A DNA stretch of 64,000 nucleotides, taken from assembly GCA_023213395.1 (NCBI GenBank), contig CM041465.1:192579741-192643740 (forward strand). Reading direction: 5' to 3'. This stretch comes from Cycas panzhihuaensis. Its lineage: Eukaryota; Plantae; Cycadophyta. Made by a program: the position numbers and the translations under genes. Of the stretch, positions 1-64,000 are shown piece by piece (position 1 is the stretch's first letter; each line of letters opens with the position of its first letter). A model generated the notes under the pieces. The model searched no databases. It was given only the letters and a program-made list of their open reading frames with translations, and had not been told where the DNA came from.

Positions 1-1289
1 TTAGCTATTATTTTCTTTTTGGTTCTTCTTTTAACTCAAAATAAAAAAAAGGAAAGGAACAATTGAGAGTCTCTTTAATAGTCCTATTGTTTGGTTTGGT
101 GGCTTTGAAAGGATTTCTCTTTTTAAGTAGCCAAGATAATTGTAAGAGCATTTGAAAAATCCCATCCTTTTCTCTTTAGATGTATGTTGGGCATGGGTGA
201 ATATCATATTAAAAAATAAAAAAAGGGAAGAAAATGTCATGTATACATAGGTGCATTAGATAAAGTCATGTTAGCCTAAGTTAGTTTTCTTTAGTATTTT
301 ACCTAATTGATTATTACTTGTTGTTTATATTTAAAAGAAAACTGCATCCTAGATATGTAATTAGGGCTTAACTTCTCTTGTGTGGTTTCTCTAAGTTAGG
401 TCTTGTCCCTTCATTTATGACTTACTTGATCACTTAAGATTTAGCATCTATGGTGTACAAGCTTGTTCTCTCTTATGGATAAATGCATCCTATTGTTAGA
501 GAAATTTTGATCAATTAAGACTTGATATCTCTGATATACAAACCTCCTCTTCCTTAGGATTAATTTTTTTGTCATGTTTTAAACACTAAAGATCTTAGAT
601 TTTTGTCATATGTTAGGTTGAGAGCAGCTATCTCCTTTCTCTTATATTCACCTCTAACTACAAGAATCTATTAGAATCATATGCAAGCATCCCCAAGTCA
701 TACATTCTCATGGGTGATCATCATCCAATGAGAGATTCCCTAATGACTTATCCTTGATAGTGTCATTAATCTAAAGTCCAAGTTCTGCTAGATCTTTACA
801 TCCATTAGTCCTTCTATGCTTTACCTAGATCATCATATATTATTTTCCTTTTAGGTGGGATAGTGATCTAGGTTAAGGCATCATCTTTAGAGAGATATTA
901 TGGATAGACAAGCAAGAAAACTTAGGACATTTATTAGGGTAAAACCCCTATGAATCTTCCACATGTTGTAAGTTTATTTGCTACCTTCCCCGAGCTAAAG
1001 GGGGTCTTATTTGTATTATTTACTTAATTTAGATTATCATATTCATTTCTTGATTTGAGTTTATTATGTAAATAATAGAATGGATAAGTAACATTTTAAT
1101 CTTTCTACTTACCTAACACACAACTAAAGATTCATCCCTTCTCCCTAAGGGAAGATTCAAGGATCTAATTAAGTCATTCCACTTTTACCCTTTCCCTTCC
1201 CTCCCCCCCTCCCAACCCTCCCCTTTGCAAGAATCATTCACCTAAGTTCTCATTAGTGACTTGCCTTAAGATTTGGCATTAACATATTT

Positions 1290-3880
1290 ACTTGTTAGCG
1301 ATTTAATAACTTTCCAAGTATTATTCTACTTCATAGTAGAGATTTCAACATCTATTGTTATTCTCCACTTTTACTCTTAGAAAGTCTCCTCAAAACTCAA
1401 AGTCTCATCAACATTAAGTACATCTACCATCAAAGCAAAATTAACCATATTAGGTCTCATCCTCAATTTTTATTTCCCTTTGGTCTTGGGTAACTAAGCT
1501 TCCATTACTATTTTTAAGTACTACTTAGGGAGTTTCTTGGCAATTGAAATAACCTCATATTGTATTTTATTATATGATTCCTAAGTATCTTAATATTCCT
1601 CCTCCTCATCTTCCATTTCAACTTTAGTTAATATATTACCTAGCTTACCGTTAGTCTTTGGATCAATAAATTATTACCTCAAAGAATTAAACTTTAGTTG
1701 TGTCTCAATCTATTTCCTTTTGTATTACTATATCTTTAAAGTGTTTAGGTCAACATCTCACTTGTTAACTTCTTAAAATATGACATCCCAAGTTGTGTAT
1801 ACCTTTCTAGTTACCAACTCAAATACCTAACTCATTTTTCTTTCATTTCCATACTTAATAAGGATATACTTATAACTCTTATCATCACTTTTTAAATATT
1901 TTTCCTTTATAACATGTAGATCTATAGTGCTCCTAAAGATTCTAAGATGGTTCACTATTGCCTTTCTCCTTAGTCAAGATTTTTTTGATATCATATTCTA
2001 AAATGCCTTTATTGAATTCTTACTAACCAGATATGTTATTATGCAAATAACTTCAATTTAAAAGAATTCATCATTAGCTTGGCCTTTTCAACTAAAGTTT
2101 TATTCATCCTCTCATCAACTATATTTTGCTGAAGCGTGTTTCTTATTAGCTATTTTTTATGTCAAGGTCCTTACAAAACTGGATAAAGGTATTAGAGGTG
2201 TGTTCTTTCCCATTATTCGATCTAAGGATTTTTAAACTTTGATCACTTTTTTCCTCCACTTTCACTTTGATCTCCTTAAAAGTTTCAAAGGTTTGAGATT
2301 TCTTCATTATGAGATAAAACTAAACTCTCCTTGAAAAATCATCAATGAAGGTTAATAAATATCTTACACCTTTGAGTTATATGGTTGGCATTAGACCACA
2401 ATATCTAAGTGGGTAGGGTTCAACTTTTAGTTGCTCTCCAATCTTTACATTTTTGTAACTTCTCCCTATATTTCTTTCCTATTATATAAATTTTATAAAT
2501 AATTTTCATTGGTTTAAGTTTTAGAAGACCATGTACTATATTTAATTTATACATTAGATGAAGACAAGGGTAATGCAAATGACCCATTCTTTCATGCCAT
2601 AATTAAAATTTATAAGATGCATTAATAACTAATGTTTTTTGGTTTAAAAAATTGCCTAAGAGCTTATAAAGACTATTGTCTCTACCACCTTTTATAATAG
2701 CTTTCATATCATGGTTGTTGACAATAACCTTTCCATCCTTGAAAAGAACACTCATACTACTATCTTTAATCTAGTTGACAAAAATTAAAATTTTCTTCAA
2801 TCTTAGTATATATGTTACATCTTCGATGTAGTCATCTTCCCTATTAGGTGTGATCAATAAGACCTTATTCCCTCTACTTTTAATACCTTATTATCTCCTA
2901 ATATTATAATCTACCTATTTGCTTCCCACATGTGTCTAAACCATCCAATACTACATTCCATGTGTCTAAAATCCCTTAAATTAATGTACTAGATATCATA
3001 TGCTCTTGGGCATGTTTATGAAGGTACCATGAAGATTTTTTATCCCTTGTTAGTTGAGTTAGTTGATTAATTAGAAATGTGCCCTACCTATAATTTCTTC
3101 CCCCGTTTTTACTAATATCCCTTCTTATACTAATCAACCTATCACTTCTTATAATCTCTTTTGAAATGGCCTAACTTATTGTAATAATAGCATAGCTTTG
3201 GTTACCCCTTTCGAGCAAACTACTCCTATCATTGAAACTCATTCTTCTTTCAAATGAAAGATTTCTTCCTCTTTGACTATAGTAGAAAAACATTAAAATA
3301 TTCCTTAATAATTTTATGCTTCAATATTTACTCATATTATAATAACAATATCTCTAACTTATTAAATGTGATATTTTTTATTTTCTCTGTAAGAAAAAAT
3401 TCATCATAGAAATTTTGAACCTCTTTAATTAACTCCTTAATACCACAATAATGATACCCTTATCATCAATAATCTTCTTATTATTCTCTAATTTATTTCT
3501 AATTCCTTTTACCATTTGGAGATGTTTAACCATTTAACCCATCATCCTAAGACTATAAAGCTGATTCTTTAAAATCATAATCCTTGTATTACTTTTTTTC
3601 TCAAAGATAGGCATGATAGTATCCCATGATTCCTTAGGTGTATTCAATCTTCTAGCATTTTCCACTAGAGCTCCATTGATGGGCATGTTTATTAAACCTA
3701 AGATGAAGTCACTTTTTCCCTCAAACTTTGCATTTTCATGAGAAGTGATTATCTTTTCATCTAGTATAGGTACCTTACCTTATAAAATTTGCCACAAGCT
3801 ATTCATGTGGAGTAAATTGGTCATCTAGTGCTTCTTGGTGCCCTAGTTTTTAGTACTAATTGATTTATTTATCTAAGAGT
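1290..3880 (-). mobile_element. Degenerate Ty1/copia internal region (gag, zinc knuckle, integrase, start of RT), no LTRs recognised
   Basis: Minus-strand translation gives a gag N-terminus (..MTNLLHMNSLWQIF, ~3790-3830), a CCHC-like knuckle CYYYNKLGHFKRDY (~3150-3195) and the RT-proximal NNTWK motif (~1310-1325). Many stops and frameshifts; boundaries approximate. Confidence 0.75.
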
Positions 3881-3899
3881 TAAACATGTTTCCACCTAG

Positions 3900-6189
3900 T
3901 ATGTTTATTACCTAGGGAGTAAGCACTTCTTGAAGGATGAGGTGGGGGGGATTTCTGGATCCCCCATTTGGAATGCTCTCTTGTCCTCGAGACCTATCCT
4001 GAGCAATGGCTTACGATGGAAACTGGGGAATGGTGAAAGTATAAGATTTTGGGAGGATAAATGGTGTGGCCCCTCCAAGTTGGGCGAGTCACCATCTATT
4101 GGTAATTTGTAGAGGGTCTGTGAGGATTCATATGGCCCACTTGTCAAGCACTATTGGGAAGGACAAGGTAAGAATAGGAAATAGAGAAAGTTTGATGATT
4201 TACAGGGTTTTGAGGAGGAGATTTAGATCATTAAAGGGGCATTACACTAACAGTATATTCCTAAGAGGGCTCCTCCGGATACCCTAATTTGGTCCTTTTT
4301 ACCTTTAGGGTCCTACTCGGTTAAGGACAATTATAATTCGCTAATGATGAGAGAAGGTTGGGCTAAGGATGATATGCTGGCAGGGGTTTGGAAATTGGGG
4401 CTTATACCAAAGATAGCTACTTTTTGGTGGCTATGTCTACAAAATAAGCTTCTAACAATAGATAACCTCCTAAAGCATGGTTTTTATTTGGCGAATAGAT
4501 GTGAGTTATGCAGGGGGAGGTTAAGTCCTTGGACCACCTTAGTATCCATTTCCCCTATTCTATGTTGGGTATTGTGACAACAATTATAAGCCTAAAATTA
4601 TGGCCTATTTTCGGTGCGGTTTCCCCCCTTAATCTTTCTCGGGGGGTTCCAAGGGGGGCGAGAGCTCCCATTGGCCGAGGGATGTGGGGGGAGTGGAACG
4701 CCCCCCACTAGGAGGGGGTTCGGGGTGATAGCCCCCGACTAAAGTGTAAATAGAATCAGGGTCGTACAATGAAAATATCCTAGATTCTATGGTTGAGATT
4801 TTAGGTCTTAGATGTCCTCTCATGTAACCCGTTTTAGGGCTTTTCTTATTATGTTGTAATGTTATGCAATGTACTGTGAAGAGGGCGATGGCTGATTGTT
4901 GTTCCAGAGAGCACTCTGTATCTGTGATACTATTTTCTCCATTCTGTAGTAATAAAGATCGTTACCTTTCCTGTGTGGATGTTTCCCTAGCACACTACTA
5001 GGGTTTTACCACGTTATATCAGGTGTACATGTGATGTTTGGCTTTCATTATCTTGTTACTGTATAATCTCTGGTTTTAAGAACTTGCATGTAATTTGTAT
5101 GTTTTATTTATGTCACTAGTTGTAAGAAAGTAATAGATCTTGGTGGCTGTTAGAGGGTTAGACCTTCTATTCTCAACATTCTAGGGGGATCTAGGGTGGC
5201 TTCTGGTCCAAACTGGGAATAATATAGGTTTCTTCCAAGTCTTTGAGGGATCAATGGCTAACATGAAAATCTCCATTCAAGAGTAAAACACTAGGTAGGT
5301 TATGGAATCTAATTCTCCCAGTAGGAACTTGGCATATATGGAAGGAGCATAATAAGAGAATTTTCTAAGGTAAAGAGTTGGACAATTAGAGACTCTTTGA
5401 TAAGATTAGAAGGGGCATCTTAGAGATGTTAAAACCCTTGAAGGAGGGTAGGATTCCTAAGGGAGAAGACAACATCCTAGATAATTGGGATATCTATTGC
5501 CTGACGGGAGGGAATGTAAAGAGGAGGAAAACTATTTAGACACCTCTCGAAGAAACCTGTATCAAAATTAATTTTGACAGTGCAGCTAAAGGCAATCCTA
5601 GGGAGGCTGGGGGGGGAGGTCTGTGCAAGAATCATGTTGGGATAGTGAAGTGGGCATTTGTAGAATATCTTGGCCATCAATCAAATTATAAATTCGAAGT
5701 AAAGGCTATGCAAATGGCGATAGCCATGGTGGATGAGGAGGAGGAACAGAAAGTGATTATAGAAGGTGACTCCCTGAATGTGATTAGGAGCTTAAAGGGG
5801 GAGATGGAGGTGGAATGGAGCATTGTGGATATTATTAGGGATGCGTAGGATGTCTTGAGCTCCAAATAGAGCATTCAAATACATCACACATATAGGGAAG
5901 GAAATGCGGTGGCAGACTAGTTGGCAAATTAGGCAGTGTTAAATAAAAGGAACTAGGTATGGAAAGAGAACTTCCCAGAGGAGCTCTTTAGTTTAGTCAG
6001 GGTAGACTTCTCTGGACTTAATGAAGGGATGGATAGGAGAGGGTGAGCAGAGTGATTTTTGGATTAGCTAGGCCATGGGCTTGTCATGGCCATCTCACTC
6101 TGGCCGGTTGGCTTTTGATGTAACAGGTTTAGGGACCTGTTAAAAACCCCTTCTAATATTATTTTACCTTACCAAAAAAAAAACTAAAA

Positions 6190-6207
<18 letters not shown>
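3900..6207 (+). mobile_element. 5'-truncated L1-type LINE: ORF2 C-terminus with zf-RVT and RNase H, 3' UTR, poly(A)
   Basis: Motifs WKLGNGESIRFWEDKW (ORF 3930-4112), zf-RVT PKIATFWWLCLQNKLLTIDNL..RCELC (4344-4510) and RNase H KINFD..KGNP..GGG / IIEGDSLNVI (5560-5800). A-rich tail at ~6174-6207. The frame continues across the removed solo LTR (HFPYS|RGI*). Confidence 0.9.
4563..5178 (+). mobile_element. Solo LTR of the Tork-like copia family, inserted in the LINE
   Basis: TGTTG...CAACA termini; 5-bp TSD TTCTA (4558-4562 and 5179-5183); reverse complement is homologous to the LTRs at 31709 and 37313. Confidence 0.93.
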
Positions 6208-6231
<24 letters not shown>

Positions 6232-7688
6232 TACACATAAAATTAGGTGTTAAATAGTCCTAATACACTATATATTAATATTTTTATTATTTTTTAGTTA
6301 TTTTAATATCTTTGATCACATACATACCATTAAAAAATAGAAAATAACATGGACACCATGTAGGAAGTTAGAAAATTCTTATATGACCTCTACAAAATGA
6401 TAAAGAATTACAAATTACAAATCCTAATGCTTTAAGAATTTTGACTAGGTTGTTATATAAGTTATAAATGGCTTTAGTACCTTATGACTCCATGAGACCA
6501 AGTGGCACTTATTTAGAGGTTAACTGTTGGATTCAAAATAAGAATAATATATAATTTAATGTATTAGACTATAGGAAATTGAAAAATAAATTTTATCAAA
6601 TGTTTTGAATGGTGAATATTCAGGCAATTCTTTTTATGTTTTCAAAATTTTGGTGAACTTTATACAACTTTTGAATTTATGATTTGTCTCTTTAAATCAT
6701 ATCAACTACCATGGATACTCAAATTCTCTTACTCATCTTTGAATTTTAAGATTTATGTGGTTTATTTAGCCTTTAATCTTTATTTAGCTTTGAACTTTTT
6801 ATTTGCATATTGCTAATCATGCTATTAATATTCAACATTTAACACTTCTCATAACTTAATATTTGGTGTTTCTACACATGAATCTACATTTGATCTTTAG
6901 TAATAATCTTGATCTTCATGGATCTAACATCTCATTACAACCGATGAACTAACACAATCGACTCCTCATATTTTGGGCCCTATTGCTGATAAATTTAACT
7001 TTGAAATATTTGTGTCTTACCATAGATTCATTCCCTAGTGTTGATCTTTATTTATTTTCTTGAGCTTACAAATTTATTGGGTGTTTATCTAATAATGCCC
7101 AATAAGTCTTCAAATGATCTAGCATTTTACATCTTTAAATATTCTTAGAGTTGGTATAATAACTTGGATTTATTTATGACTTTGAAAACCCTATAATGAA
7201 TTAAAAATGACCCATAAACCATAATTCCTTCTTTGAAAATTTTGAGAAAGATTCATAAACCCTACTCATAAATGATAAAATAAAGTTTGGCATTGTGGCT
7301 TAAATTAACAGCATAACAAAGCCCTAACCCACAAAGTCATTCAACAAAAAAATTGAGTATAATTCCTCTTCACCATAATAATTTCATATTAAAAAAATAT
7401 ATATCTATAAAATAAATAAAATACCTCAAAAAGCTTCTCTAAAAACATTAAAAATCCCTACAGATTACTTGCAATAACCACCATAATTCTTCACTAAACC
7501 ATTAATTTAAAAAATAAATTTCTCTTAATACTTATCACCATAATATACCTAGCTAAAAAAATTAATTGAATTTGCTTGCACCTCACATCCCTTTCAAAAT
7601 TACCTCCTTTCACCTACTTTAATAAGAAATGTAAGAAACTTCACTAGATTGAAAATGTAAAGAAACTAAATTTATCAAGTAGAATTAG

Positions 7689-8332
7689 TGTTGAGACCTT
7701 ATCTTCTATTTTGCAACTAGTTACAGGAGTCGAAACTGAAATTTAACATGCAAGTTCTTAAACCAGAGATAATATAATAAAATAAATTAGAAAGCTAAAG
7801 CATCATATATACACCTGATATAATATGGTAAAACCCTAGCAGGGTTCTAGGAAAACATCCACATAGGAAAGGTATTGGTCTTTATTATCAAAGAATAGAG
7901 AAATATACATAATCTGTAGTAGAATGCTTACAGTAATAATAACCAACTGTCCAATTCTTCACAGTACATCTAATACATTGAACGCCATCAACATAATGAA
8001 AAAAAAACACCTTAAATCAGGATACATAAGAGAGTCATACAAGACATAAATCTCGACCATAGAATTAAAGGTATTTTGAGTGAACGACCTTGATTCTATT
8101 TACAATTTAGTATGCTTTTCAATGCTAGCTTTTTGGGTCGGGGGCTATCGCCCCTGAACCCCCTCTTTGCGAGGGGGGAGGGGGGGGGGGAGATTCCGGC
8201 ACCCCTTGTACCCCCTGGCCAAAGGGGGCTCTTGCCCCCCTTAGAACTCCCCAAGGATGTTTGGAGGAGAAACTACCATACCAACCTGTCAAAATTTTAG
8301 CCTCCAAAATATTATTGTCATATCATCTAACA
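7689..8332 (-). mobile_element. Solo LTR of the same Tork-like copia family
   Basis: TGTTG...TAACA termini; TSD ATTAG (7684-7688 and 8333-8337); colinear with 37313-37959. Confidence 0.92.
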
Positions 8333-8423
8333 ATTAGTCTACTTTCAAATTTTTTTATTTATTCAAAATACTTAATAATTATATACAAGCTTATAGGTTA
8401 TTTATGGACTGTTAATGATGCCA

Positions 8424-9496
<1,073 letters not shown>

Positions 9497-10069
9497 ACTT
9501 GGGATCAGTAACGGTCCATAAATAACCTATAACTACCTTGACACTTAGCACCATATTTGATGATGATCTTACAACTCACCAATTATTCTAATGACTCACC
9601 ATCAATTACTAGGACCTATAACTTAATAATGTAAATATTAATTCTAATATGAATATTCCTCTTCAAGAGAAGAAAGACTCTAAAAATAATATCCCTTTTT
9701 GAAGAAGAGAAGAGAAATAATAACTCCAAAAGTTATATATTTTAAATGATCTATTTAGTATTTATATATAGGTGTGCATCTAAATCATTAATTATTTTAT
9801 GCTAAGGTTGGATTCAAAATAATTAATAGTCTAAGTTGAAATTAGCCTTTAATAATTTATATTTTAAACTATAAATTTGAAACTGATTTAACTTTATTAT
9901 ATACTATATATTTAGAGTTGACAACCACTCATTTTAAAGCTAATGATAATTTCCACACTATGGTCTATGCTTCACATTTTAATTTCCTTTATTTTAAGAA
10001 TATAATTACAAAATAATAAATATGTCCTTATCTTTAAAAGTTCCTTAGTCTACTAAGAGGGATATTCAC

Positions 10070-10180
10070 ATAATAATTCCTACCTCTTAATATGCTTTAC
10101 CCTCAAAGCATGAGTATAAGTGGATGATATCACTACCATGTCTCATCTTTCACTTAATGCTAGTGTATATATTTAAGAGT
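10070..10180 (-). mobile_element. 3' end fragment of a chromovirus-like gypsy element (pre-PPT hairpin and PPT)
   Basis: Minus strand reads atgctttgagggtaaagcatattaagaggtaggaat, nearly identical to 35296-35334 and similar to 55710-55747. Confidence 0.55.
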
Positions 10181-11789
10181 TAGCCTTAGTTGGTCAACTT
10201 GGTTATAAGCCAATCCTTTATAATGAAATAAAGTACAATAATTCCCTCCATCTTGATATGCTTCACCCTTAAAATATTTTTAAAATTAAGTTTCAATGAA
10301 TGCCATAGATTATATCTTAAAGGTTTTAATAATTTAATGATAAAGTACTTACTAGTCCTTCTTATGCTAATTCTATTATACACTATAATTTTATGTCTTT
10401 GTTATACCTTAATAATAAAATATGCTTATCATTTACTACTTATATCCATGATGGAGCAGCCTCTACTATGGAAAGTCTAATATTCATCTCCTTCAAGTCT
10501 TAAATTTTAATACTATAAAGCTTATCTCATATTAAAATAGTACACCTTATATTTGATAGATTCTTCTTAGGGTCTCTTAAGGTCAAATCTAGCACTTATA
10601 CATTTGAGCTATGGAATAGTAGTAATTAGCATCTAACAAGACATGGTAAGTGCAAGAAAGCAACCCAACAAGCATCTGAGCATAGGAACATATGGTATTC
10701 AAGTAGAAATACCTAAAAAAAGCTTCTCAAGAAATGCATAACAAAGTGGATTACAAAATAAAAATGTATAACATATCATTCTATAATAAGAACCATGAGG
10801 AATATATAATGTAGAATGGAAGGAATATAACAAAAGACAAATATACATATAGATTAGCAAAGTATAATTAATGAATAGTTAATGTAATTATTATGAAAGG
10901 CCATATATTATATAAAATGTACAATTATGAATATTGATTATAATTATTCCCCAAAAGGCGTGTAAAGGGTATTTATTGGTTAATTCTCAACATTTTAAAT
11001 ATGCGAGGTATGTTATTTGATTAGGAGTCATTCTCTCTAGTATGGAGAACTAAATAATTGAGTTTTATATCATGTTCTCAATGATGTGAGAGTCAAGTTA
11101 GTAAGTTCTATGACCTATTTTCTAGTACAGAAGTTAGGTGTATTATAATATTGATGATATTCTAGCAAGAAAAATCCATATGGTGATGTATAAGTGATCT
11201 AAACATTGATATTACTTAATATAATTAAAGAGTTATATGGAAATTGTATATTATGTGTTGATTTTAATTATATATGATGCTATAATGGATGATAATGTTG
11301 TGTTATTACTTTGATATACTGTGGACTTATATGGCATGTGTATGCTAAGTGACCCATATGTTGATATAATCCCTAATTAGACTATCAGAAGTGATCTTTA
11401 ATGAGTATACCTTTTAAGGGAAAAAATGTAAAGTCGACATTAGTTTTATTATCAAAGTCTGCTAGTGGGGGGAAGAAGATCTAATGTTTTTCAATTAATG
11501 TCCAAAGACTAATACACCTAGTTACCGATATAATAATAGGTTATAACTAAGCCTCAATGGTCAATGGACCTTCCAATGCCATCAAAATGACCTTCAAAGC
11601 TGAGTGATCCACCTAAATAGCCTTCACTCATGGGAATCTTGGAATCTACTAGATAAAGTGCCACAAGATGGGCAAATGAGAAGAAATTAAGAAGGGTAAG
11701 GAGATTGAGTTTTAATAAGAATAAAAAGATTAACACACATTCTCTCAAAAGTATAAGGTAAGTGGTACCAAGACACCTCAAGAATAGGG

Positions 11790-13050
11790 AAATGAAGGAT
11801 ATGGAGAGCTAATGGTGATAACACTTACTTCATTAGAATCAGACATGCCTAGCCTAAAAAAAAAGAGGAAATTCCAAAAGAAGAAGAAGATTTGAAGGAA
11901 GAAAATAATACTTTAGAGGAGGAATAAAAATTCTAAGTAAGGAGGAAGGATTAAGTGTGGACTCTAGTTTGAAGGACTTAAGTATCATGAGGAGAAGATA
12001 AATGAAGGTCCCTCTACATATTAAAAAAATGATCTAACAAGGTAATTATTTAAGGATATGTCAAATAAGGGATCTAAGTAATCATTCTTGATTACAACAT
12101 CATTGATAATACATATACTAGGGTATCCATAAGTTATTCATCTAAGGACACCCTTTAAGAACTAGTTGTTTAAAAAAGGGAGTAGTGGGAAGGAAATCCT
12201 ATTAAGGACACCTCTAAATAGTGTCATCATAAAAGAGTTTACACCTCCAAAGGGGCAAGTTACCTCACCTATACTTTCACAAGAAGGAAGGAAACCACTG
12301 AGTAATCCAAAGACTAGAGATTTTAAGGAATTTAGGAGACTCATCTTTGAAGATACAATTGATGCAAGTGAAAATGTTTACCTATTTTAGAATTTGGTAA
12401 ATATTAAAAAGATTACAGATAAAGATGAGATTAAAGTGAGATTCACCTACTCTTAATGGGATGTTAGCTTTGCATGGTATAGACCTAGCTAAGATATAGG
12501 AGAACATTAAGAAGGAATTTGAGGAGAGATTCCAAAAGTTTAAAAGCAATAAGGTAATATAGTTATCTCTAAGAGAAATAAAACAAAGACTAGGAGAATT
12601 GGTATTGAAATATATAAATTGAATAAATATCAAAGTTGTAAATATGACAAATAGAGAAAAGATTATAAATTATAATATGAGGAGTTATTTTATTAACAGG
12701 TTTAGTTTAAAATTAAGGACTATAATTACAACCCATCCTCTAAAATCCTTCTAACATATATAAGAGTTGGCATTGGACTTCAAGAAGGAAATAGATACCT
12801 AAAAGGCAAGCCATGACCCCTTATTAATTAGATTATAAGAGGAAATCTAGGAATTGAGAAATGAAAACATAAATAAACTTTATTATCAAGTGATAAAAAT
12901 AGAGGAGATCTTAGAAATAGAAGCCCTAGAAAAGGAAGTTACAAGATTAAAATTAGAAGGGTAGAAACCTCAAGATAATGAGGAGGAGAAGAATAAGAAA
13001 TATGAGGGTGAAGAACCCCAAGTGAATAATATTTCTTATTTAGCTTCCTT
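11790..13050 (+). mobile_element. Degenerate Ty3/gypsy gag remnant
   Basis: ALHGID/AWY..*ENIKKEFEERFQK..LREIKQRLGE..(12460-12620) matches the retrotransposon gag core; acidic low-complexity flanks. Confidence 0.6.
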
Positions 13051-13149
13051 ACCTTAACCATCTCTCGAATATAGTGGTGTTATATCTTGATATGCTTATT
13101 TTGAGTATGAAACTCAGGATTCTTCAATAACTAAATAATAATTTAATTA

Positions 13150-13465
13150 TTAATGAAGATAGTCATTACACTATTTCAAATATCAAGAATGTCTAAAATT
13201 CCCTTTAATTGGACTACTTCATGAGCACCCATTAAGAGTGCTTAGTACTCTATAAACTTTTCACATCCTTCCTTAATGGAACTAGGAGATTATACTGTGT
13301 AAATTTCCTCTTTTAGTTCTCCATTAAAGAATGCAAACTTCACATCTATTTGATGTATCTACTATTCAAATTTGGTTATAATTAAAAGGATTAATATGAC
13401 TATAGTTATCTTTGACGTAAGTGCAAATGTCTCATAATAATTTATCCCTTCTTTTTATTTTAAAC
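13150..13465 (-). mobile_element. Ty1/copia RT fragment
   Basis: Minus-strand ETFAL...IHQIDVKFAFFNGELKEEIY corresponds to the copia QMDVKTAFLNG motif. Confidence 0.85.
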
Positions 13466-13470
13466 TATAA

Positions 13471-16400
13471 TGTTCCTATTCCCTTATCCTAATCAACTTC
13501 ATTTATGCTAATTTACTTCTTACTTTATTTGATCTCATTTATGGTATTTTTCTTTTATTTCAAGTCAACTTATGATCTTTTCCTGGTTGACCTCTATGTG
13601 TATTTTTGGATGACTTCTATCCTTATCTTAGTTGAGTTCCTTAAGCTCAATATCACCACCTATTTATAGGGACCCTTGGCCTCTTCCTAGGATCATCAAT
13701 GTGGATTGTGGTTACTACAATTTTGGCCTTTAAGGTTGTAGTTTTTAGAGGGAACCTTGCCTCAAAGAGGAAGCTAAGCATTAGGTACTTATTTTTAAGT
13801 TATGTTGATTTTTTATTATATTTCAAAGCATTATTGAGTTTATATTCAAAGGGATCATATTAGATCTCTTGTATATTACCATTTATTAGATAAAACTTTC
13901 ACTTTATTAGTGGTTTTCCTATGTTTTCTTCTATTTTCTATCAAATTCCCATTTCAAGTACTGTGGCTTCATTCTGAAGCCATCTTAAGGGTAATTTTTA
14001 TTTTAAAAAAAAGAAAAAAATTCAAGGACATTTTAAATCTTTCCTCCCCCTCCCCCTACCATAGTTTTTCTCTTTTTTCCTAAATAGAATTAAGATCAAG
14101 AAAGACTCTCTAATAAAATAAAATGGTAAACACTCAATCAATCTCAATAGAAAATGTAGATAAGAGGGTTAATCAATTAACTTATAAGATAGCCATCCTA
14201 TCCATGCATTTTAAAAATAACCTCTAAAAACTTAATACTTTATTAGAAAATATAAATAAGAGACTAAACTTTACTAAAGAGGAAGGAGGATCTTCAAGAG
14301 ATGATAGGTTTTAGGAACAAGAGGACTAGAGGGAATTCAATAAAATATTTCACAAACCCAAAGGTCTAAGGGATCACCAACATATAAATCTAAGGGATTT
14401 CAAACATAGATATGGTCCTAAAGAAACAAAATTATTTTTGAAAAAAAATTGACCCTAATAAATTAAGGGACATCAATAGTTGGTTACTTTAAATGAAAGC
14501 CTACTTCTAGGCATATGTCTTACCTAATAATGAGAAACTTCTATTAGCTTCCCTTCATATATATGGGAATACACTTTAATGGTTTAATTAGTGGAAAAAA
14601 TTCCTAATAAAAACACAAATGATTTAGACTCCCTAAAAGGAGCATTAATAGAGCACAATGAAGAAACTTAAAACATAGACTACATTATTTAAATCACTCA
14701 ATTACAACATATATACTCAATTTAAGCATACACAAAGTAATTTCAAATTTTGCAAAGCTTAATTCCCATTACCCTTTGAAGAAACCTTATTATCAAAACT
14801 TATGTTGGGGGGCTTAAAAGGAAATATCAAATACTACATTAAGACATTACGGGTAGCCAATATAAGGGAGGCTATCCACCTTACAAGAAATATCAAAGCA
14901 GAATATAGGGAGACCAAAACTAACTATACCTGATAGAACATACCAAAATTCTATAAAAACCCTAACTCCCAACCCAACTAGACTAGATCAAGCACAAAAG
15001 TTGAGCCTCTCTTAGGGAAACAAGGTAGTAGAAAAATAATGAAAGTATTTAGGGAAGACCATATAAGGTAGGGAACCTATTTAAAGTATGAGGAAAATAG
15101 ATCTAAGATTATTAATGGCCCTTCAAAAAGGAATTTATGATCAATAACAAAGATATGGGCATCCCAATATAAGAAGAAGAAGAAGAAGAGACAGAAGCTG
15201 AAGACCTTCCTATTATAGATAATGAGCATGTATAAATACCTCTATGAATCATCACAGGTGAAGCCACCACTTCCCAAACCCTATGATTTTAAGGGAAAAT
15301 TAAGGGATCCCTTGTAGCCATCTCATAGAGAGCAAGAATACCCATAATTTCATCAATAAGTCCACAACTAAAAAATTAGGCCTACAAATTCAAATATTAA
15401 TTACTTTCCAAGTCATAATTACAAATGAAAAAATAATGAATTGTTAAGGGTTTTATCTAAAAGTAAACTTACAAATTAAGACTTATATAATAACCTATAT
15501 ATTTGCTATGTTGATAGGAGGAGTTGATGTAGTATTCATTATACATTAGGATTTATCACCACCAATTATAAAACCCAGTACATGAGTTTTAAATAAAAAG
15601 GTTATACATATCATTTACATACACCATCCACACCTCCCACCTAATTAGTAACCTCACACCAAGTGAAGAAGATCTTAAGAAAGAACCTTGGTGTATATAT
15701 ATAATGACATGTTATAAGGTTGTAATAAAAGATGTGCCAATGAAAGTATAAACCAACATGGACTAATACAATAGAGCTTTTAAAGAACCATAGGGCTTGC
15801 CTCTAAATCAACGTTGACAACATCCTATTAAGTTAGTATCAACAACAATGCTAATCAATATTTATCCTTACCACCATCCATATTATCTTAGGAGGGATCT
15901 TGAACAAATTACTAAGGAACTATTATAGAAAAACTACATCTTGAATAATACCAATTCTTTTATATCACTAGTAATATTAAGTCACAAAAAGGATGGTTCC
16001 TACTATATGCACATCAACTATCGAGGACTGAATAAAGATACAATCAATAATTACTATCTTAAACCTCAAATTAATGATCTACTAGATGAAATACACAAAA
16101 CAAGATATTTTTTAAAGATTGACCTTCAATTAAGTTATTGCCAAATCGGTATTAAGGAAGAAGATATATATAAAACAAATTTTTATCCATATAAAGGTTT
16201 ATTTGAATTTAGGATTATGTTGTTAAGCCTAACTAATGCCCTAGTAACCTTTCAAAGTATGATGAATATAATATTCAAACCTATTCTATATAATCTAGTG
16301 TTTATTTTTCTCAATGATATCCTAATATATAGCTCAACATGGGAGGAACATTTGGAGCATATATGATTCGTTCTATAGATTCTTCAAGAGAACTAATTCT

Positions 16401-17960
16401 TTACGAACAAAAGCAGATATATGTTTGAGAATACTAAATTAGAATATCTTGGATACATCATCAGTCAAGAAAGCATTAAGAAAGACCCCAAAATGATCCA
16501 AGCTATAATAAATTAGCCCATATGTAAGAATGTGATTGGAGTATAGAGTGTTTTAGGAGTAACTGGATTTCTCTAAAAAATTATAAAAGGATACACCAAT
16601 ATCACATCCTATTTAATATACCTCATAAAAAGGAATGCTTTTCTATGGAATTGTACAATAGAAGACATTTTTCAACAGTTAAAAATAGCAATGGTCATAG
16701 CTTTGGTTCTAGTAACTCTAGATTTTTATCAGCCTTTCACATTAGAATATTATGCATTAGGAATAGGAATAGGAATAGGAATAGGAATAGTCCTCCTATG
16801 GAAGGATTGACCACTTGCCTACAAGAGCCATAAACTTAATACCACAGAATAAATTTAATCTATGTATGATAAATAAATACTTATAATCATGCATACCTTA
16901 CACTAATAGCATTAGTATCTATTAGAGAATAGTTTTATAGTCAAAAGAGACCATGATAGCCTCAAATATTTCCTTAACTAGAAGACATTATCTGATAAGT
17001 AACAAAAATATGTGAGTAAACTCCAGATATTTGATTTTAGGATTTTGTATAAAGAGGGGTAAGAGAATGTCATTATTGATGCTCTGTCACAAGTATCAAA
17101 AGACAACATTAAAAGTGTATCCTTGAAAGTGGTTTCAATAGCAACATCCATCTAGATGCAAGAATTTCTTCAAGAATATCAAAATGACCACTCCATTCCA
17201 AAAATATAGAGGGAAACATAAGAATAGGGATCTATAAAGGATATAATACAAAGAAATATGATTCTATAGAAAGGGAAAATATCAATCCCAGTGACTTTAA
17301 ATATTAAGGATAAAATTCTTTAGGAAGCCTAATCAACCCCAATCGTTGGATACATAGGGATCGATAAAATATACCATAAGATACATGGATCTTTCTTCTG
17401 GAAAGGGATTAAAGGAGACATCTCAAATTTATGTTAGAATGCAACTCCTATTAGAGGAATAAAAGCTAGAGTATAAAAGTATTAGGACGACTCCAACCAT
17501 TGCACATCCTATAACAAAAATAGGAAGAGATCTTGATGGATTTCATCATAGAACCCCCAAAATTAGAACATAAAGATGTTATTTTTGTAGTAGTTGATAG
17601 GCTAATAAAATATGTATACTTTAAAGAAATATAATTAATAAAAAAATCTAGTTAGAGAGTAGAACTCTTTATAAAGGAAATACATTATTTACACCATTTT
17701 CCTAAGGTCATAGTAAGTGATTGTGATCTAAAGTTCACTAGTCACTTCTAGTAGGGCTTATTATGGCTACTAGGGACCAAATTATCCATGATCATGGTTT
17801 ACTATCCTTAGATTAATAGTTAAATAAAGGTTGTAAATAAATATTTAGAAGGATATCTATAAAAGTTTACTTCTAATAAATAACAACATTAGCACAAATG
17901 GCTCTATCTTATAGAATGGTGGTATAATATCACATATAACTCATCAATAAAAATAATACC
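13471..17960 (+). mobile_element. Degenerate chromovirus-like Ty3/gypsy element (gag-PR-RT-RH-INT), 3'-truncated
   Basis: ORF 15941-16366 is RT (KKDGSY..INYRGLNK, FLKIDL, FIFLNDILIYS). RNase H at ~16700-17090; integrase motifs LQPLHI, MDFI, VVVDRL, EWWYN at 17480-17930. Boundaries approximate. Confidence 0.85.
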
Positions 17961-19311
17961 ATTGTTATATTCCTTTTTGTTATCACTCTTTAAGATTTTT
18001 ATCTTTTTATTACTTTGATTCTTGACTCTAACTTTTCATTCCTAAAATTAATCAAATACTTTTGACTTATTCTTTAGAAATTATCCTAAGTTTTCTTGGT
18101 ATAATCATCTAGAAATATTAAGATATATCTAGCTTTACCTATGGAAGGAATGGGGAGTGGGACTATCATGTTTAAGTATATAAGCTACATCTTCTCCTTA
18201 TCTCTTTAAGCTTTATTCTAAGAAAAAGGATATCTATGATACTTACCATAGATGCAACCTTCAAATATACTATCTAAACATGAGATCTATGGCAACCTGT
18301 CTACCATATTTAACTTGTTTATCAATGATATACTGCCATAATTAAGATGATTTACCTTTCATGCCATAATTAACTACTATCATGTACATTGGCAATAAAG
18401 ACATATGATTGATTTGAATTCTATTTTTCCTTAAGCACCTAAAAGTTATTCTTCACTCTTCCAGTTATAATAATAACAAAGTACTTCTTTAGATCCTTAA
18501 TCAAGTATTTATATTTATAAATCTTAATCTTCAAATCCTTGTTATAGATTTCTTAGGCTAATAAAATATTTTCCTTCTTCTTTGGTACATAATACACCTA
18601 GTTGAAAATTCCCTCTATAGGATTCATTATTCTAACACCCTTAATAGGTATAACATTAGCATCATCAAGTATAATTTAAGAATCATAGGGGTCAATATTT
18701 CATGATGTAAACTTCTCTTTAGAGAAAGTTATATGCTATTATGCTTCAAAATCAAGAATCCACCCATTCTTTAATAATGAGGACCTCATCTCTCCACAAT
18801 GGACTTTAATATTCTTCCCTTAGCCTTGTGTAAGCCCTAATTCTTTTTGTAATAGTTTGCCTCCTTATGGCTAATCTATTTATAATAGTTATAGGATCCA
18901 TTGAATCTCTTCTTCTTCTTCCTTAGCTCATAGATTTCTAAAGTACTAGCCTTTTGTAAACCTTATCTTTATGATTACATTCTAGCCTATGTGTTTTCAT
19001 CACCAAGGTATGATTAGATTCAAAACTTTAAAGCAAATCACAATGCTTTAAATTAGCATCCTTATTTAAAATCAAGGTCCTTAGCTAATCAAATTTTATT
19101 ATCTCCATGGCAAAATCCTTTACATAGATTGTTTGAAATATAGTAAATGTAGCTAGTAATCTCCACATGATAAGAGTAAATAGTAGCTCCTTATTAATAT
19201 ATCTTAATTTAATAGCTTTGAGTATATTTTTTAAATCCATCATCTTGTTAAACTAAGCTCTAATATTATTCTCAGCTTTGATAATAGTATTTAATAATTC
19301 CATCAATAAAG
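17961..19311 (-). mobile_element. Old Ty1/copia (gag C-part, protease, integrase start); left half of the element split by the Tat insertion
   Basis: Minus strand LMELLNTII..FNKMMDLKNILKAI (gag), WILDFEA (protease) and PSIGKARYILIFLDDYTKK (integrase). Confidence 0.8.
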
Positions 19312-20587
19312 TGGCATGCTTCAGTTAGGCCTGGGCTATGTATCCCTTAATGACGTTATGTTTCCTTTATTTTAGGCTAGATCAAGAGATAAAGAAGCCC
19401 ATGGAAACCTAAAAACCACCTTTTCCAACTCCCAAGAAGGAGCCTCTACCTGCTTGTATTGTTTAGTTTAGATATGCGAGTGATAACAAGAGTCTAGGAT
19501 GTAAGGAGAAGTACTAGGATGTACTAGTCTACATGAGCAAGCGAAGGAGTTCTAAATCAAGAATTATGCTGCCAATATTTTCTGTATCCTTCCTAGGGAC
19601 TCCTTTCCTTATATTGTTTCACCCTTTTGGGTTTACTATAATAAAGAAAAGGGTTAAGCAATAGAAAGTTGATGTTTTCTTTTTTTTAAACGCAAAAGAA
19701 AAAATAATGAAACAATAAGATTTAACTACCTTTTTAAAACTAATGTAAGAAAGTGAAATATTCATATCATTTCTTTTTCTTTTCCTTTTCTAGATCAAAG
19801 AACACCAAAAATGAACTTCTCTTTTCTTTTCTCAAAGATGGGTATCAAAATTATAAAGAAATCTCTTAATTTTTCAAGAATTTACTCTCTAAACCATACC
19901 ATCAAACTCACCACTTTCAAATAAAAGTGCTCTCAAGGGTTTCTGAGGGTTATAGTCATGAATGAAGTAGGTTTACATTGAATTTGGGTGGTAATATGCA
20001 AAATTAGCATGTTAATTAAAAAAATTACATGCATGACTATAAAAAACATGATCAATCATGTTTTATTAACAACAAAAATGCAACTTTCTTAATAAAATCT
20101 GATCAATCATATTTTTGGTAAAAATAAAAATGCGATAAATCACGAGATAAAATTGATTATTAAAGAAATAAAAAATAAATTTTTATTGAAAAAATTGAAG
20201 TATAAATGACTTAGTCAATGTAAAAAGTAGCCCAAAAGGGATGAAAACTTAAGCACAGGCCCGAAAATCATAAAAAAGTGATGATTTAAAGATAAAATAA
20301 AGAGAAAATAATGAAATAAGAGAATGCTTTAAAGAAAAAAGTGAGTGAAAAATAATCATAAAACTGAGATCACATTGCTATAGTTTTCATTCATTAGCAT
20401 ATAAAAACATAATAATATAATCATCATCATCTAACATAAACTATCCACCAAAATCAATACCAGATTTCATCAAAACATGACCTAATACAAAATAGAACAA
20501 GTTTCAAATAATCAAGTTAAATGTAATCAAGTAAGAAACTTATTAAGAAATATAAAGATCAATTGAGGGCTAAGATTTGGTGAAACA
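19312..20587 (-). repeat. 3' LTR of the Tat element (lacks ~0.98 kb present in the 5' LTR)
   Basis: Colinear with 39350-39853 plus 40843-41601; ends TGAAACA. Confidence 0.88.
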
Positions 20588-20954
20588 TTTACCCCCTTGG
20601 CACTTGAAGCTCCTATTTCAAAAGAGGAGTAGAATAGTGAAAGGTAATAATGATCACAATGAAGGCTTTTCTCAGAAAGGTAAATATTTGGATGAAGTAT
20701 GTGAATGATGGAAAATTAGTCTATAAAATATATTAGAATCAAACTAAAGAAACCTTGATATCACTAAAATGATAAGCTAAAGGGCACTACTAAAATGCCA
20801 ATCAAACAGATAGGGCTTATACCCACTCGATTGAAAGCAACACTAAATTCCCATAAACTTCATAGAGATTAAAAACCTAGATGGTTATATTTTATCTCTT
20901 ATTGACTATGTTTTAGAGGAAAGATCCTTTTGTTGGAGTATATATGATAAATTA

Positions 20955-21135
20955 TCATAGTATTTGGGCTTATTACTAGGTGACTTTTAAGAGCCTTGGA
21001 CTACCATAGTTCATCTCATTAGTAGGTGACTTTTCAGAGCATTCCATTATAGTTTAAGCTTATTAATGGGTAAATAGGATTTAGAGCTTTACACTATCAT
21101 GGTTTAGGTTATTTAATAGGTAAAATTATTTAGAG
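20955..21135. repeat. Degenerate ~40-45 bp tandem repeat (about 4 units) in the Tat 3' region
   Basis: Recurring catagtt..cttatta(g/a)t(a/g)ggt(g/a)a...tttagagc units. Confidence 0.6.
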
Positions 21136-21859
21136 TGTTTGAAGGCAAAAATAAGGATTAAAATGAGCATCAAAATGAGTAAGAGATAACATATTCAAGC
21201 CTTCAAAATATTCATCAAAAGACAAATAAATTGATGCCTACAATAATCCTAATCAATGGAAGATGCATAATTTTCTATTTTCAAGAGAATTTATCTAGGA
21301 ATGATTATTAAGAGAGGACAATATTAACCTGGATAAATAAAATGGATAAAAGAAAAAAATCAATCTAAAAAACAAAGAAAAGGTCCCTCATTTTTTATAA
21401 GAAAAATTAATCTATTTCATTTCATTTTCACATGAGGGAATTAGAAAAATAATGATTTGAAGGGCCTTCACTATTTGCTTTGGAGCCACTTTGATGAGAG
21501 ACTAGCTCCATAAGATGAGGATAGACATGATGCAGCCAGGAGCTAGATGTCTAATAAGTTTCTATTATATATATATTTTTTAATATTGAGTTTTTAGATG
21601 AAAAACACGATAATAGGGAGTGAAAACCGTGATTACAAGGTTAAAAATGTGATGAAAGATTTAAAAACAAGATTTTATAGTTTAGTACAAAAATTAGAAG
21701 ATAGCATTTTTGATAAGTAAATCATATTTTTTACTGTGTTATCACGTTTTTTACTATATTATTACATTTATTACTTTAAAAGAGAAAATAAAAAAATAAA
21801 AATTCTTTAGAATACTAAAATTAGAGTCTAACATGATTATTTTTGTTCTAATGTAGCCT

Positions 21860-23640
21860 TTAGAGTAGGTAGATATGAGGAAAAATAAAGGATTGGCAAT
21901 CAGGGAGTTGATTAGTCAACTAATTGAGGAGGATTGGGCCCAATTAAGGGTATGTGGGCTATCTTGGATGAGTGGATTAAATTAGTGATGGAGTATGAGA
22001 TTATCTATGATTTTATTAGTCATTAGATCCCATGGAAAAACATATTTAGTGTACGTACCATAGGAGAAATACATATTACTCTTAGGGATATTGGGAGGAT
22101 CTTAGGGATTAGTTGGCATGAGGAGAGGATCATGCTGGATAGAGTAATTGGCAATGAGTCATAGGAGGCCTATAGTCAGTATTTAACTATCTTTGCTAAT
22201 TAGTTTAGTTCTCATAGGATATCCATTGAGACAATGAGGACAATAGAGGGGATTCCTATTATACGAAAGATTATTGCCCTTATCATTATTTTTAAGATTG
22301 TTATGACCCAAAACTTCATGAGGTCCTAGCACAGTGGGTGGGAGTGATTAGGAGATACGAGCAGAATATTAGGATGAACTAGGGGTCGTACATAGCAGAT
22401 AGTATATGTCATTAATTATCTAGGATCAAGAGGCAAGGTAGAGTGGTTTTTTCCTACGGTTCTATTTTGATGTGTTGGTTGTATGATCACATGCCATTGA
22501 TGAGGCCAGGAGAAGCACTACGAAAGCTAACCATTATGGATTTAGAAATGAATAGGTGGCATATGAGGGCCCAAATCCATAATAGAACAATTATAGTAGT
22601 AAGGAGTATACATAGTCCTCTACTGATCCATATGACCAAGAGGCAACTCGTAGAAGATTTATATAAGAGGCTACTAATATAGAGTGATGATGAAGTTGAT
22701 ATAATTAAGAGGGAAATAATAGGAGAGGCTCCTATTACTAATGGAAGGAGAGGGGGAGAGAGAGGGAGAGGAGATAGAGGACGACATATTATTGATCAAG
22801 GCAAGAGAGGAGAGGGGTGAACTATCGACCATCAAAGGTGGGAGAGGAGGTAAGGATGTGCTCTAAGTGATGGGTAGAATACAAAGTAGGGATAAAGGAG
22901 GATCTATATAGAGCATAGGGTTGGTATCAATAGATGAACATGGGAGAGGAAGTAATGGGAGCAAAGAAGAAGAGGGGGGGCCTCCTTAAGAGGCTTCCCA
23001 AGAGCCTTAGGGAGAGGTAGTTTCATAGTCAAGAGAGGAGATGGTCGTAGAGCCAACGAGAGGAGGATAATTAGTAAGTATGATAGTTAATTTATGTTTT
23101 GAATATATTTGATTACTTCTTTTGGATTATGTACCTTTTGTATAGAATGTTGATTATAATTAATGTGTTTTTCATGGACAGGCGAGGAGAGCCTAACTCT
23201 TTTTACGGTCTAGAGGATGCTTGACCTAATTTTCCCTTATATATCCACATCAGAGGAACCTTCAACAAGGAATACTATTGACTATACACTATTAGGGCAT
23301 TAGATTGAGTATTTTATTCCTGCATTATAGGCTTAAGATATGATCTAGGAAATGTAGATGGAGTTAAGACTTTAGGAGTTAGAGCTCAAGGTGGTAGAGG
23401 ACGAGTGGCATTATCTATGAAGGATGGCATTGGTATAGGTTAGGGGATAAGTTACTCCATCTGAGAGCACTATAGTTTAGTAAGAGAGACATCTTCCACC
23501 ATGTAGAAAGTTGACATACGGGCAGATTCTAGATAGAGAGGGGAGGGTGGATCCAGGAGTACAAGGGAGATTTCACTAGAGCTCACAAAGATGAACATAT
23601 TTTATATATAGAGTGAAGATAGGAGGGAGATAGTAGGTAT
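21860..23640 (+). pseudogene. Antisense Plant Mobile Domain (PMD, PF10536-like) gene remnant inside the Tat element: PMD, RG-rich linker, putative intron, coiled-coil exon
   Basis: The frame from 21961 reads ..YDFISH*IPWKNIFSVRTIGEIHITLRDIGRILGIS (PMD W.P....F....GE..ITL.D...ILG). The frame from 22323 reads MN*GSYIA..FSYGSILMCWLYDHMPLMRPG (PMD NWG and LL..W..E..P..RP). Stops fall at Trp/Gln codons. Confidence 0.8.
23074..23181 (+). other. Putative spliceosomal intron in the antisense PMD gene
   Basis: GTAAGT donor, 108-nt AT/T-rich body and tttttcatggacAG acceptor, set between purine-rich coding-like flanks. Confidence 0.55.
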
Positions 23641-23703
23641 TTTATGAGCCTCAAATATTGTATCATGAGTCACATAGTGATAGATGTATTACATTTTTAT
23701 CAT

Positions 23704-23836
<133 letters not shown>

Positions 23837-24677
23837 TATTGATCATTTTCATTATATTTTATGTAATAATTATAATTAGAGCACTAACTCTAAACTCATT
23901 CCTCCTTTTATCCCTTTTTATAGATTCAATATGATATATGTTCACTAGTAAGAGTCCATGAAAGCATACAATAGTTTTTCCTTTTATCTTTATCTGTTTT
24001 TTTGGTCTTTTGTCATTATATATGTATGTATATATATAGAGAGAGAGAGAGACTTTTGATTAATATGTACACAATAGTTTATACTTATTTTAGAGGATAA
24101 AGGGGTCTTAAAGGAGAAAAATCATAAGGAATGATAACAAAAAGAAAATAGACAAAAGGATAAAAGGTAGTAGATGAAAAAGATTGGTAATTCTATTCTT
24201 ATAAACATAAATCCACTTGAAAAGCAAACAATAATAGGTTTATAAAAATATAAGATATAATAATATAAGTCCCTTTAAAAAGAAAAACTTACATAATTCA
24301 TATTATACTCAAGATAGATTATATATACATAGAATAAAATCCATATTCATATAATATATCTTAAGAAAAACATGTTGTTTATAGAATGGAAACTAATTCC
24401 ACCCAATAAACAACTAGTTTCTCAAGTATATTAGATTTCTCGTTGGTTCCTTCTAGGGGTAAGAAGCTTTTAAGAACTTGCCCCCTACCAAGATCCTCCT
24501 TGGCCCATGATTATCACGTGGGTTTATCTTTTCTAATACTTCATTTCATCTTTAAGCCTATCATCTTAACCTTTACATTACTTAAACTTTTATCTTGAAA
24601 ACTCATAGTTTATACTGTTTACAGAGTGGTAGTTTATACTCATTCTAGAGTAGGGTGCCCCCAACAAAAGTTGAGAG

Positions 24678-25082
24678 TTAGCTAAAATAATCATTTAAGA
24701 TAAAAGAGACTAGAGCATTAGCTTTAGTATTTAAGATCTAGGGAAAAAATTAGATAGTAACTAAAGGGAATAAAGACATCAATAACGAAGCTTGATAGTG
24801 ATGGGAAAGAAGCTATGAAGAATAGGTTTAATATAACCCAACTAACTAGAAAACAACAATATAAGAGTCAGAATAAATGATGATAGGTCCATCATAAGAT
24901 TAAGAAATGTCAAATAATATTCTTATAATAACAAAATATTCAACTTCATTGTTGGTTGCTCTAGGTAAAAATAAACTAGCAGATAAGAGGGGGTTTCTTG
25001 ATTGGTCATAAATCACCCAAGTAATAACAGATGATCCCAGGTTATCTCAACTACCTTTGTCAGTGAAAATACTCAATGCCAT
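24678..25082 (-). pseudogene. Stand-alone archaeal-type RNase H (aRH) ORF remnant downstream of integrase
   Basis: Minus translation MALSIFTDKGS*DNLGSSVITWVIYDQSRNPLLSASLFLPRATNNEVEYF..IIIYSDSYIVVF*LVGY...PRS/NTKANAL matches RNase HI motifs DG.SRGNPG, TNN.AEY, SDS.LVV.Q and N..ADAL. Confidence 0.85.
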
Positions 25083-26134
25083 AGGAAGATAGGACTAATA
25101 TTTGAAGACAGTATACTCGATAAAGGAGAATGCAGGAATCAATAAGTAAGGAGATGGTAGTGAATGAGAATAGATTGGCTTTTGCTACAACAAGAAAGAG
25201 GAAAAATCATAATTAGGATAATAATAGTCAACTAAAATAAAAGGTGTCAAATAGGATTTGATCATAATTGAGGCTATAATGGACCTAAGCAGCTAGGCTC
25301 AAACATCCTATATGACTCATCCAAATGAACCTAACCTATTACATATATAGGTAAGGACAAAGCTGCCACATGACTTACCCCAAATTATAAGAGGATGATA
25401 ATAATATCTTTTATAATTTTTGATTTCTAACTTTTTTTTTTTTTGCTTTTTTTTTTTTTTTTTTAGTTTCACTTTTACTTCTTTCTTTTTTATGATATTT
25501 ACAAGAAAATGTTTATAACCATCCAATTATGAGGTACCTTTCCTCAATGCAGTAAGGATTTATCAATTTTAATGAAACCAAAATGGAACAATAGAAACCA
25601 AACTCCTTAAAGATTGAACCATGGGAAAAAGGGGAGGTCTAAATCATGGTGTCTCCAAACATAATGGGAAGGTGGTAGAATGAGTATTCATCTCAAAAGT
25701 GTAAATACAAAAAATCAAGGATAATAAAAAGAAAAGAAAAAAGAGGTGATTAATGACTAAGAAGGAATCCCCAAAATGAAGGACTAGTATATAGGATATG
25801 ACCTAAGCAGATAATAAGATAACTAGAGCTAACGAACAAATCTCTTCTTAAGGATGAGAATAGATGACAAAACTAGAGGCCCAAATTCTCTCTTAAGTAT
25901 GGAGCTCAAAGAGAAAAGATAGGTAACTTTGAAGAAGGAGTACCTATAATCAATACATATGCTAGAAGGGATAGTAGACTTATATGATCATGAGGAGGCT
26001 ACTTTATGAAAGTAGAGATAGATTAAGAGAAAATAAAGAATAATTAAGAAAGAGAATTACCCATAGTTTTAGCTCATTAGACAATAAGAGAATTTGGAGC
26101 CATAGTTTATCATCATTATAGAGAGAGGATGCTA

Positions 26135-29100
26135 TTAGGCATAAAACTTTCTCAAGTATTGAGAATTAACATGCTTCTTAAATTCTAAGCCTTCCATCAT
26201 AGAGATTTGATAAGCACCATTGCTTAAATCTTTAATAGCTAAGTAGAGTCCAACCCACTTAGGAGAGAACTTGCATTGCTTATCATGGGGATATTCCAAC
26301 TTTAAAACCTTATCACCAACACAGAATTTCCTAGGCCTAAGTTGCTTTGAACCCTAGCTTTAAAGGCCATATTATTTTGTAATGCTTGTAAATGATTCTT
26401 ATCTGCTTTTTCAAGTCCTAAGAGATGTGCTTCTCTTTGGAACTCTTCACCAATAATTTTTTTTAGTGAGACATATAATAAAGGAATCTTAACTTATAAT
26501 AGAAGAATGGCCTTGATAACATAAACTAGAGAAAAAGGTGTCATACCTATAACATTTCTAATTAAAGTCCTGTACACCGACAACATCAGAAATAGTTGAA
26601 TATACTAATCTCTATGAGAAGTCACCGCGGTCTTAACTAAAATCTTAGCTAAGGTTTTGTTAAATGCCTCAACTTAACTATTTGCTTAGGGGTGATAAGG
26701 GGTAGATAGTCTATGAGTGATATGAAACTTATCACACAACTTACTAACATGGGGATTACAGAATGAAGACCCATTATTGGTAATGATGATATTAGGTATC
26801 CCAAATCTACAAATGATATATTAGAAAATGAATGTAGTTATAATCTTTCTTGTAATAGAAACAAATGGAATAGCTTCACTTCATTTGGTAAAATATTTAG
26901 TTGTAGTAATAATAAATTTGTGGCCATTAGATGAAGCTAGAATTATTTAACTAATAAGAGCAAAGGCCCATTGGCACAAGGGCTAAGAAGAGATAATAAA
27001 TTTCAACTCTTGAAGGTAGGTTTATGAATTAACATAGTGTGAGACTGGCATTTTTCATATTTTTGAACATAGACATGGGCATCTTTGAATAAGGTAGGCC
27101 AATAATAACCCATATAAAGAATACATTAGGCTATAGATTGGTCACCAAAATGACCACCATATGTTGCATCATAGCACTCTATTAAGGTGACAAGAGCCTC
27201 ATTAGGAGAGAGACACCTCATCAGAATCCCATCGAAGGAACATTTATAAGAATTCCATTGAGTAAAAGATATTGCCTAGTGGTGGCTCATATTCACCTTC
27301 TTTTCTTTGATATTGAAGAAGAAGGGAAAGATTGATCATAAACATAAGATTTGATCTCCCCATACCAGGGGTCATCAGAAGGGATGGTCTAGACATGGAA
27401 AATATATTCATCCGTAAGAGTGTGGTCAATATGTTGATTAGTAGATTGAGTAGAGGGGTGTCAGCCATGATCTTTGCAATGACCATACCTTTCTTGGATT
27501 TCTTATTAACAGTTTGAAAATCAAACTTTTATAATAATAAAGACCATTTACCTAATCATCTAGTAAGGTTGGTTTTAGTCAGTAGATATCTAATGGGATC
27601 TGATTGGATGATAAGATTGACCTTATTTCCAAGAAGGTAATAATGCAACTTCCTAGCGGTAAAGACTAAAGAAGGACACTCTTTTTAGGAGGAGGATAGT
27701 GAAGTTCAGCTACCACTAAATTTCTACTAATGAACTAAATCACTTGTTCTTTAGCAAAATTATCTTCTTATGCTAACATACCTACTAATGATTCTTCCAT
27801 AGAAGAGCTATATTGAATAAAAAGCTTATTGAACCTTGGTGGAGCAAGTGTTAGTGCTGAGATTAATGCTTACTTTAATCTATCAAAGGACTCTTAAACT
27901 TGAAGACTCCATCATAATTCAACATCTTTTTTTAAAATATTAGTGAGATGCTTAGCATTTAAGGTGAAATTAGTAATGAAGCATCTCATAAAACCAAGCC
28001 TTCCTAAGAAAGATTTGATCTTTTTTTGGGCTTTTGGAGGAGGTATATCAATAATTAACTTTACTTTATTAAGATATACTCTTATTCCATTGTGGAAGAC
28101 AATATTACCTAACATCTTTCTTAAAGTTACCAACAAAATATTTAGATGGATTCAAATACAAATGATACTTTCTACATCTTTCAAATATTATTCTCAAATC
28201 ATGCACATGATCTTGTAGTTTATGAGAAATGGTAAGCATGTCATATAAATATACAGTAATAATATTACTAATTAGATCGTGAAAAATATAGATCATTGTT
28301 CTTTAGTAAGTAGCCCCAACATTCTTTAACCCAAAAGGCATGACTTTATAAATGAAGGTGCCCTAGGGGGTAATGAAAGTAGTTTTATGATGATCCCATT
28401 GTGTGATAGAAATTTGATTGTATCCGACAAAATTGTCTGTAAGGGATATAACTTTGAAACCAACTCTTTGATCCGAAATTTGATTAAGAAAGGGAAGAGA
28501 AAAGTTATCTTTGGGACAAGCATTGTTAATATCCCAAAAGTCAATATAGATTCAAATCAAGCCATTCATTTTAACAACTAAGACTATTAGAAACCCATTG
28601 AGAGTAATTGACACTCTTAATGAATCCAACTTTTAACAGTTTCTTAACTTCCTATTTGATGGCAGTATAAAGACATGGATGAATACATCTTTATTTTTGG
28701 CTTTTAGGTTTAACACTAAGAGTAATAGTGATATTATATTTGACAACATGGGGATCAATACCATGCATATCATTGTAATCTTAAGCAAAAACCAAATAAA
28801 ACTCATGAAATATATCTTTAAATAGAGAGATCTCTTGAGGAAATTAATTAGTCCCAAGCTTAATAATTTCAGGATTATCCCCTAATTCTAAGTTGATGTT
28901 AATTCTTTATTCCATGAGCATAGCATTACCCTCTTTGAAATGAGATGGAGTAGGTTCTATAACAGAAACTATCTCTTGGAATTGGGAATGTTTGATTAGT
29001 GGTAAATCAAGTTGTATCATCTTTGAAAAACCTAACTTATGATGATAAGAGGGAAGATTAGGAGTTGATCCTGCTAGATGCTTAAGGATTGTCTCACCAT

Positions 29101-31703
29101 TTTCAAAATGATCTAAATGAAAAAGTTTAAAGAGGAGAAGATTTTTAGATAGATCGATAGACAATATAAATGACTTAAAAGGTGGGGGATCATTAAACAA
29201 AGAGTTTGGATAAGTAGGTATAGACTCAATGATTGAAGGGACTTGGGAAAAAAGGATGGGTCTATCAATAAACTCCCAAGTTGAAGTGAAAGTTTGCTCA
29301 AACTCATGATGGTAAAGGTGATGGTTTTGATTAGACAAAGAGATAAAGATGAGAAATGATGGGGGATTATCAATAGGGTAAGAAGAAGGAAGGGAGATGA
29401 CAGGGCCCAAATTCACTTCTCAAACTCCATTAGATATATTTTGATTACTTTGAGATATAACATGTAAAGGAACAACTTCATCATCCAATTCTAAATTAGG
29501 GTGCCTATGGAACAATATTTTCTTCTCATGTCTATTTAACCATGTAGTAAAAAGAGAAGACCAAGAGAAAGGAGGCATGGTAGGAGCAAGCACATCATGT
29601 AAAGATGAAACTATATAATCCATTGAGGAAACAATCATAATATAAGGAACCAAAGTATTGATCATTGAAGGAAAACATAAGACCTATGAGATTCTGAGTA
29701 GAGAGTGGAAGAATTGAGTCAATTATTTCATTCATAATTATCGCTTCATAGGATATACTAGGAGGCGATGTTGTTTCTTCATAAGAAGAGGAAGGGAAAC
29801 CAAAGATTGATAAGTAGGACTCAAAGGATAAGGAGTAGATGAAGAACCTAGTTTAAGAGGGACAATTTCAACCAAATCAACACCCTTTACTTCTCCCTAA
29901 GGAGGAGGAATTTCAATGGTGAAATATTACCCTAAACTTAGAGATTGAAAGAAATATTTTGAGGAATTAGATAACTCACTAGGTTTAGAGAAAGCCTCAA
30001 TAAGTAGGACTAGTTATTTAATAGGTTTTGACCTACATTTAATAGTCTTTAATTCACCTTCATGGATGAATCAAAATTCACCAAAAAAAGAAGAATAGAT
30101 AATAACCATTTGGGTGATCCATTATCTACCCAAAAGGATATTATATTCTAGATCAAGATCGATAATGGTATATTCAGTATAAACTATCTTTTCTTTAAGA
30201 GTCAAAGGAAGAGTGACTTAGCCAAGTGGAGCCCTTTTGATTCTTATCATATCCTTGGAAAATCTACTCACAAGGGTGAAAGACCAAAATCTCTAGATCC
30301 ACAACAAGGTAAATAGGGATTACATTGATAGATGACCCCTCATCAATATTAACATATTTAATATTAATATCATCTTTAATAATTTCAATGTAGAATAGGG
30401 AAATACCATTTGAAGAATGAATAGTGTGAGTAGACAATGTTACTAAAGTGAAAGAAAGCATGGAAGTAGATGAACTAACTATGGTAAGAACTCTCAATAC
30501 ATCGAATAAGAGTTGACATTGCTTAGGGCAATACTTCAATAAATCTATAATTGAGATACAAGTGGGAATAGTCTTCAACTTATTGACCGATGAAAATGAT
30601 CCATCCTTTCAACTAAAGGGAATGGATCTAAACCTAATGGGATAAGGGGGAATAAGAGGTAAAGAGTTAAGATTTTTAGATGTTAAATCATTAAGTTATT
30701 TAGATGAACCTATTCTCTTCATAATCTCCACTATGTTAATAGTTCTCTTAGTCTTACCACCTTTAGGAGGTGAGTGAGCTTGACTATTAGCACACTTTAT
30801 TGAAGGGTTAGATGAAGTAGTTGTCTTCTTAGATGAATTGAAACTAGAAGGTTCACCTTTATTATTTTAAATGTGTTTAGCCCTACCTTTATCATATTTA
30901 TTTTGTTATCCTTATGTTGATGTAGAGGGTCTTTGTGAATCATTTGATCTTAAGAAGTTTTAGAAGCCTGACTTGTTTGATTATTTATATTTTAAGTTAT
31001 GGCTTATACTATATGGCATTAGCTTCTATCGTGGGTGTTAGTTTGGTGGTAAGGACATTACTTCATCTTCCTGAAAGGAGGAGAAGGTGTATGCTGAACT
31101 TATTTCTTTCTCCCTTTAGTAAGATGAATAACTTTTGTTTCTTGAGGAGACCAATTTTCTATAAGACCATTAATATGCAACTTAGTATTACTTGCATGCT
31201 CTAATGACCTAATAGAAGAAGTCAAATAATCATAGGTTAGATTGGGATGAGAAGTATTAGGTATTTGAATAATTTCTTTAGAAGGGATAGATTTCCCAAA
31301 ATTGTTAATGCCCACTTATATTTCAAAAGATTCTGAGGCTAAGCTTCAATCAATAACTTCCTCATAGGTTTAAGGACCAAGATTAAGTACTTCAAGATGC
31401 ACATGAGGCCTTAAAGCATTGGTGAATAGATCAAAAACGAGACTAGGATCAAGTCAAGGATGACATGTATGAATTTGTTCTTAAAATCTCCTTACAAAGT
31501 CCTTAAAAGTTTTTATCATGATTTTGATTAATGGCCAAATTTGATTTAATGCTAGATTTAAAAGGTCTAGCTATATCAAAGTAATTGATGAAGGAGCCAA
31601 TCAATTATTGGAATGAAAGAATGGAAGTATAAGGAAGGTGATAAAACCACTTCAATGCATCACCTTGAAGTTATTTATAGAATAAGTACATCATGATATA
31701 GTC
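26135..31703 (-). pseudogene. Tat element gag C-part, protease, RT, RNase H and integrase (disrupted)
   Basis: gag LQGDALKWFYHLP (31630-31670); protease IDEGSSINVI (~30320-30350); RT TVYLYDML (ORF 28105-28296); RH end SKKGMVIAKIMAD; INT GGHFG..GYYWPTLFKDA; C-terminus NSQYLRKFYA* ending at 26135. Confidence 0.88.
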
Positions 31704-31708
31704 ATATG

Positions 31709-32318
31709 TGTTGAGAATACAAGGTCCTAACTCTTAAACTACCACCAAGATCTAAACTATTCTTGTAACTAGTTACAGAAATTGAAACTAAAGATTACAT
31801 GCAAGTTCTTAAACTAGAGATAAAACAGTAAACTGAACAAGAAAGCCAAGCACACAAATACACCTGATATAACGTGGTAAAACCCTAGCAGTGTGCTAGG
31901 GAAATGTCCACATAGGAAATGTATTAATCTTTATTGTCACAGAATAGAGAAAATATACATGATCCTATAATAGAGTGCTTACAACAATAACAACCAACTG
32001 CCCAACTCCTCATAGTACATTGAACAACCTCAACATAACGAAATATGCCCTAAATTTGGCTATATGAGAGAGTCATACAAGGCACAAATTTGGACCATAG
32101 AATCTAGGGTATTTTTATCAAACGACCTTGGTTCTCTTTATAATTTATTGAATCTAGGGTATTTTTATCGAATGACCCTAGTTCTTTTCACCATACTTCC
32201 CTAGCCAAGGGGGGCTTCTGCCCACCTTGGAACCCTCCAAGGAAGGTTTGGGAGGGAAACCACATTACCAGCATGCCAAAATTTAAGCCTCCAACCATTG
32301 TTGTCACATTATCCAACA
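31709..32318 (-). repeat. 3' LTR of the Tork-like copia
   Basis: TG...CA termini; followed by the PPT complement atctctaccttg. Confidence 0.93.
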
Positions 32319-34973
32319 ATCTCTACCTTGACAACAATTTACCTGGTACCTTTCTTGGACCCTTCATCATCTTTTCTACAAGCCAAGAGAAGTCAAACAC
32401 CATTTGAAATTCTCTAATGGTACTGGTTTTGTGAACATATCATCATAATTCTATTTTGTATCAACCTTCTCAAGTGCCACTCTACCTGGTTCTATAACTT
32501 GTCTAACAAAATGGTACTTAAGAGTAATATGCTTTGTTCTACTATGATAAGCTAGATTCATGGCTAAGTAAATGGCACTTTGACTATCACAAAATACCTT
32601 TACCTTTTCTTGTTTCCTTCCAAGCTCAACCAATAGACCCTGTAACCATATTGCTTCTTTACAAGCATGTGCTGCAGCAACAGATTCAACTTTTGTAGTT
32701 GATAATATAATTATGCTCTGTAATTTTGACATCCAACTAACTGGACCATTTGTAAGAGTGAATACATAACCTGAAGTAGACATTCTCTTATCTAAATCTC
32801 CTGTAAAATATAAATCAATATATCTACAAACCTAATTATCTGTACCTCCAAAGATGATGCAATAGTCACTTGTGCCTCTCAAATACCGAAATACCCATTT
32901 CACTGCTACCCAATGTTCCTTTCTTAGATTTGCCATAAACTTGTTAACTACACCAATTGCATGTGAAATATTAGGTCTTGTATATACCATGGCATACATC
33001 AAACTTTGTACTGTATTGGCATAAGGCACACAAGACATATAATCCTTTTCTTCTTTATTACTAGGACTCATACTCAAAGAAAGATTGAAATGGGAAGCCA
33101 ATGGGATACTCACTGGTTTCACATTTACCATACCAAACCTAGTTAGCACCTTCTCTACATATTTCTGCTATGATAATCATACCTTATCATTTTTCCTATC
33201 TTTGTGTATCTCCATACCTAAGATTTATTTTATAGCTCCTAGATCCTTCATATCAAAAGTCTTAGCCAATTGAGCCTTTAACTTATTGATTTCTTCCGTG
33301 CTTTTGCTTGCAACTAACATGTCATCAACATACAATACCAAGATAATAAATAAGCCATTATCCATAAATTTAATGTAAATACAATGATCATACTCATTTC
33401 TTTTGAAATTTTAGCTCTCCATGAAGGTATCAAACTTCTTGTACCACTACCTGGGTGATTGTTTCAGGCCATACAATGATTTCCTAAGCTTGCAAACAAG
33501 TTTGTTCCTGCCATCTTATACAAACCCTTCTAGCTAATCCATATAGATATCCTCATCTAAATCTTTATGTAGAAAATCTGTTTTTACATCTAACTGCTTT
33601 GACTCTAAATCAAGCCAAGCTACCAATGCTAACAGCACTCGAATTGAAACAAGTTTGATAACTGGTAAAAAGATCTCATGAAAGTCAATACTTACTTTCT
33701 GTACAAAACGTTTAGCTACCAGTCTTGCCTTGTATTTGTCAACCTTTCCATCAACATTTATTTTCTTTTTGAAAACCTACATATAACCAACAATCCTCCT
33801 GCCATGTGGAAGTTCTACCAAGTTCTATGAATTATTTTTCTTTAAAGCATCTATCTCTTCCTGCATAGCCCTCTTCCACTTCTTACCATGGATATCATCT
33901 ACTGCTTCCTGATAACATGTAGGTTCACCATCATTAGAAACCAAAGTAATAGAAATAGAAGGGTTATACCTGTCAGGTGCATGACTAACTCACGTAGATC
34001 TTCTAACTGTTGGTAGAGGAGTATCCACACACTCCTTTGAATCTACTGCAGATTCATCTTTAGAAAGATCTTCCTGCTCTTCTGATTCTACAGATGGCTA
34101 TATTTCAAATTTAACTTGTTGATGTTCAACTTGCTTCTTCTGTTTCACTTCAACTTCTCCATTGTCTGATTTTATAAGGGGAGATTCATCAAATATAACA
34201 TCTCTGTTAATGGTGATTTTGTGGGTAGTAGGATCCTATAACCTATATCCCTTCACACCATCCTCATCACCATAACCAACAAAGATATATATCTTGGATT
34301 TTGGGTCTAACTTTGAACATTTACTTTTGTCAGTCCAGGCATAAGCATCACAACCAAAAACTCTCAAATTTAAATAATCACATGGATGTCTAGTCTATAC
34401 CTCTTTAGGAATCTTGTAGTCTATTGCAAGTGATGGTGACCTATTTACGAGATAGCAAGTTGTTTGAACAGCTTCTGCCTATAAGCCCTACTCCACTCCT
34501 GCATTACTTAGCATGCTCTTTGCTCTTTGGAAGAGTGTCCTATTCATGCACTCAATAATACCATTTTGTTGTGGAGTATAGCTAGTCATCTTGTACCTTT
34601 TGATCCCAGCTTCTCTACAATAGTTATCAAACTCCAAGGAGTTGAACTCATCTCCATTATCAATTCTTAAACATTTGATTGTCTTACCAGTGATGTTCTT
34701 AACTAGAGCCTTGAACTACTTAAACACACTAAAAACTTCAGATTTCTTTTTTAAAAAATAGACCCATATCTTTCTAGAGTAATCATTTATAAATATGATA
34801 AAGTACAATGATCATCCATAAGATATTTTAGGGGCTAGTCCCCATACATCTGAATGTATATAATCTATAATAGCTTTACTAGTGTGACTCCTTACTTTAA
34901 ACCTGAGTCTACACTACTTTCCAAAAATATAATGTTTGTAAAAAGCCAAATCTGAAAGTTGTAAGTTATGAAG

Positions 34974-35295
34974 TGTAATGAACCGTTACACCAAAACCTC
35001 GAGGTGTTAGTGAAGAGGGCCCCTCACCAAGTAGACCATTACCTCCCCCCAGTTCAAATGGGCTAGCCTCGCCTAGCCCCACTTTCACCGACATTCATGC
35101 ACCCCACAGGCCCTGGGTACAATGACGTTTTGCGCATCGGCGGTGTTTGGCGCGTCACCCCACCGCCCCCATAAGTGATGTTGCCCCCACAGGATTTGAA
35201 CCTGGGTCTTGGCTCTGATACCACTTGAATGAACCATTACACCAAAACCTCGAGGTGTTAGTGAAGAGGGCCCCTCACCAAGTAGACCATTATCA
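34974..35295 (-). mobile_element. TRIM (terminal-repeat retrotransposon in miniature)
   Basis: 65-bp direct repeats 34977-35041 and 35228-35292 with one mismatch. PBS tggtatcagagcc (complement 35211-35223) and PPT ggggggagg (complement 35042-35050). About 185 bp of non-coding interior. Confidence 0.88.
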
Positions 35296-35334
35296 ATGCT
35301 TTGAGGGTAAAGCATATTTTGAAGGGGAGGGACT

Positions 35335-35916
35335 TGTAACATTCCAAAATCTAGTCAAAACTATGCCATGTAACCATTCAAATTGAAGGCCTCTAAACAA
35401 GGATTCTAATGTTTTAGATGAAAGTCAATTCTGACATCTCAATCAAAAGTTATGGCCATTTAAAGTTAGCCTGACAGTTTTTGGAGAAGTTCTGGCTGAC
35501 CTCTATTTGAGCAGTTTTAAGAAGAATATTACCGAGTCTGGCTGACTTCTATTACTATCATTTAGCTGCCTATTTAAGGAGGATTTACGACCTTATTTCG
35601 TCATCATCGGAGGTTCTTTGGTCACGCATTTTCGGTTCTAGGGCTGCAATTAGCTTGCCCATTTGGGGCTGCAGTTTGGAGGGTTCCTCACCTCGAAGAG
35701 GGAAGCTCACGTCTTCAGGAAAGATAGGTACTTTATTGAAATTTTGCTCTATTTTGGTATTATTTAATAATAAAGACTATTATTTACTTATGTAGATTCT
35801 GTAATTCTTGTTCATTGTTCATTTTTCTTGTTGAATAGCATCTAGTTATTGTTTTTGTGGATTATTACTTGTATTTTTGAGAAAAATTGCTATAAAAGTA
35901 GAATTAGATCACTATA
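35335..35916 (+). repeat. LTR of a chromovirus-like gypsy element, preceded by a PPT
   Basis: PPT gaaggggagggact (35321-35334), then TGTAAC...ACTATA (CA>TA); contains TATTTAAG and AATAAA-like signals. Confidence 0.75.
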
Positions 35917-37298
35917 TGAAGTAACTTACAGTTCATCAGCACCTTAAGTCCTCTCTCACTCATGTGCCCAAGTCTCTGATGCCATAACTGAGTTGGATCT
36001 TCTACAGTCTTTGGTTTTATAGCTATGTGGCTGACATCTATACTTCCCACTAATATGTACAGGTTTCCTTTCTTTAAGGCTTTCATAATAACCGAGGCAC
36101 CCTTTGACACCTTTAGGACTCCTTCATGACTTGTATGCTTAAAACCACTCGAATCTAGTTCACCCAAAGAAATCAGATTCCTTTTCAGATCAGGTATATG
36201 TCTAACCTCAGTTAATGTTCTCACTACCCTATCAAACATCTTAATTTTGATGCTACCAATGCCCATTGTCTTATAAGAAACTTCATTTCCCATAAGCACA
36301 TCACCACCATCAAAAGGTTAGTATGATGAGAACCAACTCTTATGTGGACACATGTGGTGTGAAGCACCTGAATCTAATAACTAGTCATAGTGATAATGAG
36401 AAACATTATAACCAACCAAGACATCATCATCCATACCCTGATTTGACTTCACTTGATTTGCCTCCTTAGTAGGATCTTCCTTTTTCTGGAACTCCTTCCT
36501 TTTGTAGCAATCCTTCTTGAGGTGACCAATCTTATTACAGTGCCAACACTTGAGCTTACTCTTCTTGCCTTTTAACTTTGACCTTGATGTATCCTTGGAA
36601 TATTGTCCTTTATGAATTGTTCTATCCCTTATTGTCATAGCTTCTGGTGTGGAGGTTTCAAAACTATACTTCCTCTGCACTTCTTCCATTAGCAAAGCAC
36701 TCACAACAGAATCATATTCTAATTCATCTGTAGTGCTAAAACTAATTGAGGTGATAATATTATCCAAGATTCTGGTAATGAGCATAACAAGGTAATAGCC
36801 TTGTCCTCATCCTTAATTTTAACATCGATATTAGCCAACTGACAAATAAGAGTATTGAAAACATTTAAATGGTTATCAATTTTTGTACCTTCTTTCATCT
36901 GTAATGAGTATAACTGCCTCTTCAAGTAGATTCAATTTGTCATTGATTTAGTCATATACAGGCCTTCTAACCGAGTCCATAATCCTGCTACTATCTACTC
37001 CGCTGTAATGTTAAATAGAACTTCATCTGCCAAGCACGATCGTATTGTGCTAAGAGCCTTTTGGTCTAGATCATCCCATTCATCATTATCTGTCCCTATG
37101 GGTTTCCTCATTTTGCCTACAAGAGCTTTGTACAAACCTTGTTGTACAAGAACATCATACGCTTTCAGTTTCTACAACTCGAAGTTATTCTTGCCATTAA
37201 ATTTCTCCAGCTCGAACTTTACACTTGCTAGTTTTGCCATTTGGTGTAGAGAAAGCTGACACCAAAACCTTCACAAATGTGTTACAAAAATAAAAGTA

Positions 37299-37310
37299 GC
37301 TCTGATACCA
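37299..37310 (-). promoter_or_regulatory. Primer-binding site (tRNA-iMet) of the Tork-like copia
   Basis: gctctgatacca, i.e. TGGTATCAGAGC on the minus strand, 2 nt from the LTR. Confidence 0.95.
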
Positions 37311-37312
37311 CT

Positions 37313-37959
37313 AGTTGAGAATATAAGGTCCCAACCCTTAAACCGCCACCAAGATCTAAACTATTCTTGCAACTAGTTATAGAAATTGAAACTAAAGATT
37401 ACATGCAAGTTCTTAAACTAGAGATAAAATAATAAACTGAATAAGAAATCCAAGCACATAAATACACCTGATGTAATGTGGTAAAACCCTAGCAGTGTAC
37501 TAGGGAAACATCTATAGAGGAAAGGTATCGATCTTTATTGTCACATAATGAAGAAAATATACATGATCCTATACCAGAGTGCTCACAACAATAACAACCA
37601 GCCGCCTAAACCCTCATAGTACATTGAACAACCTCAACATAATGAAATATGCCCTAAATTGGGCTATATAAGAGAGTCATACAGGGCACAAATCTGGACC
37701 GTAGAATCTAGGGTATTTTTATCAAATGACCCTGGTTCTCTTTACAATTTAATATAGTTTTCAGTGCTAAATTTTTAGGTCGGGGGCTATCACCCTTGAA
37801 CCCCCTCTTAGTGGGGGGCGTTCCACACCCTCCACACCCCCCTAGCCAAGGGAGGCTCCTGCCCCCCTTGGAACCTCCCAAGGAAGGTTTAGGGGGGAAA
37901 CTACATTGCCAACATGCCAAAATTTAAGCCTCCAACCATTATTGTCACATTACTTAACA
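37313..37959 (-). repeat. 5' LTR of the Tork-like copia
   Basis: Homologous to 31709-32318; the first base is mutated (AGTTGAGA). Confidence 0.93.
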
Positions 37960-37964
37960 ATATG

Positions 37965-39320
37965 GTATAAAGTCAGTACAAGTAAGTGCAAACACTTGTA
38001 TGTGGAAGGCTGGATCTTTGGAAGAGTCACCTAAGAATTTAGCTAACTTAAGTAAGAATGGAGGCATAGGAGATAATAGAACCTCACGTGGGAAAGGAGA
38101 CTTCATATATTTTATGAAAGGTTTCCTTGGCCTCAACATCATAAAATGTTAAGGTAAGGATGATGGATGTGGGGTGGTAGAGGAAATAGGTTGTTATTAT
38201 TAAGGAAAAGAATAAGATGATAGAGAAGATGAATGATTAAACCAAGCTATAGGATTTACCATATAATTGGTTTACAACATAGTGTATTTAGGGAAAATAA
38301 AGTTAAATAAAAGAAAAGGTACTTATTGGGGGACTAGTCTAGGGACATGAGATGATGGAGTAGGATTAATAAATCCCAAAGCTTTAGATTGATTAAGTAA
38401 AGAATGAGAATAAATGAGGTAAGTATAAGGAATAGGTTATGAAGAGGAAACTACATTAGATGCCTTAGGGGAAGAGATGTGAGGTCTAACACCCTAAGAT
38501 ATGGGAAACCTAGGGTGGTAATTGAGTTGAGGTTATAATGAAGTGAGAAGAAGATAATCTATTAGGATATGAATGGATAGGTTGTGGGGTTAAAGAAGAC
38601 AGACCTATTTGTTGAGGGGTCAAAACATAAGAAGGGATAAGATTACCTTGAACAAGCATGGTAGAGGTTCCCTTATATGTAGAAGGTATTGATTGAGGAG
38701 AATGGGTTTGAGCTTGTAACATGGAAAGTGAGGGGAGAGGCTAAGAATAAACTGATTTATGAACTTTAACTTCTCTTGAAGGAGGAGAGAGTGGCCTGGG
38801 TGAAGGAGGATGGGAAGCTAAGGGTGATCAATTAGCATAAGGAGAAATAGAAGACTCAACCTACATGGACTCATACTCCTCACATAATGGATCAAATTGA
38901 CAATGTTGAGGAGAGGATGTTATGGTATGAGTCTTTAGATGGAAAGGATCTTAATATCTAAGCATATGGAGAGAAGTAGGGACCCTGGTAAGAACTTACT
39001 CATAATAAGATGTAAGTGCTTGAGTGGGAAGAGCTTCTTCTTATACAAAAGAAGAATTCATAAAAGAAGCACCACCATGGAATTAAGAGGGCTCATGGTA
39101 CCCTTGTTTCATGGGTACTTCATATAATTAAGTTGAATCTTCAGAAGGATAAATATAAGTGTTGCATATATGATGTTCTAAAGGGTTAACATAAGAAGAT
39201 GAAACTTCATGAGTAAAATATGAGGGTTGAATTTGAAAATTAGGTGAGAGACCTTAAAGTTTTAATGATCATCTTTGAGTGGGAGGTATAATTTCCATTA
39301 CTTTAAATAAAAAAGTAAAT
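37965..39320 (-). pseudogene. Tat element 5' leader and Pro/Ser-rich gag N-terminus
   Basis: ORF 37954-38142 (KLAKFLGDSSKDPAFHIQVF) matches the gag F.G..DP..H motif; upstream is low-complexity S/P-rich coding-like sequence. Confidence 0.75.
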
Positions 39321-39349
39321 GGTAATCCCTAGTATGGTTATGAGAAAGA

Positions 39350-41601
39350 TGGTGTGCTTTAGTTGGGCCTAAGCTATGTATCCCTTAATGACATAATGTT
39401 TCCTTTTTTTTGGGCTAAATCAAGAGATAAAGAAGCCTATGGAAACCTAAGGACCACCTTTACCAACTCCTAAGAAGGAGTCTCTACTTGTTTGTGTCAT
39501 TTGGTTTGGATATATGAGTGATAATGAGAGGTTAGGATATAAGGAGAAGTATTAGGATCCACTAGCCTACACGAGTAAGTAGAGGAGTTCTAAGTCCAAA
39601 ATTACACTGGAAATATTTTTTGTATCCATCCTAGGGACTCTTTTTCTTATATTGTTTCAACTTTTTGGGTTTACTATAATAAAGAAAAGGGTTATGTAAT
39701 GGAAAGTTTAATGTTTTTTTTTTTTAAGAATATAAAAGAAGGAACAATGAAACAATAAGATCTAACTACCTTTTTCAAACTAATATAAGAAAGTAAAACA
39801 TACATATCATTTCCTTTTCTTTTCTTTTTTAAAATCAAAGAACACCAAAATGAAAGAAGATACTCTCTCCTAAAGATGCAATACATACTTCTTTTTAAAT
39901 ATAAAAGCTACTAGCATGAGATGCAAATACTATATTATGCAAATTTGTATGAAACTTAACAAAAGGTAAAATAACATGCAATGATTATGCAAAACTCTTC
40001 ATTTTATTCACATGTTATTTTAAACTTTAAGAATGATTTCAATGGAAATAAGATATTTCAAATATAATTTTAGTTACTAAAAACAACTTATAGTCTATAA
40101 AACTCATATGTAACTAGTTATATATTAACATCATTAAAAAGAAAAGGAGATTCTATCACTCATGGAGCTTCTAAGTACCATGGGATCCTTGAACCTCATA
40201 CAGAGTTTATTTGCTGCAAAGTTTTATTATTCATGCATACATCTTATTTTTTGAAAATGAGAGAAAATAAAGAAGACAAATTCAAGGAACACAACACCTA
40301 AATGTTTTAGAAATCTCTATTTCCATCATGAATTCTTACCTCAGAATAGTTATTCCCTTTAATATAATCAATATTTCTTAGTTTTTTCTTTAAAACAAGT
40401 ATAAAAAGGAGGAAAACTAGAAGAATAAGGTTAACTATAGCCGAAAAAATAGAAAAAGTGAGAGTAGGATCTCTTGGAAAACTTGGACAACTAAGGAGAA
40501 TGGGAAAGGGTAGTTATATTTTATGGTAAAGAGGTAGATCTCTCTTCATAATAGATAACTCCTTTAGTTTCCTATAAAGGGCTAACCTTTCAACTAAGAT
40601 TTCTCAAGGAAAAATAGAGATTAAGAAGTATCAGAAATCAAAAGAAAGAGAGAGGTATATTTGGTAAAAAAAAATCATCAAAGAAGCACTAAATCAAAGG
40701 GAAATAATAGTAGAAAAGACCTTACTAAGCATATGAAGTCTAAAGCATAGAGTTGTAGCAAACCAAGTATCTTAAAAAGTAGTAATAAAATGGATTTGAA
40801 TAGCACATAAGCAACAATCAGAGCTTTAGATCTTTTCTCTTGACTTCTCTTTTCTTTTCTCAAAGATGGGTATCAAAATCATAAAGAAATCTCTCAATTT
40901 CTAAAGAATTTACTCTCAAAACCATACTATCAAACTCAGTAGTCTCTAGGATTTTTGAGGGTTATGGGCATAAATAGAGTAGGTATACATCAAATCTGGG
41001 TGGCAGCATGTAAAACTAGTATGTTAATTAAAAAAATTACATGCATAACAGTAAAAAACATGATCAATTATGTTTTATTAATAATAAAAAATATAACTTT
41101 TTTAATAAAATGCGATCGATCTCATTTTTGGTAAAACCAAAAACACGATAAATTAGAAGATGAAATTGATGATTGAAAAAGTCAAAAATAAAATTATATT
41201 AAAAAAATTTAAGTAGAAATGACTTAATCAATGTAAAAGAATAGCCTAAAAGGGGCGAAAACTTAAGTACATACCCAAAAATCATAAAAAGGTGATGATT
41301 TAAACATAAAATCAAGAGAAAAGAATAAAATAAGAGAATGTTTTAAAGAAAAAGGTGAGTGAAAAATTATCATAAATGTGAGATCTTATTACTATAGTTT
41401 TTACTCATCGCCGTATAAAAACATAATAATATAATCATCATCATCTAATATAAACCATCTACTAAAATCAATACTAGATTTCATCAAAACATGACCTAAT
41501 ACAACATAGAGCAAGCTTCAAATAATCAAGTCAAAGGTAATCAAGTAGGAAACTTGTTAATGACTAGAAAGATCAATTCAGAGCTAAGTTTTGATGAAAC
41601 A
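39350..41601 (-). repeat. 5' LTR of the Tat element (2252 bp)
   Basis: Homologous to 19312-20587; ends TGAAACA; the adjacent minus strand reads CA-tctttct-cataaccatactaggga (degenerate PBS). Confidence 0.88.
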
Positions 41602-41905
41602 CATAGTAGTGTAACAATTTAATTTTTTTCTTTTAAAGGTCTCTAACATCTTTGTCTATACGATTTAATGACTCAAACTTATGAATTAGTGCTATTTGAT
41701 TTGGGGTGCGAGATAGCGTCAACAAACCAATTGCCACAAACTTCTTCTCTTCTAATCAAGTTCTTCCCTTCTCAACTAGAAGAATAATAATAATTAGATC
41801 TTTGGTGATCATCCATAATTGATTCACCATCAAATATAACACCACACTAGTCTTCTATTCATTGAAGTTATTACCATTAAAAATCATAGTAGGTAACTTC
41901 TCCAT
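41602..41905 (-). mobile_element. Copia gag N-terminus; right half of the element split by the Tat insertion
   Basis: MEKLPTMIFNGNNFNE*KTSVVLYLMVNQLW.. continues into the gag segment ending at 19311. Confidence 0.8.
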
Positions 41906-41959
41906 GGCAAAATTTAAAGATAATGTAAGTGCAACTTCTTAAAATGAACACCTCCATAA

Positions 41960-43460
41960 ACCAAATCACTTAAAAAAAATAACTTAATACCTATGAACAT
42001 GGCCCACATGCTTTTAAAATCTGTCTCCCACAACTTGTTCTACATCTATGACATCTTTTCTTGATACCAATATGCCTAATGTGGCTTGGAATAGCCTAAA
42101 CAAGTAATTGTTAGCTCAAAATTAGCTCAAAACTAATAAAATAACATTAATAGCTTCCTTCATTGAAAATAATCTTTTACACAATACCCAATGGGTATAT
42201 ATCATTGTTCTAACAATAAATAAGATCCTAATAATAATATTATGGGCTATGCATCCTCTAATATCCCAAAATAATCTCTAAAATGACAAAATTGCTTATT
42301 TTAGCTTTAAATAGTTAATAATGTTTCTATTTTCTACTTCAATAATTGACACATTTGATTACAAAGCAATATCTATCACTAATCAACAATTACACAACTA
42401 TGCACACCTAACACAATCCAAAGGCTAAAAAATGGTGAAATATCATTAAAGAATCACTCATTCTCTCTTTATGTAGTGGCAAAATCACTTAAAAATAGTT
42501 ATACTAGTTGGATAAATGTCTTACATCCTATGAAAAATATATTTATTGGATAAGTATTTATGTTGTAAAGAGTGTTATAACTCTCTAAATCATTATTTTC
42601 CTTCATATGACATCTATAACCAAATAGTAATATGATTTGATTTTTTAAAAGTTAATGTTTTAACTTTAGGATGCCTAAAATAAATAAAAAATGAAATAAA
42701 TTTAACTTATAAATAACTGCATTCCTCCAAAATAGTTTTGACCCTTCACACATGGCTATGTGATCCTAATACACAAAATAAAGGCCCTAATTCATCAAAT
42801 AACTCAGTAAATGACTTAACTTTAAGCCCAAACATTTCTCTTAAGCTCCAAGCTTGGTTTCTGTAAAGCCAAATGAAGAAAAATGGTAGAAAATAAAGAG
42901 ATCTGTTTCACTCAAATAATACATGGTCCTTCATGAGATGCCCAACTTGATGTCTAACCTTTAAAATGAGTCCAACTTCATTTAGAATACTCTATAGGTT
43001 AGGTACAAATACCAAGTAGGTTTTGGTTCTAATAAATGAGCTCCCATAGGTTTCTAATGAGTGAAAATATTCTCTAAATGATGAAAAAATCTATAATCTT
43101 TATTCTCTTACTAATAAATTAATACAAAACTCTCATTGAGGTTTTCAATCAACCAAACATTATCATACACAACTTGAATATGGACTCTTGCTCATATATG
43201 AAGCTTTAACAATTAAGAAAACATAAAAAAGAGATGAAAAATAGACTCCACATGGTTTATTTTCTCTATATAATTAATTATTTTCACCTTTTTTTTGTTC
43301 TCCAACCTATCAAAAAAGATCATGGTCGATTTATTAAACTAGAGTCATGTTACCAACCCTATTAATGACCTAATCTAGTTCTCAATAAATCCATAATGCT
43401 ATGTATGATCTTGGCTAGTTTTGATACAATATTAGAATTTGTGTATGCTTAGGCTTTCCC
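41960..43460 (+). mobile_element. Highly eroded Ty1/copia pol remnant
   Basis: Faint integrase motifs (GP.., KNIFIG ~42535) and SNNTWS (~42912-42929). Confidence 0.5.
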
Positions 43461-43899
43461 TAATTCCATATGAATTGCTACTACATCTTTGTATCTTTTG
43501 CATAGCATACATCACATTATGTAATAGAAGAATAAAGACATAAAAGATACAAGTTTATGTGGAAAACCCATTTGGGAAAAAATACACTCCCAAAAAATTG
43601 ATGATTGCTTAGAAATACCAATAATTACATTACAGATCACTAGGTGATTGAAACTTAAATGATTGGATTATTTTTTTAATTTTATCAAGGATCCATTTTA
43701 TATAACCCTAAAAGGTATGTCTAACCAAGAGTTATGACTCTTTGAATAGGTTTGAGACTCTTCCAAAATGGTGCATCTTCTAAATGACACCTCTTTCTTC
43801 CTTGATTCTACTCATAACTATATGAAACATTAACTCTTGTTACATGTTAATCTTTAACTGTGTTTACTAATGGGTGTTACATCTATGACAAGAATTCAT

Positions 43900-46800
43900 A
43901 TTCCATGAAGGAATATGACCTAAATAAGAGAAATAATTTGGTAAAAAAATAAAGTACATAGTGTCACACTTGTGATATAGATAACCATAATATAAATAAA
44001 TACTACTTTAGTAGATGGGGAAGAACCTAATATTACAGAGGTTAAGAAAGATGAAACAACTTGATTAGAACAATTTATACTACTTAAACAACACTAGAAA
44101 TCTTTGAAAGGAAGCCACAATTAAGATGTTGTTTGGTGTACTTTGAGTTTGGGCATTAGAAATCATATTGCCTAGTAGCAAAGGCCCATGTAGAGTGTCT
44201 ATTTATATTTAAGAATTATGGGCTACATACCCACCTTATGGAGGAGTATAAAGGCAAGGGAAAGATGATAAACTTAGTGAATGTTATTCCTAATTTACTA
44301 AAAAATATTAATATATAAACTAGAAGTGGAAAAGGGAAAACAAAAATAGAAGAGGAGTACCCTAATTGTAAGGTAGAGATTAATAGATTTGCAATGGTAA
44401 AAAAATCATTAAAAGATGTTGGCAGAGAGGAAGTAGTAAAAACCCTACCAAAGGATAAATTCAAGATTAATCAAGTCTATATAAGGAAATATAAGACAAA
44501 GGGGCTAGGTTAAACTTTTAGAGTAAAAGAATTAATGAGAGATGTTGGGGACAGAGTAGAATAGTGAATCTTGTTCAATCCATATTGATAAAATTAACAA
44601 ATTTCAAAATGTAGGTGGTGTTGATTAACACTAGGGTATTACACCCATATAATTTATAGTTAAGGAGGTGGGCAAGAGCTCACCTTAACTGATACAATTT
44701 AAAGTATAAAATAATAATAAACCAAAACAATGAAATAAAACTTACCTTGTTGTATGTCAGCTATAGGGTAGCCCACATACTCGCAATGTGATAATAAATA
44801 TTATACCCAACATTCTCCTCCATAATGTTCATTATGTATTATTCTAAGCTTCTCCTTAAATTTACAGAACTTGAACCTTAGAAGGACTTTACGAAGGAGA
44901 TATGTTGCTTGTTTGTTTACTCTGTTGTAGACTAATTCCGTATCACCATCCCTTATTAATGCCTTTATAACCTTAGTCTCTTCAAGAATGTAAGGCTGAT
45001 GTCATTTTCAAACTTGGTTTAAATAAGTAGGTCATGCTTCATTAGGATCTTTATCTTCTTTAACTTTTACCTTGGAGTGATCATCAACTTTGTTAGAGTC
45101 ATCAATGATACATACAATATTATCAAATACAACATTATAAACATGCTCTAACATCTATCAAACAAATAACTCATTATCAATATATTTAGTTTCTTCTAAT
45201 TTTGTAGAGGCTCCCCTATAAACTAATTCCAAAATGTCCCATGTATTCTTTGATATAGTTATCTCACTTATGCCAGAGAATGTGTGGTAATCCAGTGTGC
45301 AAAATGTTAAAGCTAAGGATTCATTGTCTTTTTTCACATTTTCTTTAAAGTTTTGTACATCTTCTAATGTAGCATTGACACCTACACCATTGTAACCATC
45401 ATTCATAAATTTCTAAAGATTATTAGTAATAAAATATGATTTCATCAAATTTCTCCAAAGTTGAAAATTGGTTCCATTAAATATAGGTATACTTATATTA
45501 CCAAGATTTATTGCCATTATAAACACTTTAATACATAATCCCAAAAAAAATATCTAGTCTTATTAATCAAGTAAGAATCCTTTTAACATCAACTAAAAAA
45601 TAACTTGATAATAAAATTAAATATATATCTCTTTAAATGAAAACAATGTAAAATGAATGCACTTTTTTGAATGAAATATATATAAAACAAGTAAGCTTTT
45701 AAAAGTGATTCAAATAAGATCTAAAACAGTATGCAATGAAAAATTAATAAGATAGCCTTTGAATGAGCTTATAAACATGCAACAGGATGCACTCTAAATG
45801 AACTTTTAGATGCAATAATGGAACCTCAGTTGATCTTTTAAAATAAACTTTAATAATAGACAAAATGATCAATAAATGATAAGCAAAGTGAGCCTTTCAT
45901 GAGCTTTAACACAAAGATGAATAAGCTAAAGATGAATTTAAAAGTAAATGAGTAATAAATACACTTTGTATGAGCCTTTAAGATGCAAGAAAATAGCCTT
46001 GAATGCACATTAAAATATGATTTGAAAAGAAGCTAGTTGACCCTTAAAAAAGAAAAATAGGCTTGATATAATCTTTAATATAAAGTGAATAAACTATAAA
46101 ATGAAATAACATCTTTAAAATAAAGTTATTGAGGGTTTAGAAAGCACTAATTTATGAGATTGTTGTCCAAAGATCTTCTTATCCTTTAAGAGGCCAAATT
46201 TAACTAAAAATTATAAGAAATCAGATGTGAGCCTCTAAAAATCAAGTAAAATCAGTCAACAATGGATTAGTATCTCAATAACATATAAGTATGCTTGAAT
46301 GAAATAATAAAATAGCTAAAAAATGCTAAAAATTACTCAAACTATGGTAAAAAGTAAAGGGATGACTTTAATAGCCTTAAACTCCTACAAGCTAGCTTCA
46401 AAATATAATAAAAGCAACTTTAGTATATAAATTATCAAATTATCTTTCTAACAAATCTAGTCATTTGAAAAATAGACTCCTAGATAAAAAATTATAAGCA
46501 AATGGTGAGAAGACCTCCTTATGGAAAAAAAATGAATAAGTGGGAGGGGGGGGTTATGCTCCTTTGAGCTAAGGCCCCTGGTCACCTAAGGGCTCAAATG
46601 ACCAACTGGTGGCCTACAAAGGGGGCTAACAGACTTTAAAGAATATTAAAAAGAGCTAAATCTTTTAAAAACCAAATTAATTAGAAATAGTTTATAAAAA
46701 TTTAAATTTGAACCTTAGAACACGATCTTATAAGAGCTAATGAGACCACAACTAAGGGATAAAGGGCTGTAACTTAAAAAAATATAAAAAATAATTAAAT

Positions 46801-48600
46801 TTAATTTAGCTTTATCAAACTTTATAAAATAAAATAAATTAAAAATTAATAAAATCATGTTTGACTTACAGATTTTCTCACATACAGAGGAAACTTCATG
46901 TAGCTCGTTCTATTCACAAAGACCACGAATCACCACAAAATTTTAGGGGAAGCTGGATCTGATACGTAGCTTAGCATCTATAATTTTTTATTAAAAATAA
47001 AGGCCCACAGTCTAAGAATGAAGTAGTCAAAGCCAAGTAGGCTGATGAGAGTAGACAGAGGTCGAACAATTGATTTAATCAATCAAATGGAGCACTGAAG
47101 AATCCTAAAAATCATACTATCTTGGGTGCAAGGGTTGGACATCTTGATTTATAAAAAAAATTAAGAGCAAAATAATGAAAATTAAATTAAATAAGAGAAA
47201 ATATGGATAGGTGATAGGTTTTTCATAAATGCACATAGTAACTTGACTTCTAGGAGAGATTTCTCTTCAACCGATTGACATAATTACTTGCCCTCTTCTC
47301 TACTGCAGAGTAGACTCAAAGAGGAATGTGATGAGTAGTCATATATAGTAGTTTCAATCATCTATTAATTCACAGTAATCTATTGAAGTCCAAGTAAGCT
47401 AACTCAACTAAAACTTAAGAAAAACTTTAAGAAAAATAAAAAAATTCTTCTAAAAATTTAACAAACTTGCTCTAAATCATACTCAGACTAAATATGATTG
47501 AGATCTCTACAAAAAAAAAAAAAGTAGCTTATGGATTGTGGGACTAGCCAACAACTCATATGATAAACAAAAGTGTGCCTGTTTAGAAAAAATTGTAGGT
47601 CAATATAGCTTAATAAAATTAAGTAAAAAAACTATATAAATAACATTACTTTATTAAACAATGTTGATACTTATTCATGTAGATGAAAATTTTTAGGAGA
47701 AAATGTTCCATAAATGGCTCTAATACCAAATGAGAGATGTAGGGGATAGAGTAGAGTAGTGAATCTTATTCAATCCATATTGAGAAAATTAATAAATTTT
47801 AAAATGTAGGTGGTGTTGATTAACACTAGGGTATTACGCTCATATAATTTATAGGTTAAGAGGTGGGTGGGAGCCTGCCTCAATCAACATAATTTAAAAT
47901 ATAAAATAATAATAAACCAAAATAATAAAATAAAACTTACCTTACCACATGTCAGCTATAGGGTAACCTACAAACTCCCAATGTGATAATGAACATTATA
48001 CTTGGCAATTAGGGATTTTCCAAAAAAGAGGAAAATGATTATAAAATCAACCTCTTCCTATACTCAAGATAGAAGATTTATTTGAAGGATAACCATTGGA
48101 AGATATACCTAAAATATTAGTTGTAATGAAAAATTTAGAAAAGTAATTATAATTAATAATCCCCTTAGAAAAAGTGATCTAATAGATTAAAATTAGGGTA
48201 TTGTAGCTAAGGGAGACGACAAAAAATCTTAATAAAATTATGCTATCATATGACATAGACCCCTTAGTTGGGAGAAATATTTTAAAATGTAATTACAAAT
48301 GTTGGAGCAACAATGAACATCTTTACCCATTAGGGAGTTCCAACTTAACACCCACCAACTATTCCCTCAAATTAGGAAATGAGTTATTAGTGAAACTAGT
48401 GGGATGGCTTCTAGATATAAACGTGAATGTGGCTTGGATTATATTACTAGTTGATTTTATAATCATGGAAGCAGTAAAAATCATTATGACTTACTCAATG
48501 CTTTTATGAAGATCATCAATTTATCAAATTGGATGTTTATAAAGTTGGGGGGATGCTATATTCACCTTATCAAATAGGGATAATGAGGTCATATTACCCA
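43900..48600 (+). mobile_element. Eroded gypsy-like gag/protease remnant, interrupted by the 44536-48007 insertion
   Basis: Two zinc-knuckle-like motifs (CHTCDIDNH ~43960; FGH*KSYC ~44150) and protease-like VGATMNI / VDFIIM..YSMLL*R (48300-48515). Confidence 0.6.
44536..48007 (-). mobile_element. Non-autonomous copia derivative (gag-only, TR-GAG/LARD-like)
   Basis: 277-bp LTRs 44536-44812 and 47731-48007; TSD ATTAA/ATTAG; PBS tggtattagagcc (47716-47728); PPT complement ttctcctcc. Interior: ~2.2 kb non-coding leader, gag N-terminus (45158-45517, IPIFNGTNFQLW) and an RNase H C-terminal scrap (~44850-44970). Confidence 0.87.
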
Positions 48601-49849
48601 TATTGAATAAAGGGAAATATATAATAAAGGTTATGCCTAATGACACCTCCAACACCATCATCATAAATGAAGAAACTTCTTTGACATTTGATGAAGTCAA
48701 TCTCTATCACACTATCGAGGAAGCTACTACCGCCATAAATAATGTTAATAACAATGAGCCAAACTACTATGAGGAACTTTAGCTAGAGAATTCCTTTGAT
48801 GAGGAAGGTATAAAAAAATTGATTACTTATTGGGTAAGGAAATCTTATGAGGTGGATCATCTGTCCTTTCATTATAAGTTACTTTCTATATATACTACAC
48901 CTGACATAAATAATAATAATAATAACTTTGATTATATTGATTCTAGTTATAGGGATAATATGGGTGAATTAGAAAATAACATAGTTAATGAAGGTATGAA
49001 TGAGAATCTAGTGAATGTTTATTTTATAGAAAACCCTAGAAATAAAGTGCAAGTGGAAATGGAAGTAAGTCCCCTATCTTCTATTTCTAAACTTAATCCT
49101 ACTCTTACCCTTAGCCCTAACCTTTTCCTTAGTCCTAACCCAAATTAGTTTGGTTTGAAAGATTTGGCCAATCTTCCCTTAGATCCTAGCCTCCTTTCTA
49201 CTTTGGAGATGAAACCTATAATGAGATTTCCGCTTACCCCCCTACTCTACCCTAAGGAAATTAGCTTTAGTTCCTCGTCTTCTTTCTCAATGTTACATAA
49301 CCACTTGTGACTTATGAAACTTACTCATATATGTTTAGGACTAAGGCTTCTTATGGTTAGTGGTAGTCATTAACTTATCTATGTAAGATCATTTATACTA
49401 CTAATAGAATTAAAGATCATTTATCCTACCAATGATATTGGTTAGAAGAATGCCTCTTTTATCCATTTAAGGCCTGATATTTATAAAGGAAGGGTGTTGT
49501 ATATTTTTGTATCTTGTTTGAGATTGTATTTTATACTTTGGTGCTCTTAAAATTTCTTTGGTGTTCTTATAAGTGCTTATTTTATGTACTTTACATATTT
49601 CATTAATAAAGTGGTTTATTTTTACCTTCCTATTATGTCCTTCGCTTCTCTTATATTACAAGATTAAGGAAGATTGATGAAAAGGAACTTATCGAGTGGC
49701 ATTAGAGTAAGGTGCCAAATCTAACTGAAGCGACAACAAATCAAAGGAAGTGAAAGAAAAAGAGAAAAAAATTTAGTCTCCCTTAGTGAATCTCTTAAAA
49801 CCCTTCTTTTATAATTAATTCTATTTATTTTATTATGTTTATTCCTTAA

Positions 49850-50350
49850 GTGGTCAACTCTAAATAATTAGGTAAAGACCCTATGCTGTAATCTTTAAAA
49901 ATTATAAGGATCTGTCATTCTGTGCTAAGCGTAGGTGGGTATATGCCCATATATAAAGCAAAGTTGATCACACTACTTATACAAGCCTTAGATAGAACTA
50001 ACTATAAAATTAAGTTTCCATGTACTTTTGGGTATATCAAAAGACCCTTAAAGGTACCCTTGTCTTACCTATAATAGAAAAAACTATTAGCTACTTATCC
50101 TCTATAATGTATTGGTTAGTAGTTAGCACCAAAAATTTACTTATCATGAACACCCCAAAATGGCTATCATAGCTATAGGTATGGATTTCTTCTATAATTA
50201 GTACCCTAAGAGATTGGGTTAAGCAATTGTAATGAATATGGAGTTCATTAGGGGGGCCTATAGAACTAGATACACCTTGTTTCATAAGTCTTAGGTACTT
50301 TTATATCCCCACAGTCAAAACTCTACCCAAAGAATATGCTTACATAAATA
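49850..50350 (-). mobile_element. Inverted gypsy integrase scrap
   Basis: ORF 50091-50285 LRVLIIEEIH..SHFG resembles the integrase zinc-binding region. Confidence 0.45.
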
Positions 50351-50639
50351 ATAAAAAGTAAATTCCCACAAAATAATCTAAGACTGCTATACTTCTATAA
50401 AATTAGTTAAGACTATTAGACATCCATAACATAATTTGAAAAGAAATAACACTGAAGCTGTAATATCAATAAAATGACAATACTAACCTATAGACATAAT
50501 AACATGACAACTTTGACTTGTAGTACAAACATAACAATAGAACATCTATAATTTTCTTATCTAAACCTCCAACTCCAATTTTGATCCCCACACTTAGTCT
50601 TAATCTAGAGTTTGTCCCCTCCCCCCCCTCTCTCTTTAC

Positions 50640-50686
<47 letters not shown>

Positions 50687-50862
50687 TGTGTGTGTGTGTG
50701 TGTGTGTATGTCTGTATATAGATAAATAGATAAATATGTATATATGTACATATATATACACATACACACACATGTATCTATATATACATATATGTCTATA
50801 TATATGTGTATATATGCATATACATACATATATATATAGATAGATAAATATATAGATATAAT
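50640..50862. repeat. Compound (AT)n/(ATGT)n/(GT)n microsatellite
   Basis: Directly visible. Confidence 0.95.
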
Positions 50863-53800
50863 ACCAGGCTAGAAATTTCACCTAGTTATATGTACATTTT
50901 ATTTTAATTATTGTATCATACTGATCATTTTAGGCTAGGTTAATCTCAACCTAAATTTTCAACAAAAAGAAAGTGAGCCCCACTAGCCCAAAATTTACAT
51001 ATAATATCACTTGTGTCACTTTGAGATTTTTACCTCATTCCATCCCATTCATGCATAATTATACCCCAAAGGTTAATGAGCTATAGGTGGCTCCAACTCT
51101 CTCATCCCTTTTTGTGTTAATCCCTAAATGTTAAATCCCCTTCTATCTACATATTTCCCCTTCTGATAATACCCTTAGTTTAGATTTATTTACCCTTTTA
51201 TAATTCCCCTTCATACTTCTTACAATAATGGATTGTTCTTCAATGGCTCCCATACCCAGGTTGATCACATCCAAGTATTGGAGGCATAGTTTAAGGGAGT
51301 CTGTTAAAACCTTAATGGAATAACTCAAATCCTTGTACATAGGAAACAAGAGAGTCGAGATAGGCCATTTGGCATATATAAGACCAAAGTGACTTATGAT
51401 AAGATGACCTTGGCTAGAAATTTAGGAAGATACTATGATCATTGGTAGCTAATTCTAATAATTTGTCTACATCCAACATAAAAGGCCCCTTACCACCACT
51501 TAATGGAACACTACCTGTTCCTTTATCAAGGCAACCATAATTCAATCATAAGATTATATACCAAAATTTGACCCTAATCTTAATAGGGATTCTTTATGAA
51601 GTTGAATCAATAAGTTAGAGTCCTACTTCTCCTTAAATCCTATGCCCTTAATAGACTAGAACATGTTTACCTCAATTCATATGGAATAGAAAGCTCACCA
51701 TTGGTTAAACATAGGTACAATTCTATTAGAGTTTTTTTAAATAATATGATGACACCTAGAATAACTCTTTCTTTAACCAACTCACTCAACTAAAGTAACT
51801 AACATTAAGAGAGGCTTACACTAATAAATTTTAGGCATTACACACCTGGTTCCTCATTCACTTGATTAGGATATACTCATTGATATTTATATATTGAGAC
51901 TTAAAGAGCACATCCATATGCACCTGAAGGCTACATCCTTATTTAACCTAATGGAGGCCATGTCTAAAGCCAAAGTAGTTGAGGTTGGGTTTGTAATAGA
52001 ATGAACAACATCATTTAGGTAAGATGTCACATGATATCAATGACCCTAATTTTTTAACCAGTAGCACCAATGGCTGAAACTAAGGAAATACCATGATTAA
52101 CTACAAAACTAGTAGTAGACCAAGTCTATATTTTTATAGTAGAAGCAAATTGATATATAAAGGTTGTCTTATATATTAACTATTCAGAGAAATGGGTACT
52201 TAAACATATGAATGTATACAAGGCAAAGTAGATGATCTTCATAATTGTTCCTACTCTAGATGAGGACTTTGACTATAAGATAGAACTTGATAAGAAGCCC
52301 CCTAAGAACTCCTTCGTGATCCCCAACCAAAACTTTCCTTGGCTATTGTTTCAACCACATCTTACTCAAAACACCTTCGAGTAAAATGGTAAATCAAGAA
52401 GACCCCCATCATAATCTTTATCAATAATGGCATGTCATTAAACTTCATAAACATTTCCTTAGTAAGACAGTTAAACCTTTACATCATTTCTAAAATTAGG
52501 TTTACCTATTCCTTACCAAGTCACCAAACCCTATATTATGTTGTAACTGTAAAATATATGATGGTATATATTAGTTTTTATCACCTAGTTGATGACTTTT
52601 ATGCCCTATTTATAAGACTATTACATGCAATCCTTAGGCTATAATGGCTCTAAACACTCAGTACATATAATACCAATAACTTTCTTAGTAATCCTTTAAT
52701 TTTATTTAAGGACTATATGGGCCAAGCTCATAAATTATACAACATCCAATCTACCCCACTAGCAAAGTTATCTCTCAAAATTAAATGAAGGAGCACTTGG
52801 CTAGTAGTCTTAGATACATCATTCTCATTAATAACATGTAATCTTAATAAGCCATTTACTTGGATATTCATGCACTCCTATCAAAGTATCAGTAAGCATT
52901 TGCCCTATAACCTAATAGACCCTTACCAAATTATGGTTTTCATCACTAAATCAAACTTAAGAATCCCCATGACCCCATTAGCTTAAGACCCTATTGTAAT
53001 TCATATTTATAGAAATAAAATTTAAAAAATTACAAAAACTAATGGATATAGGTATTATCCAACCTAATTAAAGTCCCTATGTGGTACCTATTATCCTGGT
53101 ATTAAAAAAAATGGCTTATTTTGACTCTATATAGATTATTAAGAATTGAATAAAATCACAATAAAAAATAAGTTTCAAATCCCTAGAATTAATGACATGC
53201 TTGATGAGATTCATGATGAAACCATCTTTTCTAAACTTAATCTTTAATCTAGCTATTACCAAATTCTAATCACCCTTGAAGATCATCATAAAATTGCCTT
53301 CTAAATGTACCATAGGTACTTTGAGTTTTAAGTGATGCCATTTGGATTATATAATGCCCTAGCTACATTCTGAGACTTAATGAATAAAATTTTTGGGCCT
53401 TATTTATTTAAGTTCATCATTTTTTTCTTTGATAACATCCTTATTTATAGTCCTTATATGAGTCACCAACTTTAACGTCTAAAAATAATCCTCCAAATCC
53501 TTAACCAGCATTAGCTATATACAAAACTATCTAAGTGTAAATTTGGTAGATCTGAGTTGTAGTACTTAGGCTATATCATTTCTATAGAATATGGTAGAGT
53601 TGAATTAGACAAAATCTTAATTATCATCACTTAGCCTCTCCTTAAGAACCTTACATAGTTGTGAGCCTTCCTGGGCCTCACAGGGTTTTATTATAATTTC
53701 CTTTAAAACTACACTTACTTGGCTACCCCACTTATCAACTTACTTTGAAAAGAATCATTCCAATGGTCCCTTATTATAATAGATGCTTTCAATCATCTTA

Positions 53801-55358
53801 AAACCGTTATGATGTCCACTTTGTTCCTTTCCATACCTAATTTTTCATAACCCTTTCAACTTGAATATGATACTTTGGGTTTTGGCCTAAGCATTATTCT
53901 CATAAAAGCTTTTTATCCCATTGCATTTAAAATCCAAAAACTTAAGGACCATAAGAGTCAACTATCCAACTATTAGAAATAGATGAAAGAAATCATATAT
54001 GTAATAGACAAGTGGCATCAATACCTCTTTGGCTCTAAGTTTACCATCTTAACTAATCACCATAGTCTTCACTACCTATTAGACCAACTAGTATTGTTTG
54101 AAGAGTAGGTCAAATGGATTGATTGCTTATAGATATTTAATTTTACCATCAGCTATAAGAAGAGAAAATATGATATTATCACTAATACCCTCTCTTATCT
54201 ACCTTCTAGTAGTGAGACTTTTCCAAAACCCCTTATCCATGCTATTTCCACACCTTAATTAACTTAGGTAAAGGACTTGGCAAATGAAAACCAAGCCTAA
54301 TTAAACTATTTCCAATGGAATTCTAAAGCCTAAAATCATAGGGACCAGTGCACTCATAACAATCTTGTTCTATATAGATACCATATTTTTATCCATCTAA
54401 CATCCACCTTTATCCCTTGTGTCCTAATAGAATACCACTCCACTCCTATAGGGGTTTATTTGGGCTTCAACAAAACATATTGATGTATTCATGTATATTT
54501 TTTCTAGCCATATACGAGACCACCTATCCTCATATTATTTATAGAATATGATACATGCCAAAGAAATAAGATTGATATTAAGGCCCAACCCAGACTTCTT
54601 CAACCCTTACATATTCCACAAGTAAAGTGGCAAGATATTACCATGGATTTCATTATAGGGTTACTACTCTCTACCGGGTCTGATTTAATTTGGGCCATCA
54701 TTGACATACTAATAAAAGACACCTATTTTCTCCCATTCCATACATCATATAAGACACCTTGCCTTGTTAATTTATACATCTAAATTATATTCTACCTTCA
54801 CAAGTTTTTATCTACTATAGTATGAGACTGTGATCCCAGGTTTACTAGCACTTTCTAGTAAGAACTTGTTAGAGTAGCAAGAACCTCCTTCAATATGAGT
54901 TTGGCCTATCATTCCAAAATAGATAACCAATTAAAAGCCCTTAACAAAATAGTAAAAACTTACATGAGATGATTTATCTTTAAATACTAAGCCAAATGGA
55001 CCTCCTAGCTATCCCCTGCAAAATATTGATATAATTCTTCTTATCATTCAATGAATGACATGTCCCCATTTTTATCTCTTTAGGGATATTCCCCACCATT
55101 TTGTCATATACTAGGCACTAACCTTCACACTATGTTTGTCCAACAAAAACTCTAAGATATAGATTAAATTTTTACCACCCATAAATACAACCTAGCCATA
55201 TCCCAAAACTATATGAAACAACTTATCAACTGCTAATGTTCTAATTGTTCCTTTTCCATTAGCAACCTCATCTTTGTTTGTCTTTAACCTTATAAGTAAC
55301 AATCCTTTAAGATCCATAAAAGTCAAAATCTTAGCCTACATTACTATAGACCATACAA

Positions 55359-58300
55359 TGTAGTATACTAAACATCTACTACCATTGTCACACATAGCCT
55401 TAAGTATTATCTAATATAGACATAATGAAGAAGGTATTTCATGCATAGAGTAGTTACTAATGAAGTATCTCAATGACACGATTTAATTAAATTATAAAAC
55501 ACACAATGATCAATTAGAAGAATAGAAAAAAATTATGTAAGTTCTATGTAGTTGTTCGAATGAATTCCCACCTTTTTATATCACTTGCCAAGTACCTTTT
55601 AACATCTCCCATTAAATATTCAAATGCTAAATTAGTTATTAAGTTTAATTAATAGCTAACTATTATGATTACTAACCAAGTTGTAAGAAGTGCAACAAGA
55701 ATCTCTCTCATGCCCCGCACCCTCCAGATGCTTTACTCTTAAAGCATAGGAATATTAGGGAACCTCTTTAAGGTCTCCTCAGATTCTTAGGTGGTATTAG
55801 TGGGTGGATTGGATTATTATTTGATTAAATATTCTTTGATTATTCAATGTCATAATTATTTTGTATGAGTTTTAAAAATTACCTATGGGGTGAGAACAAC
55901 TTGGTCTTTATCATTGAGGATGGGGAACTCTAATTAAGGAACAATCTGGGACCCAATTTTTAGTTTGAGGCTAAAGACATAAAAGACATTACGAATCCAA
56001 GCTTTAGGCATGTCTAAGGTATATATAATGGCATTGATTTACTATAGTATTTAAAATGGTCCATAAAATTAAGGGGTAAGCTTTTCTTTTTTAGAGGCTT
56101 AAAGTGAAGACTATTCATAAGATTGAAGTCTATTAAAGACCTAGTCACTTGCATTAAATTAGTATTCAGAATAATGGTTATTGACTTGTTGCTTCATATG
56201 ATTCTAGGCTAATTAAAGGTTATTATTAAGAGCTCAAATCAAGTCCTTCATTTATTATTAAATTTATTCAATAGTTAGTGCCTTGTTTAGATTTTTAAAA
56301 AATGAATTAGTATATGATGGTAGATAGTCTTAAAGTGATAGAAAGGGAGACATCTTTATAACTAAATGGTATGAAGCATTATATCAATACTCAACTGAAT
56401 GTAACCACTACACCTATTAGGGTTGCTTATGTTTAGTGAAGCAACATAAATAACCTTTAAGGCATTTATTAATGACCTCAGTTTAGGCATTTATTTGTGG
56501 GTGGTAGGCAGTACTCATTTGTAACTATATATCAGTTAACTAAAATAGATTAGTCCAAAATTTACTGGTGAACTTAGAGTTGTAGTCACTGATAATTATT
56601 TGAAAAAACCCATAAAGATGATGAATGGTCTTCATAAATAAATAAACAACTTAAGATACAGATGCTATGCTATAAAGAGGTATAAAATATGCATATTTTG
56701 TTAATCGATCTACAACAACCAGAATAACACCTTCACTTGCATATTTGGGTAGGCCTATAATAAAATCCATACTGATGTCAATCCACTTATGATTTAAAAT
56801 AAGTAAGGGTTGAAGTATACTTAGAAGCTTAATTGCTTGTACTTTTTATTATTGACAAGTGTCATAAAAGGCAATGAAGTGTTGAATATCAATTTTTTAC
56901 CCTGGTTGGCAAAAGGACCTTTTAATGTAGTCATAAGTTTTATCAAACCCAAAATGCCTAAACGATAGTATAACATGCCCCTCCTCAAGGATAGTCTCTT
57001 GTAATATTCAAGCTTGATACAAGTAAATCCTATCTTTATATAATAATATCTTTCCATAGAGTAACTAATTTGGTGGGGCTTTAGCTTGGAGGTACTCTTA
57101 TAACCTAGATTTTGGTATTGTGTTGCTATTATAATCGACGTGGAGTTGCTTGATCTATACAAGAAGTGTTGTGGAAGTAGTATCACAAGAGTCTTATTCA
57201 TATTTTCTGCATAATCTATCAGCCATAGCGTTGTCCTTCCCTTTCTTATATACAATATTAAAAAATTAAAACCTTGAATCCTTATAAGCCATTTTTGATA
57301 CAACTCATATAAGATTAATTACTAAAGAAGATACTTAAGGCTGTGATGGTCTATATGCACTATGAATTTTCCTCTAAAGAAGTATTGACACCATTTAGTT
57401 AAGGCATGAAGGATGGCCAAAATTTCTTTATTGTAAGTTGAGTAGGTTTATTTACAAAGATTGAGTTTCCTACTCTCAAATATTATGGGCCTCTTTTCTT
57501 ACATAAGGATGGTACTAATACTAGTTTCATATGCATTGTGATGTAATTCAAATGGCTTGGTAAAAATGGGTATTATTAGAATACGGGCAGAGATAATTCT
57601 AACCTTTAAGTTGGTGAAGGCTTGTTCTACTAAATCTAACCATTGAAAGGTATTTTTCTTGTAAAGATTGGTAAGTGGGGTTGTAATAGAAGAGTAGTAC
57701 TGGATATAACAATTGTAGAATCTTATATGTCCCAAGAACCCTAAAAAAATCATGATTATTTTGGGTATTGGCTAGTCTATAATGGTTTAAATTTTATTAG
57801 AGTCAATTTGAACACCATGGATGGAAATAATATGGCCAAAATATTTGATTTATTATTAGCCAAAATGGCACTTGATTTTCTTGGTGAACAAGTGATTCTG
57901 GCTCAAAGTTCTTAACACCTTATCTAGATGATTAAGATGTTATTGCTAGTTTTATTATAAATTAAAATGTCATTGAAGAAAACTATGACAAACTTGCATA
58001 TAAAGGGAGCAAGTACCTTGTTCATTATGACTTGAAATATTATTAGCATATTTAGGAGAACAAAAGGCTAATATAATCCTTAGTGTGTTTTGAAGGCTGT
58101 CTTAACACAATCAATTATTTTGATAAGGATATGGTAATACCTAGATTATAAATCAATTTTTGAGAAGAATGTTGCACCATGAAGTTCATTAATGACATCA
58201 TCCATTCTCAGATTGTGATATTTATTTTTTATCATAATTGCATTTAGTGCTTGGTTGTCAATACAAAGGTGAATAAACCCATCTTTTTTGTGTGCTAGGA

Positions 58301-60952
58301 TAACTAAAGCTATATAGGGACTTTTATTATAAGTAATAACCTTGAGTTACAACATGTCATTGGTAAGTCATTCAAACTCTATCTTTTCCATATAGCCATA
58401 TTTATAGGGGTGGATAGAGACATAACCTTTTCTTGGTATGATTTTAATAATGCATTCTATACCATGATTTAGTGGAAGTCTAATTAGTAGGGATTAGAAG
58501 ATTGACTTATGTTAGTACAAGAGATTTTGAAGGGCATGGGTTTAGTTTGGGTTAAGAGATTCTTTTGATATGTTTACCTTGATAGAAAATAAATGGATAA
58601 TAAATCTTGTATGTCCCTCATTAAGTAACTTATCTATCTTTGTTGCTGAGATGACTTTAGAGTCAAGTGTTATGATTCTAAAAAATTGATGTAGCTTCCC
58701 TTCTTAGTGAAAACAAATAAAATTATGATCATGATTCAGTGCAATGGTCCCTAGCTTATAAAGCCACTTGATTCCCAAAAAGATATTTAATGTTTCGATG
58801 GGAAAAGCATAATAATTAGTATTGAAGGAGAAGGAATTAATTTGCAATTTCCAAGATAGGAAGTTTCTCATCACAATTAATTTGTGTTTCACTAGGTACT
58901 TTAATCTAGAATATTGTGGTCCTATCAATAAGGATACCCAAGCAAATGGTCAACTTAGTATCAACGAAGTTATATGTGCTACCTAGATCAATAAGAACCA
59001 CCATATTTTATTTTTATAGCTTGATTGTATTGGGTTGTTGTATTTAAAAAACAACTACTAAGGAAATAGATGGTTAGCCACACTTAATTAGTGGCTATTC
59101 TTTGGGGATATTTTTGTTGTCTAGAATGTGTAGTTCTTCTTTATCCATGTCAACTTTAATTATGTAGAACTAGTTTCTTTTGGGGCAATCCTTGAGGTGT
59201 CATATAACCTACTTGTCATTACATTTCTTGTAATTTTTTATTTGATATTAACTTCTTAGTGTCCCCTAGTCAAGTAGTTGTTATTAGGTAGTTATTAAAG
59301 CTAGGGCGATGCTTAGGAGGTATGTAATAGGAAATTTGTATTTATTGTTTAATTTAGCTTATTTAGCTAGGACTATAACTTTCTCCATGGATTTGGGATA
59401 GAACATCTTGGATTTAGTGCTAATACCATGCTATAGATTTACTTAGTAAAATTGATAAGCTTCTTAATTAATTAAAGTAGTCTTGAATTGTAATTTCTTA
59501 AAGTTCTCTACAAACTCCTTGATTGAAGAATCATTTTGAAAGCAGTGAGATGACTAGACTATGTTGGGGGTGGAATTGGGTCCTTCAATGTGAGTTTAAA
59601 CTATATCAATAAATTATCCCACATAATACATCATTGGTTGGAATAATAATCTTTAGCCTAAATATATAGGTGCCCTTCCATGTGGATGATGGCAATATAA
59701 ACCTCTTTGCTTATGGCTATGACATTGATGTCTTTGAATGTAACATTCAATTTAATTACCTATTCATCAAAGTTGACTATGCCTTTAATGCTAAATTTTA
59801 GAATAATAAGCTAGTTATTATACTTAATAAGTGATTAACTATTAGTATTATTAGACTTATGCTAAAAGTCATGTGATTCACCCTCAATATTATTGGCCTT
59901 ATACTGAGAGTCATGTGATTCACCCTCAGCTTCAATATGCTTGGCTATGAGTTTATTGATAGTCTTATTTATTTATTTTATCCACTATTCTATGGTGTCG
60001 AGGTGATTATACATATCCTTATTGGTGTCCTCTATTGGCTATTTATGATCACTTTGAATACTCAATGGTGGTAGCTTTAACTGATACTAATCAAAGCTCC
60101 ATAATTAAAGGTTATTTTATATTTATTCCTTATAGTCTTATATGAGAGAAATTTGTAACCCTTAACTAAAGGTACCATGTTGGTCATCCCATGTGATTAG
60201 AGATTAGTGTGTAGGGTATTTAATCAGAGGAAGACAGAAGAGAGAAAGATGGGTATGAGAGCATTATCTGGTAGAAGTATGAAAATAACTAATGGCATAA
60301 AACTATGGCTGGCAAAAATTTAATGAAGATGGACTGCAACTGAGATAAGCTATAAGAAAAATACTTTTATTAGGTATATAAAGGAAATGAAAGACTAGTG
60401 ATGAGGCTATGGTCAGTAGTAATGACAAATAGAGATAAAAGCCTACATGATACCATGGAAAAAAGGGTAGGAAATATAAAGGGTAGAATAACAAAATTGA
60501 GAAGCACTATGCAAGGAAATAGGAGTGTTACAATAGTCTCACCATTTGGAGGGAGAGTGCACTTCTTTGAGCTTATAACAAAGAAAGATCCCAGGTCCTG
60601 ATCTAATACCAATTATAGTAGACCAAGAGTCTATTATTGTCTTCACACATAAATTCAAGTATTATCCAATGGGGGCATAATGAAGAAGGTATTTCATGCA
60701 CACAGTAGATATTAATGAAAACTCTCAATAATAAGATTCAATTAAATACAAAAACACATAATGATCAATTACAAGAATAAGGTAAATTTATACAAGTGGT
60801 ATGCAATCATTTAAATGACTTTCCACCTTTTTATATCTCTTTCCAAGTATATTTTAACATCTCCCACCAACTATTCAAATGATAAAATAGTTATTAAGTT
60901 TAATTAATAGCTAACTACAATGGTTGCTAACTAAGTTACAAGAAGTATAACA
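55359..60952 (-). mobile_element. Full-length decayed chromovirus-like gypsy, inserted inverted into the host integrase GPY motif
   Basis: 339-bp LTRs 55359-55697 and 60614-60952; perfect TSD TACAA; PBS tggtattagatc (60600-60611). PR, RT, RH and INT remnants (ORFs 58704-58928, 57499-57753). Removal restores the host YYRPYKVL**IGEVAYALEL. Confidence 0.92.
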
Positions 60953-61345
60953 TACAAAGTACTTTAATGAATTGGTGAGGTTGCTTATGCCCTTGAACTT
61001 TTGTTGGGTACTAAAATCCTTAATGTCTTTGATTTTCATGCCTTAAGAAGTACCTTGGTAAAAACACTTTCACCAAAATAACCCTACCAGTCCTCAATGA
61101 AGAATAACTTCTCACCATCCCACCAAAGTAAATTTTGGCTAGTTGACATCACCACCTCCACAACATGACCATCTTTGATTACTTGGTGCAATGGGTCAGC
61201 TATGGACTAGAGGAAGTAATTTGGTAAACCTCCTTCACTTTAAAGACTCAACATCTCAAGGAGGGGGACTTGTTATATAACCACTTATGGCCTACAAAAC
61301 TTGCTTATATGTCTTTGGGACTAAGGCTCCAAGTGTTTAGTGGTA

Positions 61346-64000
61346 TCTGCTTTCCTGGCCATCGGAATGGACTTCATGACACATCGACTGGTTTGTGTGT
61401 ATATGCCTTTACTTTGCTTACTTATGATCGCAAAGAATTGGGAATGGTTTGATTGACATGTGCCCGCCCATATGCACCGCTTTGATTGTTTGTTCATTAT
61501 GCATGTGCCTAACTAAGACCTTTTAGCCTATGACGACTCACGGGCATTCATCGTGAATGCGACACCGTATGGCATACAACCACCCACGACGCTCCATGGT
61601 CTTTCGGATTCTTTTGCCACTGTTTATGCGTGTTACACAAGGCCGCTTATGTTGCAAACCCTTTCTAAGCCTCGGTTTAACCCTTAGTTAGGTCTTTTGC
61701 ACCGCTTTGAGCACATGCCCATGACTTAAAACCGCTCTTGACTAATGTATTTTGAGTTTAATTTATGATTTTACCTTAAAACCCGATTTCTTACTTTAAT
61801 TTTCTGCTTTTTGTTTGGTCTGCATCACGTAAATTAAGCTGATCATGGAGTTTCAGGCGGTACCAAGGCATCTGCGATAAACTTAGCTGCATCGCTAAGT
61901 TTATCGTGACGATCGCTTAAAATTTAAAAGAGAAACCACGCGATGCTGGCCGCGATTTTTCATGACCGCTGGCGTTCTAATCAGTTGGGGCGCCGAGGGC
62001 CCCAACGCTCACTCGCTTCACTCAAGACATAAAACCATTTTTCATTCATTGGCATTATTATTCACCTCACTTTTCAACTTTCCTAGAGCATTTTCTTCAC
62101 AAAGAGACAAAGAACAAAAAAAAGGAGAAGAGACATCCTCCTACCGTGGGATCGAGGTACAAAGGGGCGCTATTGCTGGAGGTGCAGGGCCATCACGCCT
62201 CACGGAGTCTGCTCTAAGCACTCTTCCTCTTCATACATTCTCAAGGCTTTCAAGAGGATTTTTCACCAAGAAAGACCATCGCAAGGAGCCATTTCCAAGC
62301 TTTTGACTTGCATGAGGTTCCACTACCTTATTCTCTTGCAAGGGACATGCAACAACACCTCATAGGCATTGGTTGGACCGCACCAAGCTTCCAAGGACCT
62401 ACATGCTCTCATTTCTCATCATTGGAGGTATTTGGTGTCCCTTGTTAAGTGCCTTTTTTGCTTATTTCTTCATTGCTTACTTGCAAATCTTTTCCTCTCT
62501 TTGTGCATGTATTTCCTTGAGTTTCCTTGATCATTTGATGCAAATAACCGTAGCGGTTGTGGCCCATTGAGTGTTGCCCTAGGCTAGGCCTAGTTTCTCA
62601 CTTGCCCCCTAAACCCATCCTTTTCCTCCAACCCTTCTTCGCCATTTCTTGGGCAAGCCTAAGATAAAGGGTTACACGAGGGTTAGAGGGAGATAGGCGG
62701 GTTCCGTCCCCTGCCGCCCTACTCCCCAAGGGTTCCGCCCCTTATCCTCTCCCCTTTATCTCCCGCTTTTGTTTAGGAAACGGGCTAGAGAAGCTTTGGA
62801 GAGTCGGTTTGAATACCCGCCTTGGTATAGGCTATCCGCTGCTACACGACCCGCCCCTGTTACATGCTAGCATCGCTTCCCTTATATCCTGTGGAGACCT
62901 CGTGGGTGAGTTAGCCATCCCGAGGCTACACTCAATCCCGCTTTGGTGCGTTGGTGGTGTATATCGATTGCATATGTCGTGTGACTTCGCTTTCCTTTCA
63001 TTGCATGTTAGTGCTTAACCGTATCTTCCTAGCTTAGTTTATTTTACTTGCACATATATACATACCTTTTGTATCTCGTAGCCTCTCTCTCGAGAGGAAG
63101 GTATTCGCTTATTTGCTTGCAGGAGGCGTTGAACAAAGGCGCGATAGGGTCGACCCGCTGCTTGGCCGACGCTTGTTTGGCACGTTCTCCCTTTTGTTTG
63201 TGTCGCTTTGAGCTTTATTATTTTATCGCTTCGCTTTAGTTAGTGTTTATTTGCTTTGGGAGGTAAGTGATCCCCCATCACCGCTTGCAACCGACGTCGA
63301 TACGAGGAGGACGACGGAGGAAGCGCAACCGTGGACGGACACTGCGTCTCAACCACGGATCCGTATTCTCCGCTCACCTTCCATACCCTTTTTTCGTGTT
63401 TCCACGCTTTCTTTACACTTGCTTTAGTAGTTAAAGAACATAAGAAAAAGGGGAAGAAATAACTATTTAGTTTGTACTTGCTTTTTACTCGATTTACTTT
63501 ACTTGTACATTTCTTTGCTATACCCGCAGATTATGGTATTTGAGATCCCGTGACCGATCCCTCCTTAGCCGCTCTTGCATATATTTTACCCGTGACACGC
63601 TCGGTTGGTTGCCCCTTCGCCGCTTTCTCATTGCCTTGAGAAGTAGCGGCGCGCGAGTTTCCTTTTCCCCTTCCCGGCCATCCAAGGGTAGGAGGGTCTC
63701 GCCTGCACGGCCACTGGAAGCAACCAGCACCTTGCAGCCCTGCACTCAAGGCCTCCCAAGACGGACGTCCGCGAGGTATGATCCTCGTTCTTTAGCCTAT
63801 TAGCCCCGTGGTTTTGTGTCCTTCCCGCCAGCGTTGGATCATTGCCCGTGGAGAGCGTTTCATCGCGACCATCCGGGACCGCCAAGAAGGGAGCTAGATC
63901 CGCCTCCCTTCGTGTTGGTGCTCTTGCCTTTAGGTAGGCTCGCATTTTGCTTTTGAGTTGGGCAACCCCAACGGGTTTGCGGCTTTCCTTCCTTTTCCTT
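61346..64000. mobile_element. Young, CpG-rich non-coding sequence, probably a large LTR inserted in the preceding 3' LTR; extends beyond the window
   Basis: Abrupt switch to high GC/CpG where homology to the 49291 LTR stops; no recognisable protein domain in the short ORFs. The exact start is uncertain. Confidence 0.6.

What the first reader, a model, noticed from the sequence alone, without database searches (positions are those of the whole stretch)
21860..23640. Retrotransposon-borne antisense PMD gene with an apparent intron: candidate accessory chromatin or anti-silencing module
Seen: two PMD signature blocks on the strand opposite pol, invisible in the ORF track because of C>T stops. 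They are followed by an Arg/Gly-rich tract (22740-23070), a GTAAGT..CAG AT-rich segment (23074-23181) and a segment that restores to a coiled-coil-like peptide (ALQAQDMIQEMQMELRLQELELKVVEDEW). Established: PMDs occur in gypsy and MULE elements, and the host PMD proteins MAIN/MAIL1 act in TE silencing and gene expression. Inference: the antisense orientation lets an intron survive retrotransposition, so this family may carry an independently transcribed, spliced accessory gene alongside a separate aRH gene. This is the best candidate for an undescribed system here, although this copy is dead.
Basis: partly seen in the sequence, partly recalled or inferred. Interest (0 to 1): 0.8.

Follow-up and report, generated by a model that had tools for sequence, protein, structure and literature searches.

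The report
Retrotransposon's spliced VANC-like anti-silencing gene
A dead plant retrotransposon carries, on its opposite strand, a broken and likely spliced gene whose intact relatives are predicted to fold like a known transposon anti-silencing protein, and it repeats one short DNA word in its ends and beside that gene, so these elements likely protected themselves from host silencing by binding their own DNA.

Summary
The region is a decayed antisense PMD gene in a TatIII (gymnosperm Tat lineage III) LTR retrotransposon. That arrangement was described in 2015 (PMC4408406), so the gene itself is not new. Four things I did not find in print. (1) Conifer-type relatives share a phase-1 GT-AG intron after the PMD (12 of 12 loci examined) and a leader intron of about 300 nt. 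Both coding exons are under purifying selection (dN/dS 0.11-0.32). One natural protein has the spliced junction. (2) Models of two intact relatives match only VANC21, the crystallised anti-silencing protein of an Arabidopsis DNA transposon (Z 13.4 and 13.9; next best 4.3 and 2.9). (3) The window element repeats AAAAYRYGAT in both LTRs and its leader intron (11 of 14 window matches). (4) Two other families clearly cluster different words in the same kinds of place. Best reading: a VANC-like, family-specific anti-silencing module. Binding and activity are untested, and host transcription-factor sites are a live rival. The window's intron is likely real but has no RNA support, and its last exon matches no relative. 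The scan noted analogous motif-laden fungal retrotransposons elsewhere, none with PMD.

The parts
19312..20587 (-). 3' LTR of the TatIII element (TG...CA on the minus strand)
   Evidence: 84% identical to 39350-41601 in two blocks; K2P 0.16-0.17
20043..20136 (.). Cluster of 4 AAAAYRYGAT motifs in the 3' LTR, partly as head-to-head pairs
20588..20600 (-). Polypurine tract next to the 3' LTR
   Evidence: sequence
21396..21431 (+). Predicted antisense promoter: TATA-like word 479 nt before the ATG, followed by a pyrimidine-rich CATTT tract
   Evidence: TATA-like words lie 434-558 nt upstream in 4 of 8 relatives (inferred; no RNA data)
21554..21856 (+). Predicted leader (5'UTR) intron; the donor site is non-canonical in this copy
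   Evidence: donor-like site 321 nt and AG 18 nt before the ATG; 302-319 nt in 6 of 8 relatives
21602..21750 (.). Cluster of 4 AAAAYRYGAT motifs inside the predicted leader intron
21875..22740 (+). Broken PMD coding region (stops and two frame changes)
22740..23073 (+). Purine-rich, Gly/Arg-rich linker; frame ambiguous
23074..23181 (+). Likely phase-1 GT-AG intron, 108 nt
23182..23579 (+). Predicted last exon, broken; end uncertain; no detectable match to the relatives' last exon
24855..25082 (-). aRH ORF remnant, starting about 1,050 nt after the pol stop
   Evidence: RNase_H E=0.0019; tblastn to the relatives' aRH
26135..30214 (-). pol remnant: PR, RT, RH, INT, with no aRH between RH and INT
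31000..39349 (-). gag and 5' region, split by a nested copia-type element at 31710-37961
   Evidence: gag and copia motifs read by eye from the translations printed; nested LTRs 83% identical
39350..41601 (-). 5' LTR, with about 1 kb absent from the 3' LTR and a cluster of 3 motifs at 41055-41149

Best explanation
This is a dead copy of a TatIII retrotransposon whose antisense PMD gene was likely a three-exon accessory gene for a VANC-like protein, predicted to bind a short family-specific DNA word clustered in the element's own LTRs and leader intron and so likely to keep the element transcribed against host silencing. Shown: the element's anatomy, the PMD homology, the conserved intron signals and purifying selection in relatives, and the motif clusters. 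Predicted: the VANC21-like fold. Inferred: transcription from an internal antisense promoter; survival of the introns because the genomic RNA carries them in the unspliceable orientation; binding of the protein to the motif; a positive feedback loop through the motifs in the gene's own leader; and relief of DNA-methylation or Polycomb silencing.
For: Order RT-RH-INT, then a separate aRH, then an antisense PMD, in the window and in relatives. G|GT..AG|A(T/C) introns of 75-138 nt in 12 of 12 loci examined, with lengths in all three phases, although the PMD exons are only 34-85% identical. Of 66 homologous proteins that reach the junction, 65 run on with G-K/N/M/T/I/E, as read-through of a G|GT donor would give; one (P0136) continues into the last exon at the predicted junction. 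dN/dS is 0.12 and 0.17 for the two unsaturated PMD pairs of 28, and 0.11-0.32 for the 9 unsaturated last-exon pairs of 12; the integrase control is 0.16. AlphaFold2 models of L006 (pLDDT 89) and P0136 match VANC21-DNA (9LNK) at Z 13.4 (255 aligned, rmsd 4.0) and Z 13.9 (266 aligned, rmsd 4.9); next best 4.3 and 2.9 of 48,161 chains. Motifs: the top word learned from the window's leader intron alone (774 patterns tried) is enriched in the held-out 3' LTR (p about 6e-7), and 0 of 2000 di- or trinucleotide shuffles reach the counts. ATGCGCG occurs 6 times in the L006 leader intron, 14 times in the 5' part of its overlapping contig L005, and nowhere else in either. GGCCGC occurs 9 times in the L025 leader and 5 times further out. 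The window and L006 words are absent from the other families' introns and LTR regions tested; the L025 word is absent from the other introns and occurs at most once in the other LTR-side regions. VANC21 binds short motifs in introns and terminal non-coding regions of its own transposon (PMC5735166, passages), and Arabidopsis PMD-C proteins act through motifs against Polycomb silencing (10.1101/2024.09.27.615353, passages).
Against: There are no binding, methylation or expression data. A shared fold does not show function; Foldseek alone gave E=0.013-0.014, and sequence search of the PDB did not find VANC21. By an exact 6-mer test only 2 of 8 relatives' leader introns were clearly significant, 2 were borderline (p 0.05 and 0.03) and 4 were not; the window's was not either (p 0.2) until deamination was allowed for. 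The YRCACCC word of the L029 group is enriched in 5 related introns but in only 1 of 4 LTR copies, and the L025 outer cluster loses significance with a degenerate pattern (93 of 300 shuffles). LTRs commonly carry repeated host factor sites (general knowledge). The window's intron lies about 110 codons further from the PMD than in relatives, and its last exon does not match theirs. The only spliced product found is a host-type RINGv fusion on Logan contigs whose RNA origin I infer from their length (1.56-1.81 kb).
Confidence: 0.55

Rival explanations
1. The gene is a real spliced accessory gene, but the repeated words are sites for host transcription factors that drive both promoters, and the PMD protein does something else nuclear, such as engaging a host phosphatase or chromatin complex or steering integration.
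For: The words lie near the two promoters. CGCG- and GCC-containing words resemble CAMTA and AP2/ERF sites (recalled, not tested). MAIN and MAIL1 work in a complex with PP7L, and their direct DNA binding is not demonstrated (10.1101/2024.09.27.615353, passages). Clusters are weak in several families.
Against: The words differ between families whose PMDs are about 40% identical, and related PMDs (L026, L029, L038, L055, L057) share one word, as described for VANC/VANDAL. The only clear structural match is a DNA-bound anti-silencer.
Confidence: 0.3
2. The PMD gene is real, but 23074-23181 in this family is an AT-rich stretch rather than an intron, and what follows is not a coding exon.
For: 108 nt is a multiple of three; there are no junction reads; the downstream frame has the most stops and no homolog; the position differs from the relatives'.
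Against: Canonical GTAAGT donor and CAG acceptor at sharp composition edges; the same phase, length range and T content as the relatives' intron; only 2 such sites in the window.
Confidence: 0.2
3. The extra ORF is an env-like membrane protein, or matters mainly as antisense RNA, as discussed in earlier papers.
For: Both ideas are raised in PMC4408406 and PMC7264820 (sections read).
Against: Strong protein-level purifying selection on both exons and a globular VANC-like predicted fold.
Confidence: 0.05

Closest known systems
Tat lineage III (Ustyantsev et al. 2015, PMC4408406) = TatIII (Neumann et al. 2019, PMC6317226)
   Same: Gymnosperm Ty3/gypsy with aRH after INT and an antisense 3' eORF containing PMD.
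   Different: The papers treat the eORF as one ORF with PMD alone and place aRH at the C-terminus of Pol. Here aRH is a separate ORF (92-117 nt after the pol stop in three relatives, about 1,050 nt in the window), and the PMD gene has two predicted introns, a conserved last exon and motif clusters.
VANC21 / VANDAL21 anti-silencing system (PMC5735166; PDB 9LNK, 9LNJ)
   Same: Predicted fold; an accessory gene of a transposon; short family-specific words clustered in introns and terminal non-coding DNA, partly as tandem units.
   Different: Carried by an LTR retrotransposon of gymnosperm type, not a Mutator-like DNA transposon of eudicots; 9-13% sequence identity; no DUF1985 hit among the 58 sequences scanned at E<=0.1; binding and demethylation untested.
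Arabidopsis MAIN, MAIL1, MAIL2 (PMD-C; PMC5418596, 10.1101/2024.09.27.615353)
   Same: PMD domain; act through short, in one case palindromic, DNA motifs; structural likeness to VANC is already published (also PMC13547354).
   Different: Host genes. The gymnosperm TatIII PMD is divergent and scores below Pfam's cut-off (best 29 bits of 34.9 for the three locus ORFs).
Antisense accessory ORFs of Grande, RIRE2 and Retand (PMC7264820)
   Same: Antisense ORF between pol and the 3' LTR; Grande gene23 has its own upstream promoter and a nuclear product.
   Different: Tr28-type or unassigned proteins. The review names no intron in these antisense ORFs and calls for a search for antisense and spliced transcripts.

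Membership tests
TatIII | aRH located after INT | tested here: met
TatIII | RT groups with gymnosperm Tat elements | tested here: inconclusive
   Quick tree only: the window RT pairs with P0003 (SH-aLRT 90) beside a 38-row clade holding a PITA-named protein, apart from the 80-row clade with the angiosperm-named rows; the fork is open and no named TatIII reference was in the tree
TatIII | Antisense 3' eORF with PMD | tested here: met
TatIII | 5-bp TSD | tested here: inconclusive
   Flanks TAAAG and CATAG agree at 3 of 5 positions
TatIII | tRNA-Arg or tRNA-His PBS | tested here: inconclusive
   No recognisable PBS after the 5' LTR in this decayed copy
Ogre / Retand | aRH between RH and INT | tested here: not met
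   RH runs into INT without aRH
PMD (PF10536) | Reaches the Pfam gathering score | tested here: inconclusive
   Window fragment 16.5 bits of 34.9; intact relatives 13-29 bits; 45 of 58 alignment members match at E<=0.1, best 2.5e-10
VANC anti-silencing proteins | VANC core fold | tested here: met
   Predicted models of relatives, Z 13.4 and 13.9; the window's own broken protein was not folded
VANC anti-silencing proteins | Encoded by a Mutator-like VANDAL DNA transposon | tested here: not met
   Carried by an LTR retrotransposon
VANC anti-silencing proteins | Family-specific short motifs clustered in the element's non-coding DNA | tested here: met
   Clear in the window, L005/L006 and the L025 leader; partial in the L029 group; not seen in L064
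VANC anti-silencing proteins | Binds the motif and causes loss of methylation | not testable with these tools
   Needs biochemistry and methylomes

The most novel reading that the evidence does not exclude
Gymnosperm TatIII retrotransposons carry a complete sequence-specific anti-silencing system: a spliced VANC-fold protein plus a co-evolving, family-private DNA word in the LTR and in the gene's own leader intron. It would be the first such system described in a plant retrotransposon, would be older than the eudicot VANCs, and could be where the PMD/VANC fold acquired this job.
Probability: 0.45. Interest if true: 0.85.

Novelty: new variant of a known kind. Interest (0 to 1): 0.68.

Why it matters
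The function of the extra ORFs of Tat retrotransposons is stated as unknown in the papers read (PMC4408406, PMC7264820), and the sequence-specific anti-silencing systems I found in the plant literature are in DNA transposons. If TatIII PMDs bind family-specific words in their own elements, there is a concrete, testable mechanism for how retrotransposons kept multiplying in giant gymnosperm genomes, a new angle on whether PMD went from transposon to host or the reverse, and natural protein-motif pairs to study. The introns also mean that ORF-based surveys truncate this gene, which may be why lineage III was described as PMD-only.

Tried and rejected
No whole genome is held for this window, so no genomic copies of its own family could be compared directly. 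Searches with the degraded window fragments found nothing: word search and phmmer over 1.84 billion representatives. Five scans of viral contigs gave no loci (one search used a wrong frame). No RNA holder was listed among the sequencing runs, which says nothing about expression. In one search none of the 15 joints shown (of 201) skips 23074-23181, and none of the 40 variant rows shown (of 643) falls on the GT or AG; both lists are too partial to use. Run X3 had little or no cover over the linker and intron, which is not usable as evidence. GT/AG conservation within the window's own family therefore stays open. The relatives' last exon gave only weak atlas look-alikes (best 0.82), and the two-copy complex prediction gave no answer (score 0.04). 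Pfam found nothing for the last exon of the window or of two relatives. The repeats at 19312 and 39350 look like a plus-strand primer site, but PPT, TG...CA ends and pol orientation show they are minus-strand LTR ends. No second PMD gene was found in the window. Of 80 loci, 20 hit a PMD-gene exon; several are overlapping assemblies of one copy, most others are too short, and L018, L056, L063 and L069 have long 3' flanks without a hit. The automatic donor call for L045 was 9 nt too early; I read the site by eye. Literature searches that found no report of introns, motif clusters or a VANC comparison for Tat PMD eORFs. Not read: Steinbauerova 2011 (not looked up), Tanaka 2026 on the VANC21 structure (not held), all figures, supplement file 1 of PMC4408406, and bioRxiv supplements; any of these may already note part of this.

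Full report
Setting. The finding lies inside a decayed LTR retrotransposon on the minus strand. Its LTRs are 39350-41601 (5') and 19312-20587 (3'), 84% identical, K2P 0.16-0.17 with 133 transitions to 49 transversions, with a polypurine tract beside the 3' LTR. Pfam and tblastn place PR, RT, RH and INT at 30214-26135. An RNase H remnant follows about 1 kb later at 25082-24855. A copia-type element is nested in gag. The region 21860-23640 is therefore antisense, between aRH and the 3' LTR. The host was not identified and no genome is held. The segment is high-copy in four coded organisms.

Checking the observation. The PMD is real but heavily decayed. Pfam sees only the second block (E=0.005). 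A profile from 120 relatives finds both blocks in order, and a read-through with X at each break scores 40 bits against at most 7.9 in 500 shuffles; hhalign gives E=5e-7 for the second block and 0.017 for the first. Two frame changes as well as stops hide the ORF. The 108-nt GTAAGT..CAG segment is as described: 23% GC and 49% T between 43% GC flanks. A filter set to the relatives' intron ranges, chosen after seeing these values, passes 2 donor sites in the window and 3 of 1000 shuffles. The Arg/Gly tract has no certain frame. The coiled-coil-like peptide is weak, lies in the frame with most stops and matches no relative.

What is already known. Ustyantsev et al. 2015 (PMC4408406; sections 5 and 6 read, passages, four of five supplement files searched) describe gymnosperm Tat lineage III with aRH after integrase and an antisense 3' eORF containing PMD, with a coiled coil only in lineages IV-VI. 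Neumann et al. 2019 (PMC6317226; passages and one supplement row) call this TatIII: 39 elements, 18% with a 3' reverse ORF of at least 250 codons. So the gene's existence, position and orientation are published. The window RT falls beside a clade containing a PITA-named protein, apart from the angiosperm-named rows, in a quick tree with an open fork.

Relatives show a spliced gene. One metagenome scan with a member of that clade returned 80 loci; 20 hit a PMD-gene exon, several being overlapping assemblies and most of the rest too short. I call them conifer-type from the clade only. In 12 of 12 loci examined that span it, a T-rich phase-1 GT-AG intron of 75-138 nt follows the PMD at the same position, with lengths in all three phases, so that only splicing keeps the last exon in frame (one donor read by eye). 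Among 120 homologous proteins, 66 reach the junction: 65 continue as read-through of the donor would predict, and one, P0136, continues into the last exon exactly at the predicted join. P0136 is a RINGv fusion with 14 near-identical members on 1.56-1.81 kb Logan contigs; that these are transcripts is inferred. Both exons are under purifying selection: dN/dS 0.12 and 0.17 (the 2 of 28 PMD pairs not saturated), 0.11-0.32 (9 of 12 last-exon pairs), integrase control 0.16. Upstream, all 8 relatives with enough sequence have a donor 302-435 nt and an acceptor 5-20 nt before the ATG (degenerate in two), and 4 have a TATA-like word 434-558 nt upstream. The window has a TATA-like word at -479, a non-canonical donor-like site at -321 and an AG at -18. 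The predicted gene thus has three exons and an internal promoter. Its introns persist because the genomic RNA carries them in reverse (inference). The window's coding intron has the same phase, size and composition but sits after, not before, the low-complexity linker, so it is likely real but not shown to be the same intron.

Fold. AlphaFold2 models of an element-borne PMD (L006; pLDDT 89) and of P0136 each have one clear match among 48,161 chains, VANC21 bound to DNA: Z 13.4, 255 aligned, rmsd 4.0, next 4.3; Z 13.9, 266 aligned, rmsd 4.9, next 2.9. Foldseek ranks it first but only at E about 0.013, and sequence search does not find it. Likeness of host PMD-C to VANC is published (10.1101/2024.09.27.615353 and PMC13547354, passages), and an anti-silencing role has been speculated for DNA-transposon PMD-C (PMC5418596, passages; same preprint). 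I found no such comparison for retrotransposon PMDs.

Motifs. VANC21 binds a short word concentrated in introns and terminal non-coding DNA of its own transposon, and related VANCs use other words (PMC5735166, passages). In the window, AAAAYRYGAT, first spotted by eye, occurs 14 times against 2.7 expected; 11 copies lie in the two LTRs and the predicted leader intron. Learned afresh from the intron alone (774 patterns), the same word ranks first and is enriched in the held-out 3' LTR. None of 2000 composition-matched shuffles reaches the counts, while the spacer and the 5' region have none. The two LTRs are one observation, so this is two independent clusters. In L005/L006, ATGCGCG occurs 6 times in the leader intron and 14 times in two 5' clusters, as inverted pairs in tandem units, and not in coding DNA; in L025 GGCCGC occurs 9 times in the leader and 5 times further out. 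The window and L006 words are absent from the other families' regions tested, and the L025 word is absent from the other introns. Against this: with exact 6-mers only 2 of 8 relatives' introns are clearly significant; the word of the L029 group is enriched in five related introns but in only 1 of 4 LTR copies; L064 shows none; and the L025 outer cluster is not significant with a degenerate pattern. Host factor sites could give similar clusters.

Mechanism and rivals. Most likely (0.55) the antisense gene made a VANC-like protein that bound the family's word in the LTR and in its own leader, locally relieving silencing and sustaining both transcription units. Binding and relief of silencing are inferred by analogy. 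The main rival (0.3) keeps the spliced gene but gives the words to host factors. A separate doubt (0.2) concerns the window's own intron and last exon. This copy is dead in any case.

Novelty. The element is a TatIII-type member by domain order, and the antisense PMD is known. The three-exon structure, the selection on the last exon, the VANC21 match and the family-specific motif clusters were not found in ten literature searches; PMC7264820 (two of three parts read, through the conclusion) still lists the function as unknown and asks for spliced antisense transcripts to be sought. Other papers seen as passages only: PMC9289625, PMC11963269, PMC13477047, PMC12844716, PMC12859917, 10.64898/2026.08.24.746577. 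Steinbauerova 2011, the VANC21 structure paper, figures and closed supplements were not seen and may overlap. Earlier scan notes describe motif-laden fungal gypsy elements, one with a spliced antisense gene and one warning that motifs can occur without the gene; they are unchecked and concern other proteins. Verdict: new variant of a known kind, interest 0.68.

Noticed in passing
proteins P0136, P0241-P0253 (Logan contigs of 1.56-1.81 kb): An intact RINGv-PMD fusion: a RING-variant domain (E=5e-14) joined in frame to a TatIII-type PMD and its last exon, with the intron removed. The 14 near-identical members (99-100%) look like alleles of one expressed chimeric host gene, a possible domestication of the accessory gene.
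   Followed up: partly
window 31710-37961: Copia-type element nested in gag; LTR K2P 0.12, younger than the host element's 0.16-0.17. Similar LTR copies lie at 4563-5177 (inverted) and 7706-8334, and a 65-nt direct repeat at 34977 and 35228 lies inside it.
   Followed up: partly
window 39855-40842: About 1 kb present in the 5' LTR but not in the 3' LTR.
   Followed up: no
window 25083-26134: The gap between the pol stop and aRH is about 1,050 nt here against 92-117 nt in three relatives; how aRH is expressed as a separate ORF is unexplained.
   Followed up: partly
L057:14280-14600: A relative whose PMD gene is internally deleted, joining the N-terminus to the end of the last exon, but which keeps the leader intron and two motif copies.
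   Followed up: no
L005:953-1085 and 1893-2021: Tandem 33-43 nt units, each an inverted pair of ATGCGCG-containing words, resembling sites for a dimer.
   Followed up: partly
window 15947-17038, 53056-54180, 56459-57945: Other gypsy-type pol remnants.
   Followed up: no
window 8330-9530 and 23700-23830: Long TA/CA microsatellite runs; the second lies just after the predicted end of the PMD gene.
   Followed up: no
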